Part shown: positions 1-64,000 of the stretch, one piece after another | How positions within the stretch are numbered: the stretch's first letter is position 1 | Layout: each line of letters opens with the position of its first letter | Origin: a virus | Virus record (IMG/VR): IMGVR_UViG_3300031746_000001 | Length of the DNA: 64,000 nt | Reading direction: 5' to 3' (one strand) | Translations under genes and position numbers: made by a program | The notes under the pieces: model-generated | What the model saw: only the letters and a program-made list of their open reading frames with translations | The model's database searches: none | Told to the model about the DNA's origin: nothing

Positions 1-728
1 ATCTTCTGTAGGGTCTCCGCAAACGCCTTCCCTCCGGTGTCATCGTAATACATTGCCGTTCCGATCTCCGAGTTCATCGGCCCGAGATCCCCGGGGAAGG
101 TCTTGTTATACTCAAAAGAGATCAGCTTGGGCCCCAGGAACTCCTGCCCGTTGAAAAACCCTCCGCAGGCGATCTCCACGCCCTCAATGAACTTCTCGAG
201 CCGGATCGGAGCGGAGGAGGACAGGCCGGACAGAAACTTGATCATGGCCTCCGGAGATTTGGTCACGAAGGTCTTTTTGTTGCGGGACTCGTCCGACTTG
301 TAGGCGTAGCCGGAAGGGTTCTGTTTGATATGCTGAACGGCGTCCTCTTTGGTGTTATGAACCGTGACCTCCGGGACCTTCACCCCGTAACCTGCCAGGG
401 TCTCTCTGCCGAACTCCCGGTCCGTCTCGAGCCTCTCCCCGAGGAACGGGGCCCCGTAGACCAGAGTCCCCTTCTTCCGGAAGTAGTCGAGATGCTTCCC
501 GTAGCCGATATCCGTCGCCACGACGTAGTCGACGTAGCTTAGGATGGAATCATACATGTCGATCCGCTTGACCCCCCACTCTTCAAAGAGGCCTTTGCCG
601 TAAAGGGCTTCGGACTCGTCCGGGTAGTTCCTGATCTTGTTGAGGTAATAGTAGACCTCATCTCCCTCCTGCGCCAGTCTCCTGGCTAGATCAAGGGCAA
701 GACCAGTGTCGAGAATCAAGACCCTCAT
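1..728 (-). CDS. PurD (GAR synthetase)-like ATP-grasp ligase, partial (runs off window start)
   Basis: Not in the ORF track; hand translation from ATG 728: MRVLILDTGLALDLARRLAQEGDEVYYY...VYGAPFLGERLETDREFGRETLAGYGVKVPE...IRLEKFIEGVEIACGGFFNG...FEYNKTFPGDLGPMNSEIG, resembling PurD motifs LE.sk.f, EE.l.G.E and GD.GPNTG. Confidence 0.7.
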   Translation of the reverse strand, partial: MRVLILDTGLALDLARRLAQEGDEVYYYLNKIRNYPDESEALYGKGLFEEWGVKRIDMYDSILSYVDYVVATDIGYGKHLDYFRKKGTLVYGAPFLGERLETDREFGRETLAGYGVKVPEVTVHNTKEDAVQHIKQNPSGYAYKSDESRNKKTFVTKSPEAMIKFLSGLSSSAPIRLEKFIEGVEIACGGFFNGQEFLGPKLISFEYNKTFPGDLGPMNSEIGTAMYYDDTGGKAFAETLQK

Positions 729-811
729 CGGGGCGATCCTGGTAGCTCCCGAAACTGCCCCGGTGGAACTAACTCCCCTGAAAAATCAAAATTATCATGA
801 CTTATGTACCC

Positions 812-827
812 CTGCTGGCGCCAGCAG
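812..827. repeat. Palindrome CTGCTGGCGCCAGCAG (dispersed intergenic repeat, copy 1)
   Basis: Perfect 16-bp palindrome directly after the tape measure stop; related copies at 5247, 15890, 34723 and 42392. Confidence 0.85.
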
Positions 828-3800
828 TTATCCACGAGTCGACACTCCTTCCCGAATCTCAGCCTCGACCTTCTCTCGGATGTTTCCCCATACGACCTCA
901 CCGATCTTCTTACCGTCCATAAAGACATCCCCCTTGAGGCGCCGTAGGGCATCCACGATCGACCCGAGGACGCCTTCGACTTTTCCCCCAATTCCCGCCG
1001 TGATCCCTCCCCCTCCACCTGTGTATTTGATCTCCGGGGATTCATATTCGGAAAGGCCCCCGGCCTCAGTCAGTCCAACATCCCCTCCTGTCATCAAAGA
1101 AGCTCCCTCCACCGCCGTAGTCGGAGTCGTAATAGGAACCTTTCCGTAAGACATAATGTCCTCGCCGGGAGCAACGGCGGAAACGTAATCAACCGTCTCC
1201 TTCGGTGGAATTGGAAACGCGCCTCTAAACTTCCTTCCCGCAAGGAAGGCATCTAGTTTTCCCTCTCCCCAATTGTAAGCGGCGGCAATCAAGGCTTCAT
1301 TACCGTTGTATTTTTTGTAGAGCTGATCCACAAGTCCGGCCCCAAGAGCCGTAGAAACTTTAGGGCGGGTTTTAAGGTACTCAGTCGCTTGAGCCAACTT
1401 TTGGATTATCTCTTCTTTGCCGAGCTTCTTCAAAGAAACCCCTTGCATTCCAAGAGCCACAGAAGGCAGAATCTGAGATGGACCAATCGCCCTCTCCTTA
1501 AAGTCATGCTTCCCTATCCGGGTTGTAACCTCCCTCGTACCAAGAATATTCTGTCCTCGGGATTCCCTCTGGACGATCTTTTGAAAGAGGGCTTCCTGTG
1601 GGGTTGCTCCCGGCTTGGTCATGTCTCCCCAATCCTTATAAATACCCTCACCGCCCGTCTCTTCGTAAGCCGTAAGATGCGGAGCCCGCTCTTTGAACCA
1701 GGCAACAAGGGCATCGAGGTATTGCTTCACCGGGCCAAACACCTTATCCCAGATTCCCTTGATCCACCCCAGGTTCTGTTCGATCCACTTCATCGGGACC
1801 CGAATGATATCCTTGATCCACTCCATCGCATCTTTGGCCACCTTCTCAATCGGGCCACCTATCCATGCCAAAACCTTCGCCCCGAATCCTCCGAAAGCCT
1901 TTCCAACGGCAAACTCCCATCCCCAAACAGCCTTGTCGAGTGACCAGAGATTCTGAACAGCCCATCCGATTGCTCCCCCGATTCCCTTCAGGATGGTCCA
2001 GACGACCTTCAGCGGCCTGGCTACGTTGACGTCCCAACCGAACTTTACAATTCTCGCCCCGATGGTTACGACGGTCTTGAGTATCTTCCCCACCTGCCCC
2101 ATGAGGTTAGAGAAGAACTTCGGAAGGAACTTGAGGAGAAAATCATCACCCAGGAATCGACGGATGTAGCCCCAGATATCGATATACTTGTAAAGACCGA
2201 AAGTGAGATCGTTCAAGACCTGAGATACTGTGTCAGCATAGGCTACTCCGGTCTTCCAACCCTTCTCCCAGATCGTCCCGCCCTCTTTCCAGATACCGAC
2301 GAATCTCGGGATCCCACGCCCGAGGAAATCCACGGCCGCGATGATCGCAGTGAGAACGACGGATATCTTACCGACGACCCCTAGGAATCCACCGAATCCA
2401 CCTGCTCCTCTAGCTACTCCCAGACCAGCCCTTCCAGCTCCTGCCGCCTTGGCCGCTCCTGCTCCCGCCCTTCCAGCCCCGAGGCTAGCCTTCGTCATGC
2501 CCATTATTCCACCGGAAACATCAACCCCTCTCCCAGCTCCGGCAAGCCCAGCACCAGCCCCCAGACCTCGTGCTCCAGCCCCCGCTCCCTTCCCCATCCC
2601 AAGTAGACCCTTGAGCCATCCGAGCGGCTGGATCCCTCCCAGCTTCCCGGCCACTCCTCCGAAGAGCCCGACTCCCCGACCCATTCCCCCGACGCCCGTC
2701 AGTAACCCAGCGATAATCGCCCCGGGGATCCCGAGGGTCGGGATAAGCCCGGCGAAACCCCCGCCACGCCTGCCCCCGGCGAACTCCATCATCTGCTTGC
2801 CGACGACGTATTTTGAAATCCACTCCATAATCTTCTTGTGAGAGGCCGCCCAACCCGTCGTCTTCCGGGCGATCTTGTCCTGAGCATCGGCATACTTGTT
2901 GAGCTGTTTCACATACTCCCCGACGAAAAGGGACCCTTCCTGGAAGAGCTTTATCTGCTCTGCCATTCTCGCTTTATTCTCTGCCCGGGTCGCGGTGGCC
3001 ATGACGTCCTCAATGGACTTCCCCATCTCCCCGAAGTTCGCCGTCTGCGACTTGGCGGCATTCCCCATCTCCTTCTGCATCTTGTCGCCCAGGCGGACCA
3101 CGGAATTAGCCACGTCCTCCCCGAAGGCATCCTCCACGGTAAACCGGAACCTCTCGACCGCAGACTTATCCCCTTCGATCGTTTTGTAGAAACCCTGCAG
3201 TCGCTTAATGACGTTGCTCGTGTCCTGATCCATGAGCAGGGAAAAGGCGAAGTCGGCGTCCCCCACACCCCGGGAGAGCTCCGTCACCTGATCCATGACG
3301 TTATCGATGTCCCCGCCGAGGCCGAGACGAAACTTCTCCATCTCCTTCCGGCGATCCGCAGTTTTCTTGACCATGTTCTCCACGGCCCGGGATGCGGCAT
3401 CGATCCCTCCCTTGAGCACCTTGGACATGGCCGCAGTCGCCCGCATCATGCTCTTCACCATGCTCATGGACTTCTCGGGAGCCAGACCGAAGGTCATCGA
3501 TATGTCCCTGGTCGTGTCCGACAGCTCCATCATCTGCTTTAGGAAATCCTTCGGAAGCCCCATCTTCTTGGTCATGGACGCCGACGTATCCAGAAGGTCG
3601 GTCATGTCCCTCTGCGTCATCCCAATGACCTCCGACGTCCCGACCCAGTTTGCATACGTCGACGGAGGAATATCAAAGGCTTCCTTCAGTCCCACCGCCC
3701 GCTTCATCTCCCGGACTGCCTCATCGGACGTCAGGTTATCACGGAGATCTTCCCACGCCCCACTGGCCTCCCGAATGCTGATCCCCGTCCGTCGCATCTG

Positions 3801-4292
3801 CGTAACAATGGACCCGGCCATTCTTGAGACTGACTTCTCGGATATTCCCGCCGTCTCCTTGAAGCTCGAACTCCACTCCACGTTCTTGTCGATCATGTCA
3901 CCGAAGTCCCCGGCGAGACCAGTAAAAATACTGCCCCCGGCTCTACCCAAACCTTTGAGCTTTTCCCCGATGTCCTTGATATCGAAGCCGAGGAACCCGT
4001 ATTTATCCCCACCACGACCGCCACGCCCCCCGTAGCGGCCACCGCCCATGCCCTCCCGGGAACTCTTCCCAGCATCCCTCCACGATCTGCCAATATCCCG
4101 AGAGCTCCTATGAACGGCGTCGGCCATCTTCCGGGCGCCCATGACCGTCCGGTCGGCAACGTCGTCGGCTGTGTCCCCAAGACCTCGGAAGCTCTTCTTG
4201 GTGCCCTCGAGCTCACTGCGAGTGTCCTTTAGGAACTTGCCCGTCCCCCGATCGACAATTCCGAGACCAACTAGGAAATTCCAGGTGGGCAT
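828..4292 (-). CDS. Tape measure protein with C-terminal soluble lytic transglycosylase (SLT) domain
   Basis: 1154 aa, helical and Gly/Ala-rich with periodic Trp; follows tail chaperones; SLT motifs ESRG, GPSQI, AAAYNWGEG, ETVDYV. Confidence 0.9.
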   Translation of the reverse strand: MPTWNFLVGLGIVDRGTGKFLKDTRSELEGTKKSFRGLGDTADDVADRTVMGARKMADAVHRSSRDIGRSWRDAGKSSREGMGGGRYGGRGGRGGDKYGFLGFDIKDIGEKLKGLGRAGGSIFTGLAGDFGDMIDKNVEWSSSFKETAGISEKSVSRMAGSIVTQMRRTGISIREASGAWEDLRDNLTSDEAVREMKRAVGLKEAFDIPPSTYANWVGTSEVIGMTQRDMTDLLDTSASMTKKMGLPKDFLKQMMELSDTTRDISMTFGLAPEKSMSMVKSMMRATAAMSKVLKGGIDAASRAVENMVKKTADRRKEMEKFRLGLGGDIDNVMDQVTELSRGVGDADFAFSLLMDQDTSNVIKRLQGFYKTIEGDKSAVERFRFTVEDAFGEDVANSVVRLGDKMQKEMGNAAKSQTANFGEMGKSIEDVMATATRAENKARMAEQIKLFQEGSLFVGEYVKQLNKYADAQDKIARKTTGWAASHKKIMEWISKYVVGKQMMEFAGGRRGGGFAGLIPTLGIPGAIIAGLLTGVGGMGRGVGLFGGVAGKLGGIQPLGWLKGLLGMGKGAGAGARGLGAGAGLAGAGRGVDVSGGIMGMTKASLGAGRAGAGAAKAAGAGRAGLGVARGAGGFGGFLGVVGKISVVLTAIIAAVDFLGRGIPRFVGIWKEGGTIWEKGWKTGVAYADTVSQVLNDLTFGLYKYIDIWGYIRRFLGDDFLLKFLPKFFSNLMGQVGKILKTVVTIGARIVKFGWDVNVARPLKVVWTILKGIGGAIGWAVQNLWSLDKAVWGWEFAVGKAFGGFGAKVLAWIGGPIEKVAKDAMEWIKDIIRVPMKWIEQNLGWIKGIWDKVFGPVKQYLDALVAWFKERAPHLTAYEETGGEGIYKDWGDMTKPGATPQEALFQKIVQRESRGQNILGTREVTTRIGKHDFKERAIGPSQILPSVALGMQGVSLKKLGKEEIIQKLAQATEYLKTRPKVSTALGAGLVDQLYKKYNGNEALIAAAYNWGEGKLDAFLAGRKFRGAFPIPPKETVDYVSAVAPGEDIMSYGKVPITTPTTAVEGASLMTGGDVGLTEAGGLSEYESPEIKYTGGGGGITAGIGGKVEGVLGSIVDALRRLKGDVFMDGKKIGEVVWGNIREKVEAEIREGVSTRG

Positions 4293-4295
4293 GGG

Positions 4296-4484
4296 TTACT
4301 TCAATTCCTCTGGTAAGATGGGGAAGTCCTTTCCCTTCTTCCTCATTTCCGTTCTCAATTCGATCAAGCGTTGGCGCCTAGAGTATGGAATAGCCATAAC
4401 GTCCCCGTAGGGCATCCTCCACGCTTCAAGGAAAAACATGAGATCGTGCTCGAGGTGCTCTAGGTCGCCGAGGGGAAGAAAAAA
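4296..4484 (-). CDS. Tail assembly chaperone frameshift extension (gpT/GT-like, -1 frame)
   Basis: The -1 frame of the upstream chaperone reads FLPLGDLEHLEHDLMFFLEAWRMPYGDVMAIPYSRRQRLIE, typical of gpT-like segments; lies just upstream of the tape measure gene. Confidence 0.75.
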   Translation of the reverse strand, partial: FFLPLGDLEHLEHDLMFFLEAWRMPYGDVMAIPYSRRQRLIELRTEMRKKGKDFPILPEELK

Positions 4485-5206
4485 TCTTTCTGCGCGATAT
4501 CCAGGATGACCGTCGAGTCCCGCCCGCACTTGTCGCAGGTGATGTCGACGTCCGTGTTGACCCCGCCCTCGTGTTCCTCGAAGGCCGACCGCAGTTTGTT
4601 GCGATCCTTCAGGGACAGGGCCTTGACCTGCTGGACGTTCTTGACGGGCGCCCCGTCGATCTCCACCAGACGAAGCCCGATGGCATGGCTCAGGAAGTCC
4701 TGATCGTTCCGCTTCGCCGTCAAGAGACCCTCTTCCCGTCCGGTCATGATCTTGAGCTTCGCCTTCGATCCGGAAGGAAGCTCAACCGTGTATTCCCGAA
4801 CCATCTTGTTCGGGAGAGCCTTGATCTCGAGGTCGTCGAGGTTGACCTCGTAGTTCCCCGGCTCCCCGCACTCCGGGCAGTTTACCCGCATGGGGAATAT
4901 CGGGCCGAGGGACGCCTTCCGAATGAGCAACATCAGGACGACCCGATCCCCGACCGTCATGTCCTGGACGGCCTCGAGCATCCCGTTCTGATCGAGGATT
5001 CCGTCAATCTTCTCTCCGTCCGCACTCTCCAAGCTCGTGATGCAGTGCGACATGACGAGATTCATCCGGCGACCAACCGAGATCTTCCGATCGGTCATGA
5101 CGTCCTCCTCCACGCCCGTCATCTCGCGGAGAAAAACCAGGTCATACAGCTTCCCTTCTTTGATCACTCCCCCGGGAAGGATTTGTCTATCTACCTGCGT
5201 GTCCAT
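4460..5206 (-). CDS. Tail assembly chaperone (T4 gp26-like/baseplate hub chaperone type) with two CxxC pairs
   Basis: LREMTGVEED, CPECG, CDKCG and C-terminal DFFFP; SD AAAGGAG before ATG 5206; between tube and tape measure genes. Confidence 0.8.
   Translation of the reverse strand: MDTQVDRQILPGGVIKEGKLYDLVFLREMTGVEEDVMTDRKISVGRRMNLVMSHCITSLESADGEKIDGILDQNGMLEAVQDMTVGDRVVLMLLIRKASLGPIFPMRVNCPECGEPGNYEVNLDDLEIKALPNKMVREYTVELPSGSKAKLKIMTGREEGLLTAKRNDQDFLSHAIGLRLVEIDGAPVKNVQQVKALSLKDRNKLRSAFEEHEGGVNTDVDITCDKCGRDSTVILDIAQKDFFFPSAT
4478..4484 (-). promoter_or_regulatory. Programmed -1 ribosomal frameshift slippery site U UUU UUC
   Basis: Minus strand GAT TTT TTC TTC near the chaperone stop; a -1 slip enters the ORF ending at 4296. 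Confidence 0.75.
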
Positions 5207-5246
5207 TGCTCCGACTCCTTTCTGCATCGAAAGTTATGGGCCTCTT

Positions 5247-5258
5247 TGCTGGCGCCAT
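5247..5258. repeat. Partial copy of the dispersed palindrome (TGCTGGCGCCAT)
   Basis: 11-bp match to the palindrome core, immediately after the response regulator stop. Confidence 0.6.
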
Positions 5259-5662
5259 CATACCACCAGCGTCTTGTCCCCGTTCTCGCTAGAAACGATC
5301 CTACGAACGTCTTCCAGAAACGCATTCGGTTTGAACGCCGGAGTCCCCTTCGTGATGAACTTCCGAATGCCCATTAAAAGGCTTCGCTTCTCGGGCTTGA
5401 GATCGGCCTCCTTTAAGGCCGTCAGAACAATCACCGGCACGTTTCTCATCTCATCGTCCCGCTTCATCTGCTCGAACACTGTGAACCCGTCCATATCCGG
5501 CATCATAAGGTCCAAAACTACGAGCTGTGGTTTGATCTCCCTGATCTTCTGCAATCCCGACACCCCTCCATCCGCCAGAGCTACAGTATACCCGTTATGC
5601 TCGAGGAGGTCTTTCAGCATCTCCCTAACGAACATGTTGTCGTCCACGATTAGGATACTCAT
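5258..5662 (-). CDS. Single-domain response regulator (CheY-like receiver)
   Basis: ILIVDDN, VVLDLMMPDMDG (phospho-Asp), VIVLTA and FITK: all canonical receiver residues present. Confidence 0.92.
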   Translation of the reverse strand: MSILIVDDNMFVREMLKDLLEHNGYTVALADGGVSGLQKIREIKPQLVVLDLMMPDMDGFTVFEQMKRDDEMRNVPVIVLTALKEADLKPEKRSLLMGIRKFITKGTPAFKPNAFLEDVRRIVSSENGDKTLVV

Positions 5663-6076
5663 TCATTGTAGCTTTTCAAGCCTGCGGTCAATACTCACCA
5701 TCCGTTCAGCGATTACTCCATGTTGCGATACAGCAGTAGCCAGAGCCTCGTCCTGCTTTCTTTGGTGAGCTAGGCACCCCTCCTCTCTTCGGTTTATGCT
5801 ATCAACCAAAGACTGCAAAACCCTCGTATTCTCTATCGTCACTGCTCGGTAGTCCGAAGTTACTCTTTCCAGGGAGGCCAGAAACTTCTCGGTCAACGAC
5901 TTCCTTTCCTCGGTAGCCTTATTGCTCTGATCAGTTTTATCTTCGATCAGCTTGTTGAGCGTCCTCATCGCGAACCAGAGAGCCCCGATGATGACGACGA
6001 TGGAAACGACGGTCAGAGCTCCGTATTTCGATACCGCCTCCCAGAAAGCCGGGCTGAACGGGCCGAAGGAATTCAT
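5663..6076 (-). CDS. Membrane protein with one TM helix and a coiled coil (BhlA/UviB-like holin candidate)
   Basis: YGALTVVSIVVIIGALWFAM TM segment followed by a charged coiled coil ending IDRRLEKLQ. Confidence 0.5.
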   Translation of the reverse strand: MNSFGPFSPAFWEAVSKYGALTVVSIVVIIGALWFAMRTLNKLIEDKTDQSNKATEERKSLTEKFLASLERVTSDYRAVTIENTRVLQSLVDSINRREEGCLAHQRKQDEALATAVSQHGVIAERMVSIDRRLEKLQ

Positions 6077-6102
6077 AAGATCATCTCATCCAGACTAAAA
6101 GG

Positions 6103-6459
6103 TTATCTCCGAAGGTGCGCTGGTCTGAGTTCCCGGTCAAGCAGGTCCCGGATGAACTCGCTGGCGCTGATGTTCTGTGCTCGAGCAGTTTCAATAAGAA
6201 GTTCTCTCTGCCCCCGGGAAAGCAAGAAGTTCGCCCGCACGGGGATCTTGTTCCCAAACCGCTTCCTCCCCTTTTCGCTCTCGGCGACAAAATCGCAGTA
6301 CTCGCAGAGAAGGACGTACCCAATGGCCTGTCCGTTGGCCTCCGGATCGACCTTGTGCATCACAAAGTTCCGATCTCCCCCGCAGTGCTGGCAGACCTTA
6401 TCCCTAGCGACCACCTCGGCTTTGATCTGGTAAAAAGTCTCCTCATCTACATACGCCAT
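6103..6459 (-). CDS. Degenerate HNH/Zn-finger domain fused to a ribbon-helix-helix DNA-binding domain
   Basis: RDKVCQHCG...MHKV...LLCEYCD (McrA-type HNH scaffold lacking the conserved N and last H); C-terminal NFLLSRGQRELLIETARAQNISASEFIRDLLD is RHH-like. Confidence 0.65.
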   Translation of the reverse strand: MAYVDEETFYQIKAEVVARDKVCQHCGGDRNFVMHKVDPEANGQAIGYVLLCEYCDFVAESEKGRKRFGNKIPVRANFLLSRGQRELLIETARAQNISASEFIRDLLDRELRPAHLRR

Positions 6460-6485
6460 AAGTTACACACCTCCGTTCAAAAAAA

Positions 6486-7067
6486 TTAGAGAGAAGCGAT
6501 CGCTATCTCGTCGAAGTTCTCCATCGACAGCTCAACCTCGGCTATCGATATCTCCCCAGACTGGGAGTCGAAGTCCGACCCAACCTTGTAACGGGTCGGG
6601 ATCGTGTTCTCGAGCATCCACAGCTTGGCCGGGAAGATGTTTAACGCCCGATCCCAACCCCGGAAGGGAAGGAAGAACTTCATGGCGTTCGGAACGCCCC
6701 GCAGGAACTGAATCAAGAACAGGTCTTTGCGAAACCCGCTCTTGAGCCCGAACATCCCGATATCGAGGCCGAAGGTTTTTGCGCCAACCGCCGCCCGGCT
6801 CGTCCATCGCCAGAAGTCGCTGTCGTAAAACGTGACTCCCTTTGATAAGGTCAGCGTGTTGACTGAGGCTCCGGTAATAAGCTTGCGCTTGAATGGCCAA
6901 TTCCCCTCCTTGATTTCCTCGGTGTCGAGCGTGATTTCCGGCGCGGTTACGCTCCGAAAACCAGCCTGGATGAGCTGAGCCAACATGCTCGTCTCCCCCA
7001 GGGAATAATCCAAGAGATAGAAAACGTTCGGTTGAAGGTATTCGGCAAATCTGCGCCTGCCCACCAA
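6486..7067 (-). CDS. Tail tube protein paralog 2 (T4 gp19-like)
   Basis: GFRSVTAPE, EIKEGN, LTLSKGV, FWRW, PTRYKVGSDFDSQSGEISIAEVEL. Confidence 0.88.
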   Translation of the reverse strand: MVGRRRFAEYLQPNVFYLLDYSLGETSMLAQLIQAGFRSVTAPEITLDTEEIKEGNWPFKRKLITGASVNTLTLSKGVTFYDSDFWRWTSRAAVGAKTFGLDIGMFGLKSGFRKDLFLIQFLRGVPNAMKFFLPFRGWDRALNIFPAKLWMLENTIPTRYKVGSDFDSQSGEISIAEVELSMENFDEIAIASL

Positions 7068-7096
7068 TCACCTCCGGCCTCTACTCGGAATGTCGA

Positions 7097-7624
7097 TTAC
7101 CCGACGCTGAGCTCCATCCACTCGAAGGCGAGGTCGATGGATTCCACGGAGATCTCTCCGGACGTGGCGTCGAAGTCCGACGCCAGCTTGCAACGGATCG
7201 GGAAGGCCTCGTGAAGCTTGATCCTCCGGTTGGCCGATCCCGTGTTAACCTGCCAAGGGTCCGGATGCTGGGCGTCGCTCTTCCAGTCATCCCGGTGGAA
7301 GTGGAAGATGACCAGATCGGTACGGTAGTCCTGGCCGTTGATCTTCTTCACGATCCAGTCATAGAACCCGTTGTTGCTCTTCACCACGCCCCGCTCGAGG
7401 GAGCAGTCCGTGACCGTCGTGTTCCCGGGGTACTTCCTCTCCATCCTCCAAATGCCTTCCTTGTAGGTCACTGCGTCCGTGTTGAACTCCGGGAAAGAGC
7501 ATGTCCGGAATCCGCCGTGTGGCTCCTTGAAGGCGTTCTTGATATACGCCGGGGCCCCTTCGTCGCAGGTTACGTGGAAGCGATATGCTTGGAGGAAGTC
7601 TGTTACCTGTGCTCTTGCACCCAT
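7097..7624 (-). CDS. Tail tube protein (T4 gp19-like)
   Basis: YRFHV, GGFRTCS, TYKEG, KYPG, LERGV, FYDW, AFPI, DFDATSGEISVESIDLAFE. Confidence 0.92.
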   Translation of the reverse strand: MGARAQVTDFLQAYRFHVTCDEGAPAYIKNAFKEPHGGFRTCSFPEFNTDAVTYKEGIWRMERKYPGNTTVTDCSLERGVVKSNNGFYDWIVKKINGQDYRTDLVIFHFHRDDWKSDAQHPDPWQVNTGSANRRIKLHEAFPIRCKLASDFDATSGEISVESIDLAFEWMELSVG

Positions 7625-7636
7625 GTTTAAGTCCTC

Positions 7637-7813
7637 CTATTGATCTTCACGTTCATCGTCATCATCGGGAGTAGGAACGCGCCGTACCATAACAATCGGA
7701 AACGGTGGAACCCCCATGTGCGGGGCAACGTTCCCTGTCGTCGTGGCGCTCTCTACCGGAGTCCACTCCGCAGGGCCACCGTCCGGCTTCTGTGCGGCGC
7801 GTCCCTTATCCAT
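7637..7813 (-). CDS. 58-aa microprotein resembling the mature N-terminus of the major capsid protein
   Basis: Below the ORF-track cut-off; hand translation MDKGRAAQKPDGGPAEWTPVESATTTGNVAPHMGVPPFPIVMVRRVPTPDDDDEREDQ; SD AGGTG; fills the gap between the sheath relic and the tube gene. Confidence 0.65.
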   Translation of the reverse strand: MDKGRAAQKPDGGPAEWTPVESATTTGNVAPHMGVPPFPIVMVRRVPTPDDDDEREDQ

Positions 7814-7820
7814 GATTCAC

Positions 7821-7862
7821 CTATTGGGCCTTCGTCGTCTTCTGCATGAACTGGAACACGAC
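7821..7862 (-). pseudogene. Displaced original 3' end of the tail sheath gene (VVFQFMQKTTKAQ*)
   Basis: GTC GTG TTC CAG TTC ATG CAG AAG ACG ACG AAG GCC CAA TAG encodes exactly the last 13 aa of the sheath ORF. Confidence 0.93.
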
Positions 7863-8653
7863 TACGCGGCCCACTTGTAGCCGTAAAAAGGTTGAATCTC
7901 ATTTGGACAACAACCAATGTAAGACAGGAAACTATTCGTCGAAGAATCTGAAATTCCTATCACATTGTTTGACTTCTGCCGAGAAGCTTTAAATCCTAAA
8001 TTATGGATTTTCCTAACGAGCAACTCGACATCATCAACAGAAAAACCCTGCGTAGACAATAGTATTTTGCGACGGCGTCCTCCTGGACGGTGAAGCAAGT
8101 ATCCGTCTCCGATATACCACTGTCTTACAACCAGAGGTTTTAAGTCGACATCCAAAGGAACGATCTTTCTTCCGTTGTCGTAAAACATTTTGTGCAATGA
8201 GAGTAGCTCGGGATACCTCAGAGATGCATAGTGATGAACTACACTTATGGCTCCACTTTTCCAGACCGTTCTGGTCTTTTGTATTTTCCCAGATCGATAC
8301 AGTCCGAAGCCTCTGAAGGTCTTGTCCAACCATTGGATATACCCCAGGTGCTTAGAACCACTCTGAAATCTTGCCGATCTCTCATTATCGGAGTGAAGAT
8401 GCCCATCTCCCAGAAGCTCTCCGACCAAAAATTGAATCGCTTCTTCCGAGAGGCTAACGTGTTTCTCTCTTGTAAGATAGATAGCGTCCGCACACGACCT
8501 TCTTGGGATGCCAAACTTCACCATCCACATTTGAATGGCGTTGCTGGTCACCCCAAGATCGACCGCGATTTGATGGAGAGACTTCCTGCCCGATACGTAT
8601 TGGCTCCGAAGCCAATCTTCAGTCATCCATTTATAGAGCGGACGCCGATCCAT
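7862..8653 (-). CDS. Free-standing LAGLIDADG homing endonuclease with N-terminal HTH
   Basis: Motifs FLVGELLGDGHL and VRQWYIGDGYL; N-terminal WLRSQY...SLHQIAVDLG...WMVKFGI HTH; AT-richer than its flanks. Confidence 0.9.
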   Translation of the reverse strand: MDRRPLYKWMTEDWLRSQYVSGRKSLHQIAVDLGVTSNAIQMWMVKFGIPRRSCADAIYLTREKHVSLSEEAIQFLVGELLGDGHLHSDNERSARFQSGSKHLGYIQWLDKTFRGFGLYRSGKIQKTRTVWKSGAISVVHHYASLRYPELLSLHKMFYDNGRKIVPLDVDLKPLVVRQWYIGDGYLLHRPGGRRRKILLSTQGFSVDDVELLVRKIHNLGFKASRQKSNNVIGISDSSTNSFLSYIGCCPNEIQPFYGYKWAA

Positions 8654-8697
8654 TCTTACTGAGCCTTGGTTGTTTTTTGCATAAATTGAAAGACCAC
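7863..8697 (-). mobile_element. Homing-endonuclease cassette (recoded sheath 3' end plus endonuclease gene) inserted in the tail sheath gene
   Basis: Deleting 7863..8697 restores an intact sheath gene (...GAG TTC|GTC GTG TTC CAG...) encoding an identical protein. Confidence 0.88.
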
Positions 8698-10227
8698 GAA
8701 CTCGGCTGGTCTCTGCGGTGCGATCCCCACCTTGATATAGAGGAATCCGGCCTCCACAGCCTCCGATGGGTTGTTGGTCTCGTCGCAGACCACGAAGAAG
8801 GCTTCCTCCGGGGTATTCCCTGCGAAGTAGCCCTCGTTGTAGTGGAACAACAGGAAGCTCTCCATCTGGAGCTTGGCCTTCAGCCGGGTCCCGGCGTCGT
8901 TATTCTCGAACACGATCCAGTGCGTGGCATCGAACGTGCTCTTCTCGAGGTACTGGAAAGTCCGCACGACCGACACGTAACGCCACAGGGTATCGAGGGA
9001 ACCCGTCCGGGCGCCCCAGACACAGCGGCCCGTCTGAGGGGTGCTGATCAGGGGGTTGATCCGTGCGGGGTAAATCAGATCCCGCTCGGCCTTCGTCAGC
9101 GTCCGCTCGAGATCGATGATCCCGGACAATGCCCCATCCGTGATCCCGGCAGGCGCCTTCGCCACGTTCCGGTTGTTGTCCGTCGCGGCATAGACCCCGG
9201 CGACCAGCCCGACGTTCGGGAACAGCTTCGGCCTGCCGAGGTTGAGCGGGTCCTGAATCTTCACCCAGGGATAGTAGACGGCATACCGCTGGGAGTTCTT
9301 GTTGAGGGTCGTCCGCATGAACGTCAGGGAGTCCTGCGGAGAAAGCCCGCTCGGGGTCTGGCAGATGGCGAAGACATACTTGCGGTAGTCGGCGTAGTCG
9401 ATCAACGCCCCCTGCACTGCCGCCGCTGTCGCGCCATCGGTATACCACATCTGGTCCGGAGCCACGAGCATGAACATCTCGTCGATGCTGTTGAGGCTTG
9501 CGAGAGCCCCGGACTGCGATGTCCCCCAGATGGCCTGGGTGGGCGCCGTCCCCTCCGTTCCGCCCGAGCAGGACGTTCCGGAAGGAAGCGCCGCGGGCAC
9601 TCCACCGATCCCCTTCTCCACCCAGATGAAGTTCGACCCGGCGTTGATCACCTCCGGGAAATACTGCGGAGAAGCGGCATCGACGAAGTCGACTGCTGTG
9701 AACGCCTCGACCTGCAAGACCTCCGAGGCTGGGGCGTCCTGGTAGAACACAGCCACGTCATACTTGAGCGGGCTGTAGTCCTCGTTCGGGGTGACCGTGA
9801 TCACGATCCGGTTGCCCCACTTCCCGGGCTCCTTGAGAGTGGTCTTCCCGTACCACTTCCCAGCCCAGATCGTCCACTCGTTGGACGGGGTGACGTGCTT
9901 GGCTGTTATGGCGTCCGCTCCGACCAGCCGGGCGATATAAGCCCGCAGACCGCCCTTGTTGAAGAACATGGCCACCGACTGGGGCAGGTCGAAGAACTCG
10001 TAGACCGTGCCGCCGTCGGTGTAGCGGTTCATTCTGCCGAACTTGGTCTCGTAGTCGGCATAGCCCGTGATGAACAACGGGTACGGAGCGTTGCTGATAA
10101 GAGCGTCGACCGGGCCCCGCTCAGCGATACCAGGGAACACGCAGGTGGACGTCCCGACACCAGCTATCGCCCTGGCGCCTTCGCTCTTTTCCTGGATATA
10201 GATTCCAGGCGACAGATATTCGGGCAT
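8656..10227 (-). CDS. Tail sheath protein (T4 gp18/FI-like)
   Basis: MPEYLSPGIYIQE, FFNKGG, YAVYYPW, KAPAG, INPL, VWGART, WRYVSV, WIVFENND, FFVVCD, PAEFVVF. Confidence 0.97.
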   Translation of the reverse strand: MPEYLSPGIYIQEKSEGARAIAGVGTSTCVFPGIAERGPVDALISNAPYPLFITGYADYETKFGRMNRYTDGGTVYEFFDLPQSVAMFFNKGGLRAYIARLVGADAITAKHVTPSNEWTIWAGKWYGKTTLKEPGKWGNRIVITVTPNEDYSPLKYDVAVFYQDAPASEVLQVEAFTAVDFVDAASPQYFPEVINAGSNFIWVEKGIGGVPAALPSGTSCSGGTEGTAPTQAIWGTSQSGALASLNSIDEMFMLVAPDQMWYTDGATAAAVQGALIDYADYRKYVFAICQTPSGLSPQDSLTFMRTTLNKNSQRYAVYYPWVKIQDPLNLGRPKLFPNVGLVAGVYAATDNNRNVAKAPAGITDGALSGIIDLERTLTKAERDLIYPARINPLISTPQTGRCVWGARTGSLDTLWRYVSVVRTFQYLEKSTFDATHWIVFENNDAGTRLKAKLQMESFLLFHYNEGYFAGNTPEEAFFVVCDETNNPSEAVEAGFLYIKVGIAPQRPAEFVVFQFMQKTTKAQ

Positions 10228-10230
10228 GAC

Positions 10231-10617
10231 TTATCCTCCTCCTCTCAGTTTTCTGTTCTCGGTCTTTGTTTCATGCGGTCTGGTTGGCGGGACTTCCACT
10301 CTCACGGTCTCCTCAGCCTTCAAGGCGCCCGGTTCGACCTTCGGCTCGGGCGGCGGTGTGGGCTTCAGAGGTGGAGGTGTTACGTCCGGCTTTCTCTCGT
10401 GCGGCACGTGTTGTGCGACGCCGACCACCAGGGTTTCGCCTTCGATCTCCCCGACATACACAAGCCGACCACAGTCGAGCAGAGGCTTGTTCGGAGCGAA
10501 GGACGGCGGCGTCGTGGTCTGGTGGTTTCCATAATGCCGGATGTAGCAAACCGTCCCGTCCTTCTCCGTAAACTTAACGACTTGTGGTGTCGTCGATGTG
10601 TATCGATATTTTTTCAT
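10231..10617 (-). CDS. Hypothetical virion-module protein with Pro-rich C-terminus
   Basis: Tightly packed ORF upstream of the sheath gene. Confidence 0.6.
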   Translation of the reverse strand: MKKYRYTSTTPQVVKFTEKDGTVCYIRHYGNHQTTTPPSFAPNKPLLDCGRLVYVGEIEGETLVVGVAQHVPHERKPDVTPPPLKPTPPPEPKVEPGALKAEETVRVEVPPTRPHETKTENRKLRGGG

Positions 10618-11360
10618 GACGGTTGAGCCCCCTGATCAAAGGTTAAGTCTACTTCTCCCACGCCTCTCTCCTCTCTTTCTGGATGGAGATCGAACTCCCC
10701 CTGCACCCGAATGCTCGCACCGAAGGCAACGTCTCTCTTGGCTAACGACACGAGGTTGGTCAAATCCTCCACGCCCTCGAGGATGAAGTCGTAGCCTCGT
10801 TCCGCTCCGATGGAGTCCCACACGGAGATTGCCCCGAGGGGATGGAACTTCCTGAGCATAAAACGGAACATGATCGCCCCCTGCCCCTGATTCCGAGCAT
10901 GTCCCTGGATGCTGTAGGGGATATCCCACTGATATGACGCATCCCTCTCTGCGTAATGAGAATACCCCACCCCGGAGGGCACACCCCCGGAGGCCGGGAC
11001 CCGGAAGGCCAGCTTCCCGACTTCGAACCGATCCATCGCCAGAACAGGGCTTCCCCGCTTGACCACGTAGGACGGGATGATGTAATCCCGCAGGGCCGTC
11101 TCCGGGTTGGTGACGTGAATCAAAACCTCGAGGGACCCTCCCCCCTGCCCCAACCCCGGAACGACCACAGTGTAGCACGATCCCCCAGAAGGCACGACCG
11201 GAGTCCTGGCTAGGTCGATCCCCATCGAAGTCGCCCTTGCCGGAGTCATTAAAACGACCGTCCCGCCGAGGCTCCTCGCCACGCCCTCGTCGAAGTGCCT
11301 TAGAAAAACATCCCCAATCCTGTTCCCGATGATATGCGGGTCTGTGGGCACCCACGGCAC
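10614..11360 (-). CDS. Putative tail terminator/completion protein
   Basis: Position upstream of sheath; beta-rich pattern WDIPYSIQGHAR, SIRVQGEFD. Confidence 0.5.
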   Translation of the reverse strand: MPWVPTDPHIIGNRIGDVFLRHFDEGVARSLGGTVVLMTPARATSMGIDLARTPVVPSGGSCYTVVVPGLGQGGGSLEVLIHVTNPETALRDYIIPSYVVKRGSPVLAMDRFEVGKLAFRVPASGGVPSGVGYSHYAERDASYQWDIPYSIQGHARNQGQGAIMFRFMLRKFHPLGAISVWDSIGAERGYDFILEGVEDLTNLVSLAKRDVAFGASIRVQGEFDLHPEREERGVGEVDLTFDQGAQPS

Positions 11361-11370
11361 GTTCTTTCTC

Positions 11371-12177
11371 CTATGCTCCGATCAGCATCTTGACGAACTC
11401 CTCAGACTCCTCCATCAGCTCTGCCGGAACCGCATTGGAGTCGACCTTAAGGTCATGCATCGAATAGTTACCGTCTTCCAGAATCGCATCCCGAAGTTTC
11501 GGGTCCCTCGCGATGATCCTGCGAACGAGAACCGGAACCATCGAGGTCATCAGCTTCCAGTGGTCGATGTATCGCTCCCCGGCCAACCCGAACTCGGTCT
11601 GAACAGCCTTATAGCCGAGATCCATGTAGATCGGGCGTCCCGATCCGATCAACCCCCAGCGAAGGGGGACCCCGTTAATAAACATCAGGTCGGCTACGTC
11701 TTTGGCGGTCGGGATGAGCTGTTCTCTTCGGACGACGACGTCATCAGGTGTCGTAGTGCGATAGAGAACCTTGTAGAACTCGAGGTCAGGGATAACAGGA
11801 ACCTGATCCATCGTCCACGGCTGATAATGTTCGTAGACTCCTCCCCATGCGGGGACCGTGGTTCCTTTGAGCTCGAAGTAGAGGAGGGTTGTGACGGCGT
11901 CCTTGTCATTGATGTTCTCCTCTTTCGCCTCACCATAGATCCCGGCGGCGATGACGTTATCTTCGATCATGTCTCTGTCTGGCTTTATGTCCCGCACCGA
12001 AAAGGCATCCCGGTAAAGGTCAAACTCCCCCTCCGGAAGAGCCCGCTTCAGAACTTTGAGACATTCCCTTGCGAGCTCCCGGATGAAGTGTCTCTTGAAC
12101 GCATCGAAACGCTGGTCGGCCTCCTGGAAGAAGGCCGCTATCCGAGCGTGGTCTGGACCTAAGAACTTGACAGGCAT
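11371..12177 (-). CDS. Putative neck/tail-completion protein
   Basis: 268-aa ORF in the head-tail joining region; function inferred from position only. Confidence 0.45.
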   Translation of the reverse strand: MPVKFLGPDHARIAAFFQEADQRFDAFKRHFIRELARECLKVLKRALPEGEFDLYRDAFSVRDIKPDRDMIEDNVIAAGIYGEAKEENINDKDAVTTLLYFELKGTTVPAWGGVYEHYQPWTMDQVPVIPDLEFYKVLYRTTTPDDVVVRREQLIPTAKDVADLMFINGVPLRWGLIGSGRPIYMDLGYKAVQTEFGLAGERYIDHWKLMTSMVPVLVRRIIARDPKLRDAILEDGNYSMHDLKVDSNAVPAELMEESEEFVKMLIGA

Positions 12178-12180
12178 CGG

Positions 12181-12567
12181 TTACCTTAACTCCGGAAGAC
12201 TTCCCATGAGCTCGAGTTCCTTCGCCCTATCCTGAGCACGGAGCTTGCCTTCAGCGGCCGTGATGATCATCCAAAGCTGGTAGTCCTTGAATGATCCCTC
12301 CCGCCAATGGTATTGATTACGCTTGATCCCCTTCCAGGTCAACAGGATTCTCCCGCCGTAATTTTTAAGGTATCCATATTTCAGAAGCTGAGCAAACGTT
12401 ATCTTCTGGGCCGCCTGAAGCCGATCGAGATAGGGCTCCCCTTTCAAGGCCTTCGCCGTTAAGAAGATCGCCCTGATCATGTGCGCCAGAAGAGGAGGAA
12501 CCTTCCTGAGCTTCTTGAGGTAAGCGAAGGTAACGTCCGACCCTGGATACTTGATCTCTCCTGGCAC
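12181..12567 (-). CDS. Hypothetical basic protein
   Basis: Co-oriented, tightly packed ORF. Confidence 0.6.
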   Translation of the reverse strand: MPGEIKYPGSDVTFAYLKKLRKVPPLLAHMIRAIFLTAKALKGEPYLDRLQAAQKITFAQLLKYGYLKNYGGRILLTWKGIKRNQYHWREGSFKDYQLWMIITAAEGKLRAQDRAKELELMGSLPELR

Positions 12568-12576
12568 TCACAGACC

Positions 12577-12888
12577 CTACCACTGATCGGTGATATCGGT
12601 AAGGGCGACGATCATAACGCTGGCTCTCCGGACGGCGTCCCGGAAGTTATTCGCTATCCGGGTTACCCGCTTGACATCCACAAGGCCCCGGCCTTTCACC
12701 TGTTCGTTGTAGAGATCATTGGCGAGCTTCTTGATCTCGTCCGTGATCTTCACGAGCTTCGAGACATTCTCTGCAATCTCGGCCTGTAGCTCTTCGGGAT
12801 CCCTGCTCCGGAGCCCCGCTTCCCCGGGAGAGACGGCAGACTTCAAGGTCTCCTCTGTCAATGCGACCGACTTAAGCAGGTCGTTCAT
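12577..12888 (-). CDS. Small protein with cargo-type leader (MNDLLKSVALTEETLKS|AV)
   Basis: Start reassigned to ATG 12888 (SD GAGGTG); leader similar to array members. Confidence 0.65.
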   Translation of the reverse strand: MNDLLKSVALTEETLKSAVSPGEAGLRSRDPEELQAEIAENVSKLVKITDEIKKLANDLYNEQVKGRGLVDVKRVTRIANNFRDAVRRASVMIVALTDITDQW

Positions 12889-13205
12889 TTGGTCACCTCG
12901 TTGAAAATGTCCATGAGGCCCTTCACCTGCCCGGCAAGGGTGATCCCGGACTTCATGCCCTTCCGGTGAAGCCGAGACTCCTTCTCCTTGCGGGACCTCG
13001 AGCGCATGGTGAGGCCGAGGTCGGACTTCACGACCCTCCGGGTAGCCCTGCGGGCGTCCCTGCTGAACGGGGACACAACCCTTCCTGACTGCACCGCGAC
13101 CTTCCGGTAAGGGACCCGCTTCCACTGCTTGAGATGGGTCTTCTCTCCGGAGACGACCGCAGACGTCAACGCCTGCACTCCACTCAACAAGACTTTCATG
13201 CTCAT
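12885..13205 (-). CDS. Small Arg/Lys-rich protein with cargo-type leader (MKVLLSGVQALTS|AV)
   Basis: Highly basic; overlapping start/stop with neighbours. Confidence 0.6.
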   Translation of the reverse strand: MSMKVLLSGVQALTSAVVSGEKTHLKQWKRVPYRKVAVQSGRVVSPFSRDARRATRRVVKSDLGLTMRSRSRKEKESRLHRKGMKSGITLAGQVKGLMDIFNEVTK

Positions 13206-13684
13206 GGTATTTTCTGCTCCCCTGGCGCATCGGCATGCCGTTTAAGTTCACAAGTCCAAAACATGTGGTCACCCGTCCCCCAGTAGAACTCCGTCGGTGT
13301 GACCTTCACAATATCATACTTCGTAAATAAGGGCTGTGGTGTATTCCAAACTAACAGGATATCTCCCCGCTTCGGAAGAGGCCAGCTATTGTCCTCAATG
13401 CTCTTCCGGGGCAGGTGGGCGAGCGCATCGATCTCCCCGATCCCTCCAACCTCGTTCTCCTCCCACGACCAGGTCGGCACTTCAAGATTCCCGATGATGT
13501 CGTAGGGTCCGGCAAAGACGAAGTCGGACTCCGTCGTGGGCTCCTGATACAGCGGGTCCTGAATCGAGGCCGCCCGATTGATCGAATAGAAGGAGATATG
13601 AAACCCGCTGAGGGCGGGAACCTCCTGGGCGACACCGTCGAACATCCTCCGATCACGTGGATTTTCAAAGAATCTATCGGCCAT
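13202..13684 (-). CDS. Neck/head-closure protein (T4 gp14-like)
   Basis: ISFYSI...DPLYQE...PKRGDIL pattern; start MADRFF at 13684. Confidence 0.65.
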   Translation of the reverse strand: MADRFFENPRDRRMFDGVAQEVPALSGFHISFYSINRAASIQDPLYQEPTTESDFVFAGPYDIIGNLEVPTWSWEENEVGGIGEIDALAHLPRKSIEDNSWPLPKRGDILLVWNTPQPLFTKYDIVKVTPTEFYWGTGDHMFWTCELKRHADAPGEQKIP

Positions 13685-14264
13685 GTGAAAGCAGTTCCAG
13701 GATGTGCTCGAGGTGGCTGTCAATCCCCACAGTGAAGTAAGGGCTGTCGATCGGCTTCAGGTGAACGGGGTCATCGTAAGACTGCTCCTTATCCTGCCGG
13801 ATGGTCTCCCACTCCCCCGTCCCTTGAGCCTTCTCAACCTGCACGAGATAGGCGACATCGTTCAGCATCCCGAGGACCCGATTGAACTGCTCCGTGGAGG
13901 TCTCATCGGAGAGCTCCCGGGCGATCTCCAACATATCCTTCTTCGGAACGTAGTAGCGGTATCGCTTCTTGTCTGCCCGCTGAACTTCAAAGAACGGATC
14001 GCCCGAGTCGGGCTCGATCAAACGGACGCTGAACGAATCCTCGGTCTTGAGGTGATCCCCGACTTCCTTCTGCCCACTCGCCCGTTTCTTGAGGGTCTCA
14101 ATTCCCTTCGCCTTGTCGAACCGGAAATCATCGAGAAAGCTCTTAGTGAACCGCTGGCTGGGAAACCAGTATTGAGTGAGCCCGCCGTCTTTGTCCTGCA
14201 GGACGACGAACCAGCCCTTGCTGTCCGACCCGACTTCGTGAAGAGTGAGCCCTTCGGGATCCAC
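13674..14264 (-). CDS. Hypothetical protein
   Basis: 196-aa co-oriented ORF. Confidence 0.6.
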   Translation of the reverse strand: MDPEGLTLHEVGSDSKGWFVVLQDKDGGLTQYWFPSQRFTKSFLDDFRFDKAKGIETLKKRASGQKEVGDHLKTEDSFSVRLIEPDSGDPFFEVQRADKKRYRYYVPKKDMLEIARELSDETSTEQFNRVLGMLNDVAYLVQVEKAQGTGEWETIRQDKEQSYDDPVHLKPIDSPYFTVGIDSHLEHILELLSHGR

Positions 14265-14777
14265 TCATTTCCCCCGCTTCTCGTAGGATTCGTAGGAGAT
14301 CGCTTCCAGGTTGGAATTCCCCCGAATGAACCGCTCGGCCTCAAAGCCAGTCATGATAACGGCGTCCTCGGGATCCTCCGTATAGTTACCCGGCCCCTTC
14401 GGGGTAAGCCACAGGCCCCGCCCGATCAGCCGAACCATATACTCATCCTGACCACGAAGGCGATTCCCAAAGGCATCCCTCGTCACGAGGTTCTCGAGCT
14501 TCTCATCATCCGTCACCCTCATGGCGTGGGGACGCTGTTTGATCGTGTCCAGAACCCCGAGCGTGTCGTCCACGATCTTCCTGAGATTGTCCAACCCTAA
14601 TCCTCCTCCCCCTCTACGAAACCGAACCGTGAAACCGATCCCTTGTAGATCATCATCTGCGGGCGTGTGTCCTGCTTCATCTGCCTTGTCGACAAACCGA
14701 ACAGCAGGGGCGGGGAGCTTGGCCGGGGTTTCTAGGAGCTCTCGAAGGGAGGTGAGAGCTGGAGCAATGGAACCCAT
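14265..14777 (-). CDS. Hypothetical protein
   Basis: Co-oriented ORF; probable start MGSIAPAL. Confidence 0.6.
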   Translation of the reverse strand: MGSIAPALTSLRELLETPAKLPAPAVRFVDKADEAGHTPADDDLQGIGFTVRFRRGGGGLGLDNLRKIVDDTLGVLDTIKQRPHAMRVTDDEKLENLVTRDAFGNRLRGQDEYMVRLIGRGLWLTPKGPGNYTEDPEDAVIMTGFEAERFIRGNSNLEAISYESYEKRGK

Positions 14778-14804
14778 GAAGAAGACCCCCCGCCCCAAAA
14801 CTGT

Positions 14805-15149
14805 TTAGGTGATCGTAAGGTAGAAGCCCGTCATGACCAGGATGGCGATCACGAAGGACATCGTACCGGCGTAGGCATCGAGCCCCACCGTCGCGATATC
14901 ACCCTGAGCCGCGATGACGGCGTCCAGGTACGTCTTGAGGGCGCCCGTCACGGTGGCGTCGATCGCCACCACGAGAGCGGCCATGTTCGCCACGGCAACC
15001 GTGGTGTCCGGAGCCAGGTACTGCTTGACAGCCGGAACGAGATCGCCGAGACGGAAGTCCAGCGTCTCCTGCCCCACGTGGACGGCCTGGTAGGCTCCGC
15101 CTGGGGCGTATTTGCCACCGATCTGACCCTGCACTACTGTGAACGTCAT
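14805..15149 (-). CDS. Putative small virion structural/decoration protein
   Basis: Strong SD AGGAGG, strongly biased codons, Ala/Val/Thr-rich. Confidence 0.5.
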   Translation of the reverse strand: MTFTVVQGQIGGKYAPGGAYQAVHVGQETLDFRLGDLVPAVKQYLAPDTTVAVANMAALVVAIDATVTGALKTYLDAVIAAQGDIATVGLDAYAGTMSFVIAILVMTGFYLTIT

Positions 15150-15173
15150 TTCATCCTCCTTTTGGTTAAGTGA

Positions 15174-15887
15174 CTACCCCGTTAAAAACGGGATTTGTGA
15201 AGCCCTACTCAGGCTATCCTCTTCGGTCTCCTTGAGTTCTTCAGAGGATTCTTCCAACAACCTGTCGGCGTCCATCTCGACTGGACCGCCTGGCCCAGGG
15301 TACTGCTTATACTTCCCCCTGATCCTTCCGAGCATCTGCTTACATCGCGCTGTCACCCTCCGAGCGTAGAGATCAATATCTGCGGCCGCTTGAAGGTCCT
15401 CGATCTTCGTTGCCAGGATCCAGGCGTCGTAAAACAACGTGCCGATCGTCTGTGGGAGCTTCCAGGTCCGCAGAATCCTGGTCCCGGGGTCATACTCCCA
15501 TCCGGTGCCTCCGGCGATCCGCCCGAGCGTCTCGGAGTGCTGAAGGTAGAGAACGAGAGCGGAAAACCGATGCCCCAACCTCCGGTAGTCGTGCCCGACC
15601 TGCCAGAGAACGAATCCCGGGAGATCGAACGAGAACTGACCGAGGTAATCCAAACCCGCATAGACGTTGCTCACCCCGATCGTCCCACTCGGCAGGGTAT
15701 GCTCCTCATACGCCCAGTTCCCGACCGGGATTTCCAGAGACAGAACCTCCGATCCCAGCCTCGTGTTGAACCACCGCAGGGCATCCCTCAAAGCCGCCTG
15801 CCAGTGTTCCTCCTCGAGCTCGACGGCGACCTTCGTCCCGAACCCGAGCTTGGCGAATACTTCCTGCTTGAGCTCGGCCTCGGTCAT
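15174..15887 (-). CDS. Neck/head-tail adaptor (T4 gp13-like)
   Basis: KLG...VELEEEH, ALRWF, CKQMLGRIRGKY, PGPGGPVEMDAD, PFLTG. Confidence 0.82.
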   Translation of the reverse strand: MTEAELKQEVFAKLGFGTKVAVELEEEHWQAALRDALRWFNTRLGSEVLSLEIPVGNWAYEEHTLPSGTIGVSNVYAGLDYLGQFSFDLPGFVLWQVGHDYRRLGHRFSALVLYLQHSETLGRIAGGTGWEYDPGTRILRTWKLPQTIGTLFYDAWILATKIEDLQAAADIDLYARRVTARCKQMLGRIRGKYKQYPGPGGPVEMDADRLLEESSEELKETEEDSLSRASQIPFLTG

Positions 15888-15889
15888 CT

Positions 15890-15905
15890 CTGCTGGCGCC
15901 AGCGG
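15890..15905. repeat. Dispersed palindrome copy (CTGCTGGCGCCAGCGG)
   Basis: Lies in the 21-nt gap between genes 15174-15887 and 15909-16565. Confidence 0.8.
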
Positions 15906-15908
15906 AGG

Positions 15909-16565
15909 TTAAACATACGCCGTACCCCGCCCGCCTTTCTTGCTGTGTGTCTTGGAGGCCACCTGGACGGGCTTCGTCCCGGGTTTGTCCGGCTTGACCG
16001 GGGAACCCGCCTTCTGACCGGGTTTGGGAGGCACGGGAGCCTCTTTCTTACCCCCCTGGGCTTCACCAGGGGCTTCTGGTGGGGTTTTGGCCCCCGACCC
16101 GGCCTCCGACCCCTCCGTCCCGGCCTTCCCCTCCTTTGGGGGCTTTCCCCCCTCAGCCTTCGGCGCCTCCGGAGCATGCGTGTGGAGTGGCGTTTCCACG
16201 GCCTCGGTCATCGCTGACTGTAGGCCATCCCCGACCCCTAAAACGACTTCCTGCGGAGGTTCGGACGCAGGCGACATGGCGGGAGCCGGAGTTACCGGAG
16301 GCGCAGGCTGAGGTATAGGCGACGCCCCAGAGGAGCCTATCCCTTCGACAGGTCCAGGAACCGGCTCGTCGGATGCCGGAACCTGTTGCACAGGAGGTGG
16401 AGGTGCCGACAAGGGATTGCCGGAGGCGTCGCATTCTATCAAACGGTCATCCGGAGGGATCGCATAGATCGCCCAGTGGTCGCCTTCGATGACCATGCCG
16501 GAGGAGAACATATTCCCCCCGCAGGAGATCTGGCCGTATTTTGAATTCTTCTTCCAGTATCTCAT
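15909..16565 (-). CDS. Protein with a small N-terminal domain and a long Pro/Ala/Glu/Lys low-complexity tail
   Basis: Composition seen directly. Confidence 0.6.
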   Translation of the reverse strand: MRYWKKNSKYGQISCGGNMFSSGMVIEGDHWAIYAIPPDDRLIECDASGNPLSAPPPPVQQVPASDEPVPGPVEGIGSSGASPIPQPAPPVTPAPAMSPASEPPQEVVLGVGDGLQSAMTEAVETPLHTHAPEAPKAEGGKPPKEGKAGTEGSEAGSGAKTPPEAPGEAQGGKKEAPVPPKPGQKAGSPVKPDKPGTKPVQVASKTHSKKGGRGTAYV

Positions 16566-16568
16566 CCC

Positions 16569-16886
16569 CTAAACCCTTTCTATCACGTCGGGAAGAATGT
16601 CTTTCACGGCATCGGCAATCGCCTGGATGTCGGATCGTGGAATCTTCTCCGCGACCCGATCCCCGATCCGTCTCGACTTTCCACGGAGCTCGTCCACGCC
16701 CTCGAGATGATAGCCGATCCCCGAGGCGATCCATATCTTCACGGAGTCGGGAGAGGCGAGCCACCGCAAGATAGAGTTAATATCCACGGCACTCTGGACC
16801 GGATTCTCCTTCACGGGATACCCCAGAAACCTTGCCCCTCCGACCATCTGATCGATCGAAGTTACTGCCAAGAGAAGTTCATTCAT
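16569..16886 (-). CDS. Leader-array protein (MNELLLAVTSIDQMVGGAR)
   Basis: SD AGGAGG; shared leader. Confidence 0.7.
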   Translation of the reverse strand: MNELLLAVTSIDQMVGGARFLGYPVKENPVQSAVDINSILRWLASPDSVKIWIASGIGYHLEGVDELRGKSRRIGDRVAEKIPRSDIQAIADAVKDILPDVIERV

Positions 16887-16894
16887 AAGTCCTC

Positions 16895-17170
16895 CTATGC
16901 CGTCATTGAGGCCCGAACAAGGTCCAGAAGCAGGGACTGGTTATTCGCCAGATCATGGAGCTTCTGCCGAGTCCCTTCCAGGTACTGCACGTCTATAAGT
17001 GCTACCAACCGATGGGATAATTTCACGCTCACCTTCTGATCAACCCCGGCGAACCTGAGATCGTTGGAAATGCCTCCCGAAAGCATCCCCACGATGTTGT
17101 GAAAGTCTATTCCCCGAAGGTAGTGCTCGACCTTCTGAACAACCCTTGCTTCCTCCGGTGTCATGTCCAT
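16895..17170 (-). CDS. Hypothetical protein within the array (no clear leader)
   Basis: Co-oriented ORF with SD. Confidence 0.6.
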   Translation of the reverse strand: MDMTPEEARVVQKVEHYLRGIDFHNIVGMLSGGISNDLRFAGVDQKVSVKLSHRLVALIDVQYLEGTRQKLHDLANNQSLLLDLVRASMTA

Positions 17171-17179
17171 AGCACCCTC

Positions 17180-17587
17180 TCATTGGGATTTGCTCCGAAA
17201 CAGCTTCTTGATCTGAGCGTCGGTGTAGTGCTTGACCTTATACATCGCGAGGTCATCGAGGGCCCCGTTGATCGAATGGTAGTTCTCGTTCTCGAGGATC
17301 TCCCACACCCGCTCCGAAAGGGAGCTAGGCTTAACCCCGAGCCTCCTAACGGCAACCTCTACGTTCTCCTTATAACCGTCCCAGTCCCCCCAGGGCCCCG
17401 AGGCGTCGTCCCAACCCTTGCTCCGCCAGATGTCCTCGTCGATCTTCATGAGCTCGGTCGCCAGCTTCTTGTCCCGCTGTGGCGTATCCTTCAGCCGGGC
17501 GTAAAACGGAGACTCCCCGAGGTCGTCCGTTGTGCGGACGCTTAGGAGCCCAGCAAGGGACCGAATCGCTTCAAGCAGGGTTCTCAT
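17180..17587 (-). CDS. Leader-array protein (MRTLLEAIRSLAGLLS|VR)
   Basis: Shared leader. Confidence 0.7.
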   Translation of the reverse strand: MRTLLEAIRSLAGLLSVRTTDDLGESPFYARLKDTPQRDKKLATELMKIDEDIWRSKGWDDASGPWGDWDGYKENVEVAVRRLGVKPSSLSERVWEILENENYHSINGALDDLAMYKVKHYTDAQIKKLFRSKSQ

Positions 17588-17590
17588 GGT

Positions 17591-18031
17591 CTACATGAAG
17601 AACTTCGTGAACTCGGGATCCTCGAGGGCGTTCGTATAGGCTCCCTCTTCCTCCGAGATCCGGCGAACTTCCTTCGGGTTGATCGCCTGCTTCTTGATGA
17701 TCTGGATGGCCTGCTCTTTGGTCATGTTCTCGTCTTCCAGCATGTCACCGATGTGCCTGGCATCTCTGAAGTCCCCGTAGAGGACGATCGCCAGGTCAGA
17801 GTAACCCTTCTGCCGGAGGGCTTCGATCCACGCATCGGCGAGCTCTGGGTTCGTGGCGAGGGCCGAGTGACCCCAGAAGCCGAACCCTCCCGAGATGTAA
17901 CGGCCAGCCCGCAGGAACTCCTTCGTGGAGAGCTTGTTCTTGATGTCCCAGATCGACCTCTCCCGAGCGTCAAAGAGCTCCTCCCCGCACATCGAAGCCA
18001 GAAGCTGAACGGCTCGAGTTTCCTTTTTCAT
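17591..18031 (-). CDS. Leader-array protein, CGE subtype (AVQLLASMCGE)
   Basis: Shares AVxxLxx(L/M)CGE with the genes at 19814 and 20692. Confidence 0.7.
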   Translation of the reverse strand: MKKETRAVQLLASMCGEELFDARERSIWDIKNKLSTKEFLRAGRYISGGFGFWGHSALATNPELADAWIEALRQKGYSDLAIVLYGDFRDARHIGDMLEDENMTKEQAIQIIKKQAINPKEVRRISEEEGAYTNALEDPEFTKFFM

Positions 18032-18032
18032 G

Positions 18033-19178
18033 TCAGTCCTCCTTGTGGTGCGGTTTGTCGCCCCGGCTTTTCATCCAGTAGGAGTTATGCGAGAAAACCC
18101 CTGCGGATATGGCGAACGTATGAATTCCCTTAACAGCGACATCATACATCGGAATGATGGTATCGAGAAAATCGATCTTAACTATAAAGTGGTTCTGAGC
18201 CTCTCGAGCTTCCCGGGCCCTTCGCTTTCCTTCGCCGACCTTTTTCCCATGATCCGAACCATAGTTTCTCCGAAGATTTGCCTGCCTAATCTTCTCTATC
18301 GCATCCGCAGACTGAGAAGTTCCGAACGGACGACCGCCAAGCAAACCACTCCTGTAAGACTGATCCCTGAGAAGTCCCGACCGACGTTCTCGCTCTTCGG
18401 GAGACATTTCGGCCCATTGCTTCAACGTAGTCTCTTTGGACTTTTTCGTATGCAACCTTCTGAATTCCGGGTCCGATCTCCACTTTTTATCCCACGCTAA
18501 CCGCATCGCCTGAACCTTGTCCTTTCCATGATGCTTATTATGGAAATCCCGCAACATCCAAACTAAGTTTTCAGGGCGGTTATCTCGAGGGTCTTCATTG
18601 AGATGGTGCCCGACATGCTCGGCGGAGGGACAGCCTAAACCCATCTCCCGCATTACAGCCCAATGCGTAAGGCCATAGCACCCGAGGCCGGGATGGTAAA
18701 CCATCTCATGCCCCACAATTCCACGAGCCATTCTTGATTTTGACACACTGCTTGTCGTCCTGAATGGCATCAGAGAATCATCTACGTTCAGAGCCTTCGT
18801 TTCGACGAAAGACCCATCACGTTTGACCCAGCGGTGCTCCGGAGAACAGGTTAGAATCTCACCGTTATCAAGCGCAATTTCCACGGCAGGACGCACCCCG
18901 ACATACTTTACCCGGGCAAGACCGGGAACGACTATCCCTGTCGGGTCAACGGAGTAAAGCCAGAACTCGGCATTAGCCTCTGCAAGTGCATGCAGTGACC
19001 TGATTTTTCCGTCCAAACATGGAACCTCCGTATCACCTCCTAGACACAAAGCGAAGGGGTTGTCGATGTCCTTGTGCTTCTTCATCGCCCGGACGGTCCC
19101 GCCCCAGCCCGGGGGAGACACGTTCACGAGCTTGAAGCTCTGCGAGAGATCGACGACGGCGGTCAATAATTCCTTCAT
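18033..19178 (-). CDS. Leader-array microprotein (60 aa after splicing) interrupted by an intein
   Basis: N-extein MKELLTAVVDLSQSFKLVNVSPPGWGGTVRAMKKHKDIDNPFAL (44 aa); C-extein SYWMKSRGDKPHHKED (16 aa). Confidence 0.85.
   Translation of the reverse strand: MKELLTAVVDLSQSFKLVNVSPPGWGGTVRAMKKHKDIDNPFALCLGGDTEVPCLDGKIRSLHALAEANAEFWLYSVDPTGIVVPGLARVKYVGVRPAVEIALDNGEILTCSPEHRWVKRDGSFVETKALNVDDSLMPFRTTSSVSKSRMARGIVGHEMVYHPGLGCYGLTHWAVMREMGLGCPSAEHVGHHLNEDPRDNRPENLVWMLRDFHNKHHGKDKVQAMRLAWDKKWRSDPEFRRLHTKKSKETTLKQWAEMSPEERERRSGLLRDQSYRSGLLGGRPFGTSQSADAIEKIRQANLRRNYGSDHGKKVGEGKRRAREAREAQNHFIVKIDFLDTIIPMYDVAVKGIHTFAISAGVFSHNSYWMKSRGDKPHHKED
18084..19046 (-). mobile_element. Intein (321 aa) with HNH homing endonuclease and NUMOD3-like repeats
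   Basis: Block A CLGGDT, block B CSPEHRW, block F MYDVAVKGIHTF, block G VFSHN|S; HNH motif HHLNEDPRDNRPENL...HNKHH. Confidence 0.93.
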
Positions 19179-19187
19179 GATATCCTC

Positions 19188-19817
19188 CTACGCGGCCTTC
19201 AGCCCAACCTGCCGGGCGTATTCTTTCCAGGTATCCCCGTCCACCAGAATGTCGGCCACATCGTTGTTGGCAATCATGTCCCCGTACTCGTCCTGCAGGG
19301 TCCCGAGCATCTCTTCCACGATCCCCTGGATGAACTCCGTCAGGTCGGCCCCGCCGAGGAACGGAGGGACGCAGGAGTAGCCCCGGGTCGAGAAGGCGAT
19401 GCTCACAGGAGAACGACGATCGTTCAGTGCTTTCTGGACCTCTGGATCGTTCGGGTCTGCCCCGGCCTCCTTGAGAAAGAGCCTGACGTCCTTGACCACT
19501 GCGTTCTTGAGCACGAGGCGCTCGGGCCTGAAGTAGTAGTCCGGGCTGTCTCCCTCGGGATCCTTCCAGCTCATCTTCGGGCTCACCCAGAGGACATCCT
19601 CACATTGGATCCCGTAATCCGACAGGCGGCTCCGGAAGTGCGCCTTCAGGTTGCGATCGAAGTCCCCGTAGACCCGATCTCTGCGGAAGAGCTCCATCAT
19701 CATGAACTGCGTGGACAGCTCGAGGTCCTGAAAATCCTTCTCCCGGTTGGGATCGAGATAGAGCCCCAGGAAGATCCCGCTGGTTAAGGTATTCACAGCT
19801 TCGAGCAAGTCCCTCAC
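19188..19817 (-). CDS. Leader-array protein (MRDLLEAVNTLTS|GI)
   Basis: Shared leader. Confidence 0.7.
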   Translation of the reverse strand: MRDLLEAVNTLTSGIFLGLYLDPNREKDFQDLELSTQFMMMELFRRDRVYGDFDRNLKAHFRSRLSDYGIQCEDVLWVSPKMSWKDPEGDSPDYYFRPERLVLKNAVVKDVRLFLKEAGADPNDPEVQKALNDRRSPVSIAFSTRGYSCVPPFLGGADLTEFIQGIVEEMLGTLQDEYGDMIANNDVADILVDGDTWKEYARQVGLKAA

Positions 19818-20185
19818 GGCTCCCTTAAGCCAAAGGGGTCTTCCTCTGCGAGATCACGGACGACCTCCTGCAATTTATCCGTAATCAATCCCATGCCCTT
19901 CTGGATGTCGGAATTGTCCCGCAGGTACTGAAAGAGCACGTCCACGACCTGTGCAACGACTTTGGAATCTCCGGAATGCCCGACCGCATCCTTGATGAAC
20001 TTCAGCACGTACTCGGACAGCTTCTCGGGGTCGCCCAAGACTCCCCCGTTCGCCACCTGAAGGGCAGTCTTCTGAAGGACAGCGGGATCCACGCCTTTGT
20101 AGCCCAAGACCCTGGTCCCTGTGGACAAGATCGGTTCCCCGCACAACTCGGCAAGGATTAAAACGGCTTTATTCTCTTGGCTCAT
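19814..20185 (-). CDS. Leader-array protein, CGE subtype (AVLILAELCGE)
   Basis: Start reassigned to MSQENK at 20185. Confidence 0.65.
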   Translation of the reverse strand: MSQENKAVLILAELCGEPILSTGTRVLGYKGVDPAVLQKTALQVANGGVLGDPEKLSEYVLKFIKDAVGHSGDSKVVAQVVDVLFQYLRDNSDIQKGMGLITDKLQEVVRDLAEEDPFGLREP

Positions 20186-20186
20186 G

Positions 20187-20684
20187 CTATCCTTTCTCGC
20201 CCACGGCGGTGTAGATCGCCTCGTAGACCGCATCCGCATCGTCCCGGTCTTTGGCGGCATATTCAAAAGCCCCGACGATGATATTATAGGCCTTCGATCC
20301 ATCCGAAAGGGTCTCCTCCACATACTGCAGGTTCGGCTTGCCCCGATCGTCCATCAGGGTCTTCATGAGAACCTTCGTGTTCCTAAGACCACTCTCCAAC
20401 GGCTTCCCCTCCCGAGAGCTCCCCATCGGCCAACCCCTCCTCTCGAGGATCTGTGCAATCTCGGAAGTGACATCTCGGCCCTTCAGAGCCTTCTGCCGGA
20501 GCCGAACAAAGTCCCAGGCTATCTCATTGGAGACCTTCCCTTCTTTCTTGAAATGGTCTGCCATCTCGGAATCCGAGGACGCCTCATCGTTGACCAGGAT
20601 GGCGGCGACCCAATTTACTAAATCGTCCGAGGGCTTCACCGCGGCCTCGAGCTCCTGCAGGGCTTTGATTACTTGGCTTCTCAT
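20187..20684 (-). CDS. Leader-array protein (MRSQVIKALQELEAAV)
   Basis: Start reassigned; amphipathic leader. Confidence 0.65.
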   Translation of the reverse strand: MRSQVIKALQELEAAVKPSDDLVNWVAAILVNDEASSDSEMADHFKKEGKVSNEIAWDFVRLRQKALKGRDVTSEIAQILERRGWPMGSSREGKPLESGLRNTKVLMKTLMDDRGKPNLQYVEETLSDGSKAYNIIVGAFEYAAKDRDDADAVYEAIYTAVGEKG

Positions 20685-20691
20685 GGTCATC

Positions 20692-21042
20692 CTAAGCCCA
20701 GTCCCGGTTCTCGAGGTTCTCCTGTGACTTCTTCGCTTCGAAATACATCTCGCTAGCGGCACCAGCGGCCGTGCGGAGAGACTGCACGACCTTCTTGATC
20801 TCCTGGGTATACTTGGGATCGAACTGCTTGATGGCATACTCCACGTTCCCGGCCAGCTCGTTCAGGAACTGCTCGGCGGCTTTCCCCCACCTCATCGTCT
20901 CCTTGAGCTTATCCATGTCATCGTCTGACATGAAAATCGCATCGGGGTCGCGGGCGGCCATCAGCCTATCCCCGATCTCCGTCCCGTCGTCCTCCCCACA
21001 TAGGACACCCAGCCAGTCCACCGCTTGCTTGAGATTGTCCAT
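20692..21042 (-). CDS. Leader-array protein, CGE subtype (MDNLKQAVDWLGVLCGE)
   Basis: Start reassigned to 21042. Confidence 0.65.
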   Translation of the reverse strand: MDNLKQAVDWLGVLCGEDDGTEIGDRLMAARDPDAIFMSDDDMDKLKETMRWGKAAEQFLNELAGNVEYAIKQFDPKYTQEIKKVVQSLRTAAGAASEMYFEAKKSQENLENRDWA

Positions 21043-21995
21043 CACTTCTTCCCCCATTCTCTTGCGAGAGCATGCCACACTTCATCGACGGCATCCTGGA
21101 TGGACCGAAGGGCGTTGCCGAGCTCCCCGGAAGCCGACGTCCTTCCCCCCATCGTCTCTTCGAATGCGTCTCCGGCTATCCGGGCCAAATCCTTCGGGTT
21201 ACTCTTGTTGATCATCCGGGCCTTCTCATCGATCTCCGGCCACACCTTCTCCTTGATCACAGAGAGGATATCCTGCCGGAGATCGCCGGGCTTAACGGCC
21301 CCCGTCATCAGCCCGGCGAGGGTGTAGAGCTCTTCCTTGTGGGTAGCCGTCGGGTCCTCCCCGGCGTTGGTAAGCTTCTCGGCCATGACCCGGCCCCGCT
21401 TGTCGTAGCCCCAGATCTTCAGGTAGTTCCGGGCCGAGTCCGCCAGCTCTTTGTAATCCTTCCCCTGATCGCTGTTCACCCCGTAGATGTCGACCTGCTT
21501 CTCGAGGGCGTAGATAAAGGCATACATCTTCTCCGGCTTCCCGATCTTCGTGATGCGGGTCCTGAGAGCTGGGATGCTCATGGTTTCGATCCGCATGAAC
21601 TCGTGGTCGACCTCCCGGTAGGATGGGCTCTCGAGATCGCCGGTGGGACCCACCTTCGAGTAGATACCTTCGACCCCGGCGGCCCTCATCCCCCCGTGCT
21701 TCCTCGAGTAGGTGATGAAGTCGGTGTCAATGGCCTCGTTCCCGTGATCGCTCACCATCCAGACGCTCGGCCAGAACTTGTTCTTATTCATCCAGCCCAG
21801 GATTTCCTTGTAGAACTTGTCCCAGTCATCCCCGTCTAAGGTAGCGATTTCCTTCTGACTCTGATAGGCCGCAGTTCCGCCACCCCGCTCGTCCTGGATG
21901 AAGACATCTTCCTCGTCGGGCTCCAAGTCGTCCTCAAACCTCGAGAGGACGAGAACCTTGCGGAGCGAATCTAAGGATTCCAAAAGGGTATTCAT
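21042..21995 (-). CDS. Leader-array multi-segment protein (MNTLLESLDSLRKVLVLSR)
   Basis: SD AGGAGG before ATG 21995; internal LTN|AG and RTS|AS motifs. Confidence 0.72.
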   Translation of the reverse strand: MNTLLESLDSLRKVLVLSRFEDDLEPDEEDVFIQDERGGGTAAYQSQKEIATLDGDDWDKFYKEILGWMNKNKFWPSVWMVSDHGNEAIDTDFITYSRKHGGMRAAGVEGIYSKVGPTGDLESPSYREVDHEFMRIETMSIPALRTRITKIGKPEKMYAFIYALEKQVDIYGVNSDQGKDYKELADSARNYLKIWGYDKRGRVMAEKLTNAGEDPTATHKEELYTLAGLMTGAVKPGDLRQDILSVIKEKVWPEIDEKARMINKSNPKDLARIAGDAFEETMGGRTSASGELGNALRSIQDAVDEVWHALAREWGKK

Positions 21996-22002
21996 GATCC
22001 TC

Positions 22003-22356
22003 CTATCGGGATAACGCCTTTTTCTGGTAATACTCGGCCTTCTTCGAGAACTGATTCCACATGGCCTCCATGTTCCGCCCGAGGCTTTCGATATCCGCCA
22101 AGACCTTCTTTGCCAGGGGATCGTTGTCCCACGCCCACCACAGGATTCCCGCAACCTCCGGAGCGGCGTCTCCCCCGATATCTTTGAAGAGTATCTCGCT
22201 GAAGTAGCCCTCCATCATCCAATCCTTGAACCGACGAGCCTCCTCAGTAAAGGTTGCCAGCTCCCTCTGGATCTCCGGGATGGAATGATCGTCACCCCGG
22301 GCGGAGACCACCAGACCACGATCGATGCCCTGTGTAGCTTCCAGAAGGGCTCTCAC
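22003..22356 (-). CDS. Leader-array protein (VRALLEATQGIDRGLVVS|ARG)
   Basis: GTG start overlapping the upstream TGA. Confidence 0.7.
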   Translation of the reverse strand: MRALLEATQGIDRGLVVSARGDDHSIPEIQRELATFTEEARRFKDWMMEGYFSEILFKDIGGDAAPEVAGILWWAWDNDPLAKKVLADIESLGRNMEAMWNQFSKKAEYYQKKALSR

Positions 22357-22616
22357 ACCTTCCTCCCCAAGTCCCCGTTGATCTGACCGATCAGCCTCGA
22401 CGTGATCCGGGTGTGCTTGTCCTCGTCGGCGAAGTTCTCGATCATGTCGCCGTAGGGATCGATCTTCTCGAGTTGGTTGAGAAGCTTGTCGATCTGGACG
22501 AGGAGGTCCCTGCACTTCTCGGCCCGGGCGGCGAAGTCTCCCCGCAACGTATCCGTTGACCGGGCGGAGACCAGTCCCGTCTCGACGGCCTGCATAGCTT
22601 CTAGTAAGGTTCTCAT
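22353..22616 (-). CDS. Leader-array protein (MRTLLEAMQAVETGLVS|ARS)
   Basis: Shared leader, very similar to that of the neighbouring gene. Confidence 0.72.
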   Translation of the reverse strand: MRTLLEAMQAVETGLVSARSTDTLRGDFAARAEKCRDLLVQIDKLLNQLEKIDPYGDMIENFADEDKHTRITSRLIGQINGDLGRKV

Positions 22617-22930
22617 CTGAGGCTCCTTTCGATTGACCGCAGAGACGTCACCAGATCGTTCATCGGCCCGCTTTCCGAGCTCTTAACGTAGGTGTCGACA
22701 TCCACACCCCCGCACTTCGGGCACCCGTCATTCGCCGCCCGCTCGGCAGAAGCTGTCGTGTAGAACTTCTTCCCGCACTCCTGGCACATGAACAAGGGCT
22801 CTCCGGCAGACTGGACGACCTGCTTGGTCTGGACCGGAACCACTGCGGCAGACACCGGATCGTGGGCGGCTATTCCAGGGAACAGAATTTGCTCCAACCG
22901 TCCAAAGGCTTCTTTGAATTCCTTGTCCAT
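22613..22930 (-). CDS. Leader-array Zn-ribbon protein (CQECG...CPKCG)
   Basis: VQS|AG precedes the Zn ribbon; ends with leader-like MNDLVTSLRSIERSLR. Confidence 0.7.
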   Translation of the reverse strand: MDKEFKEAFGRLEQILFPGIAAHDPVSAAVVPVQTKQVVQSAGEPLFMCQECGKKFYTTASAERAANDGCPKCGGVDVDTYVKSSESGPMNDLVTSLRSIERSLR

Positions 22931-23808
22931 CAGCCCTCCCTCGGCTTGATAATCCCGCCCGCTTCTTCGAACATCTTTCTCGGGTTCTTGGCGATCTGCT
23001 TGGCGTCCTCCAATTCGCCCTTAAGAAACTCCTTGATCCTGCGGAGCTGTCCGTTCTCCCCTCCCGTCTGACGGTTCAGGATATGGTAGAACACGTCGAC
23101 CAAACCCGACCATCCGATATCACCCTTCGATGGGGGCATCAGCTCATCGGCAATCTTTCCTACGGCATCGTCGTAGGCATCCTTGATGGCATCGACCATA
23201 TCCGGATCGGTTAAGGCTTTGGCGTAGCCCTCAGCGTAGTTCCCGAGAGCCTTCACCTCATCGTCGGAGTCCAGCCAGATATCGCCCCGGGCCGAGTTCA
23301 GCCTCCGACCACGCATGATCCGGGAGTCCTCCAAGTCATCATCGTCCTGCTCTTCGATCCCCTCCACAAACCGCAGGAAGTCCCTCTTGATCCGGTCGCG
23401 GTTCTTGTCGTCGATGATATACTTCTCTTTGCGGAGGTTCTCGGCAATGAATTCAAGTTGCCATGAATCCCTGCCAACCGTCTTGTGGGCGAAGTATTTC
23501 TCCTGATCGGGGATCGTGATCTTATACCGTTCCCACATCTCATCATCCCCAAGTTCATGCTCGAGATAGACGTAGCTGTTGGGACCCGTGATATCCTCCG
23601 GAACGACCCCGCCCGTGGAGACCGTAAGAGTATCCCCCTTCTTGACCCATTGATTCTCATCATACATCACCACGAAGGTGATGCCCCCGAACTGGTCGTA
23701 GAAGGAATGCGTCCACCTCCGGGCGGTGTCATCGTCTACGCCACCACGTGCAGACTGCAGGCCCACCTGGGAGGCTACGTCCTTGACCGCTTGAAGCAGG
23801 TTATTCAT
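22930..23808 (-). CDS. Leader-array two-segment protein (MNNLLQAVKDVASQVGLQS|ARG ... LNS|ARG)
   Basis: Leader plus an internal repeat of the SARG motif. Confidence 0.75.
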   Translation of the reverse strand: MNNLLQAVKDVASQVGLQSARGGVDDDTARRWTHSFYDQFGGITFVVMYDENQWVKKGDTLTVSTGGVVPEDITGPNSYVYLEHELGDDEMWERYKITIPDQEKYFAHKTVGRDSWQLEFIAENLRKEKYIIDDKNRDRIKRDFLRFVEGIEEQDDDDLEDSRIMRGRRLNSARGDIWLDSDDEVKALGNYAEGYAKALTDPDMVDAIKDAYDDAVGKIADELMPPSKGDIGWSGLVDVFYHILNRQTGGENGQLRRIKEFLKGELEDAKQIAKNPRKMFEEAGGIIKPREG

Positions 23809-23809
23809 C

Positions 23810-24043
23810 TCAATTCACCCCCGCGATTTTGGTAACGAACTTGGCGATCCGGTCGAGTTCTTCGACGTTCCTCTCAAGCTCCCTTTTTATGCTACTATCC
23901 TTCTTGAAATGGTCCTGAAGGCCAATGAGCCCGCCCGCCGCCGCTTCGGTATTGTCAAAGGCGTCCTGCGCCTTTCTTAAAAAATCAGCGTCCTCGTCCA
24001 TCTTGGACTGCAGGGCTTCAACCGCAGACAGAAGGTTTCTCAT
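23810..24043 (-). CDS. Leader-array protein (MRNLLSAVEALQS)
   Basis: Shared leader. Confidence 0.7.
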   Translation of the reverse strand: MRNLLSAVEALQSKMDEDADFLRKAQDAFDNTEAAAGGLIGLQDHFKKDSSIKRELERNVEELDRIAKFVTKIAGVN

Positions 24044-24426
24044 CCCTTCCTCCTTTCGATGTCTTTCATGATCGACTCGGCCCGATCCGAGAACTCCTTC
24101 GCATGGTTAGCGAAGCCTGCGGCCTCGTCCTTGAGCTGGGCGATCAGGATAAGCTCATCGTCCGAGGCCTTCCGGGCTACGTTCGCCCCGCCGATGTAGC
24201 CGGACGTATTTCCCCGGAGAGCTTCGACATCATAATGCCTTTCCGGTTTTGCGAACGTGAAGGACGAGGTAAGACGCCCTGACCGGACGGCGTCCTTCTT
24301 CTCATTGTCCCGCTTCTCCATCCGCTTTCGGGTCTCGTCGTCGGGCACGTCCTTCGTCGGGGAGGCGGGGGACATCGGCGCTAGGGAAGGCATGGCGGCA
24401 TTGACCAACCGAATAAGTTCTTTCAT
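24040..24426 (-). CDS. Leader-array protein (MKELIRLVN|AA)
   Basis: Shared leader. Confidence 0.68.
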   Translation of the reverse strand: MKELIRLVNAAMPSLAPMSPASPTKDVPDDETRKRMEKRDNEKKDAVRSGRLTSSFTFAKPERHYDVEALRGNTSGYIGGANVARKASDDELILIAQLKDEAAGFANHAKEFSDRAESIMKDIERRKG

Positions 24427-24659
24427 GTCAAATCTCCATATCTGGATGTGAATTGAAACTCCCCAGTCTTCCCGAGCTCCTGAAACATCTCGAGAATTTC
24501 CTCAAGCTCGCTCTTGGAATCTACTCTCGACGGGACCCGGGAGGCATTCGGATATCCGGCGACCTTCCGATCCTGCTCATCCTCCGAACGCTTCACGGTG
24601 CGGGCTTGGAACCGGAGCTCAGGTCCAACCTGTGCGATCAGTCGAAGCAGTTCGTTCAC
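24423..24659 (-). CDS. Leader-array protein (MNELLRLIAQVGPELRFQAR)
   Basis: Shared leader. Confidence 0.65.
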   Translation of the reverse strand: MNELLRLIAQVGPELRFQARTVKRSEDEQDRKVAGYPNASRVPSRVDSKSELEEILEMFQELGKTGEFQFTSRYGDLT

Positions 24660-24660
24660 C

Positions 24661-25002
24661 CTATAACCTCAACGTCAAAGAAAAGATATCTCGGGATGCC
24701 TTCTTGAACCTCTCGGGATCGATTAGCTGTCCCATCTCAGCAAGGGCATCCAAAGCCTGTCCGGTCTGGGAAAGTATGTCCTTAATGCTCTCAAGCATAT
24801 CCGCTCCGGCCATCTCGCGCCTCTTAGGGTTTGGATCAGAGGCCTTCTTGACGGCTTCCAAAACATGATCAGCGAAGTGAGCTATGAGGTTAGCGCGACC
24901 CCTAAGTTCATCGAGTGCACCTAATGGATAACGATCCTCACGGTTCCATACGGCCATCAAAGAGCCTTCAACCAGAACAAGAGAAGATAGAAGCTCCCTC
25001 AT
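24661..25002 (-). CDS. Leader-array protein (MRELLSSLVLVEGSL)
   Basis: Shared leader. Confidence 0.68.
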   Translation of the reverse strand: MRELLSSLVLVEGSLMAVWNREDRYPLGALDELRGRANLIAHFADHVLEAVKKASDPNPKRREMAGADMLESIKDILSQTGQALDALAEMGQLIDPERFKKASRDIFSLTLRL

Positions 25003-25319
25003 CGGCGTGGCGACACTCCCTGAGTAGTGGACTCCCCGGGCTTGCCTGTTCGCATCATCACATCCCCTCGAGTAAGAAACTCCCCGTTCTTCATGATAAA
25101 CCCGTCGACGAAGCCCGCCTCATCGGGATCCTCCATCAGATCGTAATACCGATCCACCACGCTGGCGGGTAACCGGGCTAACAGCCGAGCATGGGTCTCC
25201 CCCGGCCTGCCCTGGTAGACCCGACCGTCTATCTCGAAGGCCACAGCGTGAACCTGCTTCGCCGGAACCAGATCGACCGCCGAGTAAACCCTCCGTGTGC
25301 ATATGAGGAGACAATTCAA
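24999..25319 (-). CDS. Array protein (VYS|AV; GFIMKNGEFLTR motif)
   Basis: TTG start overlapping the upstream stop. Confidence 0.6.
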   Translation of the reverse strand: MNCLLICTRRVYSAVDLVPAKQVHAVAFEIDGRVYQGRPGETHARLLARLPASVVDRYYDLMEDPDEAGFVDGFIMKNGEFLTRGDVMMRTGKPGESTTQGVSPRR

Positions 25320-25582
25320 TCCAATCCCGCTTGTTTGAGCCTGGTGTAGTAGTCGGGGTGATCTTTGAGATGCGCCAGGGCGATATGCCCCGTGGTCACG
25401 AGATCCCCGCCGGTGACGTCGTAGTGTTCAAGCTCGTCCGCAAGCCCCATCCGGAACTGCTCCGGATCGACGTCGAAGTCCGGGGCGATATCCTCAAGCA
25501 CCTGCTGGGCGATCGCCTGCGATATCTCCTGGTTGATCAGAACCCTTCCTATGCGATTAACGGAGGCCAGAAGCAGGTCCAT
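25316..25582 (-). CDS. Leader-array protein, DUF5661-like
   Basis: FRMGLADELEH...IALAHLKDHPDYYTRLK signature; leader MDLLLASVNRI. Confidence 0.72.
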   Translation of the reverse strand: MDLLLASVNRIGRVLINQEISQAIAQQVLEDIAPDFDVDPEQFRMGLADELEHYDVTGGDLVTTGHIALAHLKDHPDYYTRLKQAGLD

Positions 25583-26010
25583 CAGTCCCACCAGAGGCGG
25601 ATCTCGTTGTTCTCGGCGTTAACCTCGTCGGCCCCGACTTTCCGGGAGTCTTCGATCATCTCGGCAATTTCCTCGAGGGGTCTCTTCCCGCCACGGACGT
25701 AAACGCACGGCGATCCCTCCCGAGCAAGCTGGACCTCGAGCTTGGGTTCGATCCGCTTCAGGGCTCGGATGCTGTTCGGGGTGAACTCGTTGTATGAGTC
25801 GATCCCCGCATGTTCGAACTCCCGAGCGGCGTCATCGATGGAAAGCCATCTCGAGTCGCGCCACTCGTAGACCTCCTTCGTGCGCTTGAGATCGCCCCGC
25901 CCCATCCCGTAGACGTCCTTGAGGCTTGTGGCGCTCGAGAGCCGGACCCTCTTGGGCTCTCCAGCCAGGGACTCAAGGCAGGAGTTAATGACGTTCAAAA
26001 GATAGTCCAT
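25582..26010 (-). CDS. Leader-array protein (MDYLLNVINSCLESL...RLSS|AT)
   Basis: Shared leader; SD AGGAGG. Confidence 0.7.
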   Translation of the reverse strand: MDYLLNVINSCLESLAGEPKRVRLSSATSLKDVYGMGRGDLKRTKEVYEWRDSRWLSIDDAAREFEHAGIDSYNEFTPNSIRALKRIEPKLEVQLAREGSPCVYVRGGKRPLEEIAEMIEDSRKVGADEVNAENNEIRLWWD

Positions 26011-26019
26011 GTGGCCTCC

Positions 26020-26427
26020 TTATAAGGTGACACCCGCCCGCTTCGCCATCGAGACGGGATTCTGTGCGGTAGCCTTGCAAGCCGAGATGAGCCGATCGAG
26101 GACGCCATAGAGTGCGGCCTCCATCCCTCCCTGAGTATGCTCGGCCTGCCAATCGACTATGTTCTCTGTGATCGCCAGGATATCGACATCGTCTCTAAGC
26201 CCGGCCTTCTTCATGGCTCCCTCCCACCGCTCCCCGATCGCCTCCATAAGCATCGTATAGAAGTCGCCCTTCTCGGCTTCTATTTTAGTCGCCATCTCTG
26301 TGGCGAGCTTCGCGACGTTATCCGACATTTCCTGATCGAATCCCGATCCCCGCTGGGACTGCACGGGCGGTCTGGCATTCAGAAAACCCTCGAGCTCCGA
26401 TATCGCATTCATCAGAACCTTACTCAT
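26020..26427 (-). CDS. Leader-array protein (MSKVLMNAISELEGFLN|AR)
   Basis: SD AGGAGG before ATG 26427. Confidence 0.7.
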   Translation of the reverse strand: MSKVLMNAISELEGFLNARPPVQSQRGSGFDQEMSDNVAKLATEMATKIEAEKGDFYTMLMEAIGERWEGAMKKAGLRDDVDILAITENIVDWQAEHTQGGMEAALYGVLDRLISACKATAQNPVSMAKRAGVTL

Positions 26428-26440
26428 GAGCCCTCCTATA

Positions 26441-26484
26441 AAGACAAGAATCCCCAAGCCCTGTTTTCGGCAGGTCTCTGGGGA
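26441..26484 (-). terminator. Putative intrinsic terminator downstream of the major capsid gene
   Basis: Minus strand hairpin TCCCCA..CCTG-loop-CAGG..TGGGGA followed by TTCTTGTCTTT. Confidence 0.5.
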
Positions 26485-26507
26485 AGCATGATGATGATTT
26501 CCTTAGA

Positions 26508-26565
26508 CTGGCGGGGCCGTGTTACAGGCCCCTTCTTATCGCAGAGCTTTGGACGGCCCCGCCAG
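26508..26565. repeat. 13-bp inverted repeat CTGGCGGGGCCGT/ACGGCCCCGCCAG after MCP
   Basis: Arms at 26508-26520 and 26553-26565. Confidence 0.75.
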
Positions 26566-26598
26566 GTTTCCTTGTGAGTTCTCTCTAGTCCCTCGTGA

Positions 26599-28044
26599 TT
26601 ACATGTTGAGGACTGTGACGAGGGCGTAGTACTCGGTATAGATGAGCTTCGTGGCATACCGAGTACGGAGACCCTTCTTCAACCCGAAGTCCGTCGGGTC
26701 CATGAACGTCGGGGTCATCTGGATCGGGATATACGGGGCGTAAACGTAGCCCGCATCCATCCAGTAATCCCCCTTCAGGCCCAGCAGAACCTTGGTCGAT
26801 GTGAAGTAGGGGTCTACGTAGACCGCCCACTTGGACTGCAGAGTCCCGGCGAAGTAGATCCCGGGTCTCCGAGGCGGGGTCACTGGGACGCCCGTCTCCG
26901 GGACGGAACCGACCGCTGGCCGGAACAGCTGGTGCGTGGCGAACTGGTCGAACAGGGCCGCCACGTCGGGCGAGGTCACGATCCAGTTCGCGGGCGAACG
27001 GAGCGTCCGCTTGTGGATCGCATTCGACGCCGTCGACAAGACGGTTAGGATCGACCGGATGTGATCGATGTCCGAGATGCCGGACGGCACGGTGCGGTCC
27101 CAGTTATACTTCACGACCGCATCGACGTGGGTGTAGATGTCGTTGATGATCTCGCGGTCGACTTCCAAGCCGATCTGGCTGGAAACCCCGGCCACGAGTT
27201 CCGACTCCACGTCGATTCCGTGCAGGGCCCGCAGGTCTTCTGCGGACTCCGTGGACCAGACGGCCTTGAGCTTGCGGCTCCGCGCCCGAACCTCGGCGAT
27301 CTCCACGGCCACGTCCACTTCCGGGACCGCCGTGTTGAGCTCGCTGTTGTATTCGTAGAACGCGGTGACCACGCCCACCTTCTGCGAGGTCAAAGACGGA
27401 ATGACCATGGCGAAGGCGCCGTTGGTGTAATTGATCGACCCCGAGGCTCCGACTGCGTCACCGACCAGGGTGCCCGACCCGTTGGCGTCGGTGTAGCGGA
27501 TCGTCCGGGGGGACGTCTCGTTGGTCACGACGGTGATGATCGGCCCTGCGGCTCCGGCGTCGGTCGCCTTCTTCACAGGGGTGAAATCCAGCGAAGCGGA
27601 GTAGGTCAGGTCCCCGCCGCCTCCGGCTGGGGTCGTCCCGACTGCCTCGTTGCTGATCGTCTCCGACGAGTAATACATGTCGAAGTTTGCGATCATCTCC
27701 GTGCCCTTCGTGGTGGCGCCCTTCTCGGTCCCGTATTTGACCTTGAAGTAGGACACGGCGCCCACGGGGGCATTCATGGGCTGGACGGACACAATCTCGT
27801 TGGAGATCAGGAACGGCCAGACCCTCCGAACCACCGGGAACACGTGCTTCGTGTAGTAGCCCGCATCTCCGGTCGTCGTGCTCCCGGCGTTAGCCAGGTA
27901 GATCAAGTGGTCCATCTCGTTCTCGAGGAGCCGGGACACGCAGAACTTCCGGTACGGCTCCTTGATCGAGCGAGTGAGACGGTGCCACTTGCTCATCAAA
28001 GCCTGGGCTTCGGGAGTTTTCCAGGCTGTCAGCAACTGTTCCAT
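26599..28044 (-). CDS. Major capsid protein (T4 gp23-like)
   Basis: LLEN, PVVRRV, EIVSVQPM, ARSRKLKAVWS.E..EDL, EVDREII, ANWIVTSP, VYVDPY, AGYVYAPYIP, GLRTRYA. Confidence 0.97.
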   Translation of the reverse strand: MEQLLTAWKTPEAQALMSKWHRLTRSIKEPYRKFCVSRLLENEMDHLIYLANAGSTTTGDAGYYTKHVFPVVRRVWPFLISNEIVSVQPMNAPVGAVSYFKVKYGTEKGATTKGTEMIANFDMYYSSETISNEAVGTTPAGGGGDLTYSASLDFTPVKKATDAGAAGPIITVVTNETSPRTIRYTDANGSGTLVGDAVGASGSINYTNGAFAMVIPSLTSQKVGVVTAFYEYNSELNTAVPEVDVAVEIAEVRARSRKLKAVWSTESAEDLRALHGIDVESELVAGVSSQIGLEVDREIINDIYTHVDAVVKYNWDRTVPSGISDIDHIRSILTVLSTASNAIHKRTLRSPANWIVTSPDVAALFDQFATHQLFRPAVGSVPETGVPVTPPRRPGIYFAGTLQSKWAVYVDPYFTSTKVLLGLKGDYWMDAGYVYAPYIPIQMTPTFMDPTDFGLKKGLRTRYATKLIYTEYYALVTVLNM

Positions 28045-28105
28045 GCTCTAACTCCTTATGTGTGTGCTTGTTGTGTGACGGTATCGGCCATCTTAGATAG
28101 CCGAA

Positions 28106-29629
28106 TTACTCTTCGCCCGACAATTGGGCGATTCTTTCCATCGACATCCCCGTGAGCTGTTCGATTGCCGTCCCCCGCCCGGTTCCCCGGGATTCGAGAA
28201 CGACGTCCTCGTTCAGCAACGTGGCTCCTCTCCGCATGCCCTGTTGGACACGCTGAAGAAGGGCCCCGGGGGAGTCCGGGGAACGGTCCACCCACTCCCT
28301 TAACTGCACGGCTGTGGAGATGTCGCCGGATTCGACGAGCATCCCCAGTTTGTTTCGAAGGTTGATTACGTCAGACCGATGAGAGATCTGCCTCTCAGCT
28401 TCCAGCATTAACTGCACCCTCTTCGCACGAGCAAGGGCAGACGTGGCGCTTTCCTTCTCGATGGCCACCTGGTTCCTGAGAACATCCACCTCCCCACGAG
28501 TGATCTTCAAGTCCTTCGTCAGCTTGGCCACCTCGGACGTAAGCTCGGCTTCCTTCTCGTCGGCCTCCCCCACGCCCCGCTTGATGACCTCGAGCTGTTC
28601 CTGGGCTTTCGCGATCACGCCTTTGGCCTGCTCCAACTCGGCACTCTTGCCCGTGAGCTCGACCTCCAGCTTTTTCTTGTCATCGGCGGCTCCGGCCTTC
28701 TCCTTCTCGTCCACCTCGTCGGTCTTCTCGATCCCCATCGCTTCGGCGACCTGCTGGGCGGTCTTGGTCAGCTCGTTGATATCAGCGAATCTCCCCAGGT
28801 CACCCAGGGCGGCCATGAGAGCCCCGGCCTTCGGGCTCCGGCCATATTGCTGATTCAGGAAGAGCTTGAATCCCAGGTTCTTATACTCGTCGCGATAGGT
28901 GTTCGCGAGCTTGGTCAGGCGATCGACTTCTGCCTTCAGCGTGGCAACAGCTTTGTCCTTATCCGCTTCCAGCACGACCGCCTCCCCGACAGGCTTGATT
29001 TGAGTCAGCTTAACGCTTGCCGCGACCTCCTCGTGGAGCATCTCTTTCAGCTTGCCCGTAATCTCCTCGACCAGCTTTTTCCGAAGTTCGTCATTTCCCA
29101 TCAACATCTCCTCGTTAAAGATGATCTCTTCTGGCCAGGTAGAATCAGCGGGCTCGGAAACTGCATCAAACGTCAGGAGCCTGAAATCGTCGTTCACGTT
29201 AAATGTGTCACCCTCCTGCGCCAACGACCCGAATCCCCGGCTCGAGATCCCCACCTTCGCACCCGACTTAAGGATGCTCCGGAGGTTGTTCCCTCGCTCG
29301 GTATCCAGGACTTCGGCCTCTCCGATGACCTTCCCGCCGTCACAGCGGAGGTCCGTAATGATGTGGCTGACCTCGTTCAGGCGGGTCCGGCCATCGGCAG
29401 GGTGGTCCAGGCATCCGAAGAGCTTCCGATCTTTCATCAACGGTCTTAGTCTCGAGATCTCACGCTCCCAGAGCGCATGGGGGTACACTCGGTTGTTCTT
29501 GTTCGGATTGTCCGCCAGAGCGAACTCCCCTCGCATGATCACCTTGCGAGCCCCACCGCCAGGCGCATCCTGCTCGACTAACTGCAAGCCTGGGGCGTCG
29601 TAGACTGTGGTTAAGAGTAACTTCTCCAT
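28106..29629 (-). CDS. Prohead maturation protease (T4 gp21-like) fused to a coiled-coil scaffold
   Basis: NKNNRVYP, GCLDHP, VSHII, GISSRGFGS, TFDAVSEP; C-terminal ~330 aa coiled coil. Confidence 0.93.
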   Translation of the reverse strand: MEKLLLTTVYDAPGLQLVEQDAPGGGARKVIMRGEFALADNPNKNNRVYPHALWEREISRLRPLMKDRKLFGCLDHPADGRTRLNEVSHIITDLRCDGGKVIGEAEVLDTERGNNLRSILKSGAKVGISSRGFGSLAQEGDTFNVNDDFRLLTFDAVSEPADSTWPEEIIFNEEMLMGNDELRKKLVEEITGKLKEMLHEEVAASVKLTQIKPVGEAVVLEADKDKAVATLKAEVDRLTKLANTYRDEYKNLGFKLFLNQQYGRSPKAGALMAALGDLGRFADINELTKTAQQVAEAMGIEKTDEVDEKEKAGAADDKKKLEVELTGKSAELEQAKGVIAKAQEQLEVIKRGVGEADEKEAELTSEVAKLTKDLKITRGEVDVLRNQVAIEKESATSALARAKRVQLMLEAERQISHRSDVINLRNKLGMLVESGDISTAVQLREWVDRSPDSPGALLQRVQQGMRRGATLLNEDVVLESRGTGRGTAIEQLTGMSMERIAQLSGEE

Positions 29630-29663
29630 CCGAGCCTCTCCCTAAGACCGGGTTACTCCCGGC

Positions 29664-30386
29664 TTAGACCGGGATGTCTTCCGGATTGGGCTTCTTCTCG
29701 ACCAGGGTCGGGTTGTCCGGATCGTCGGTGTCGTGGAGCTTCTTGGTCGTCCCTGCGGCCGGTCCCGGGCCGAGCGCCTGGTCGACTTCCTGGGCCACCT
29801 GCAGGAACCGATCCATCACGGCCAGCACGTCCTGGGTCGAGGACTTGATCTCCTCTTCCTCGGGCTTCTGAGCGGCCGCCTGCTTGGTGAGCTCCTTGTC
29901 CGCCGTGTCGAGATCGTCGGCGGCCATCGTCGCGTCCTTCTTGTCGATGACCCCCTCCTCCGACAGGATGCGGAACTTGCTGGACAGGACGCTGATCATC
30001 TTCTTGACGTTGACGATCACGTCTTCGGGCTTGTCCTTCACGGAGGCGCTGGACAGCCGACGTCCGAGGCGCACCCTTGCCGCCTCGAGACGCCACATCG
30101 TCTCGCGCTGTTCGCTGGACCCGAGCTCCAGCCGCTTGGCCGCACGGGCGCAGGCCACACGGCCCGTGCCGCTCGCCAGCCAGGCCTTCCGATCGGCGCT
30201 GTTATTCAACGCCGGGCTCTTCTCGATCTCATCCCGACCTTTCGGGGGATCGTCATGTTCCTCCCCCGGGACCGGTGGATCGACGCCTGGTTCTTCTTGC
30301 CGGTCCTCTGCGACCAGCAATTTTCCCAGCCCGAGGATTTTCAAATCCTCCTCGAGCGTGGAGAGTCGTCCCGTCTTGTAAGGCAT
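29664..30386 (-). CDS. Putative prohead core/scaffold-associated protein
   Basis: Charged low-complexity protein in the head module; contains RRLSS|AS. Confidence 0.55.
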   Translation of the reverse strand: MPYKTGRLSTLEEDLKILGLGKLLVAEDRQEEPGVDPPVPGEEHDDPPKGRDEIEKSPALNNSADRKAWLASGTGRVACARAAKRLELGSSEQRETMWRLEAARVRLGRRLSSASVKDKPEDVIVNVKKMISVLSSKFRILSEEGVIDKKDATMAADDLDTADKELTKQAAAQKPEEEEIKSSTQDVLAVMDRFLQVAQEVDQALGPGPAAGTTKKLHDTDDPDNPTLVEKKPNPEDIPV

Positions 30387-30413
30387 TGTGGGTCCTCCTA
30401 TCGTGTTAAACGG

Positions 30414-31283
30414 TTACTGAAGAAACCGGATGTCGACGGATATCGGTTTCTTGACTAACTTACTGATCAAACGCCCTACCACCTCTGCGGAGTAGAGCCA
30501 ATTAACAAACTCATCGTGAAGTTTGCCAATCGCCTTTGAGGAGACCTGTTGGTTGTCCCCTTCATCATCCAGACCGAGATCACCGAAGCTTTCAATCACC
30601 TCCTCTACGTTATTCAGATAGTCGTGTCCAAACTTAGTTACCGCTTGAATCACAGTGTCCCGCTCCACGCTCATGAACGGCTTGATCGAGTAGTTCTCCT
30701 CGAAGTCCGCCGTCAGCCCGGCCACTCCGTCGTAGAGCTCCTTGAGCCGCTTCACTGCGGAGGACAAGCTCGACCGGATCTGCTTGCCCCACCAGGAAGC
30801 ATAAACCTCCGGGATCCCCTCATCACAGATCGCCTGATACTTCGGACGCAGGCGATTGCTGTCGAGGTCCAGGAGGTCGTCCCGGAGATAGTCGCGAATC
30901 CTCTTCTCGTTGGTCTGAAAATACTGCACCCAGGAAACGTTCTTCTTTAATGAGCTCATGATCTTCCCGACCGACTCGACGTTGTCCTTCACGAGCTTCA
31001 CTTCCTCTCCGAGCTTTTTCTGCGCCTCCGCAAGCGGCTTCACTTCCCCTAGCGTTGGTATGCCGGAGTCGTTCAACAGGATCGTTCCCTCGTAGCACAG
31101 ATCGCCACTCGAGAATACCACTCTCTGAGCGGTCGTGGCCACCAGTGCGGGATCCCGATACCCCGCCTTCTCAATGGCCACCGAGACGTTCTCGAGGAGC
31201 TCTTCGATGGAGCCCTTTCCAACGCTATTCATGAGAGCAGACTGATACTCGTTTGCCGAACCTGTGAACCGTAAGATTTTCAT
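30414..31283 (-). CDS. Hypothetical head-module protein
   Basis: Probable start MKILRF at 31283. Confidence 0.6.
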   Translation of the reverse strand: MKILRFTGSANEYQSALMNSVGKGSIEELLENVSVAIEKAGYRDPALVATTAQRVVFSSGDLCYEGTILLNDSGIPTLGEVKPLAEAQKKLGEEVKLVKDNVESVGKIMSSLKKNVSWVQYFQTNEKRIRDYLRDDLLDLDSNRLRPKYQAICDEGIPEVYASWWGKQIRSSLSSAVKRLKELYDGVAGLTADFEENYSIKPFMSVERDTVIQAVTKFGHDYLNNVEEVIESFGDLGLDDEGDNQQVSSKAIGKLHDEFVNWLYSAEVVGRLISKLVKKPISVDIRFLQ

Positions 31284-31391
31284 CGATAACTCCGAGCTTG
31301 CGTTTTTCTCACAAAAAGACAGCCCAGGACTGTAATGCATCGTGGACTTTCGGGCTTGATCGACGGTTGGTGAGTCGGGTGCTACCTAACT

Positions 31392-31447
31392 ATTCTACCA
31401 CAAAACCATTTATCGAAATCAAGAGGCTCCGATAAATCTTTATCGGA
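31392..31447 (-). promoter_or_regulatory. Putative promoter (TTGATT-19-TAGAAT, TGn extended -10) with upstream inverted repeat TCCGATAAA-TC-TTTATCGGA
   Basis: -10 at 31392-31397, -35 at 31417-31422, inverted repeat at 31428-31447. Confidence 0.55.
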
Positions 31448-31450
31448 CCG

Positions 31451-33097
31451 TCATTTGCGACCCCCCTTCTTCATGTATTTACCATAGCCCCGCACGGTCT
31501 CCCTGATCTCAAGCATGAGAGGCTTCAGTATCTTGACGGATTGCTGTAGCTCCTTGTTTTCAAGCAACGACCGGCGCATCTTGTTCTCAAGAATGAGGTT
31601 CTGGCGGTTCGTCCCGTGAGGACCGAGAATGCGCTCGGACTGCTTCTGGAAGTCGACCTCCGTCTGCGGGGGAGTCTTGCTCTTCCACTCCTCCGGAGGA
31701 ACCTCACCGGTGGCTCCGCCTTTGGCCACAGAGTAGTCCCTGATCTCCTCGTCGCTGAAGTGGAAGATGTTCTTAAGGAGCCACTCCATTGAGACATACT
31801 CCCTCATCTGCGAGGCGACGTTCGCCCGGACGGAGAGCACGTCCATGTAGTTCTTCTCGAACACGAGCGACGGGACGGACATGTAGACGTCGAACTCGGC
31901 GGTCTTATCCGGGTCGATCCCCCGGGCGGCCAGGTGGACCTTGCTCATGTGCTTGAAGCCTTCCCTGAGCGATCGCTGGATCCGCAGGATCGTGCGGGCA
32001 AACCGGACGTCCTCCGAGGCCAGGATGTTCTTCGCCGACACATCTTCCTCGAACCCCAAATAGCTCTTAGGAATCTTGATAGCGGCGTAGAGCTTGTCCT
32101 TGAAGTACTCGAGGTCGTCGATGTTGTTCCACTCTAACCCACCGATCGACTCGATCTCCGTTGCCTTCTTTCCGTCCCGGGTCGCCACGAAGAAGTCCTC
32201 GTCTGAGGCAAGCGGGTTATAGCGTGTATCGAGCTTCCCGGTATTGGGGTTCACGAACTTCTTCTTCCGGAACGTGGCGACCTGGCGCTGGATGTAAGAC
32301 TCGGCCTCGGCGGGCGACCTCTTCCCGACATCAATATAGAAGGCAAACCGGGCGGGCGCTCGGGTAAGGCGGTAGATAAGAGCGGCGTCTTCCATGAGCA
32401 CCAGACGCCTCCATATCCAGCGGGCCGGATCGAGAACGCCTCTCCCATAAATATCCCAGCGTTGGCGTCCTCCGAGCTTGAAGTGGGCGCACTGCCAGTC
32501 CTCAAAGACGATCTCCCCGTCTCCCATCGTCTGCTTGCCTTCAACCTTGGCTCTGAACTCCTTCTCCGTCATCGGGGTGAACTGCCCCCGGATGTTCTGG
32601 ATGTACCCGATCACTTCGCCCCGCAGGTCGATTACGCACCGCATGGTTGGCTGGGCGAGGTAAGATATGCCGCAAAGCCCCTCGTGTTCCTTAAGGAGAA
32701 GCTCGTGATACTCGTTTCCATACATACAGATGCCCCGGGAGATCGACCAGAGGTGGTCGTCGAGATAGAGCTTCTTGAAAACATCGTTCAGCTCACCAGC
32801 GAGATTCTCATCGTCGGACTCCACCCAGACCGACTCACCGGAAATTATGTTCGGTTGGCTGGATTCGTCAGCGTATATGTCCAGGGCGGAGGAGAGGTCA
32901 GGATAGTCATTCATATCTTCGTAGTCCATATACCTTCCTACGAGATCCTCCTCCATCTTGAGAATAGTCGAGAGATCATACCCGCCCATCGCAAGGGCAG
33001 ATAGGAAGTCCCACATTTTGATAAGCTTTTCCCGAGCAGTCGGGACCTGCTTACCCTTCTCGCCTGCCCACCACTTCTTTAGGAAATCAAAGGCCAT
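31451..33097 (-). CDS. Portal protein (T4 gp20-like)
   Basis: ALDIYADE, LMEDAALIYRLTRAPARFAFYIDVG, EDFF, IDDLEYF, IPKSYL, EDVRFARTI. Confidence 0.97.
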   Translation of the reverse strand: MAFDFLKKWWAGEKGKQVPTAREKLIKMWDFLSALAMGGYDLSTILKMEEDLVGRYMDYEDMNDYPDLSSALDIYADESSQPNIISGESVWVESDDENLAGELNDVFKKLYLDDHLWSISRGICMYGNEYHELLLKEHEGLCGISYLAQPTMRCVIDLRGEVIGYIQNIRGQFTPMTEKEFRAKVEGKQTMGDGEIVFEDWQCAHFKLGGRQRWDIYGRGVLDPARWIWRRLVLMEDAALIYRLTRAPARFAFYIDVGKRSPAEAESYIQRQVATFRKKKFVNPNTGKLDTRYNPLASDEDFFVATRDGKKATEIESIGGLEWNNIDDLEYFKDKLYAAIKIPKSYLGFEEDVSAKNILASEDVRFARTILRIQRSLREGFKHMSKVHLAARGIDPDKTAEFDVYMSVPSLVFEKNYMDVLSVRANVASQMREYVSMEWLLKNIFHFSDEEIRDYSVAKGGATGEVPPEEWKSKTPPQTEVDFQKQSERILGPHGTNRQNLILENKMRRSLLENKELQQSVKILKPLMLEIRETVRGYGKYMKKGGRK

Positions 33098-33101
33098 AGG
33101 A

Positions 33102-33476
33102 TTACGCTAAGATAGTCCTCGTTGGAATGTTCTCGTCTGGCTTGAGCAGAACGACGTGCTCTGCCGGACGGGGAGGGATGAACCCGCCCACGACAATCGT
33201 GCAACGGCAGTAGGCGCAGATATACGGGGACCTCTCCCTGGCGTTCAATGGGGCCCCGCAGTTAGGACAACGGAGGGCTTGCAGGGACGTATCGACCGGA
33301 GCCAGGGAAGGAACGCCTGAAACGCCTCGGGGTGGGCTGTCCGGGTCAATACCCGACGTCGGCTGGTAACCTCCGGCTATGGGCTGGTCCCACGATGCCA
33401 CAAGCCTTTTCTGCTCGGATATCCCCCGCTTAACCGTGTCCACCATCTTCAACAGCGCATCGCAGGACTGGCTCAT
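33102..33476 (-). CDS. Zn-ribbon protein (CPNCGA...CAYC)
   Basis: CxxC pairs; start MSQSCD. Confidence 0.6.
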   Translation of the reverse strand: MSQSCDALLKMVDTVKRGISEQKRLVASWDQPIAGGYQPTSGIDPDSPPRGVSGVPSLAPVDTSLQALRCPNCGAPLNARERSPYICAYCRCTIVVGGFIPPRPAEHVVLLKPDENIPTRTILA

Positions 33477-33655
33477 GGGGTCGGCGGCTTCTGCTCCGCA
33501 CTGAGCTTGTGGGCTTCCCATCCAGAGTCGAAACAGAATTTGGCAAACAGGCTGAGGAGCTTCTCCACCTTCCCCTTCGCGACGTACCGGCTCACCTTCT
33601 CGTCGTAGGCTGGGGAACAGACGAACTCCTCAAACATCATCTCCTGCTTGTCCAT
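33473..33655 (-). CDS. Small hypothetical protein (MDKQEMMFEEF)
   Basis: Coupled start/stop overlaps. Confidence 0.5.
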   Translation of the reverse strand: MDKQEMMFEEFVCSPAYDEKVSRYVAKGKVEKLLSLFAKFCFDSGWEAHKLSAEQKPPTP

Positions 33656-34122
33656 CAGGGCTTCTTCATCCAAGTGCCGACCTTGCTCATCACTTTCGTG
33701 TTCCAGATACGCCCAACCCACTCGAACACCTCGAGGGCCCCGAGGCCCAAAAAGATCGTCGCGAAGTTCGGGGGTCCGGAGAACCAGCTTACGACGATAT
33801 CGACCTTCATCTTCCAGTAGGCGCTCGACCCGAAGAACGACCCGATGAGCTTCAGTATCTCCGGCAGGAGCCCGACCGCCCAGATCCCGTAAAAGGCCGT
33901 GTAGACCCCGAGGGCAGTCCACAGGTCGAAGGTATGCTCCTTCAACCAGGCATCATACTTCTTGAGGGTGTCCCCGTTGGCGGTGTCCTGGCCGCCTTTC
34001 TTGAGGCTCTCGAGATACAAGTGATACCGGAAATTCATGTCGATGACAATCCCGAGTAGACCCCACAGGTAGGCCAGAGACCTGTAGATCAGAAACAAAG
34101 GATGCGAGAACAGACCGCTCAA
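33655..34122 (-). CDS. Multi-pass membrane protein
   Basis: Three hydrophobic segments; probable TTG start at 34122. Confidence 0.55.
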   Translation of the reverse strand: MSGLFSHPLFLIYRSLAYLWGLLGIVIDMNFRYHLYLESLKKGGQDTANGDTLKKYDAWLKEHTFDLWTALGVYTAFYGIWAVGLLPEILKLIGSFFGSSAYWKMKVDIVVSWFSGPPNFATIFLGLGALEVFEWVGRIWNTKVMSKVGTWMKKP

Positions 34123-34562
34123 GCGAAGTGCTCCTTGATTTGGGCGATGAGATCGGCCACGGAGTAGACGATCGCGAGCTTGGGCCGGACCAGGAACGTC
34201 TGGATCTCCACGTCCTGCTTCCGCTTGTAGTCCGGATGGACGCCTACGAAGAGCTTCTTGCTCGTCCTGACCCACGACCCGAGCTCATACAGCACGATCG
34301 GGCAGAGGGTCTCGGCGGGGAACCAAAAGGAAACCGCCTGAGCCTTCCTCAAGTGGCGGAACTCCCACTCGATCTGGGCACGGGCGGCGTTGGGATCGCT
34401 GATCGGGAAATTTTCTCTCCGGGGATTCAGGACGGCGATATCGAGATCCGCCAGTCCGGCAACGACCTCCTTCTGCCAGTCTGGACAGTCGGTGATTCCT
34501 CCAGCCAGGAACAAGGCCGGGCGATCGCCATCCCACTCGGTTGGGCTCTCAACGTAAATCAT
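34119..34562 (-). CDS. Nucleoside 2-deoxyribosyltransferase-like protein
   Basis: LFLAGGITDCPDWQ, LNPRR, QIEWE, PIVLYELG. Confidence 0.85.
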   Translation of the reverse strand: MIYVESPTEWDGDRPALFLAGGITDCPDWQKEVVAGLADLDIAVLNPRRENFPISDPNAARAQIEWEFRHLRKAQAVSFWFPAETLCPIVLYELGSWVRTSKKLFVGVHPDYKRKQDVEIQTFLVRPKLAIVYSVADLIAQIKEHFA

Positions 34563-34584
34563 CTGGATCCCTCCGTAGGTTAAG

Positions 34585-34870
34585 GTCTACTGCGTTGGCC
34601 CGCATTTTGTTCCTGTGAGCTCACTCACGGATGTAACAGGACGCCCGCCGAGGGCACCCGCGTCGTCGGATCGCAGTAGACGGGGGAAATCAGTGCACGC
34701 GCATGCACTGCGGGGCAGTTAGTGCTGGCGCCAGCAGACAGCGATAAAACAGAGGACTGACCTCTGGACGTATCCATCGGCCCATCCTCCATTCGATGAC
34801 TGAGGCTTCACACCGCTTGTATTCTCCGTAGAACCGACCTCAATATATTGTGGTCATTTCGGCTGATGGG
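34585..34870 (-). ncRNA. Candidate ~290-nt highly structured ncRNA
   Basis: No ORF of 60 aa or more; stems GTCTACTGCG/CGCAGTAGAC, CAGTGCA/TGCACTG, CAGAGG/CCTCTG, CCCATC/GATGGG; starts just after a sigma70 promoter. Confidence 0.5.
34723..34736. repeat. Dispersed palindrome copy TGCTGGCGCCAGCA
   Basis: Perfect 14-bp palindrome in non-coding DNA. Confidence 0.8.
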
Positions 34871-34874
34871 TATA

Positions 34875-34904
34875 AGTTTACTTAAAATCGTTTACCTTTG
34901 TCAA
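34875..34904 (-). promoter_or_regulatory. Sigma70-like promoter TTGACA-18-TAAACT
   Basis: -35 at 34899-34904, -10 at 34875-34880. Confidence 0.6.
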
Positions 34905-34925
34905 TACCCCTCCCGTAATTTATCG

Positions 34926-35261
34926 TCAAAAGGTTATCCACAGCCTTGCGAAAATCCTGTGTAAAAAACTTTTGTAGAAGGGGTCTTTCTTCTGCCGATA
35001 GTGCTGGACCCAGTCGTCCACGATCAGCCAGTAGCCGAGGACGTAGACCGTCCAGACGACCCACTCCGGCCACCTCGTCAGGTGGATCGGGGCGATCACC
35101 ACCATCAACCAGCCGTAGTAAAGATGATGAAGCTCGTCCTTGTTGAAGGCGAAAGCCCAGGGCAGGATGATCATCGTGAGCACAGCCACGAGTCCCGAGG
35201 CGAACCCAAGCCCGGCGAACATGATCCGAAACACCAAGTCGTTCACGGTCTCCTTTCCCAA
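34926..35261 (-). CDS. Small membrane protein (3 TM)
   Basis: Hydrophobic segments; DDWVQH motif. Confidence 0.6.
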   Translation of the reverse strand: MGKETVNDLVFRIMFAGLGFASGLVAVLTMIILPWAFAFNKDELHHLYYGWLMVVIAPIHLTRWPEWVVWTVYVLGYWLIVDDWVQHYRQKKDPFYKSFLHRIFARLWITF

Positions 35262-36070
35262 GAGAGAACCCGCCCTCAGTGGGCGGGATCCTCCTTGCTC
35301 GGCTATTTCTTCTTAGCCTTCTCCTTTGGGGGCACCTTCTCCCCCGGCTTGGTTTCGGGTTGTTTCTTCTCCTCTGGAACCACAGGGGTAATCCCGGCCC
35401 CAAAGGATAACTGCACGGGCTGAAGAGTCATGAGGCATTCCTTCTTGAGCAGGGAGGTGAGATAGTCGGCCATCCCCTCCGAGGCCGTAGACTCGAACGC
35501 GATCTTCGCCTTCACGACCTCCTTGTCTCCTTCCTGCACCATCGAGAAGGAGACTGCCTTCACTCGTCCCGTCATCTGGTTTGGTCCCACGTCTGCATCC
35601 TCCTGGTTAAATTTCCACAACCCCGATCCGCACGACCTTGCCGGGAAGCCGGGGGTTGATCCGGTAGACCGGCTCGTCCTCGTCCACGACGAACGGGATC
35701 GTCCTGAACGCCCCGTTCACGTCGAACACGTCCACCTCGACCTTGACGTCCCCCCGGGCCTTGAAGTACCTGCTGACCCGGAACTCCACCCCGTAGATCG
35801 ACACGCCCCGGCATCCCGGTCCGAGCTCCGACACGGGTAGGCTGTTAAGGGGGTAGGCCTTGTCGGAGGCCTTACTCCCTGGACCCGTCACGAAGAGAGG
35901 CCGTAGGGCATATTCTGGGGCTTTGGGAGGCATTTTGGGGGCATAGTGAGGGGGACGGACAATGGGCGGGACATAGGGAACGTCCGATCCCCGCTCGGGA
36001 AGGCAAAACCGGAGGCAGTCCCAGCGGGAGAGCGACTGCTCCTTATTCTTACGCTTCATGCGATCTCCTT

Positions 36071-36196
36071 TCAATCATTCCGGACAATATCGGTATCCTC
36101 TGAATCGCAACGGGGGCACTTGACATCCCCCTCATCCTCCCACTCGTGACCGCAGGCATTGCACCTGCGGATCTCGTTAACCTCGGATAAGCTCAT
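36071..36196 (-). CDS. 41-aa Zn-ribbon microprotein
   Basis: Hand translation MSLSEVNEIRRCNACGHEWEDEGDVKCPRCDSEDTDIVRND. Confidence 0.6.
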   Translation of the reverse strand: MSLSEVNEIRRCNACGHEWEDEGDVKCPRCDSEDTDIVRND

Positions 36197-36715
36197 AGCC
36201 CCTCCGCTCCGAACTTCTCTTCCCGTTCGATCTTGTGGATATCCTTGAGCGGGACCCCGGCGACCATATCGGTCGTCGGATCGTAAGACGTCCCGTCACA
36301 CATCTGACGTTCCCTAGCCCTTATCAGGATATCACAGCTGAGACAGAGTACCGCCTGAGTCGACTGCACGGGAGCTTTATAGACCCCGATCACGGTCTTG
36401 CACTCCGAGCACAGAAGGGCCCACGTTTTCAGAGGGCCCCGATCACTCCGAACTTCTCCTCCGAATTCTGGGCTTCCTCCAGCTCCTTGTAGGCGAGCTC
36501 CTGCTTCTCGAACGCTATCTTCCATAGCTTATACGCCTCCCTCCTCTCGGCCACATCGATAGACTCGTTTATAATCTTGGAAAGCCGATCCATCTCCTGG
36601 TAGGCTTCCAGCATCATGTGGCTTGCCCTTAACGCCCTTGCCTCGTCCCCCAGTGATCCGGGAGCAAAAGAATGGTGGATCGCGATATACTCGGGACGGG
36701 GACGGATGTGAGACA

Positions 36716-37165
36716 CTACAGGCTCCCCTTCACGCCGAAGGGTTCTTCCTTGTCGGGATCCGGGGTCGGTCTTTTGCCCGGGGCGATCCGGCGGGCCTGA
36801 CCGCCCGCTACCCACAGAAGGTCTCTCTCTATGGTCCTTCCGCTCCCATTACAGACTGGACAGGAACTACGGCTCCCGGGATAGCCATCAATTCCCACTT
36901 CACCCAGACCGCCACAGCGAGGGCAAGCCTCATCGACCGCTCGGCGGGCTTCCTTTATCTTGTCCTCCAACACGGTCTTATAAATTGTGAAGGATATCAT
37001 CCCAGCAGAAACGAGGCAACAGACGGCGGACAGAAGAAGATAAAGCCACGACTTGTGGCTCACGAAATACTCCCGGGAAAACACCACGGTGAAATAAGCG
37101 TAGATGATAGCCAGGGCTATTCCGGGGGCCCAGCGGGCGAAGAGATCAGACCCTTTTTGAGACAT
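36716..37165 (-). CDS. Two-TM protein with DnaJ-type Cys repeats (CPRCGGLG, CPVCNGSG)
   Basis: Motifs seen directly. Confidence 0.6.
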   Translation of the reverse strand: MSQKGSDLFARWAPGIALAIIYAYFTVVFSREYFVSHKSWLYLLLSAVCCLVSAGMISFTIYKTVLEDKIKEARRAVDEACPRCGGLGEVGIDGYPGSRSSCPVCNGSGRTIERDLLWVAGGQARRIAPGKRPTPDPDKEEPFGVKGSL

Positions 37166-40100
37166 AGTAACTCTCAGCGTCCATGGGCCCTTCTAGATGA
37201 ACCAGTCCGAGCTTCCGGAGCCTGCCGAGATAGCCTCCGCCCGCCTGGTACATCCCGCCTCCCTTGTGCGACCCGTTCCCACACCGATATCGCCGCTCCC
37301 AGCAGTCCGACTTCGGCCACATCAGCTCGGCGAACCGTTTAGGCCGGATCCCGGGGTTGGCCTGCACGATCGCCAGGGCTTGCTTCTGCTTGGGCGTGAG
37401 AAGAGCGGTTCTCGCGTCCGCTAAGTCCGCCTTCAGTTTCCGTATCTTTCTCGAAACCATCCTAACCTGCTTTTTGAACTTGTCGCTCGAGCGCATCGAG
37501 CTCCTCCGTGGTCATGAGTTCCTGGGCCCGGGCGGCCACTGAAATGAGCGGAGCGAGCTTCTCCATATACTCCGGAGGCACCGTCGTCCCGTCCATGAAC
37601 TTGAGGTTAGAAAATGAATCCCGCATAATTCCCTCCTGATGCTAGGTGTTTACGAATCCGGGCAACCACCTCAAAGCCCAAATCCGTCATCCGGACCGAC
37701 CCGTTGACCATCGACATCACGGTGACCATCCCGGACTTCTCGAGATCGTCCAGGCAGTCCCAGTCGTCGTGACCGGGAATGACTGACCCGTCCCTGAGTC
37801 GGGTAGCGTAGCCCGGGGCCCAGTGGCCTCCCTGAGATCCCGGATGCTTCTCCGGGTTCGTTCTCATGTGCCGGAAGTCCAGCTCGCCCTTGTTGTCCAC
37901 GCACCGGCTCTCGGCGTAGGTCAGCGTGGACCAGTGGTCTTTCCCAAACTGCTCTACTTGAATGGGCTCGCTCATCTTCGTTTCCCCCGCTTGTTCTTCT
38001 TCCGCATCACAGCACCTTCCAGATTCTCTGTGCGATCATCCTGCCCAGGTAAACGGTGCCCGAGGCGAACCCCATGTAAAACCCGATCTTAGAGTGGGGA
38101 ACCGCCAGAGCAACCCCGAGAGGAATAAACCCGAGAACCACGCCCGTTAGAATACAGAATAGATATCGCATCACAGCCTCCTCAGTTTGTCCCGCAAGCG
38201 ATCGGCCCTTGCACGGAACGCCTTCGCCATCCCCTGGCAGGTGGCGCACTTGCAGTGGGCCCAGGTCTTGGCGTTCGCCTCGCAACGCTGAATCTCATCC
38301 GTGATCATTTCCGTGACGTCTACGGTCAGCTTCTTCTCGCTTCCCATTCCCCCACCTTCTGAAGGGTGTAACGGTACTCCCTTATAGTATGCCTTAAATT
38401 GGGATGAAAGTAAACAGCCTTCGTTCGGTCCAGATACCACTTCGGGTCTTTGATCGCCTTCTCGCAGGCCTCGGCTATCTCGTGGATGTGGTAGCGGGCC
38501 CGGGCGACCCACATAGCCAAGCCCTTCTGCATCACCCCGCAACAGTTACAATGGACGCAGATCTCCCCGTAGCTCCACATGATGGCATAGCACTTCTTGG
38601 TGGCCGGGACGCAGATCGCTATGTGACCCGTCCTCATATAGCTCCCCGGACCCCGAAGGCTTCCTCTCCGGGCGGGTTTAAAGGCACCATCCCCTTCGCC
38701 GACCGGACGGCAAAGAGAGCGGCCTTGCAGATCGCCTCGGGAAAGTTCGTAGCCCCAAACTCGCCCTTGAGCGGGAAGACGTGAACACCGTCCCCGACAT
38801 CAATAAAGCTCGCACGGTAACGGCGGCTATCGTAAGTCAGAGAACACAAGCTCGTATGGGCCCTCATCATCGAGACAACCTGCCAGACCCATTCTTCGTT
38901 GGTAGAATAAAAACGGAGGGGATGGGGATGAACGGGAAGGTTCGAAGAAGGATTTACTATCCCCACGCAGATCGGACGGTTGGGATGAACGTCTGGGCCG
39001 AGAGGAAACCCGGGATACTTCCCCCAGAATTCCTCCCGATGCTCAAAGACTTCTTCTATGATAACTTCCCGGGCGATGCGGATGTCCATAAACTCCCCCG
39101 GCTCCATCGCGTCAAGCACTTGATATAACTGCCCGATGTTGACCCCTGCCGAGGCCACCGTCTCTATGGTGTCTATCGAACCACAATACGGGCAGGACGG
39201 GCTCCCGATGTTATTGAACACCCCACTGCAAAGATTGCACCTTCGCATCACGGCACTCCCCCGATCCCTGACGACCCGCCCATCCGGGGCCCTGACGACA
39301 TCCTCCCGGAAGCCAACCGAGTAAGGTCCTAAGTCGGGAGTGCTGAGATCAGCCATCACAAACTCCCCACCACGGCGATCGCCTTTCGCTTCCGCTCTTC
39401 CTCGGCCTCATGCTCGGCTACCGCCTTCTCGCAACAGACCGGAGTCCCCTCCTCATCCACCTCCCAGTCGCACCCGCAGAACGAGCAGACATCAAACTCC
39501 TCCCTCTCGAGCGTTACCCGATGCTTCGAGAAGGCATCGTGCTCCTTCAGAAGCTCATCGAGATCCTCAGCCGCATCCTCCCAGTTCCGGGGGCTGTCGA
39601 AGTAGAGGGCGGGATCCACCTCTATCCAATGGCGTAGGGTCTTCTTGATTCTCATGGGGCTAAAATGGGCCTCTAAGGGGTCTGAAAAGGGCATCCATCG
39701 ATGCTAGTGAGTGCAGGAGTATGCAGTCGGAAAAATCATAAGTCATTGAAAAAGTGCTCGTTGTGGATTTTGAAGTTCCAAACCTATACCGATACTTTGT
39801 GAAAATCAAGATTTGTGTGCTCGAGGTCCCTTAAAGGACATCTCTTGGGAGGCGGTAAATGAGCCTGAACGGGAAGAAAGACCCTCCGGGAACAGAGCGG
39901 AGAATGACTTCCGAGCGGCACCTGGCAGTAGAAGCATTCCCCGCAGTGCTCTATGATGTCGGTGATACCGAGGATTGTTTCAAACTTAGCCATTCGTCCT
40001 TCTCCATCCGTTTAACCAACCCGTCCTCCTCGAGGGATCGAAGCACCCGCAGAACCCGGCTCTCCGACCAGACGCACCCGTGGACGGCGTCCAGGCAGAA

Positions 40101-41536
40101 GCAGATCTCCGAGAGAGGAACGGGCTTCCCTCTGGGCTCCATATACCCGAGAACGTTCTCCCGGGTCGGCGTCATGCAGAAGGGATAACGTCCCATCTAA
40201 CGATCCTTGTCCCTCTCGATAAACAGCTTCATCCCGCCGTGCTTCCTGACCCACTCCTCCAACGGTTTGCTCTGCTCGACGAAGCCCCCGAGGTCGGCAA
40301 GCGAAACAATCAGGACGTTAGTATGAGAGTAGACCGACGACGGCATCTTCGAGATGTACCCGAGCATGTTCGATCCCATCAGGTAATCCCCCATGACCCA
40401 TTCATACTTGGCATGCACCCCTTCAGTCAACCTCCGGGTCGGCCAGTTATTTTCGACGAGCAGTATCCGCACGACGGAGTTCACAATAAAGGCCGGACCG
40501 GCATAGGAAGGTTCTTTGACCACGACGATCTTCCCGGCATACTTCGGATCGTGGTGGGCTCGCCAGTTCTCCACCTGCACGATCTCCGCATCGAATCCGA
40601 GCTTCTTCTTGATCATAGCCTTCATTTTCTCGGCCTCGATCATGTGCTTCTGCATCGTCTCGGCAGACATCGTCTCCGCCACCGGCTCATACGCCCGCTT
40701 CGCCACACCCAACAGCTCGTTAATATCTCGCATCACAGCCCTCCTCCCTGTAGCCCATATCGAGAAGCATCCTCCCCATAAGTCGATACCCCGGACTTCG
40801 ACCCGGATATAATGTCGGCCTAAAATGCCTCGGCAGGTCGGCCCGAGCAACGGACAGCCCACCATCCTCCTTTCTTTCACGAGGAGAAGGGTTATGGGCT
40901 ATGTAAATCCCATGCACCTTGTCCGTCCAGCCTCCCCTCACCTTTCTGGCCACGGAGCCTTCCCGTTAAGCTGACAGGCCGGAAAGAGAGATACAGGATG
41001 CCTCTTGGCCCTCCACCCCGGGCTCGAGGCCTTAAAGATGATGTCATACCTCATCTCGGTTGCCCGGGCACACATGAGCTCCCCTCCGGCCACCAGGAAC
41101 ATACAGCAGTTCGCTCCCTTGCCTCCCCCGCACTTCTCGAAGGAGGGATTCGGGTTCTCTGGACCCAGATCTTCGAGCTCCTCCTTGTTCGTCCCGCAGA
41201 AACTCGTCGTCCCTTCGTAGACGACGGGAATCTCGTAAGACGCACAGGTTCCCATAAAGTCGGGAACGACGAGGCCCTTCTTTCCCGTTGTGGCGTTCAG
41301 AACGATATGCCCGATCTTAAACATCATGGCGTCATCCTGAACATGTCCTGCACGATTTCATGCGTCCGGTAGTCCCAGGTAAGACCACAGGCCAGGCAAT
41401 GACCATGACCGCATCCTCCGAGCTGGATAACCCGACTCCGGCAGTCTGGATTCGGGCATCTCTCCATCGGATCGGTCCAGTCGTATTTGACTTCCTTCTT
41501 CTCGGCCATCGGTCTCTCCTCGCATTATAAGTTCTT

Positions 41537-41669
41537 AACTGACGGGGCCGGATTCGAACCGGCTTACGTGTTTCGCTTTTATAGGATCGCATACGGCAAC
41601 CGCTCCCGACAGCGTGCAACGCCTACATTCGGTCATCGGGCGTGTTCCCACCACACCGCACCGTCAGTT
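41537..41669 (-). ncRNA. tRNA-like RNA with expanded anticodon and variable regions (not a canonical tRNA)
   Basis: Closing stem AACTGACGG/CCGTCAGTT; D-like arm GTGT-GGTGGGA-ACAC; CCCGA/TCGGG stem with 26-nt loop; perfect T arm GCCGG-TTCGAAT-CCGGC; no CCA. Confidence 0.6.
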
Positions 41670-41678
41670 CATTTTCAA

Positions 41679-41776
41679 GGCGGGCAGGGAAGAAGCCGTA
41701 CCTATCCCCTGGCTTCCGGGCTTAGGATTCAGCCGGACAGGTTAGCCTATCCCCCAGCCCACATCCCACGCCCGCC
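41679..41776 (-). ncRNA. Candidate ~98-nt structured RNA starting at the predicted promoter +1
   Basis: Terminal stem GGCGGGC..GGGA/TCCC.GCCCGCC; internal direct repeat GGGGATAGG x2. Confidence 0.45.
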
Positions 41777-41782
41777 AGAAAC

Positions 41783-41811
41783 ATTATACCTATTCCCAAC
41801 GTAACAGTCAA
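41783..41811 (-). promoter_or_regulatory. Near-consensus sigma70 promoter TTGACT-17-TATAAT
   Basis: -35 at 41806-41811, -10 at 41783-41788. Confidence 0.85.
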
Positions 41812-42391
41812 GTCCCTACGAAATTTTCCTTCTCGACTTAACCCACGCTATGAACAAGCGTCTCGTAGCTCTACGGGACGACGTTAGCATAGACCCGAAG
41901 AAGGCATCCCAGAACCTCTTGCTGTGGGGCTCATTGAACGGGATATCTACCGGGGTCGGTGGAGGAGTATTTAGAATCTTCTCCATGCTCCTCTTGAGAT
42001 CGCCAAGAGGGTCGTTGGATCCAGGACCGGCTGTCGTATCAGTCCATCCCGTCTTCATGGGTGCCACCGTGATCCGACATATTTCCCTATCCTCAAAACG
42101 TATTTCTTATTCACCCGAGCAGACTCGACCACAACCGGGGAACCGGAATAACCAGAAAGCCCGCTACGATGATCGGCGGGTTGCTCATGGTTGTTTCCGC
42201 ACCTATTGAGAAGGTGACGAATCTTGCACTTCCGCATCCCTCCGTAAAAGTAAAGCGGATGGCCACAGCGGGGACAAGTAACCTCGCATGAAAAGGTATT
42301 TAGACGCTCCACGCCGTCCCCAGTAATCGGACGGATGGTCCCATCAGTGTGACGCACGAACAGGATGGATCCCGGATGGGCGGCTATAGCC

Positions 42392-42409
42392 ACTGCTGGC
42401 GCCAGCAGT
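42392..42409. repeat. Dispersed palindrome copy ACTGCTGGCGCCAGCAGT (18 bp)
   Basis: Perfect palindrome filling the gap between two ORFs. Confidence 0.85.
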
Positions 42410-43832
42410 TAGGAATGGTGATCGCGACGAACCTTGACATCCGGAAGGACCGGCGTGATCTTAATGTTCCCGAGGGTCTCATCCCGAATGACGACCTCCC
42501 GAATGAGCTTCCCGGGAATCGAAGCAAGGGTGATCCAATTCGCGGCCCATATCTTTCCGGGGCCGATCGGGTCGACCGCTCCCGGGCCGACATAGAGATA
42601 GGTCGGCCTCAATCGAGCTTTCTTGGCCGAGGCTTTCGATACGACGTTCACATCGTAGACAAGACCCCTTCCGATGTGGACGACCTTCTTCTCCTCGTCC
42701 ACCCCGATAAGGGGCCCAATCACGGTCTGAAGGACGCACGTCCTTCTCTCCCGCAAGACCACCGTCACGTCCCGACCGACATACTGCCTTAGTTCGACGA
42801 ACGATCCTCCCCCTTCATCCGACATCCACTCCGCTCTCGACATACTTCCTCCTTGCATTAAAGGTTAACTGCACTACGTCATATCGGTCACAGCAGAAGT
42901 CGTGATCCCCATCCTCCGAAGCATCCTCTTGGCATCCCGCAGGACTGGCCAGCGTCGGGCATCGTGCTCCCGGTCCAGCAGACAACACCGAATCATTTCC
43001 TGCTTCTTGCACTTCCTCAGCCCCCGGTTCTTCTTGTTCCTGATCCTCCGGACACAGGCCGAGCAGACTGGCAGGGTCTTAATGATCTCATCGAACTTAG
43101 ACCCGTTCCACATCGGGGCAGACGCCGTAAGAATCCTGATAATCTCTTCAGCCTCGGGCATGGCCATTCATCCCAGATCGCAGGGGAAGCCTCCGAACGG
43201 AATTTCGGGATACGCATTCCCGCTGGCCGTCAGTAAACTCCACTAGAATGCTATTCATTGAACCCCGTGCGATAACACGGCACTCCCGACCGTATAGCTG
43301 TTTTCGCTTTGGGTTGTTTTTCCAGGCGTAATAATGGGTCATCTACTCGGACGTATCAGAGTATTTTTTGTAGAGCTGATCCACAAGTCCGGCCCCTCTC
43401 TCCATCGTCATGCGTCTCGTAATGACATGCAGACAGCAATCAAGAAGGTGCTTGATCTGGCACTTCCGCATTCCGAGATGAACGATGGTTTCCTGGTGGC
43501 ATTTCGGGCACGTAACGTGAAACATGTTCTTCAGCTTGAAGGCCTCGCATATCCTACGCCAGAGATACGTCAGATCGGGATCCTCTTCGTAATTCCGGGG
43601 GATACGGGGAAGGACGCTCATAGCCACAGCCCTTTCTTCATCCGGATATCCACACACACCTTCCGGCCCTCAACCCACGACTTGATTATCTTACCTGCCC
43701 CCTCACCGGCGATCGTGACCTCTGTCCCCATGACCTTCGTGGCGAGATCCTGAAGGCCATTTGGATCGAATCCCCGTCCGGTTATCGTAGACATGTCTGC
43801 ATCGATTAAAACCGCCCGCACGAACCTTTGAA

Positions 43833-45839
43833 CTATCGGGGTCTTGTTGGCCATCCTCCCCTCCCTCCCTCTTCCTGTGGAATCATCCCCCCGATCACCC
43901 AGGAGTCTCCCTTGGGCCCCTCATCCTCGGGTTCGGGCGATTCGCTGATCCCAAGCCTCGGCTCCGGAAGCTCTGCCCCGGACACGGTGTGCATGTCGAT
44001 CTGGTAGGTCACCCCAGCAAGCCCATCGGCGACGTCCTTGCTCCCACCTTCGGGGTGATCGATCTTCTGACTCCCCACGTCGTATTGAAGCTCCCGTAGT
44101 TCCTTCTCGAGGATATAGTAGTGGTAGAAGATCGCCCGATCCTCATAGAGAGACGTCCGGCAGGACCGGTAGGGCTCCGGCGTCGTGTCCACGGACTGGA
44201 TGGTCGCATCGAAGCCCCGGGCGTTGAACTGCTGGATGCTGTCCGCGCTCTGGTAGGTATCTGCCGTGATCTTCAGAATGTGGAACCCATGCTCCACGAA
44301 GTCGTAGATGATACCCCTGATCTCCGCAAAGCTGATCTCCCCGCCCGGTGGAGCCTGGACCGCCAGAGTAAGGTCGGTCCGGATGACAGGAACCTCCTCA
44401 AAATATTCCATGAGGACGTTCTCCTCGGACTCCTCCCGCTTCTGCCTCTTGACCCGAACCTTCCCCGCAGAGTGAGCGATGACCACACCCGTTCGGTCGC
44501 CGGACTTCGATGTGTCAATGTGAACGAACCGTGGGGCATCCGGGCTCTCCCGTGGGACCCTCTCACCCCGCTCGTTGGTCGTGCAGAGATAGTCCCAGTC
44601 GATCGTATACCTCTCCCCGCTCATGTGGATGAGGCTTCCCCCGCAACGGAAGGGGTTCTTCCTCTCCCTCTCCCGATCGAAGGCCTGGGCGATCTTCTCC
44701 CTACGGTGGATGAAGGGGTTGATCGCCGTCGTGGAGATCCCGGCAAAGTCCCTGAGTGACCCATCGATATCGTCCTCAAAGTTCTTCCGGAAGTCCTCCG
44801 GGACTTCGATAATGAAGCACCCCTCCTCGAGGAGGGGCTCCTCTCCGGGAGAAAGAATCCGCGACGGGATCCGCTCGTTGCCGACGAACACCCGGAACCT
44901 CTTGCTCTGCATAAAAACCTGTTCCCGAGTATCCCACAGCGAATAATCCCGCACGAACACGTGAGGATCGTTCTTGACCTCTGCGATCTTCCGGTCCAGA
45001 AAGTCGGTCTTGCTCCGCTTGGACGACACCAGGAACAGGATGCCGGGGAGCTTCCCGTGCTTCATGTAACGGGACTGCATGCGCCGGCTCAAGGCGTAGT
45101 AAAGTCCCTCGGCCTTGCCATAAATCCTCGTCCCGAAAATCGGGATGGCCTTGTTTTTATGACCGAGATCCATGAAGTTAGTTTCATCAACTACAGCACT
45201 GATCACATTTTGTCCGAGAACGGAAGTATCCTGCGAGCTGGCAACGGAGAGGAAAATCTTGTTCGGGAACCTAAGCTCCTCCTGCGTCTCTGCAAACTTG
45301 AACTCCTCCCGAAAGTAGGGGATGGCGTTCAGCATGGCGGCAATTTCCCCGAACACAACGTGCTTGGCAAGCTTCAGGGTGAGAGAGATGAAGGAGATGA
45401 CGATCGAAGTGGTCTCCATCTGACCGTAGGTCATCTGCGGGCTCCGCAGAAGGGACGTCTGATAGAGGGAGTAGAGCTCGGCTACATCCACGACCGTGGT
45501 CTTGCCCCATCCGATCGCCCCGGTCACCAGGGCTTCATAATACTCCCCGGAGAATAGCTCGTAGAGATCATCGATGATCTTGGGGAAAACCTGGATCCCC
45601 AACCGCCCGAAAAAGTAATCGTTGGTCAGAAAGGTTTCTATATCTACGGGCTGGCTCTTGTATTCCATGCGACTGAGGGTCTTTTCGAAATCCTCCCCAA
45701 TAACATCCAGGTTCCGGACATACAACATGATGGCTTCGATCTCATCGGGACCCAACCCCTGCAATTCAGGTATGGTGTCCCAGAGAGCATCATCCACCGT
45801 CCGGATGCTCCGGCTATGTCCCCCTGAAGTTTCGATCAT
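43833..45839 (-). CDS. terL: Terminase large subunit
   Basis: Walker A GAIGWGKT, Walker B AVVDE, nuclease motifs HIDTSKSGD, TADTYQS, DHPEGGSKDVAD. Confidence 0.93.
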   Translation of the reverse strand: MIETSGGHSRSIRTVDDALWDTIPELQGLGPDEIEAIMLYVRNLDVIGEDFEKTLSRMEYKSQPVDIETFLTNDYFFGRLGIQVFPKIIDDLYELFSGEYYEALVTGAIGWGKTTVVDVAELYSLYQTSLLRSPQMTYGQMETTSIVISFISLTLKLAKHVVFGEIAAMLNAIPYFREEFKFAETQEELRFPNKIFLSVASSQDTSVLGQNVISAVVDETNFMDLGHKNKAIPIFGTRIYGKAEGLYYALSRRMQSRYMKHGKLPGILFLVSSKRSKTDFLDRKIAEVKNDPHVFVRDYSLWDTREQVFMQSKRFRVFVGNERIPSRILSPGEEPLLEEGCFIIEVPEDFRKNFEDDIDGSLRDFAGISTTAINPFIHRREKIAQAFDRERERKNPFRCGGSLIHMSGERYTIDWDYLCTTNERGERVPRESPDAPRFVHIDTSKSGDRTGVVIAHSAGKVRVKRQKREESEENVLMEYFEEVPVIRTDLTLAVQAPPGGEISFAEIRGIIYDFVEHGFHILKITADTYQSADSIQQFNARGFDATIQSVDTTPEPYRSCRTSLYEDRAIFYHYYILEKELRELQYDVGSQKIDHPEGGSKDVADGLAGVTYQIDMHTVSGAELPEPRLGISESPEPEDEGPKGDSWVIGGMIPQEEGGRGGWPTRPR

Positions 45840-46606
45840 CTTTCCACGTCCACCTCAACCGCCATATTCCCCCGTCTGGCTTTTGGCCGCCTTCCCTCCT
45901 GGACCGCATCGATAGACGGCCTCATTCCAATGAGCTTGGACATCCCCTCCGGCCCGAGGCCCCTCAGCTTCCGGATAACCCCGAGGACCCTGGTCCGCTT
46001 CTCCGGCGTCTCCAAGACGTTCATGAGAGCCCGGCTATGACCGAACTGCTTGTGGGCATCCGACATAATGCGGCTCATGTCGTCCGGCCCACCACCTTCC
46101 ATCCAAGGCACGTGCCTTCTGAAAATCCCTAGATCCATTTCCTTGTCCATGATCGTCTCGAGAATCTTCCGGGCGACCTCAACCTCAAAAGCGTTCTTGA
46201 AAATCTTGTGAATCTGGCGCTCGGTGGCGAGATCGATATTCAGGCGTTCCTTCTGGATGGCATAAATCTCCCACAGTTCCTTGATAGGCCGGATTCCGGC
46301 CTCAAGAGCTTCGATAGCCTTAGATATGGTGGGAGGGATTCTGGTCGAGGCAAGTTCGCCGGGCGGAATAGACTCTCGGAATGCGTCCACAACCCGGCGA
46401 AGGCTTTCGAGCTTAACGTCCGTGTATTCGTTCTGGCTCTGGATGAACTCCGCTATTTTTAGGGCGGGCTGGCCTTCCCTGATTCTCCGATCTACCTCGG
46501 GAAAGCAGATTAGGCCGCGAAGACGTTCAATCTTCGCTCGGGGGAAGGGTATTTTAGCAAACGTCCTTCCCCCGCTGTTGACTCGATGACGATAATGTTT
46601 TGGCAT
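45836..46606 (-). CDS. Putative terminase small subunit
   Basis: Helical protein immediately upstream of and overlapping TerL. Confidence 0.5.
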   Translation of the reverse strand: MPKHYRHRVNSGGRTFAKIPFPRAKIERLRGLICFPEVDRRIREGQPALKIAEFIQSQNEYTDVKLESLRRVVDAFRESIPPGELASTRIPPTISKAIEALEAGIRPIKELWEIYAIQKERLNIDLATERQIHKIFKNAFEVEVARKILETIMDKEMDLGIFRRHVPWMEGGGPDDMSRIMSDAHKQFGHSRALMNVLETPEKRTRVLGVIRKLRGLGPEGMSKLIGMRPSIDAVQEGRRPKARRGNMAVEVDVER

Positions 46607-46612
46607 CCGTAA

Positions 46613-46813
46613 TCAAGAGGTTGCTTTTGAAGGTGGTCCGATAGAAACGCTTCTTACGTCCTCAAAGACTTCAAAGCTCATTCCCTTCATCATGGCTTGA
46701 ATCCCCTCCGATTTTCCCGTCCGGAGAGCATCAAGAAACTCGGGGATCGACGTATCCGGTTCTTCCTCCCTAAGTGTGATCTTGAGGACGACGGTTTTAG
46801 TTACCGGTCCCAA
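46613..46813 (-). CDS. Small hypothetical protein
   Basis: SD GGAGGT. Confidence 0.5.
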   Translation of the reverse strand: MGPVTKTVVLKITLREEEPDTSIPEFLDALRTGKSEGIQAMMKGMSFEVFEDVRSVSIGPPSKATS

Positions 46814-46828
46814 GGTACACCTCCCGGG

Positions 46829-47668
46829 TTAAACGGCCGGTGGAGGGATGGGCGATTCGGGTGCGGTTGGCGATTCCACAGCCGGAGGAACAGGCACCTC
46901 CGGAAGAGGAGCTAACTGCAACGTCCGCTCGAGCTCCCGCAGGCGCTTACACTCGTCGGCGACCTGCCCCCGGAACTCCATCATCTTTCGCTCCATATCC
47001 CCGATGGAGTTTACGAGCGATGCGAGATACTTAGCCTTGAGCTCTTCGATGGTAAGATTCTCGAGGCTCACAGACAGGTCAGTAGCGTAAGCTGTGCTCA
47101 CATCGCATGGGTTGAGAAGGCGGTCCTCCTCGTGCTTGGACGGTCTTGTCCGGGCCAGGGAAGCCCCGAACGTCCGCACGATCTCCATCTGCCCGCTCGT
47201 GATGGCCGGATCGACCCAGGCTGGGAAGATCAGGACGAGGAGATAGTAGAAGAACTCCTCCGAAGCGTCGTTGATCATCGAGACGCCCTTCTCCCAGTTA
47301 AGGAGGAAGGCATCCCCGGAGAAGTTAAGGCCGATGTCGTCGTCGGTGATCATCTTGATCATGCCCCGTTCCATCATGGCCGAGGCAGTCTCCTGCGTCC
47401 GCTGGGCGACGTCCTTGTAGCCCTGCAGGAACTCCACAGATCTCCCGCACATGTCCCTGGTGGATTCGATGACCTTGATAAACGCCTCGGCTACGTCGTT
47501 CACCTCATCGCTCTTTTGGCGACGAAGCTCGTAAAGCCACTCCATCTTGGCTTTCAGGCCCGCCGACCGGGCTCCGTTCAGGTGGGACACGCCGATAAAC
47601 TTCTCGAGGCGGTCGAGAAAGTCCCGCTTCTTATTCCGCAGGACTTCTACTTCTTCGATCTTCATCAT
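46829..47668 (-). CDS. Hypothetical coiled-coil protein
   Basis: 279-aa ORF with SD. Confidence 0.65.
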   Translation of the reverse strand: MMKIEEVEVLRNKKRDFLDRLEKFIGVSHLNGARSAGLKAKMEWLYELRRQKSDEVNDVAEAFIKVIESTRDMCGRSVEFLQGYKDVAQRTQETASAMMERGMIKMITDDDIGLNFSGDAFLLNWEKGVSMINDASEEFFYYLLVLIFPAWVDPAITSGQMEIVRTFGASLARTRPSKHEEDRLLNPCDVSTAYATDLSVSLENLTIEELKAKYLASLVNSIGDMERKMMEFRGQVADECKRLRELERTLQLAPLPEVPVPPAVESPTAPESPIPPPAV

Positions 47669-47691
47669 GGTGGGTCTCCTTATTCTAATGC

Positions 47692-48735
47692 CTAAAGAGT
47701 TTCTGTAGCAGGCACAGGGTTCTGAGTCTGATACCAGCGGAAAGCCTGCTCGAAGGGTGCGTTCACGTCCTGCCCATGATCATAGGCACGGGTAGCAATT
47801 TGCTCAGCAAGTTCAAAGACGGCATCATTGGCCACGACGAACAGAATCTTCTTGTCGCTCCCTTGGTACGAAAAGACCATGAAATTCGACCGGAGCTGAT
47901 CCCCGTGCTCTAAGAATAGTTTCCGGAGGAGAGCGGACAATCCCTCCATCGAGTTGACGTTCTTGGACATGCGAGCAAACTCATCGACGACCTTCTTTGG
48001 GGCCCCCGACTGCCCCAAGCCTTCCCCGACGTTTTTTAGGAGCTCTTCAAACTTCCCCCGATCGGTAAAGGCGAACAGCTTCTGCAACGCCTCATCGCCG
48101 TACCGGATGGCCATGTCCTCGTAAAGTTTCTTGAACTTCAAGGGGTTCATCCTACCCCGCAGAACGTTCAGACGGACGGTCAGAAACTTCTGGAGGTCCA
48201 CATCCTGAAACCGGGCATCGGTCAAGACGTTCACGGGGATCTGGCGCCACTTATCGGGATCCTGCTCCCGCAAGACCTTAATCGCCCTGATCCGGTGCTC
48301 TCCCCCAAGAATCCGGTAATTCCCGCTGTCGAGCGGGACGACCTCGGCGTAGGAGATATAGCCCATCGTTCCGATCTCCTCCACCAGTCGATCGAACTCA
48401 TCGTCCGTCATCTGGTTGGGATTCCAGTCGTTGGCCACGAGCTTGTCCGGGTCGACCATCTGAACCACGCCCGGAACGGCTGTGACCCCCTGGATCCCCT
48501 CCGTAGGGGTAATTCCCGACCCGGGGACAGGCTGTGGCGCCTGAGAACCCTCATGGGGGGCTTCCGTAGGGGCTACAGGGGCTTCTGGGAGGCTTTTCTC
48601 GGCCTGGGGAGGGGTAGTAGCCTCGCTCGGGCTCTCCCCCTCTTTTGGGGCTTCTTCGACCGGGACAGGCTTTCGCCCTTTCCCGAACTTGTCGACGACT
48701 CTTCGGAACGACCTTTTCTGCTTCTGCTTCTTCAT
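47692..48735 (-). CDS. ParB/Srx N-terminal domain protein
   Basis: DKLVANDWNPNQM, YRILGGEHRIRA. Confidence 0.85.
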   Translation of the reverse strand: MKKQKQKRSFRRVVDKFGKGRKPVPVEEAPKEGESPSEATTPPQAEKSLPEAPVAPTEAPHEGSQAPQPVPGSGITPTEGIQGVTAVPGVVQMVDPDKLVANDWNPNQMTDDEFDRLVEEIGTMGYISYAEVVPLDSGNYRILGGEHRIRAIKVLREQDPDKWRQIPVNVLTDARFQDVDLQKFLTVRLNVLRGRMNPLKFKKLYEDMAIRYGDEALQKLFAFTDRGKFEELLKNVGEGLGQSGAPKKVVDEFARMSKNVNSMEGLSALLRKLFLEHGDQLRSNFMVFSYQGSDKKILFVVANDAVFELAEQIATRAYDHGQDVNAPFEQAFRWYQTQNPVPATETL

Positions 48736-49109
48736 TGCACCCCCATCGAGACGGGAATCTTTCCCCTGGTTATGATCGCATCGAAAACCATCCGGATGAC
48801 CTCATGGGTATCAAAGCCCCAGTCGCTCGGATCGTCCCCGAAGGCGACCTTGTGGACTTGATTTATGAGATCGACGTATTCCTCACTATAGTGGTTGACG
48901 GGAAGAGTGGCATACTCCTTCTTCGACCCGCAGACCGAGCACTTGAAAAGCACCCGGTCAATCGTGACGTAGTGGATATTCCCGCCGTCCAGCTTCCGAC
49001 CCCGTCCGGCCTTACCTATCAGCTCCAAGATATGACACGTCGGTCGAGCGGGTATCATCCGCTCCCGCCAGCCAAAAAACCCCCTGATCGCATTGATAAA
49101 TCTTCTCAT
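48732..49109 (-). CDS. Hypothetical Zn-ribbon protein
   Basis: CH...CSVCG; probable start MRRFIN. Confidence 0.5.
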   Translation of the reverse strand: MRRFINAIRGFFGWRERMIPARPTCHILELIGKAGRGRKLDGGNIHYVTIDRVLFKCSVCGSKKEYATLPVNHYSEEYVDLINQVHKVAFGDDPSDWGFDTHEVIRMVFDAIITRGKIPVSMGVQ

Positions 49110-49499
49110 TTGTGCTCCTCGCATCCTCCCACAAATTCTCCGATCGGGACAACAGACTTCCCGCACTTAGGACAGTAAAAGACCTCTCCGCAACGGCATC
49201 GATCCCAGCCAAAGTATTTCATCTTATCCTGGTGGCCTTCGGCGGCACACTCCCGGATGGCATCCTCTCCGAGCGAAATAACCTTATCTTCATCCAATAT
49301 ACTCATTGGACTTCCGGCTGTAGGTGTATTTGATGTTCTCCCGAAGCCATGAATCGACGAGAAACCATAAAAGCGGCGTAAGAGCGGCCACGGCCACCAG
49401 AAAGACCACGAGCCCGCTGATCACGTGGATCCAGAACAGGGCCCCGTGAACCTGCGGGTGATCGACGACGAACCTTAGAATTGCATCCACGGTTCCTCC

Positions 49500-49715
49500 T
49501 TAGATAGTCATTACGCTGGCCGCCTCCCGAGGGGTAACCATCGTAGCCCCTCCGGATATTGCCCGCATGACTGCTCTCTTCGTTGTGAGATCGTAGTGCG
49601 GATGCCGATGATCCTGAAACCACAACCGCTTCAAATTCATCTTCTCAGCAAATCGATGAAGCTCATCGATGGTATCCGCCACCAGGTGCTTCCCATCCGT
49701 GTAGACAGCCATCAC
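49500..49715 (-). CDS. DUF4031-like protein
   Basis: HLVADTIDELHRFAEKMNLKRLWFQ...HYDLT. Confidence 0.8.
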   Translation of the reverse strand: MMAVYTDGKHLVADTIDELHRFAEKMNLKRLWFQDHRHPHYDLTTKRAVMRAISGGATMVTPREAASVMTI

Positions 49716-49800
49716 CCGAGTAGCGGCCAGCCCGCCGATGGTTTGCTCTTGATAAAAGGATCTCGCCCATCAAACGCTCCTGTCGAACGGGCTAGCCGTT

Positions 49801-50148
49801 TCATAGATAGCCTATCACCCTGATCTTGTCGTCGTCCGGAGGTTCCTGCTCCTCCTTCGCCTTCTCCCTCTCCTTGGCTAGCCACTGCTCTCTCCCGTCA
49901 GGTTCCTGGCGCACGTGGTGAGAAGCAAAGAATTTTCTTATATCGTTAATGGGCCTCTCCAACCCCCAGCAGAGACCCACAAACATAGCCAGGGACGTCA
50001 TCATCTGCTCTATAGAACCAAGGTTCGGATAAGCCCAAAAACTCGAGCCGGTGATGTGATGGATGATCTTCATAATCACAAGTCCCATTGCCCCGGAAAC
50101 CATCTTAACCGACCATTTGAGAATCCATTCCTTCCGCTCGTCCGTCAC
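49801..50148 (-). CDS. Two-TM membrane protein
   Basis: Two hydrophobic segments. Confidence 0.55.
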   Translation of the reverse strand: MTDERKEWILKWSVKMVSGAMGLVIMKIIHHITGSSFWAYPNLGSIEQMMTSLAMFVGLCWGLERPINDIRKFFASHHVRQEPDGREQWLAKEREKAKEEQEPPDDDKIRVIGYL

Positions 50149-50155
50149 CCAAACC

Positions 50156-50527
50156 TCATTTCTTCGGTGGATCGAATACCACCCAGACGTTTACCGAGTC
50201 CGGAGGGTCCACGTGGTGTCCACGGAGATCGATCCGGTGGCCCTTGACAAGGCCTCCCTTGTCTCCGCACCAACGGAACCCAACCCCTTCGATGTAAACA
50301 ATCGTGCCTTCCGGGAAGACAGCGGGATCCACTGCCACGACGCTTGAGCAGGCCTTTGCCCCGCTCGAAGTAACCTTCCCGTAAACGTAGTGGGTTAACT
50401 TAAATTTCCCGGCGTAGTTAAACCGGGCAGTAATTTCCTTGGCGATCGGCCCGTTAAGTTCTTCTGAAATGGTCACGCCGACCCATAAGGCCACCAGCAT
50501 GATCACCGAGGCGGTGAGGGTCTTCAT
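50156..50527 (-). CDS. 3D (MltA-like) domain cell-wall protein with N-terminal signal/TM
   Basis: TSSG, VAVDPAVFPEGT, DKGGLVKGHRIDL. Confidence 0.8.
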   Translation of the reverse strand: MKTLTASVIMLVALWVGVTISEELNGPIAKEITARFNYAGKFKLTHYVYGKVTSSGAKACSSVVAVDPAVFPEGTIVYIEGVGFRWCGDKGGLVKGHRIDLRGHHVDPPDSVNVWVVFDPPKK

Positions 50528-50558
50528 AAAACCTCCCAACATTAGGGGGACGAGTAAA

Positions 50559-50804
50559 TCAAGAATCGTCACGACTTCCAACCTCTTCCTCCATCAGCAA
50601 ATCCTCGGTTGAAATCACGTCCGGAACCTCTTCCTCTTCGGCCAGAACGGGATCCGGAATCGAACTCAAACTCCATATCGCTACCCCTCGGTTATCGGTT
50701 TCGACATTGCAGTGCATGCAGTAGTAAGTCCTCACCCTTCCATCGTCGGCGAACGGAACGGTCTCCGTCCCGCACTGGTCGCACTTAGGATCTGCTTCTG
50801 GCAT
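50559..50804 (-). CDS. Zn-ribbon protein with acidic tail
   Basis: CDQC...CMHC. Confidence 0.55.
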   Translation of the reverse strand: MPEADPKCDQCGTETVPFADDGRVRTYYCMHCNVETDNRGVAIWSLSSIPDPVLAEEEEVPDVISTEDLLMEEEVGSRDDS

Positions 50805-50956
50805 ACCTTAACAAATGCGCTTGCCGCATTTTCCCCCGCTCCGAAGAACCCTAAAGTGTTCCCCATTCCGTCTTTTCAAATTAACAGCGGAGCCGACATA
50901 CGCATGTCCGTTAAAGAGGTTTCTTAGCCTATAAATGCCAGATAATTTTAGAGTAG

Positions 50957-51508
50957 TCATCGTTTCCAATTCTTTCCTAGGAGTGACGGATTGACGACCT
51001 TCTTAAAATCATCCAGCGGCATCAGATACCACATCTGAGGCGCCGGGAAATATATTTTAGTGAAGTGAAGCCGGACAAGGGTGTAGTCGTGGTCTCCCTG
51101 TTCCTTGCGGTCCCGGATAGCCGCATCGAGATGAGCCACACAAACCCGCTGGCTCTTCTTCTCGGTAGAGATCGGTGGGAGCTGGCTAGGCCCGAGTTGC
51201 CACTCTTCCGTATTCTCATTCAAAACCTTCTCAACATCCTGCTCCGGAAAACCCATCCACTCCCGAACCCCGTCCGGACGGGTGAAGCAAAGATTAAGAA
51301 GGGGTATCTTGCTTCTCTCCATCGCATGCACATCGAGCTGACGAAGCCACTGCGACTGGACAGACATAAACGACTTGGCAGTCTCCTTCTCTTGGCATAA
51401 AAAGCCGGGGAAAAAGACATCCTCCTTGCGGAAGTGGCCCGATCCGGACCCGGGCTGGGGACGTCCTCCCAGCTCCTTAGCGAGTTTCTTCTCGTGCGAC
51501 AGACCCAA
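50957..51508 (-). CDS. PD-(D/E)xK nuclease, Holliday-junction-resolvase-like
   Basis: EKKLAKELGG..QPGSGS...KEDV...QEKET. Confidence 0.6.
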   Translation of the reverse strand: MGLSHEKKLAKELGGRPQPGSGSGHFRKEDVFFPGFLCQEKETAKSFMSVQSQWLRQLDVHAMERSKIPLLNLCFTRPDGVREWMGFPEQDVEKVLNENTEEWQLGPSQLPPISTEKKSQRVCVAHLDAAIRDRKEQGDHDYTLVRLHFTKIYFPAPQMWYLMPLDDFKKVVNPSLLGKNWKR

Positions 51509-51691
51509 CGGACGCCTCGAGATATTGGCAGACCTTCATCCTCCGGATCGCCCCGAGAGATTTCCCGACCTTCCGGGCATCCTTCGGACAAACCGCCACA
51601 CCCCCAGTGAAGTCCCGGTCGTTCCTCAACAGAACTTCCCCATTACAGATAAAGCAAATTCCCTTACCGACGTATTCGTTCATCATACTCC

Positions 51692-51997
51692 TTAAATCGC
51701 CTGATCGTTTTCGTCGACGGCCCTGAGCACATGCCCTCCCCGCCCGACCCCAACCTGCTCAAACTCTTTGATATCATATTCGTTTGGGGGAGGATTTCCA
51801 GCCGACTGAAACATCGGGAAGACCCTCGTCATGATATCCTGAATCAGCAGGATGTGCTTGCATATCCGGACGTGCTGGAACACGAAGCTCGGGCAGGTGC
51901 AAGACCACGCCCCGGAAACCACGATGTAAATCGTCCCGGGATTCGTGAGGGAATCTACCTCCCACTCGTCTACTTTGATCCGTCGAGCTTGAGCCAT
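51692..51997 (-). CDS. SWIM zinc-finger protein
   Basis: WSCTCPSF......CKHI. Confidence 0.8.
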   Translation of the reverse strand: MAQARRIKVDEWEVDSLTNPGTIYIVVSGAWSCTCPSFVFQHVRICKHILLIQDIMTRVFPMFQSAGNPPPNEYDIKEFEQVGVGRGGHVLRAVDENDQAI

Positions 51998-52004
51998 GGC
52001 ATCC

Positions 52005-52727
52005 TCAGTCCGGCTCCGGGAGGCCACGGCTCTTGTAGATCACCTTGTCGTTGCCATCGACCACGAGGAACCGTAGCTCCCCCTGCTTCTCCCAACGCTT
52101 CAGGAGAGATAGAACTATGGCTGGCGAACCCTTTGTCCCGATATTGTTACTCACGAAGTGAAGGCAGATCAGCGAGAGGGCATGAGAGGGCTTGTCCGTC
52201 TGCCCCATCTTCTTCGCCATCTCGATCGCTTCCATGACCGACTGGTGCTGATCCCGGTAGAGGACGAAGGAGGACCGGAACACCTCCTCCACCTGCGGGA
52301 TAACTCCGGCCTCTTTCTTGACATGCTCCCGGAACTGAAAGACGTTCGAGGTCTCGGCGAGGGCAACGAGCTTCTTGATATTCTTAGGCGTAGCTACGCC
52401 CACGAGCTCCTTCGCCTTCTCGAAGCCAATTTCCGAGACCCCCTTGATCATCTCAGGATTATCCTTGTGCTTGACGCAGAAGTGCTCGTAGAGAGAGATC
52501 AGGTAATAAGCCTTCCGGCCCTTGAAACCCATCTCGGCTTCGATATAGTCCTCAAATCTTTCGAAGCCCCACTTCCTAAACATCTCCTTCGTGCTGACCC
52601 GGTAGAGGAGCCCTGCAAGCTCAAAATAGGCCTCCTCCACCCGCTCCTTTAACTGCACTGCCCGGCGCCTGACTTCGGACTCGGAAAGTCCATCCACAGA
52701 CTTCTGAATCCTGGCTACCTCCAACAT
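52005..52727 (-). CDS. Hypothetical DNA-binding protein
   Basis: WGFERFEDYIEAEMGF..RKAYYLI helical/HTH-like pattern. Confidence 0.55.
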   Translation of the reverse strand: MLEVARIQKSVDGLSESEVRRRAVQLKERVEEAYFELAGLLYRVSTKEMFRKWGFERFEDYIEAEMGFKGRKAYYLISLYEHFCVKHKDNPEMIKGVSEIGFEKAKELVGVATPKNIKKLVALAETSNVFQFREHVKKEAGVIPQVEEVFRSSFVLYRDQHQSVMEAIEMAKKMGQTDKPSHALSLICLHFVSNNIGTKGSPAIVLSLLKRWEKQGELRFLVVDGNDKVIYKSRGLPEPD

Positions 52728-52761
52728 GGGCGTTCTCCCTTCTCATCGTTTGAGATTGCAT

Positions 52762-53166
52762 CTACTCGGGGATATGAGACTCCCTTGAATCTGCTCCCCC
52801 TCCTTCGACTGGCGGGATTTTCCCGACATGGTTTGCTCTCGGCTTCCGGAGAGCGACAAAGCCCCTTCCCCTGATCTCGAGAAGGTTCCGGGCTCCGAGG
52901 GACTTGGCGGGATCCCCCGAGGCCGCTCGGTTCATGAGCTCCCCCCGAATGATCACGTAGTCCCCCTGCTTGACCTTCTCCCGGACGACCGGAATAACGT
53001 CCCCGAACATATTGATTCGGACCCACGTTACGATGTCCTCCGACCTCGAGCCCTTCTCGTTGATCACGATCACGAAGGTGCAGGCATCCATCCCTTCCTT
53101 CGTCTTATCGAACGCAGGGTCCCTGGCGACATTCCCCGCGACGACGACGTTGTTGATTCCGAGCAT
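52762..53166 (-). CDS. ssb: Single-stranded DNA-binding protein
   Basis: INNVVVAGNVARDP, TWVRINMFG, KQGDYVIIRGEL (OB fold). Confidence 0.85.
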   Translation of the reverse strand: MLGINNVVVAGNVARDPAFDKTKEGMDACTFVIVINEKGSRSEDIVTWVRINMFGDVIPVVREKVKQGDYVIIRGELMNRAASGDPAKSLGARNLLEIRGRGFVALRKPRANHVGKIPPVEGGGADSRESHIPE

Positions 53167-53262
53167 TAGGGTTTCCTCATGTTAGGGTGTCTTTCTGCCA
53201 AAGGCACCCGATAATAATACACCATAAGGGTTTACCGTTTTCAAGAGGGTGAGGAAACCCTA
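53167..53262. promoter_or_regulatory. 13-bp inverted repeat covering the ssb RBS and enclosing a hairpin and a putative promoter
   Basis: TAGGGTTTCCTCA (53167-53179)/TGAGGAAACCCTA (53250-53262); inner hairpin GGGTGTCTTT/AAAGGCACCC; TTGAAA-19-TATTAT. Confidence 0.65.
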
Positions 53263-53267
53263 TGCCC

Positions 53268-53825
53268 TTATAGCCCCTCCATCTTCAAAACCATGCGTGG
53301 GATTTTTATGCCCAACACCTTGCCCTTCAGATAGATGGCTATCATCCAGGCATCCATCATGTCCTTATTTTTGAATTCCATCCCCCGACTAGTTAGGAAC
53401 TCCCAGAGCCGGTCCTTCTTGATCGCTCCCCCGCCCTTCGTTCCGATAAAGAACTTTCGGGCCGCCGTCGAACTGACGACCACAATCCTCTTTCCGAAGT
53501 TTGACCAGATCCCAGACTCCACCCAGCCCAGAAGCCTCCCGAGACTGAACTGAGGCCCCTGGAACTTGGAGTAGGCCGGACCCTCCACCCCGATCAGCCG
53601 GGGATCGTAAGACCCAACCTGATTCTGAATCTCAGTTGAGATATCGACAAGCCTTTGAAACCGACCTTCCTCATCGTCCTTCTTGACTTCACACCCTGCC
53701 CCGTATTGGTGGAACTCATCGTTGTCCAGGGAGAGCAGGACGATACCCGTCGACCGCAGGCTCAGGTCGATCCCCATGACACAGTTACGTTTAACTCCCA
53801 CAAAAGAGGACTTGATTTTCTTCAT
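53268..53825 (-). CDS. ruvC: RuvC-like Holliday junction resolvase
   Basis: MGIDLSLRSTG, IGVEG, DMMDAW; start MKKIKS at 53825. Confidence 0.82.
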   Translation of the reverse strand: MKKIKSSFVGVKRNCVMGIDLSLRSTGIVLLSLDNDEFHQYGAGCEVKKDDEEGRFQRLVDISTEIQNQVGSYDPRLIGVEGPAYSKFQGPQFSLGRLLGWVESGIWSNFGKRIVVVSSTAARKFFIGTKGGGAIKKDRLWEFLTSRGMEFKNKDMMDAWMIAIYLKGKVLGIKIPRMVLKMEGL

Positions 53826-54715
53826 GGGGTCTTCCAAGCTGTGTCGACGCACTGCTTGAGGGTCTGGCAATAAGCCCTCCGGGATGGTGCACAGGTAGCC
53901 TCCGGAACAGGCCCGGCCCCCGTGATGGCATCGAAAATCTTCTGGGACATCTCGAGATAGGGATTCACTATCGAGTTGTCGAGATCCACATCGAATCCCT
54001 TGAATAGGGCGGGATCCCTGGGCTTCCCCCGGGGGGCGTAAAGGATATGCCCCCTCGGGACCCCCTTGAGATGCATGTAAATCTGCGTCTGGTGAACGGC
54101 AGTAACCTTCGGGGCAGTCATCCGATTGAATGCCTGGGCGTCGACCGTCTTGATCTCCAAGAGGCGGTCCACCCCAGTGACCCCGTCCGTCCTCTTCATG
54201 GGCATCAGCAGGCCATCGTAATGCCCCCGCAAGTGATACTGTTTGCTCTCGATCGTCTGCTCCACGTACCGCCACTCCCCATCCTGACCGCAAACGCACT
54301 TAGCCGGGTAGTAGGTATTCTCTACGATCGTAAGACACTCCGGACACCGCCAGTCCCCGATCAGGATCCCGAGCTGTCCCAAGTAGGTCTGGACCAACTC
54401 GTGAATCTTCGTCCCGACGTCCATGATATAGCCACTGTGGATGTCCACCTTTCTTGTTAGAGTAAGATTGTGGATCGAAGCCAGAGCGACCTCCCGGGGA
54501 CAAAAGTCCTGATTCACAATGTTGGACACCCGGATAAAGTCCTCCGGGCCGAGGGGCTTCACAACCTGAACTCTCGTCCACATCTCGAGTGCCGATGCGA
54601 CGTCCGACTTCGCTACGGGCGGCTCGGGTTTCTTCTCCTTATGCGGCTTGGCTAATGGTTCGGCCTTAATTAAATCCCGAATGCCGACTACCCCTAAGAC
54701 TTTATCGAAAGACAT
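53822..54715 (-). CDS. Cas4-like/PD-(D/E)xK exonuclease with Zn-ribbon insert
   Basis: FCPRE, GTKIHE, GHYDG, LEIKT, QTQIYM, C-terminal Cys cluster. Confidence 0.82.
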   Translation of the reverse strand: MSFDKVLGVVGIRDLIKAEPLAKPHKEKKPEPPVAKSDVASALEMWTRVQVVKPLGPEDFIRVSNIVNQDFCPREVALASIHNLTLTRKVDIHSGYIMDVGTKIHELVQTYLGQLGILIGDWRCPECLTIVENTYYPAKCVCGQDGEWRYVEQTIESKQYHLRGHYDGLLMPMKRTDGVTGVDRLLEIKTVDAQAFNRMTAPKVTAVHQTQIYMHLKGVPRGHILYAPRGKPRDPALFKGFDVDLDNSIVNPYLEMSQKIFDAITGAGPVPEATCAPSRRAYCQTLKQCVDTAWKTP

Positions 54716-54879
54716 CTCTTTGCTCGCTTTCGCTTTTGTTGTCGCTTTCTGAAACGAGAATAGCAGTGTGAGGAGCAGAAGCTAGATCGTCTGTGCTCCG
54801 GAACGGCCATTCGGGTATAAGTCTTAAAAGAATCTCCGCATCCTTTACAGACACGGTTGTAAACGTGAATTTCGAACAC
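54694..54879 (-). CDS. Small Zn-finger protein (CKGCG...FCSSHC)
   Basis: Cys motifs. Confidence 0.5.
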   Translation of the reverse strand: MFEIHVYNRVCKGCGDSFKTYTRMAVPEHRRSSFCSSHCYSRFRKRQQKRKRAKRCLSIKS

Positions 54880-54882
54880 GGC

Positions 54883-56031
54883 TCACTTTAACTTTATCTT
54901 ATCGAGCAGGAGCCTCTTCACCTTGTCGTATTCCTTCGGGTTGGCCATCCAGAAGTCCACGATGCTGGACTCCGATTTAAGGGGAGTCTCCATCGGAGCA
55001 TACTCCCGGCCATCAATAAGGTAGCGGCCCTCAGCCCTACTGATAATCCCGTAACGCATGCCGATAGCCAACACCCGATCCTCATCAAATATGTCCCCGA
55101 TCTTCTTGGTCTGGGTGTTCGCCAAAACCATCTTGTATTCGCCCTGTATGTAGGGAGTCGTGAGAGAGGAAGTTTTAACCTCGAAGCCAAGAGTCGTAGC
55201 TAGAGGAAACTTGATCCCCGTCTTCTGGTCGTCATCGTAGTCGACCTTTCCTCCCCACATCCGGATTTCGATCCCTGTAGCGAAGCGGTGCCCAAACCCT
55301 CCGGGGGTTACGGTGGGGTCACCCCACAGGACGCCAACCTTGTGACGGATCTGGTTGAGCAGGATGACTGCCGGGCATCTTCTGTTCTGCGTCCAGGAGT
55401 GGTTGAAAGCCGACGTCCATTTCCGGATGCCCTTGTTGAGTATTCTTGCCGCCAGTCCCTGATACTGCTTCTCCATCGCCTGCTGTCCCTCATCGAAGGG
55501 CATCATGGCGGCCAGGCTGTCCACCACCAGAACGTCCACGGCGGTGGACTTAATAAACTCTTCCACGATGTTCCCCGTCTGCTCGGCAGAGTCCGGCTTT
55601 GAAACGTAGCAAGGGTTCTGCCCGTCCTTATTCATGTCCACCCCGAGATGGATCGCCCAGGCCTCGTCGAGCTTCCCCTCCACATCTATGTAGACAACCC
55701 TCATGGGAACTTTCTTACCGCACGTGCAGGAAGAGAGATAGACGTAGCAATTCCGGCAGGTCTTTTGGGCCTCAGCACAGACCCTCAAGGACATGGTCGT
55801 CTTGCCGGACGACTTCATTCCGTAGATTTCCGAGAACCGCCACATGGGGATCCCGCCGCCCGAGGCGAAATCGAGAGCAAAAATACCCGTCGACAGTCTC
55901 GGAATGTCTATCTCCAACGCTTCTGAGCCAGCGGCGGTTACTTCCCCGAACTTCTCGTTAAGATCGGAGACTACACTTTTGAGGCTTCTGTTTGTTTTGG
56001 GAGCTTCCCTCTCGGCACTATCTTTTGCCAT
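54883..56031 (-). CDS. recA: RecA/UvsX-like recombinase with Cys-rich insert
   Basis: LSTGIFALD..GGGIP, EIYGMKSSGKTT, YIDVE, VVVDSLAAM, LNQIRHKVG, TPGG. Confidence 0.93.
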   Translation of the reverse strand: MAKDSAEREAPKTNRSLKSVVSDLNEKFGEVTAAGSEALEIDIPRLSTGIFALDFASGGGIPMWRFSEIYGMKSSGKTTMSLRVCAEAQKTCRNCYVYLSSCTCGKKVPMRVVYIDVEGKLDEAWAIHLGVDMNKDGQNPCYVSKPDSAEQTGNIVEEFIKSTAVDVLVVDSLAAMMPFDEGQQAMEKQYQGLAARILNKGIRKWTSAFNHSWTQNRRCPAVILLNQIRHKVGVLWGDPTVTPGGFGHRFATGIEIRMWGGKVDYDDDQKTGIKFPLATTLGFEVKTSSLTTPYIQGEYKMVLANTQTKKIGDIFDEDRVLAIGMRYGIISRAEGRYLIDGREYAPMETPLKSESSIVDFWMANPKEYDKVKRLLLDKIKLK

Positions 56032-56043
56032 CAGGAAAACTCC

Positions 56044-56556
56044 CTACGCCCCAGGAACTTCCGGGGCATGCTCTTCGCCGGGACGGGAAGCCTCAGCACC
56101 GGGTCGAACCTGTCCGGAGAGCTCATCCCTCTTGGCGTAAATCTTCTCAGCCTCCACGGAGACTTCCTTCTCCACCATCCCCTTTGCCACGAGCAGAGTG
56201 GCATCCAGCTCCTCCTTGTAGCAGGGAAGGGTGACCTGGACGTAAATACGCCCCGAAGCGTAAGGCGCCAACGGGATCGTCAAACCGAAGCCCGCCGTGA
56301 CCGTGGCGGGCGCTGTAACGAAGGACTTGACCTCGAGGGTGCGTTCCGTGACCGGATCGCCCCCCGGATAGGAACGCTCGACCATGATGGTCGACGGGAC
56401 CGCCCGGGCGTCGGGCTGGGTTGGGGCGGGAAAGGATAGTCTAGAAGCCCCCTGAAGGATGGTTTCAAAACCCTTGAGAAACTTATCCAACACCTTCGAT
56501 AACCCCTTGAAGGCATCACCCTCTTTCCCCTTTGCTCCTTTCGGTTTCGCTCGCAT
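56044..56556 (-). CDS. Hypothetical protein
   Basis: ORF with SD GAGGA. Confidence 0.6.
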   Translation of the reverse strand: MRAKPKGAKGKEGDAFKGLSKVLDKFLKGFETILQGASRLSFPAPTQPDARAVPSTIMVERSYPGGDPVTERTLEVKSFVTAPATVTAGFGLTIPLAPYASGRIYVQVTLPCYKEELDATLLVAKGMVEKEVSVEAEKIYAKRDELSGQVRPGAEASRPGEEHAPEVPGA

Positions 56557-56568
56557 CTTCTGTTCCTC

Positions 56569-57099
56569 CTAAATCTCTACGGGTTTAGTGATGTTGACAC
56601 CTAACTTTTTCCACTTATCCGCAACCAGCCGATACAAGAGAGCCCTATCGTTCTTCCCCCGGGGAAGCCCTATGACACAGGGCGCCGCTACCTGGACGGC
56701 TTCGATCATGTCCGCAGTGTAGAGCCTGGCTCCCCGGCGACGGAAGGGAGTTTTTGGAAGCACCCTCAGCCGCTCCCACTTTGCGATCGTCACCTTCCGG
56801 ACTCCAAGGATGTGCGACAGAAAACTACTATGAAAATAAGTCACACCCTTCGATTCGACCGGACGTCTAGTCCGGCCCAACGGAGCCTTGGCGATCCGCT
56901 CCTGGCGTTTCTTGTTGAACTTAAGCCGACGGTACAGAAGTCTCCTTATGACGGACGGAGCTTTGTAATCGGGATGGGTCATCCGAAACTCCTCCCGCTT
57001 CTTGCGTCGCTTATCCAAGAGCTCATCCTTGTGATCGAGATACCACCTACGGAAGTATCTCTTCCTGACGGTTACTGATTGCGGAACCAAACTAACCAC
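56569..57099 (-). CDS. Basic protein with MerR-like HTH
   Basis: LSHILGVRKVTIAKWERLRVLP...RLYT. Confidence 0.62.
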   Translation of the reverse strand: MVSLVPQSVTVRKRYFRRWYLDHKDELLDKRRKKREEFRMTHPDYKAPSVIRRLLYRRLKFNKKRQERIAKAPLGRTRRPVESKGVTYFHSSFLSHILGVRKVTIAKWERLRVLPKTPFRRRGARLYTADMIEAVQVAAPCVIGLPRGKNDRALLYRLVADKWKKLGVNITKPVEI

Positions 57100-57110
57100 C
57101 TCCTGATTAG

Positions 57111-57452
57111 TTATTCAGCCACGCCCGGTGGTGTGAAAATCAACGTCTCGGCTCCTGCATGTGCGACCTTCGTCTCCTCCGGCAGGACAACGTCTGGGAG
57201 GTCCAGAAGGGCGGCCATCATGGAGATCGTCTTGTCGACGGCGACCTTCTGCTTTTCGATGTGCATGTTGAGCTCCTTGACCTGAGCCAACATGCCCATC
57301 TGACGGAACATCTCCCTCCGGGTCTCGAAGTCCACACAGGACATCCTGGCCTCTTCATACATCTGAAGAAGCGTCCGAACCTTCACAGCTACGGTGAACA
57401 TCTTCTCCGGCATCCGAAACAGGATATTCTCGCCTGGCGTGTTCTCTGACAT
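57111..57452 (-). CDS. Hypothetical protein, first gene after the consensus promoter
   Basis: SD AGGAGG. Confidence 0.65.
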   Translation of the reverse strand: MSENTPGENILFRMPEKMFTVAVKVRTLLQMYEEARMSCVDFETRREMFRQMGMLAQVKELNMHIEKQKVAVDKTISMMAALLDLPDVVLPEETKVAHAGAETLIFTPPGVAE

Positions 57453-57478
57453 CCCTTCCTCCTTATGGTTGGTTGTGT

Positions 57479-57507
57479 ATTATAACGGTTTCCAAAGTAA
57501 TTGTCAA
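57479..57507 (-). promoter_or_regulatory. Perfect sigma70 promoter TTGACA-17-TATAAT
   Basis: -35 at 57502-57507, -10 at 57479-57484. Confidence 0.9.
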
Positions 57508-58739
57508 GATGGCTTAGATTCTATCTTCTCGGGAACGTCGACCTTAGACATCCTGGGCGGCAGTTTCTTCTCGATCTCATCGAAGAGGGCGACCCACTGA
57601 GCCTGAATGTTCTTCCACTCACAGTGCTCCTGGACCCAACGGCGGAGCCTCTGGGCCCTGAGCTCACCCTCCTTCGGATACCGCCAGACCTCCACGATCG
57701 CCTCAGCAAGCTTGTCGATGTCAATGAGAACGTCCTTGAAATTCAGGGCGGAGTCCAGAGGATACCAGTCGGAGTAGTCCACAAGCCATCCCCTCTTGTC
57801 CGCAAGGATTTCCGTCATCGATGCGTAGTTCGTCCCGACCGACGGCCTCCCGGCCATCGCCGCTTCGATCAGAGGAAGCCCCCATCCCTCCCGACCCGAG
57901 GTCAGGACGTGGACGTCCATCATCCCGTAGATTTTGTTGAGCTCCTCCTCTGATGCCATCCTGCTCATGTCGGTTGGATTGGGAACCTTCGAGATGAAGA
58001 GCTCCCCTTTCTTGTAGCCCATGTAGGATGCTAGCTGAACGATATCCAGGCAGTCCTTCGCCACGTCGACGGGCTGGGTGTGAAGCAGGAGCATGGCATT
58101 AGGGATATGCTCCAGGACCTTCCGGAAGGCCCGCATAAGGCGCTCGGGGTGCTTACGTATGCAGTTTCGGAATACCGCTCCCACGATAAACCGGCCCTGG
58201 AAGCCGTTCATGGACTTGAACTCTAGCTTCTTGTCGTCATCGATCACCTTCATCGGCTTGACCCCGTGGTAGATCGTCCGGAGCTTCGGGGCCAGCTCGG
58301 GAAATTCTCCGGCAATAACCTCCCTCGCCCAGTTCGTGAAGAACACGGGGTAGTCGATCTGCTCAACGACGTGCTTGACGTGGAGGGTATGGTTCTCTGA
58401 ATCGATGGCGATATAGGCGGCTACGGGAAGCTCCCGGATCTTCGCCTCGTGGACGGCGTTGTGGCCACGATCGCTCATGAAGTGGGGATCGCCGTAGGTA
58501 AAGACCATGTCGGGGCATATCTTATCCATGTAGCGGGGAATTAACTGCACTCCCCAGTAGTCGATCATCGAAAGGGGATAGCACTTATAAGGCGCCCCCA
58601 CGATCGGGTCCGTCCCATTATAGCTCCAAAAACAGGCGTGGACTTCATGCTTCTTCGAAAGGGCTTCCAGAATCTTGGACCCCTGGGCGGCAAACCCGCT
58701 TCCGATGAACGTGTTCTCCCCGACATACATGATTTTCAT
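57504..58739 (-). CDS. Glycosyltransferase family 4 (GT-B)
   Basis: SGFA, IYHGV, RNCIRK, EGWGLPLIEAAMAGRP; start MKIMYV. Confidence 0.92.
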   Translation of the reverse strand: MKIMYVGENTFIGSGFAAQGSKILEALSKKHEVHACFWSYNGTDPIVGAPYKCYPLSMIDYWGVQLIPRYMDKICPDMVFTYGDPHFMSDRGHNAVHEAKIRELPVAAYIAIDSENHTLHVKHVVEQIDYPVFFTNWAREVIAGEFPELAPKLRTIYHGVKPMKVIDDDKKLEFKSMNGFQGRFIVGAVFRNCIRKHPERLMRAFRKVLEHIPNAMLLLHTQPVDVAKDCLDIVQLASYMGYKKGELFISKVPNPTDMSRMASEEELNKIYGMMDVHVLTSGREGWGLPLIEAAMAGRPSVGTNYASMTEILADKRGWLVDYSDWYPLDSALNFKDVLIDIDKLAEAIVEVWRYPKEGELRAQRLRRWVQEHCEWKNIQAQWVALFDEIEKKLPPRMSKVDVPEKIESKPS

Positions 58740-59317
58740 CGCATCCTCTCTGCGTATAGGCAGTATCCGATCTGTTGGACATTCCCAAACATCGGATTGT
58801 TTTTCACGCTCTCTATGGCCACTCTCGTTGGTCCAGGCCACCAAGCAACAACGTCGTGCAGGATAACCACGCCACCAGAGATAACGTGCGGAACCCAAAG
58901 GTCGAAATCCATCCTGACCGACTCGTATTCATGGTCACCATCGATGAACAAGAGTCCGATCGGACAGCTCGGCATCGAAGCGGACTGCGACGTCGCAACC
59001 ACTTCATGGACTAATTCCTTAACCCCAAACCTCTCGATATTACTACGAAAGGATTGGAGGGTATTCAGCACACCTTCCCGAGCGTGTTCCATCCCACCTT
59101 CATGTGGATCGACAGCGTAGACCGGCACTTTGTTGCCAGACAAAGAACCCTCAGCTAACACCACCGTCGACTTCCCAACCCACGAACCTATCTCTACGAT
59201 ACAAGAACCTGCGGGCACTCTCATCGCAGAGCGGTAGAGCAGTTCGACATCCTCATCGTGAAGCCATCCCGGAATTTCATGTGCGATGCTCTTAATTCGA
59301 GAGCGATCGGCACACAT
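58736..59317 (-). CDS. Class I SAM methyltransferase (Methyltransf_24-like)
   Basis: IVEIGSWVGKST, LLFIDGDHEYE, GGVVILHD. Confidence 0.9.
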   Translation of the reverse strand: MCADRSRIKSIAHEIPGWLHDEDVELLYRSAMRVPAGSCIVEIGSWVGKSTVVLAEGSLSGNKVPVYAVDPHEGGMEHAREGVLNTLQSFRSNIERFGVKELVHEVVATSQSASMPSCPIGLLFIDGDHEYESVRMDFDLWVPHVISGGVVILHDVVAWWPGPTRVAIESVKNNPMFGNVQQIGYCLYAERMR

Positions 59318-59995
59318 CTATTTCCAGAACCTCACGAGAGCCCTGTCTCCCTGCTGTCCGACCGCTTCAAATCTTGAGAAACCAGCCCTCTGTCCCATCT
59401 TTCCGATACAGGCAACCGTAAGCCCCCAGAAGTTCGTGGGGTCGTTATTCAGCTCCCTATCGCTGTAGAAGTATCCGATCGGCTGATCGCCCGGAAAGAC
59501 ATGCCCCTCCAAAACCATGCACTGCCCGGTCACCCTGGCTAACTGACACATGGCCTTGTAGGGGTCCTGGATATGGTAGATCAACCCGAAAGCGAGCACC
59601 AGATCAAACTTGGCATCGCCTAGACCCGACAGATCTTGAGCATCCATATTCATATACTCTATCTGGTCTACGGGTTTCCCCCATATCCTTCTTAGGTCAC
59701 GGGCAACCTCAAACCCCTTCATTCCAGCGGCACTGTGCTGATACGAGTCGACCGCCGTCACCGTAAATCCCCCTTCTCTCAGCCGGAAGGAATGATAGCC
59801 ATCCCATGCCCCGACATCGAGGGCTGTCTTAAAATCATTAGGCGGGATTGAGGTTAGCTTCCAATCGGAAAATCCGAACGGTTCGCATCCGGGCGTCCTG
59901 ATACCCGGATGGACTTCTATCTGTCCCCACCATCGGGGGACGACGGACATTCGCTCATGAACTTCATTTGGGCTTAACATCCCTATCCTCCCCAT
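59318..59995 (-). CDS. Class I SAM methyltransferase
   Basis: ALDVGAWDGYHS, FDLVLAFGLIYH, NNDPTNFW. Confidence 0.88.
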   Translation of the reverse strand: MGRIGMLSPNEVHERMSVVPRWWGQIEVHPGIRTPGCEPFGFSDWKLTSIPPNDFKTALDVGAWDGYHSFRLREGGFTVTAVDSYQHSAAGMKGFEVARDLRRIWGKPVDQIEYMNMDAQDLSGLGDAKFDLVLAFGLIYHIQDPYKAMCQLARVTGQCMVLEGHVFPGDQPIGYFYSDRELNNDPTNFWGLTVACIGKMGQRAGFSRFEAVGQQGDRALVRFWK

Positions 59996-61035
59996 CGGTC
60001 TCTAAAAGGTTCTCTGAAAAACAACGGATCCCGAATCGGTTCTCCTTCATAGGGCTGAACCTCATCGGTTCCAAAGTTTCTAACATACTGCGGATAAAGA
60101 CCGTCGCAGATCACCCGGGCGGCGCATCTCTGACACTTCTCCCCGAACATGCTCGAGGCGACCACTCTGGATGCAAACATATTCAGGACACGCTCCTCCA
60201 CGGAGTCCCCGAAAGCTCTCTCGTTAGTTGCCTGTTTGTCGAGCTCCGCCAATTGACTTGTCATCGTCCCGTAAGCGGAAAAGTATTCCCACTCGTAAGG
60301 GTCATATTGCCACTGCCGGAATCCGCAAACGTGGCCCTCAAAACCCTTCAAGAGACACATCGGGAAGTAGCGGACGTTCACCCAGATCCCGGCCTCATCC
60401 AGAATGGCAATGGCCTCCCTCAATTTGGGCGCCACATCGGAGTGCTTCAGCTGGAAGACGACACCGTTCTTCTCCGACCACTTAGTTCCGGGATGAGGGT
60501 TGAAGCTAATAAAGTTTACGATCCTCGGCTTGATCTGAACGAAGAACTTGGCCAACCGATCGAGATCGGGAACGCAGAATCCGGTCAGCGTCGTGTTCGT
60601 CCGGAAGGGAAACTTCCTCCCGATCAGAGTCTCGATCGTCAACCCGACCTGCGTCCAGGCCATCGGCTTGCTCACCGCTTCACTATGCCTGTCCTGAAAG
60701 CCGTGGATGGACAACAGGACGTCCTCTAACCCATAGCTCTCTATCAGCCCGGCGATCCTCCCGGTCAGAAGCCCGTTCGTGATGATGGTCGGCTTCAATC
60801 CTATATCCGCACAGTGCTTCACCAGGCCCCCGATATCAGGATAGATCGTGGGCTCCCCTCCGGTGATGTCGACGGCCTCGAGCTTAAAGACGTCTCTCAG
60901 CTTCGAGGCTTCAGCCATGACGTCCGCCCTCGTCCTCCAAGCAGGTTCTTTCGTGTCGAAGTAATAACAAAACTTGCACTTGGTATTACATCTCATCGTG
61001 GGATACATCACGCCACGGCGGCCCATTTTCCTCAT
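59983..61035 (-). CDS. Radical SAM protein with C-terminal auxiliary Cys cluster (HxsC-like tail)
   Basis: CNTKCKFC, ITGGEPT, ITNG; FPMC and CQRC.....CDG; start MRKMG. Confidence 0.9.
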   Translation of the reverse strand: MRKMGRRGVMYPTMRCNTKCKFCYYFDTKEPAWRTRADVMAEASKLRDVFKLEAVDITGGEPTIYPDIGGLVKHCADIGLKPTIITNGLLTGRIAGLIESYGLEDVLLSIHGFQDRHSEAVSKPMAWTQVGLTIETLIGRKFPFRTNTTLTGFCVPDLDRLAKFFVQIKPRIVNFISFNPHPGTKWSEKNGVVFQLKHSDVAPKLREAIAILDEAGIWVNVRYFPMCLLKGFEGHVCGFRQWQYDPYEWEYFSAYGTMTSQLAELDKQATNERAFGDSVEERVLNMFASRVVASSMFGEKCQRCAARVICDGLYPQYVRNFGTDEVQPYEGEPIRDPLFFREPFRDRWGG

Positions 61036-61787
61036 GCAAAGACCTCGCCGTTTGGACGGACACCCCAGGTCTGCTCGTATTTCGTGAACAGGGTCATCAG
61101 GCGTCCGGTCTCTTTCCACTTCCTCGTAAACGTGGCTCTGTCAATCATGTCCATTTCACCAGTCCTCCCGGTCTGGTTTATCGTCGCCCCGACTAAATGG
61201 ACAGCTCCCATCGATGGGACATAGTAACTCTCAAGTCCCTTCTCCCATGCCTTGAGACTGAAATCGACCTCCTGGTAGAACTTCCTGTATTCGGCATCGA
61301 ACGCCCCGACCTCCATGAACGCCCTTCGGGTAATCAGGCAAGCCGCACTGGTGACATACATGGAGGCCCGAACATGGTCACTTTCGTCGACCCTGTGGAA
61401 TGGGAAAATCTCTGGCTCCAGCTTAATCACCCCGCCCGCGTGGTGCACAGCTCCCACTTCCGTAATGATCCGGCTTCCAAACACGCCACCTCTCGGCTCC
61501 TGGATCGTCGCATCGATAGCTCTCTTAAACCATAACGGGTCGATAAAACAGTCATCGTCAATAAGCACCAAGGCTTCCGCATCCGATCCCCATCCGATCA
61601 TGATTCGGTTTATTTCTTGGGTGTGGCTGAAAGTTCTGGACCACCCATTATCGCAGATAACCATCCGGCTATCGATATCGTAGTGATCGAGCCCTGCTGT
61701 TCCGAGAGAAACCTTGACCGACTCAATGCACCTCTGAGCGTTCGGGCCTCTAACATCCGGCGTTGGAATAAAGATTACGACTCTCAC
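61032..61787 (-). CDS. Glycosyltransferase family 2
   Basis: LIDDD, VTSAACLI, GAFD, QEVDFS; GTG start at 61787. Confidence 0.88.
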   Translation of the reverse strand: MRVVIFIPTPDVRGPNAQRCIESVKVSLGTAGLDHYDIDSRMVICDNGWSRTFSHTQEINRIMIGWGSDAEALVLIDDDCFIDPLWFKRAIDATIQEPRGGVFGSRIITEVGAVHHAGGVIKLEPEIFPFHRVDESDHVRASMYVTSAACLITRRAFMEVGAFDAEYRKFYQEVDFSLKAWEKGLESYYVPSMGAVHLVGATINQTGRTGEMDMIDRATFTRKWKETGRLMTLFTKYEQTWGVRPNGEVFA

Positions 61788-62302
61788 TATACCTCCCCAT
61801 GCACGAGAGGAGGCCCGTGCCAGATGTTCATTCCGTCCCTCCGGAAAATCCCGCACCGCTCGTTGGGAACGACCGTAGCGAAGCAGACCCGAGCCCAGTA
61901 GGGCATAAAGAGGGCTCCATTCGCGTCGATCTTGCAAAGCATGCGGATCCCGGGGAACGCCTTCGGAGCCTCCGGCTTGATATGGGAATAAGCAGACTCC
62001 GGCGTCGGGGCGAAGGGTACTGCGATCGCAAGGGCATGGGCGAGGTCGGTCGTGTCATCCATATTGATCTTGGCCACAAGGTCGCCCTCCTTCACGAAGG
62101 CGTCGTCTACGAACCCAACCTTCTTCATGCTCTCCGGGAGATCACCTCCATCCTCATTCGGAGGGCCCCACTCATCCCCCTCAAGGAAAAAGACCTCCGT
62201 GTCCTTGATCATCTTGGCAAGGTGTTGTAACGCCTCGGGAGGCGTGAATGCTCCGGTTCCATTCGGGACGACAGAGGAAGCTACGATCGCATCGATCTTC
62301 AT
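61787..62302 (-). CDS. Hypothetical protein
   Basis: Coupled co-oriented ORF. Confidence 0.6.
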   Translation of the reverse strand: MKIDAIVASSVVPNGTGAFTPPEALQHLAKMIKDTEVFFLEGDEWGPPNEDGGDLPESMKKVGFVDDAFVKEGDLVAKINMDDTTDLAHALAIAVPFAPTPESAYSHIKPEAPKAFPGIRMLCKIDANGALFMPYWARVCFATVVPNERCGIFRRDGMNIWHGPPLVHGEV

Positions 62303-62514
62303 GGCCCATAGTCCCGATCTTTGATCTCAGCCTCCATCTCCACGGACATGGTCACGACAAGGATCGGGGACGTCTTGAACTGCTCTCCCGAAACGAGCCC
62401 GCCCCTGGCTGTCTCGACGGCCCTATCGAACCTTCCGGTAAGGTCTTTGGCGAGACTGGCGATTGCCTTCTTCCTCTTGCCGTATTTAATCTTTCCCGAT
62501 ACTTCGACCTTCAT
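62299..62514 (-). CDS. Small hypothetical protein (MKVEVSGK)
   Basis: SD GAGGAGG. Confidence 0.5.
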   Translation of the reverse strand: MKVEVSGKIKYGKRKKAIASLAKDLTGRFDRAVETARGGLVSGEQFKTSPILVVTMSVEMEAEIKDRDYGP

Positions 62515-62644
62515 TTTCCCCTCCTCTTGGGACCCCTCATTCCGATTGCCCTCAAAAGATAAATCGCCTGATGCCACATCCATCCGAGGACGTGGACGAT
62601 CAGTGAGGCGGCCAGGACAGGCCAAAAGACGTTCCAGAAGAAAG

Positions 62645-63094
62645 TCATTGTTTAACCTCCTCTCTTTCTAAGACGCAAAAACGGTCATCCAAAATCTTCG
62701 ACAGGACGGGCTTCACTTCCTTCTCCCAGTCGAGCCGCCCGTTACCGCACCCAGGGCGGGGCAGATAAATGATCGGGATCTCCTTCTCACGGACATGGAC
62801 AGCTAACTGCCGGGCCGACGACTCTATGAGCTTGAGATCGGCCTTCTGCTCCCAGGAGTGCTTCACGGGGAAGGATGCGATCTTGCGATCGTCGAAAAGG
62901 AATACCCGATTGCCGAACATCCGTAGCCGATCCCCGAGCTCGAAGGGAAGCTTAGGGTAGAGCTGAGCGGCCTGCAGGGCCACCCCTCTGCCCATAATGC
63001 AGGCCCCGTCGCGGCGTGTCGCCCCATTGGTTGTGACAACGACCCACTCCCCTTCCCCGTGGCACCGCCAGATGTCTCCCTTAACTTCCAGCAT
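62645..63094 (-). CDS. Macrodomain (ADP-ribose binding/hydrolase, Poa1p/DarG-like)
   Basis: KGDIW, TTNG, MGRGVA, FPVK..W, LPRPGCGNGRLDW. Confidence 0.88.
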   Translation of the reverse strand: MLEVKGDIWRCHGEGEWVVVTTNGATRRDGACIMGRGVALQAAQLYPKLPFELGDRLRMFGNRVFLFDDRKIASFPVKHSWEQKADLKLIESSARQLAVHVREKEIPIIYLPRPGCGNGRLDWEKEVKPVLSKILDDRFCVLEREEVKQ

Positions 63095-63542
63095 GGCTTC
63101 CCAGCACAGCCTTCATGCCAACCGATAGGGCTCCTCCCAAAGCCTTATCGACGGCCACCAAGGCCCTCCCGGGTCCCTGCCTGAGCTTCTCCTGTAGCCC
63201 CGGGATCCGGGAAACGTACCGGAATCCCTGGAAGCCCTTGAACGGGACGGGGAGGGGTAACCACTGCCATTCGTGGTAGCGGACGCACCATGACCCCCTG
63301 TGACCCCAAATTCTGCCTGTCAGGTCGCATTCCTCGGGCTCCTCTAACTGCTCCACGTCGCAGAAGACGACTCCGTAGCCCCGGATGACCCCTCCATCCA
63401 CGAAGTAAACTTTATCTCCCCTCTGGACGTCTGGCCTTCTCGGGAAGACCCTGAACCAGAATCCATTGCCATCAGCGAGCGCCTCCCCCTCCATCTTGGC
63501 GGTCTCGTGCTCGGACTTGGGCGTCGTCACCAGGATATCCAT
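63081..63542 (-). CDS. ASCH/PUA-like domain protein
   Basis: GDKVYF..GVIRG...PVPFKGFQGFRY. Confidence 0.6.
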   Translation of the reverse strand: MDILVTTPKSEHETAKMEGEALADGNGFWFRVFPRRPDVQRGDKVYFVDGGVIRGYGVVFCDVEQLEEPEECDLTGRIWGHRGSWCVRYHEWQWLPLPVPFKGFQGFRYVSRIPGLQEKLRQGPGRALVAVDKALGGALSVGMKAVLGSHAGS

Positions 63543-63940
63543 CAGAACCTCACCTTGCAGAGTCTGACCTCGTAGGTCTTATCGTCCTTGAAATAAACGG
63601 GAAAGGCGTTATACAGCGGAAGGTGGGTCATGTTACAAAGGATGTGGTGGATCACGTGGAAGGGCGTCTCCCCGTCATACGGATTCCAACAGCTGTGCGG
63701 AAGGGCATACCGACCCCAGTGGTCTGGACCCTTCAAAGCATGCAGGACGAGTTTCGAAAGAGAGCAGTAGTTCTCGGCCACGAGCAAAGCGCGTTCCTTC
63801 GATCGCTCCTTCGTTGGTTCGCCTTCGAGATGCCGGGAGCCTCCCAGGTCGGCAAGGTAGTCGTAGTCCCGGAAGTCCGTGATCAAGCATCCGGCTTCCG
63901 TAACGAGCTTCTGGACCATAGACTCAAACGACTTCGGCAC
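63542..63940 (-). CDS. Hypothetical protein
   Basis: Coupled co-oriented ORF. Confidence 0.55.
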   Translation of the reverse strand: MPKSFESMVQKLVTEAGCLITDFRDYDYLADLGGSRHLEGEPTKERSKERALLVAENYCSLSKLVLHALKGPDHWGRYALPHSCWNPYDGETPFHVIHHILCNMTHLPLYNAFPVYFKDDKTYEVRLCKVRF

Positions 63941-64000
63941 ACGCTTCGAGAGATAGGGCGAAAGCGAGAACAGGCAGTAACGGAAATTGACGCTCCGGAA

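Follow-up and report, generated by a model that had tools for sequence, protein, structure and literature searches.

A small gene in the tail operon of an uncultured T4-like phage encodes a very probable stand-alone homologue of the major capsid protein N-arm

Genome setting

The window, that is, the whole 64,000-nucleotide stretch of IMG/VR record IMGVR_UViG_3300031746_000001, comes from an uncultured myophage with a T4-type head, a tail sheath, and two gp19-like tube genes (Table 1). Its closest relative is G006, a complete 160-kb IMG/VR genome whose major capsid protein (MCP) is 91% identical. G006 has a single PF07068 gene, which indicates that no separate vertex protein is encoded.

A 58-codon open reading frame (ORF) is placed on the minus strand between a LAGLIDADG endonuclease gene and tube 1. 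It directly follows the sheath gene in G006 and in a distant 1.1-kb contig, and only in the present genome does the endonuclease insertion separate the two. The endonuclease gene (7821-8697, minus) has invaded the 3' end of the sheath gene, so that the sheath now terminates in a recoded copy, with the 14 original codons left stranded at 7821-7862. This invasion is absent in G006.

Several other genes of the window were recorded. A single-domain gene similar to response-regulator receivers (5258-5662, minus) lies in the tail module after a membrane-protein gene, and is conserved in G006. A Cys-rich or ribbon-helix-helix-like gene (6103-6459, minus) follows tube 2, and a similar gene follows the mimic in another genome, G002. 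A leader-bearing gene (18033-19178, minus) is apparently interrupted by an intein with an HNH-like insert, as judged from the CL...HN ends in the translation. ORFs resembling glycosyltransferases, methyltransferases, and radical-SAM proteins by eye (57504-61937, minus) are possibly involved in DNA or surface modification.

Table 1. Features of the window that bear on the 58-codon gene.
Feature	Position	Strand	Basis or remark
58-aa gene, very probable stand-alone homologue of the MCP N-arm	7637..7813	minus	selection, homologue, and profile tests
Residues 1-22, putative propeptide ending at V-E-S|A	7748..7813	minus	predicted cleavage
Residues 23-47, N-arm-like segment matching MCP residues 53-77	7673..7747	minus
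Residues 48-58, charged (acidic) tail, variable	7640..7672	minus
SD-like AGGTGA, overlapping the original sheath stop codon	7817..7822	minus	identical in relative G006
gp23-type MCP	26599..28044	minus	PF07068 E 1e-68; T4 gp23 in PDB E 3e-25
MCP residues 50-77, putative maturation site L-A-N|A and N-arm, template of the mimic	27814..27897	minus
Prohead protease (Peptidase S77), presumed to be the processing enzyme; its long C-terminal part is scaffold-like	28106..29629	minus
T4-type portal protein; its vertex is the proposed binding place	31451..33097	minus	PF07230 E 4e-71
Tail sheath; immediately precedes the ORF in relatives without the endonuclease	8656..10227	minus
LAGLIDADG endonuclease insertion and displaced original sheath 3' end	7821..8653	minus
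Tail tube 1, translationally coupled downstream neighbour of the ORF	7097..7624	minus

The 58-codon ORF as a gene

The initial annotation proposed an unlisted 58-aa ORF at 7637-7813. The ORF was borne out on the minus strand, backed by the SD-like AGGTGA and by selection. Its stop codon overlaps the SD of tube 1, and this overlap is identical in G006. No sigma-70 promoter was found near the ORF.

The conservation and dN/dS analysis suggested with the annotation gave a positive result. An orthologue was found in IMG/VR 3300035660_000001, and codons 1-47 of the two differ by 14 synonymous and 7 non-synonymous codon differences, with 17 of 25 changes at third positions (Fisher p 3e-5). The dN/dS value is 0.157 over about codons 1-47, and that of the tube gene is 0.142. 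Purifying selection is concentrated on residues 14-47 (dN/dS 0.054), while residues 2-13 vary freely; within the putative propeptide, Trp17 is conserved. This concentration counts in favour of reading the product as a head protein mimicking the N-arm. A reading-frame artefact is ruled out by the synonymous excess, and a by-product of the endonuclease insertion is ruled out by the presence of the gene in relatives without the endonuclease. There is practically no doubt that the 58-codon ORF is a real gene.

Similarity to the N-arm of the major capsid protein

The initial annotation aligned the peptide by eye with the mature N-terminal arm of the MCP. The motifs TTTG, FP[IV], and VRRV are indeed common to the ORF and MCP residues 53-77, but direct Smith-Waterman alignment of the ORF with its own MCP N-arm is gapped, with a score of only 27, and is not significant. 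The best local match of the ORF in the MCP is residues 153-168 with score 39, and several chance six-frame segments score as well. The z-score against its own MCP is 3.3, while the best, 6.7, is against the MCP of another phage. The ORF carries a Pro-rich insertion of 3 residues.

The connection is made through relatives. An exhaustive search of 1.84 billion proteins revealed one homologue, P0005 (E 7.4e-4, 44% identity), which sits in the matching position between sheath and tube; a metagenome scan returned only the contig of P0005. P0005 scores 52 against residues 55-78 of the MCP of the present phage, a score reached by 0 of 3000 shuffles, and near-perfectly matches the last helix of the MCP arm. 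The MCP N-arm is also its top non-self match among 1222 six-frame segments of the window. A profile of three sequences searched against five other phage genomes gave one match, the MCP N-arm of the 178-kb phage G003 (E 0.0028). Profile-to-profile comparison with hhalign aligned ORF residues 22-48 with MCP residues 52-79 (E 2.1e-5, probability 77%). Profiles built without the three sequences, from 13 family members or about 119 MCP arms, detected P0005 (E 4.7e-5) but did not detect the ORF of the window.

Mimicry of the MCP N-arm therefore stands through P0005 and the profiles and fails for the ORF and its own MCP compared pairwise; likewise, the similarity is significant against shuffled controls for P0005 and the MCP, and not for the direct comparison. 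The 58-aa protein is very probably homologous to the MCP N-arm, with a transitive link via its relatives, and it is the most drifted member, having moved further from its own MCP than the other family members have from theirs.

Only about 25 residues correspond to MCP residues 53-77, and an HK97-fold body matching PF07068 is absent from the ORF. Searches of Pfam, PHROG, and PDB with the ORF gave no match, including no PHROG family at E 0.1, and a word-indexed protein search gave no candidate; the ESM Atlas search returned only matches at 0.84, which have the status of leads. The AlphaFold model of the MCP is poor (pLDDT 59; residues 54-93 below 50). Complex prediction with the arm-less MCP, the mature MCP, and peptide 23-58 scored 0.00, which gives no answer and was weighed neither way.

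The family in related IMG/VR phages

Among 26 related loci, which were fetched with the sheath, 21 have an ORF of 60-110 aa downstream of tube 2; many of these 21 rows built the profile, while L017, L025, and L026 are independent matches and L028 is a weak one. Of the five family-negative loci, three are incomplete and one has the gene further away. The family pattern consists of a conserved Trp, a Glu, then Thr-Thr-x-x-Val-Gly, Pro, and often Arg-Arg, and it echoes the arm of the MCP of each phage. The window ORF shows the features of the family: small size, location in the sheath-tube module, Trp, Thr-rich start, Val-Gly, Pro, and Arg-Arg. Its position is before tube 1, whereas that of the family relatives is after tube 2. 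The acidic tail pointed out in the initial annotation is present in the ORF (residues 50-58), but it is not a family character, as most members end in Lys-rich tails. In two loci (L006 11355-11609 and L010 13210-13428), the Thr-Thr-x-Gly start of the arm is duplicated in tandem.

Analogous copies in T4 and other cultured phages

The idea of an arm mimic extends beyond this ORF to T4 gp61.1 and the cyanophage protein T4-GC426. The alignment of T4 gp61.1 with gp23 covers residues 57-93 of the latter, spans the gp21 site, and has score 82 (0 of 3000 shuffles), and the corresponding PDB match has E 0.0067; about 1480 phage records match gp61.1. The gp23 arm of P-SSM4 has a second match at the start of PSSM4_163, a T4-GC426 protein (E 5.9e-9). 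Genome-wide searches with the arm of each phage rank the arm-copy ORF first in T4, KVP40, phiM12, and SP-15; the KVP40 match is above all 60 shuffles, that of phiM12 has p about 0.05, and that of SP-15 is not significant. Only sub-significant candidates were obtained by such searches in ViI, SP-15, and G003. No significant copy was found by own-arm searches of CP220 and S-PM2, and the candidate in S-PM2 has no match to the MCP of that phage.

A profile search revealed a copy in RM378 (E 6e-6), directly before the prohead protease gene. In L117 (5323-6189, minus), the RM378 protein is an acidic protein of 289 aa with an internal arm copy after a Glu site.

The copies score best against the MCP of their own phage (z 17 in T4, 20 in KVP40, 22 in P-SSM4, 7.7 in phiM12, and 7.3 in SP-15), although these scores are not phylogenetically independent contrasts. 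The window ORF lacks such tracking of its own MCP. Third-codon identity between copy and MCP gene is 13/37 and 8/26 (31-35%) in T4 and P-SSM4. Such low identity indicates that selection at the protein level maintains the likeness. A recent duplication from the MCP gene is ruled out in these two phages, as third positions are saturated.

The arm-copy gene is immediately preceded by a DUF7207 gene in P-SSM4, S-PM2, and phiM12, and the two are one gene apart in ViI, which suggests that they constitute a functional pair. Loci with both genes are L077 3578-4476, L137 19445-20000, and L148 5132-6534.

T4 gp61.1 (NP_049649; PHROG 1823), whose long forms are in PHROG 2086 (for example, KVP40 13248-13721), is like the window ORF a small stand-alone gene in which a protease site precedes a copy of the N-terminus of mature gp23 and the tail is charged; it has no assigned function. 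It has features of its own: an internal-protein-type leader, an I-x-E site, a copy of the N-fist (gp23 57-93), a location beside the primase gene, and early expression. In the window ORF, the site is V-x-S, a shorter arm is copied through its last helix, the gene is in the tail operon, and there is no PHROG match; it fails HMM matching to the gp61.1 family (PHROG 1823/2086) at E 0.1. The gp61.1-like combination of MCP cleavage site and mature N-terminus is present via the homologues and weak for the ORF alone.

The N-terminus of T4-GC426 (PSSM4_163; PHROG 696) also copies the arm of its own gp23. In contrast to the window ORF, it is 179 aa long, has an extra domain, and follows the DUF7207 gene near the primase gene. 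T4-GC426 was detected in purified S-SM1 virions, with 17 counts versus 18 for the portal (PMC3037559 Table S8). With about 150 extra residues, it could be present in virions for reasons other than the arm.

Literature searches found no description of the function of gp61.1 or of genes mimicking the N-arm, and databases label class members as hypothetical or "major head protein". T4 61.1 is classed as early (PMC9697503). It scored "Not Fit", a non-essential result, in CRISPRi-ART, as did the essential gene 61 (primase) (PMC11879866). No gp61.1 chain was found in PDB, which holds several T4 head structures. As judged from these comparisons, the window ORF would work like gp61.1 and T4-GC426 while being outside their HMM families, and similar genes across T4-like phages probably encode an overlooked minor head component.

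The maturation site

Glu is present in the maturation region of 111 of the 112 closest MCPs, and the MCP of the present phage (27889-27897, minus) is the only one without it, which suggests that the specificity of the S77 protease has changed. The site in the MCP of G006 is L-A-S|A. In the 58-aa ORF, the site is P-V-E-S-A, and the I/L-x-E of the T4 gp21 type is absent. The Glu site has apparently been lost jointly in the MCP and the mimic of this lineage.

Hydrophobic-x-Glu is enriched upstream of the MCP in T4, KVP40, phiM12, G003, and L194 (z 3.2-5.3). The top residue in the scaffold-region genes here and in G006 is instead Ser (hydrophobic-x-Ser z 2.7 and 2.8), with Glu weak. Within residues 10-26, hydrophobic-x-(S/N)-small occurs in 8 of 12 leader-bearing head-cluster genes against 1.8 expected, and Glu in 1, for a pattern that was defined post hoc and is unenriched in one window subset (z 0.9). 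The putative (L/V)-x-(S/N)|A-type site of ORF and MCP, which had been proposed from the two sequences, gained independent statistical support in head proteins, and this enrichment supports putative cuts at S22|A23 in the ORF and N52|A53 in the MCP. An alternative cut in the propeptide, E21|S22, has some plausibility, since this position lines up with the Glu of the nearest MCPs (P0007).

Between the MCP and the neck (12577-26427, minus) lie about 20 small genes that have an M-x-x-L-L leader in common; the leader frequently terminates in hydrophobic-x-(S/N)-small, and the gene products are candidates for protease-processed head cargo. The 58-aa ORF lacks the M-x-x-L-L leader found in the 12 head-cluster genes. 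T4 internal proteins IPI-III and core peptides gp67 and gp68, substrates of gp21, resemble the 58-aa protein in being packaged in the prohead and trimmed by the protease, which for the ORF product is the probable course with S77. They have a leader and cut site only, with no copy of the MCP arm, whereas the ORF has no leader. From its sequence, the ORF product is neither an MCP nor a leader-bearing internal protein.

Proposed role and alternative explanations

The 58-aa protein is probably associated with the head and, with slightly less confidence, is trimmed by the protease. It would be a minor head protein and a paralogue, standing by itself, of the maturation site and N-arm of the MCP; its place between sheath and tube suggests synthesis together with the late structural proteins. 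It would enter the prohead, where the S77 protease may trim it at S22|A23, as the MCP at N52|A53. The freed residues 23-47 would bind sites normally taken by an MCP N-arm; the likeliest are the five left partnerless where the portal replaces a capsomer, and the bound peptide would stabilise this symmetry-mismatched vertex. That a protease-trimmed minor head peptide binds N-arm sites in this way, most likely those vacant at the portal, is a tentative proposal, and its specific filling of the portal-vertex sites is equally tentative.

MCP residue 55 aligns with T4 gp23 residue 82, by which the copied segment corresponds to the end of the N-fist and the N-arm. The N-terminal region of gp23 is inside the prohead and moves outward on expansion, making intra- and inter-capsomer contacts (PMC9546572). 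The N-fists of the five gp23* subunits facing the portal are disordered for want of a partner (PMC7136217). In P74-26, the N-arm of an extra protein is used at the portal aperture (PMC12407722). This protein, PVP, is similar in its proposed role, with an arm replacing contacts lost with the missing penton; it differs in being globular, in not being described as an MCP paralogue, and in having a solved location, where the location proposed here is a prediction. The disordered T4 N-fists, the P74-26 arm, the RM378 copy before the protease gene, and T4-GC426 in virions count for the portal-vertex reading. The weak match to the MCP of the same phage, the Pro-rich insertion, and the lack of the M-x-x-L-L leader count against it, as do the lack of a gp61.1 chain in PDB, the early class and "Not Fit" result of T4 61.1, and the negative results for CP220 and S-PM2. 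The portal-vertex role is tentatively ranked first, followed by a modulator of prohead assembly, a protease decoy or a drifted tail role, a defence decoy, and chance.

As a modulator of prohead assembly, the uncleaved protein would offer an extra N-arm to the scaffold core or the portal at nucleation, tune head size or fidelity, and then be cut and lost. The gp23 N-terminal region probably contacts the scaffold, and the head-length mutations A66D, A94V, and G97S are located there (PMC9546572). Both the arm and the cleavage site are preserved in the mimic, which also suits this role, but T4-GC426 in mature virions fits retention better, and the modulator is a rather unlikely explanation.

The protein may instead be a competitive substrate or timer of the prohead protease, the likeness being an extended protease-recognition sequence. 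The cleavage-site region is the part common to all lineages, MCP and mimic of the present phage have apparently both exchanged Glu for Ser/Asn at the site, and the RM378 copy adjoins the protease gene. However, the likeness continues past the cut for about 25 residues, well outside the short P4-P1' motifs known from mapping of proteases of this kind (PMC10052503), and other head proteins have the short motif only. This explanation is improbable.

The window ORF could also have drifted from its origin in the mimic family and now have a tail or neck role, or be a spacer coupling sheath and tube translation, with a vestigial N-arm likeness. Its location between sheath and tube, where SD and stop signals of adjacent genes overlap, its weak own-MCP match, and its escape from the independent profiles agree with this. 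Selection is nevertheless strongest on the arm-like residues, and the syntenic P0005 retains the near-perfect match to the last helix of the arm, which makes vestigial likeness improbable as well.

Capsid proteins are known triggers of defence systems. A decoy for host factors recognising the capsid precursor, either capsid-sensing defences or chaperones, would be in keeping with this and with T4 61.1 being early and dispensable in the laboratory host. The late-operon position in the present phage, the virion detection in S-SM1, and conservation over very different hosts that follows the MCP and not the host make it quite improbable. Chance resemblance, in which the small gene is real but has no relation to the MCP arm, would fit the non-significant pairwise score, but it is largely refuted and scarcely credible since three separate profile or homologue tests reach one MCP segment.

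Significance

This locus adds a lineage that has its arm copy in the tail operon, with the copy reaching through the last helix of the arm, and a loss of the Glu site that apparently affected MCP and mimic together. The apparent change from Glu to Ser/Asn predicts the mature N-termini of the head proteins of this phage. The arm-copy class explains why short genes are recurrently mis-annotated as "major head protein", as in PHROG 696 and Citrobacter phage Miller; the PHROG 696 label treats T4-GC426 as an MCP, which it is not.

A broader view is that phages of the T4 superfamily as a rule have a gene for a "ghost subunit", a separate copy of the MCP N-arm that is matured by the head protease, kept in step with the MCP of the same phage, and fills the empty arm sites around the portal, and that MCP, mimic, and head cargo of the present lineage switched together from Glu- to Ser/Asn-directed maturation. 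This view is speculative and unlikely to hold as a whole. It bears on two questions of head architecture, namely what keeps a 12-fold portal in place in a 5-fold vertex and what controls the size of large heads. The arm copy is kept in T4 and in distant relatives, so a specific and cheap test is available in a model phage. If true, the "ghost subunit" would be an unrecognised structural component even of T4, in the form of gp61.1.

Follow-up and report, generated by a model that had tools for sequence, protein, structure and literature searches.

Judged from sequence, the tail sheath gene of a T4-like myovirus holds a real, well-controlled insertion of a gene-end-replacing endonuclease in an essential phage structural gene. 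We think it fairly likely that the insert is a free-standing homing-endonuclease cassette, which lives inside the essential gene by replacing its end. What appears to be new is the phage sheath setting of a layout like that of the mORFs of fungal mitochondria, a second nuclease family at the same site, and replacements of other gene ends by the family of the endonuclease.

The window, by which we mean the whole 64,000-nt stretch of DNA that was analysed, comes from a virus of roughly 160 kb with gp23, gp20, prohead protease and two gp19 genes. On the minus strand the order is sheath body, foreign 14-codon end, endonuclease ORF and original sheath end (Table 1); the sheath ORF as it now stands (10227-8656) encodes 523 aa. 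The insert is made up of a 42-nt replacement end, 2 nt and the endonuclease gene, its single ORF, which starts 2 nt past the sheath stop and whose TAG shares the first base of the downstream copy. The likely ribosome-binding site of the following ORF shares bases with the stop codon of the stranded end (the stub). Positions 8001-8500 form the sole 500-bp block below 49% GC in the window, and no sigma-70 promoter was found near the element.

Table 1. Features of the sheath locus and its insert, in window coordinates
Feature	Coordinates	Strand	Evidence
Tail sheath gene body, codons 1-510, native and GC3-rich; left homology arm	8698..10227	-	PF04984/PF17482 domains, phrog_23; 19% synonymous difference from empty alleles
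Replacement sheath end of the element, codons 511-523 and stop, in frame	8656..8697	-	GC3 0.43; 13/13 (L003) and 10/10 (L071) changeable codons differ
Endonuclease gene, 263 aa, HTH and two-motif I-SceI-type LAGLIDADG	7862..8653	-	PF03161 E 1e-21; D83/D183; pLDDT 95.5; best fold 1r7m
Whole putative mobile cassette, 835 bp; a shared GT lets the borders slide by 2 nt	7863..8697	-	Absent in G001/L003 and L071
Stranded original sheath end; probable right homology arm	7821..7862	-	41/42 nt identical to L003; GC3 0.93
58-aa ORF after the stub; context, outside the element	7637..7813	-	Kept in both empty alleles

The complete relative G001 (locus L003; 82-90% DNA identity in the region) lacks exactly the 835 bp from 8697 to 7863, and a second relative, L071, is also without the insert, so that element-free alleles do exist in related phages. 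A sequence-only reading of the window had placed the insertion at the conserved PAEF motif and had taken the downstream copy for the original sheath end. Both statements hold: judged against the empty alleles, the insertion point lies within sheath coding sequence directly after PAEF, and the two relatives without the insert match the downstream copy, which is therefore the original end. The upstream copy, differing from L003 and from L071 at every changeable codon against 19% in the gene body, arrived with the element.

Deletion of 7863-8697, which had been said to rebuild the gene, does restore the frame; the natural empty alleles differ from the rebuilt gene at two synonymous positions, 15 nt or less upstream. 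Over the 30 bp that surround the insertion point, L003 and L071 do not differ. Within 20 bp both element junctions depart from the empty site (4 nt on the left, 7 nt on the right), and the rebuilt site differs from it by 1 nt. Sheath tail residues vary even inside the clade, three positions being different in L071. Among ten window-specific changes, eight run from GC to AT, the same direction as the element's own bias. A search of the complete empty genome G001 for an endonuclease homologue, made without a positive control, found none.

Some further observations concern the surroundings. The 58-aa ORF, which separates the stub from the tube gene, is present in L003 and L071, is uncalled in databases, and has a weak similarity to the N-terminal arm of a capsid protein (E 0.29). 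A response-regulator receiver gene lies in the tail operon (5258-5662, minus strand) and is kept in L003. An HNH-bearing intein (PF14890, PF13392; 18033-19178, minus strand) lies within a host ORF that is very small, at about 57 aa, and the corresponding gene of G001 is intein-free. The ENA contig VvLSp4qL, from a carrier strain, has an identical endonuclease, differs by six substitutions in the sheath, and has an extended tape-measure gene (1320 versus 1154 aa).

The endonuclease and the two sheath ends

The protein has an N-terminal HTH at about residues 10-55, followed by the LAGLIDADG domain. Its catalytic aspartates D83 and D183 are intact, invariant in 66 homologues, and aligned with the motifs of I-SceI and I-WcaI (profile E 3e-21). 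In the predicted structure we find the two-domain monomeric LAGLIDADG fold, with I-SceI (1r7m) as the best match (E 9e-14) and TM scores, normalised by target, of 0.74-0.76 to I-SceI and I-WcaI. Like these PF03161 enzymes it has two motifs with acidic residues, along with their profile and fold; it differs in its extra N-terminal HTH, in an identity of only about 20%, and in not being intron-encoded. The family numbers 228 representatives at E <1e-30. Nothing in the sequence suggests decay, and we infer that the enzyme would cleave the empty sheath allele and home into it.

The closest homologue, P0002 (47%; L064:2777-4388), lies behind a Phage_Mu_F gene whose GC3 drops from about 16/20 to 5-7/20 over its last 60 codons. 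Neither a stub nor an empty allele was found for this locus, and the AT3-rich gene end is only suggestive of a related case.

The sequence-only reading had reported a duplicated sheath terminus with the same peptide in a synonymous spelling, and this is confirmed: both copies specify an identical run of 13 residues before the stop, with 30/42 nt in common and every one of the 12 mismatches at a third codon position. It had counted 12 of 14 codons as different; the 12 stands and the denominator does not, since one of the 14 is a Met codon, which leaves 13 that can change. The copies agree over at most 5 consecutive nt, in line with the claim that they are too diverged for easy recombinational excision. 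GC3 is 0.84 in the sheath body and 0.49 in the endonuclease, and the two copies fall on either side (Table 1). The replacement end has a log-likelihood of -11.5 under endonuclease codon usage and of -16.7 under that of the host, and for the stub the preference is reversed.

The probability of 12 or more differences among 13 codons is 3e-5 under host codon usage, 0.013-0.014 under uniform or endonuclease usage, and 0.09 at an AT3 of 0.75. In sister sheath pairs with 87-90% protein identity, 67-76% of synonymous codons differ, and some sister sheaths keep identical or near-identical tails. Of the 13-codon windows in such pairs that also differ in GC3, 3.5-20% show 12 synonymous differences, so that an end borrowed from an AT-richer sister phage would suffice. 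The idea of recoding as a special process is thus not supported as it was put, a foreign end from a lower-GC3 sister phage being enough to fit the divergence. Divergence of the copies probably still matters as a filter, because a copy too alike would be subject to cleavage or lost through recombination. No donor was found for the replacement end: no other LAGLIDADG relative was found beside a sheath gene, and the only other viral contig with the same tail peptide is an empty allele.

Related layouts at the sheath and at other genes

Locus scans used alignment A2, the broad alignment A1 being too diverse. A scan of related sheath loci gave two, L019 and L020, in which HTH-led genes stand immediately behind AT3-shifted sheath tails. 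Their products combine the HTH with a T7 endonuclease I-like PD-(D/E)XK domain and are unrelated to LAGLIDADG; the two further homologues found, P0282 and P0283, are likewise preceded by a sheath gene. Four phages (L019, L020, L204 and L205) share the layout, and the sheath site, of the window's cassette, with a PD-(D/E)XK nuclease in place of LAGLIDADG; in each the nuclease ORF has an old copy of the sheath tail as its in-frame end. Across the final 11 codons of these four, 42/44 residues match the working tail, and 23/41 changeable codons differ. L271, a fifth member, lacks a stub, as a donor would be expected to, and in the closest relatives of L020 both nuclease and stub are missing. Novelty had been claimed for a single sheath case, which understates the matter: from these loci, the sheath end is a recurrent target for two unrelated nuclease families.

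In all five sheath cases with two copies, the copies agree in lineage-specific residues, and between L204 and L205 both tail copies change residues together. This leaves room for a long residence in which the carried end tracks the host at the protein level.

Other nuclease-like genes were seen near sheath genes. About 1160 nt past the sheath stop of L209, a second nuclease gene (HTH, with an HNH motif by eye) lies in the tail operon of a PD-(D/E)XK cassette. In other phage groups (L052-L058) long zinc-ribbon genes with weak restriction-nuclease-like matches directly follow the sheath stop; no stranded sheath end was found behind them, the long genes of L053 and L058 included.

Among the LAGLIDADG homologues we searched 87 testable clusters for a stub with a replacement, restricting the search to gene boundaries. 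Six clusters, the sheath case included, gave both (scores 40-70, against a shuffled-pairing 99th percentile of 32-33), and about 81 had no detectable stub. The duplicated-terminus layout looked for among homologues is thus present in five further clusters, one of them borderline. The replaced end is the 5′ end in L145/146/148, in L136/137/140/143, in L132 and in the borderline L149, and the 3′ end in L188/189. By this comparison, about five loci besides the sheath have had a 5′ or a 3′ gene end replaced by a member of the family. L145 and L146 have the nuclease and the replacement gene start in common and different stubs, as expected if the stub derives from each recipient, which fits movement between alleles. 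In the non-sheath LAGLIDADG cases the two ends differ in protein, and 24/58 shared changeable codons differ in sum.

A similarity in L166/L171 was rejected, as it looks like a repeat and lies away from gene boundaries; L116, L175 and L119 scored at or near the null level. The family member in L119 (36-104, 100-960) adjoins the end of a tmRNA gene, and a short duplicated stretch flanks it on both sides.

Alternative explanations and proposed spread

An assembly chimera of two strains might be suspected in DNA of metagenomic origin with a duplicated gene end, and it had been named as an outcome that would overturn the interpretation. Assemblies from three sources (Logan, ENA and JGI) give the identical layout in ten contigs, L070 spans both copies with zero mismatches to the window across the element, and with an overlap of just 2 nt an assembler has nothing to misjoin; an artefact is thereby ruled out for practical purposes. 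Nor does a self-splicing intron (group I or archaeal-type), whose removal would restore the original gene, have more than a very slight chance. Removal does restore the frame, PF03161 enzymes are typically intron-encoded, and a distant homologue (L002:2807-3757) lies, by eye, within a group I-like intron of the split ribonucleotide reductase gene (nrdJ) of a phage, without an Rfam match at gathering score. Against this, no Rfam intron match was found in the insert even at E 5; the border can be placed in three registers, and in none do a U at the exon end and a G at the intron end occur together; the fold at the 5′ border is no better than that of shuffles (z -0.08); the unspliced sheath gene is already complete; and an insert consisting of the 42-nt end, 2 nt and an ORF leaves no room for a ribozyme core. 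As far as sequence signals go, the absence of splicing presumed in the sequence-only reading is borne out.

Two other explanations, which we consider unlikely to about the same degree, accept the insertion and differ on what followed. The carried end may have been recoded in place: duplicated within the lineage, it would have diverged synonymously under selection against self-cleavage and repeat recombination while the protein was kept. Consistent with this are the identity of 13/13 residues, variable tail residues included; changes at 12/13 codons where the body shows 19% (binomial 2e-8), with the probability of 0.013-0.014 under uniform or endonuclease codon usage; four changes that are GC-neutral or toward GC; and the protein-level covariation of the copies in L204 and L205. 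The same divergence has a probability of 0.09 at the higher AT3 and is empirically reached in up to a fifth of sister windows, its GC-to-AT changes follow the element's own bias, and a conspicuously recoded case is the kind that a reader selects. Comparable cassettes differ at just 23/41 and 24/58 changeable codons, and far fewer changes would be needed to escape a site of about 20 bp or to block recombination. The insert may otherwise be a passive scar, left by a one-off illegitimate recombination that brought in a nuclease gene with its donor flank, the enzyme cutting elsewhere or nothing here and the duplication being irrelevant to spread. A scar would suit the near-identity of all the carrier strains found, the distant cut sites that are usual for the T4 seg/mob genes (PMC2988022), and the lack of a detectable stub in most family clusters; a right border exactly at the nuclease stop, a left border at a conserved motif, an intact ORF and active site, and the recurrence of the layout at the same site with another nuclease family speak against it.

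For the homing cassette that we favour, the endonuclease, starting just past the sheath stop, would be co-expressed late with the sheath. In a mixed infection it would cut the empty allele near the PAEF motif, and the break would be repaired with the sheath body as left arm and the stranded end as right arm, so that the 835 bp are copied; spread would resemble intron homing, minus the splicing. Since the junctions no longer match the site and no shared run exceeds 5 nt, the cassette should be immune at both junctions, should not loop out, and should be copied by repair that does not end short of the nuclease gene. As to origin, the endonuclease gene may once have followed the sheath gene in a sister phage richer in AT. 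An initial invasion by a homologous join on the left and a non-homologous join at the nuclease stop on the right would have imported the donor's sheath end and stranded that of the recipient. We count against the homing model that all carriers found are near-identical strains and that no donor was found for the replacement end. A simple old foreign donor does not readily explain copies that are protein-identical in a variable tail, or that change together as in L204 and L205. T4 free-standing endonucleases usually cut far from their own gene, which means that the cut may lie away from the junction.

The before-and-after alleles indicate how conserved coding sequence in an essential virion gene can house a homing endonuclease without splicing, and two nuclease families at one sheath site suggest that a way of exchanging gene ends among phage structural genes has been overlooked. 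With a 30-bp candidate target and two natural junction variants, the locus makes target, immunity and the role of the stub directly testable. A broader proposal seems to us possible, if doubtful: that gene-end replacement is a general third way, beside introns and inteins, into essential phage genes, that at least two unrelated nuclease families have converged on the last strand of the sheath, and that the carried end is matched in protein and selected for maximal difference in DNA. If true, the carried-end reading would be a natural counterpart of ‘home-and-rescue’ gene drives. For annotation the layout is a trap, as stranded sheath ends are fused to nuclease C-termini.

Comparison with known systems

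Inteins are fused in frame and carry splicing motifs; here a stop codon divides sheath and nuclease, and PF03161 is the sole match. Integrase elements carry replacement sequence in attP at icd and tRNA sites, and they too enter a gene and supply a replacement 3′ end, so that the target stays functional (PMC10111431). In contrast, the sheath cassette has no integrase, no att identity core (2 nt are shared at the borders) and no excision, and its mobility would proceed via break repair.

The ‘intronless homing’ of T4 seg and mob genes involves free-standing genes whose cut sites are usually distant (Edgell et al. 2010, PMC2988022). The sheath endonuclease is likewise a free-standing phage gene without intron or intein, promoter-less in a host operon, with co-conversion of flanks expected, and by analogy intronless homing may supply the phage repair pathway for the proposed spread. 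T4-type genes differ in being intergenic, with the neighbour gene unduplicated, in cutting at a distance, and in being of the GIY-YIG or HNH type; a duplicated gene end is absent from that review (PMC2988022), and T4-type insertions within genes (mobA, Aeh1 mobE) split the protein rather than repair it.

Closer in setting are the HEG-islands of ICP1-like phages, where fragments of essential genes beside endonucleases are proposed as recombination substrates (Barth et al. 2023, PMC10055350). There, as here, endonucleases lie beside essential structural genes, tail operons among them, and unrelated nuclease classes swap at one locus. The islands are multi-gene and endonuclease-bracketed, and the passages considered describe neither a short carried replacement end nor the sheath gene; the gene fragments are, to that extent, a partial precedent (PMC10055350). 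We found no explicit phage case of a gene-end-replacing endonuclease, in a sheath gene or elsewhere, in the open-access literature that was searched.

The nearest likeness is to the mORF gene hybrids of fungal mitochondria, known from atp6 of Allomyces macrogynus and from atp6, atp9, cox2 and nad3 of Glomus (Beaudet et al. 2013, PMC3630166). In these mostly LAGLIDADG elements, as in the sheath cassette, a foreign in-frame C-terminus stands upstream of the endonuclease, the native C-terminus is stranded downstream and matches element-free relatives (here L003; Table 1), and there is no intron. The sheath cassette differs in its phage structural gene, in a replacement of just 14 codons that is protein-identical, and in being known from sequence alone. 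As the term mORF is scoped to fungal mitochondrial DNA and the host here is a T4-like myovirus, we describe the cassette as one that would work like a mORF and do not file it as one.

Follow-up and report, generated by a model that had tools for sequence, protein, structure and literature searches.

Why should some twenty small genes in the head operon of a phage, with otherwise unrelated products, begin with much the same short peptide? The question is posed by a 64,000-nucleotide stretch of viral DNA (the window), in which 22 minus-strand genes (16569-26427) separate a gp23-type capsid gene from the neck genes. These genes form one run downstream of the portal, core, scaffold, protease and MCP genes of a T4-type head module, and are tightly packed (intergenic gaps of -4 to +15 nt) and translationally coupled; scans for sigma-70 promoters and terminators gave results at chance level. 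The source phage is uncultured and has a genome of 160 kb. Array content was compared with that of a complete 160-kb sister genome (G001, 257 genes). In the list below (-) denotes the minus strand, and a slash marks a presumed cut, with the preceding residue in brackets.

26020..26427 (-): gene 1, 135 aa, divergent leader, presumed site F-L-N/A-R (N17), dN/dS 0.11 against the sister
25582..26010 (-): gene 2, 142 aa, leader, presumed site L-S-S/A (S26), homologues in this lineage only
25316..25582 (-): gene 3, 88 aa, leader and DUF5661 domain
24999..25319 (-): gene 4, 106 aa, TTG start, weak leader, presumed site V-Y-S/A-V (S13)
24661..25002 (-): gene 5, 113 aa, leader, entire cassette missing in the sister
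24423..24659 (-): gene 6, 78 aa, leader; sister orthologue of 155 aa with an additional C-terminal part
24040..24426 (-): gene 7, 128 aa, leader with L-V-N/A (N9)
23810..24043 (-): gene 8, 77 aa, canonical leader
22930..23808 (-): gene 9, 292 aa, leader, presumed sites L-Q-S/A-R (S19) and L-N-S/A-R (S172)
22613..22930 (-): gene 10, 105 aa, divergent helix, V-Q-S/A-G (S41), then a CxxC..CxxC zinc ribbon
22353..22616 (-): gene 11, 87 aa, canonical leader, L-V-S/A-R (S17)
22003..22356 (-): gene 12, 117 aa, leader, V-V-S/A-R (S18)
21042..21995 (-): gene 13, 317 aa, leader
20692..21042 (-): gene 14, 116 aa, C-G-E leader subtype, 58% identity to the sister
20187..20690 (-): gene 15, 165-167 aa, shifted-register helix; sister copy split by a frameshift
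19814..20185 (-): gene 16, 123 aa, C-G-E leader subtype
19188..19817 (-): gene 17, 209 aa, canonical leader, L-T-S/G (S13)
18033..19178 (-): gene 18, 381 aa, a 60-aa protein once the intein is removed; leader, L-V-N/V-S, basic domain of ~40 aa
18084..19046 (-): intein with HNH endonuclease within gene 18, 321 aa, missing in the sister
17591..18031 (-): gene 19, 146 aa, C-G-E leader subtype, L-F-D/A-R
17180..17587 (-): gene 20, 135 aa, canonical leader, L-L-S/V-R (S16)
16895..17170 (-): gene 21, 89-91 aa, amphipathic start, neither scored leader nor site
16569..16886 (-): gene 22, 105 aa, canonical leader, V-Q-S/A-V (S32)
12885..13205 (-): outlying leader gene, 106 aa, very basic, L-T-S/A-V (S15)
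12577..12888 (-): outlying leader gene, 103 aa, L-K-S/A-V (S17)
26599..28044 (-): gp23-type major capsid protein (MCP), Asn52 codon at 27889-27891
28106..29629 (-): gp21-type (S77) prohead protease, long C-terminal tail, His76, Ser130 and Asp155 intact
29664..30386 (-): scaffold-like core protein, 240 aa
30414..31283 (-): second core protein, 289 aa, conserved in relatives
31451..33097 (-): gp20-type portal

The N-termini on which an earlier note had based its description of the array were all present, each at a plausible start (preceded by an SD or overlapping the previous stop). The strict pattern given there was found in 9 of the 22 array genes and in none of 92 others (p=8e-8), a looser one in 13/22 against 0/92 (p=1e-11) and one keeping the register only in 16/22 against 2/85 (p=2e-12), the reference set being 85-92 other genes depending on the pattern. 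A leave-one-out PWM gave at least 5 bits for 13 of the 22 compared with 3 of 92 others, and two of these three were the outlying genes (12577-12888 and 12885-13205) that the note had itself pointed out. The leader is an amphipathic helix; the median hydrophobic moment of residues 2-12 was 0.52 in the array and 0.30 elsewhere (p=2e-6). Genes 14, 16 and 19 (20692, 19814 and 17591) carry a second subtype ending in [LM]-C-G-E, and gene 21 (16895) has no scored leader. The shared-leader array is confirmed, although 'nearly every gene' was too broad a wording for about 16-19 of 22. Accessory ORFs at 33-52 kb lacked the leader, as had been claimed, only 33102 and 40197 approaching the PWM threshold, and among the 257 sister genes it was array-specific. 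The MCP and protease, said to begin similarly, do have an L-L-x-small start in common with the leader, but they scored about 0 bits against its PWM and were rejected as leader carriers; in relatives their start corresponds to an L-x-E or L-x-D site.

A common start of this kind might be a copied translation-initiation or recombination cassette without any function as a peptide, and short DNA repeats do overlap certain gene starts in this translationally coupled array. However, codons at the conserved leader positions vary, the sequences upstream of the leaders differ, the leaders show helical periodicity, and their dN/dS against the sister (0.21) indicates purifying selection. The varied codons and this dN/dS value together indicate that selection acts on the peptide, and the cassette explanation, largely refuted already, is barely credible.

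Behind the leader the proteins diverge. All-versus-all BLASTP supported the claim that the bodies are mutually unrelated, except for weak similarity among genes 11, 12 and 20 (22353, 22003 and 17180) that starts in the leader. The proposed plug-and-play modularity was borne out by the sister, in which cassettes have been gained, lost or re-bodied behind a kept leader: at ~88% DNA identity the two arrays differ by two gains, one loss, one extension, one split and one or two body exchanges. The sister has an additional 120-aa leader gene directly upstream of gene 3, and upstream of gene 19 an additional gene of 94 aa whose leader is the same but whose body differs; gene 12 has only 39% identity to its counterpart, with DNA that could not be aligned, reflecting either body exchange or fast divergence. 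Gene 9, with its two presumed sites, probably holds two payloads within one chain, gene 10 ends in a 16-aa helix resembling the leader, and residues 26-153 of gene 13 are similar to a section of a 2343-aa protein from the head module of L042 (E=2e-6). Most array genes are nevertheless common to the sister and under purifying selection, and the array is therefore more stable than would be expected of an arms-race locus. Distant relatives with Glu-type MCPs have leader families of their own, specific to each genome and ending in L-x-E, the cutting motif of T4 gp21; a metagenome-contig scan with the MCP as query gave no match.

What the earlier note had overlooked is that the Glu rule of T4 does not seem to apply here, the presumed cut site being hydrophobic-x-(S/N). 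This motif, followed by a small residue and often reading -A-R, usually stands at residues 13-32. With Ala as the small residue it occurred 9 times in residues 9-40 of the array proteins against 1.2 expected (p=6e-6, for a motif picked after inspection), and 5 times against 3.5 expected past residue 40, which is no enrichment. The Glu motif (I/L-x-E) was not enriched in residues 9-40, and about a third of the array genes have no clear S/N site. The same change was seen at homologous positions. The MCP maturation site is L-x-E in 119/119 relatives and L-A-N (Asn52) here; of the 32 other sequences with the basic, widespread cargo domain of gene 18, 30 have Glu in front of it, where Asn stands here, the two exceptions (K-x-A) coming from incomplete contigs that lack an S77 or gp23 match and being suggestive only; and the N-terminal site of the protease has D/E in 112/112 aligned relatives and Thr here. 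In the scaffold (29664-30386) we counted six hydrophobic-x-S/N and three Glu sites, compared with 26 and 211 in the pooled relatives (p=2e-4), and the second core protein (30414-31283) is shifted similarly (six and three). Sites are spread along the whole chain of both core proteins, whereas the array bodies have them at background rate.

The protease itself has a Pfam Peptidase_S77 match above the cut-off, the fold of gp21 (TM 0.79-0.82 to 5JBL) and an intact His/Ser/Asp triad, and its orthologue is the only S77 gene of the complete sister genome. With T4 gp21 (MEROPS S77, PDB 5JBL) it has in common the fold, the triad and an N-terminal self-cleavage-type site; it differs in its fused 330-aa tail and in its putative hydrophobic-x-(S/N) substrates, which are L-x-E in T4 and the nearest 119 relatives. 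P1 Glu has been lost in the MCP, scaffold, cargo and protease N-terminal site and retained in the protease's own tail: at residues 410, 433 and 474, in columns that relatives conserve, L-x-E is still present, and S/N sites show no enrichment in the tail (rank 120 of 251). From these comparisons the enzyme appears to cut after Ser/Asn rather than Glu. Residues C73, E86, L38, A156 and W165 differ from the consensus and could not be assigned as S1 determinants, similar changes occurring in relatives with Glu-rich tails; no single protease substitution was attributable to the S1 pocket, most being present in Glu-type relatives too.

It might be argued that cargo is indeed loaded but that the protease still cuts after Glu, the S/N motif being drift, the site of a second enzyme or a herpesvirus-like site cut one residue further on, after Ala. 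The L-x-E motifs of the protease tail and of five leaders (L-L-E-(A/S), with L-L-E at residues 4-6) would fit this, as would the many x-(S/N)-A sites, which come near the assemblin rule, (V/L)-x-A/S. Assemblin (S21) has a fold related to that of the protease and cuts at small residues. However, it has P1 Ala and His as its third residue, and the column comparisons here favour Ser/Asn as P1, in the T4 register: Asn stands exactly in the Glu column of the MCP and of gene 18, where no Ala follows. Most leaders, moreover, contain no Glu, and the complete sister genome has a single S77 gene. We consider this alternative somewhat unlikely.

We therefore favour, with a probability of roughly 60%, a reading of the leader as a prohead-targeting propeptide that works like the T4 capsid-targeting sequence (CTS), together with a gp21-type protease whose P1 preference has either shifted from Glu to small polar residues or broadened to include them. 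Most likely it loads ~20 unrelated small proteins into the virus head, as T4 does with three. The helix would dock each protein onto the scaffolding core during prohead assembly; to judge from the homologous-site swaps, the single gp21-type protease would then cut after Ser/Asn, as at MCP Asn52 and in the core proteins; and the bodies, lacking internal sites, would persist inside the mature head. By analogy with T4, some of them may be released along with the DNA at ejection and affect the host, for which the odds are about even. New payloads would enter by gaining a leader, and so the array would turn over gene by gene. The capsid-cargo interpretation of the earlier note gained support from the head-operon location, the modularity, the confinement of a protease-type motif to residues 9-40, the gp21-motif leader families of relatives and the cargo domain behind a gp21 motif in ~30 other sequences.

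The precedent for leader-directed head loading is T4 (PMC9958956, PMC12373910), in which IPI-IPIII are mutually unrelated small proteins carrying a short N-terminal CTS removed by gp21, and in which gene content also varies between relatives (PMC12373910, PMC9958956); T4-type portal, gp21 protease and gp23 are present in both genomes. T4, however, has three such genes at two loci rather than ~20 in one array within the head operon, and its leaders end in I/L-x-E, where here the cut is presumed to follow Ser/Asn. The T-even CTS consensus had no match in the window or the sister genome. T4 internal proteins are basic, unlike the mostly acidic array payloads. The ejection proteins and head paralog families of phiKZ and SPN3US, processed by gp175 / gp245, similarly comprise many propeptide-bearing head proteins in expanded families, with shared N-termini on diverged proteins (PMC5694885) and cleavage after Glu (PMC10052503), but most of those propeptides exceed 100 aa (against 13-32 aa for the leaders here) and their members are paralogues, whereas the array bodies are unrelated by all-versus-all BLASTP.

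The array proteins could instead be dispensable parts of the core, or filler, comparable to T4 gp67/gp68, with structural or DNA-packing roles and none injected as an effector. They are mostly acidic (median pI 5.1) and without enzymatic or anti-defence homologues, the array adjoins the core genes, and most members are conserved in the sister. The degradable core proteins of T4 (gp22, gp67 and gp68), however, have sites along the whole chain, as do the two true core proteins here, and presumed cut sites in the array are found only in the first 40 residues; nor would a structural filler need unrelated, exchangeable bodies, which makes this decidedly unlikely. Docking elsewhere, on the head or neck exterior (decoration) or on a phage modifying enzyme, is suggested by the adjoining neck genes, by two leader genes among them, and by ORFs at 57.5-62 kb that resemble radical-SAM and glycosyltransferase genes (assigned by motif only). 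But the motif behind the leader changed together with the MCP, scaffold and protease sites, which ties the array proteins to head maturation, and in T4 external proteins are not gp21 substrates; we judge external docking improbable.

As to what the bodies do, searches of Pfam, PHROGs, NCBIfam and ESM Atlas gave neither a functional family nor a recognisable anti-defence function for any payload, annotation (Pfam, PHROGs, NCBIfam) being limited to the DUF5661 domain, the zinc ribbon and the intein. Genes 2 and 18 had no match by tblastn in INPHARED (a 27-nt match in cyanophage S-P4 was rejected as not the gene-18 domain), genes 13 and 17 had no usable match in ESM Atlas, and a single-sequence AlphaFold model of gene 17 was of low confidence (pLDDT 51). 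The idea that the array is a source of effectors gained no support from these searches. A bolder reading has the T4-type head protease shifted from Glu to Ser/Asn over its full set of substrates, and serving ~20 leader-addressed proteins that reach the host as a mixture of novel effectors; such a shift might help the phage escape defences that detect prohead proteases with Glu specificity (CBASS loops, PMC12991175). We regard this reading as unlikely.

A literature search of incomplete coverage found no published report of such leader arrays in uncultured phages and none of a non-Glu S77 specificity; the T4-, phiKZ- and SPN3US-type proteases in the surveyed literature all cut after Glu. Cargo recognition by T4-type proheads has been called mysterious (PMC9958956), and ~20 natural leaders in one genome, with the leader families of relatives, define the targeting signal by comparison. 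A naturally shifted protease with matched substrates would offer a direct test of P1 specificity determinants and of protease-capsid co-evolution. It would also bear on the sensing of prohead proteases by CBASS. Should the bodies be injected, they would make up some 20 families of functionally uncharacterised proteins.

The window belongs to the roughly 160-kb genome of an uncultured myophage found in sediment metagenomes; an identical major capsid protein (MCP) was found on contigs of up to 159.9 kb, and almost all window genes lie on the minus strand. The following genes make up a head module of the T4 type, with the closest cultured MCPs only about 31% identical:

31451-33097, minus strand, portal
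30414-31283, minus strand, core protein
29664-30386, minus strand, core protein (scaffold orthologue)
28106-29629, minus strand, prohead protease of the S77 (gp21) family
26599-28044, minus strand, gp23-type MCP

A complete relative with terminal repeats (L001/G001, 160,139 bp; the sister) is about 88% identical in DNA across this region. By motif, the window also carries a LAGLIDADG-like homing endonuclease ORF immediately after the tail sheath gene (7862-8653) and a group of ORFs resembling glycosyltransferases, methyltransferases and radical-SAM proteins (57504-62302), and the sister has many more genes of the latter kinds at 100-115 kb.

Between the MCP and neck genes lie 22 genes (16569-26427) with spacings of -4 to +15 nt. 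The N-terminal leader pattern proposed in the earlier note was found in 9 of these 22 genes and in 0/92 others (p=8e-8), and looser patterns picked out 13/22 or 16/22, with 0 or 2 hits elsewhere (p about 1e-11). When a matrix trained on the window was run on the sister's 257 genes, the array genes ranked top, which speaks for array specificity rather than independent discovery, as these genes are orthologues. The MCP and the protease, which had been thought to begin similarly, scored about 0 bits and so have no leader. Residues 2-12 of the leader are amphipathic, and a second subtype, in three array genes, ends in [LM]-C-G-E. Leader dN/dS against the sister is 0.21 and the codons vary, indicating that conservation acts at the peptide level. 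Two non-array genes scored near threshold (33102-33476, directly upstream of portal, and 40197-40733). The final 16 codons of the zinc-ribbon gene (22613-22663) begin with ATG and resemble the leader helix, here at the C-terminus, and are kept in the sister.

Comparison with the sister shows a modular array, with gain and loss of whole genes and changes of body behind the leader. The gene at 24661-25002 is absent from the sister, which has two additional leader genes inserted, one gene lengthened from 78 to 155 aa and one broken by a frameshift. At 22003-22356 the leader is 81% identical, the whole product only 39%, and one inserted sister gene and gene 17591-18031 have the first 17 residues in common but differ in body. 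A contig from a separate study has the same deletion and intein-less allele, although this contig could stem from the sister strain. Across the 18 common genes dN/dS was 0.05-0.47, indicating real, mostly retained proteins. Upstream of portal, the sister has two further leader-like genes with I/L-S-S-R sites (L001 2285-2987) in place of small window genes near 36.1-36.6 kb, and a third strain has 69- and 153-aa genes there; this region is a second variable locus of putative cargo.

The leaders are followed by a motif, hydrophobic-x-(S/N)-small, often then Arg. Its Ala-ending form occurs 9 times against 1.2 expected in residues 9-40 (p=6e-6, an optimistic value because the motif was chosen by eye) and at background rate beyond; the Glu motif is not enriched in the same residues. 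Tests at homologous columns are independent of that choice. Before the mature capsid domain of the MCP, 119/119 relatives have L-x-E, whereas this phage has L-A-N52. The scaffold orthologue has six S/N-type and three Glu-type sites, against 26 and 211 pooled over 20 relatives (p=2e-4), and the second core protein shows the same shift. In the protease, Thr occupies position 8, against Asp or Glu in 112 aligned relatives; T4 gp21 is activated by loss of nine N-terminal residues (PMC9958956). The protease itself is predicted to have the gp21 fold (pLDDT 88; TM 0.8 to 5JBL) with an intact His76/Ser130/Asp155 triad, and the sister's single S77 gene encodes this protease. S1 residues were sought in it and none could be assigned.

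Glu has not vanished: five leaders contain L-L-E, the protease tail retains L-x-E at conserved columns (ordinary among 251 relatives), and about one third of the array genes have no clear S/N site. Specificity may have widened rather than switched, or the retained Glu residues may be structural. For many sites a herpes-like cut after the Ala next to S/N is possible, but this does not fit gene 18 (18033-19178), in which Val follows Asn, and cleavage after Ser/Asn is the reading we favour, with some reserve.

The 40-residue domain of gene 18 was found at 49 loci in diverse phages. The position eight residues ahead of its G-T-V core is a fixed column: of the 32 other distinct sequences, 30 carry Glu there and two carry Ala (K-x-A), and this phage carries Asn. 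In two phages the entire protein consists of the domain behind a leader of 6-7 residues, the last of them Glu, and 3/3 Glu-type genomes checked encode S77 and gp23; taken together, these features suggest that the head protease sets the domain free as a module. The K-x-A sequences (L094 4001-4147 and L138 4001-4102), on incomplete contigs without an S77 or gp23 match, perhaps represent a third cleavage code. Gene 18 also contains an intein of 321 aa that carries an HNH endonuclease (18084-19046), although the host protein measures only 60 aa. The allele of the sister is free of this intein, whose closest matches among the loci examined were inteins of portal-module genes.

Among 80 loci collected by MCP profile, several have their own leader families near the head genes (L045, 10 genes; L039, 7; L053, 4; L010, 2; all containing L/I-x-E), and L048 has eight genes of yet another type; as observed across these five, the leaders mostly end in L-x-E. 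Leader sequence is specific to each genome, and the usual shared element is I/L-x-E, the T4 gp21 motif (PMC12991175). Directly after the MCP most relatives have few or no leader genes, placing the present array at the large end. The array is real and, in principle, well supported as a cargo system resembling that of the T4 capsid-targeting sequence, but in sequence and cut site the leader does not belong to that family. We put at about three in four the probability that the array encodes prohead cargo on which the protease acts.

Searches of Pfam, PHROGs, NCBIfam and, for genes 13 and 17, ESM Atlas assigned no payload function. The bodies are mostly acidic, with recognisable parts in gene 3 (25316-25582; DUF5661), gene 10 (22613-22930; zinc ribbon) and gene 18 (a basic domain). 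Presumed sites are restricted to the N-termini, so that maturation should leave the bodies intact, in contrast to the scaffold. Gene 13 (21042-21995) has a stretch in common with a 2343-aa protein at the core-protein position in another phage (L042 900-7931); that protein has 33 L-x-E-type sites and is possibly a cargo polyprotein. In T4 the leader is the sole common part of Ip1-3, each of which blocks a different GmrSD (PMC12373910). On this precedent, from which alone injection and anti-defence activity are drawn, a role of the payloads as injected host-acting effectors is a tentative suggestion. What sets this system apart, and can be put to the test, is that the MCP, the core proteins, the protease N-terminus and the cargo show a matched loss of Glu.
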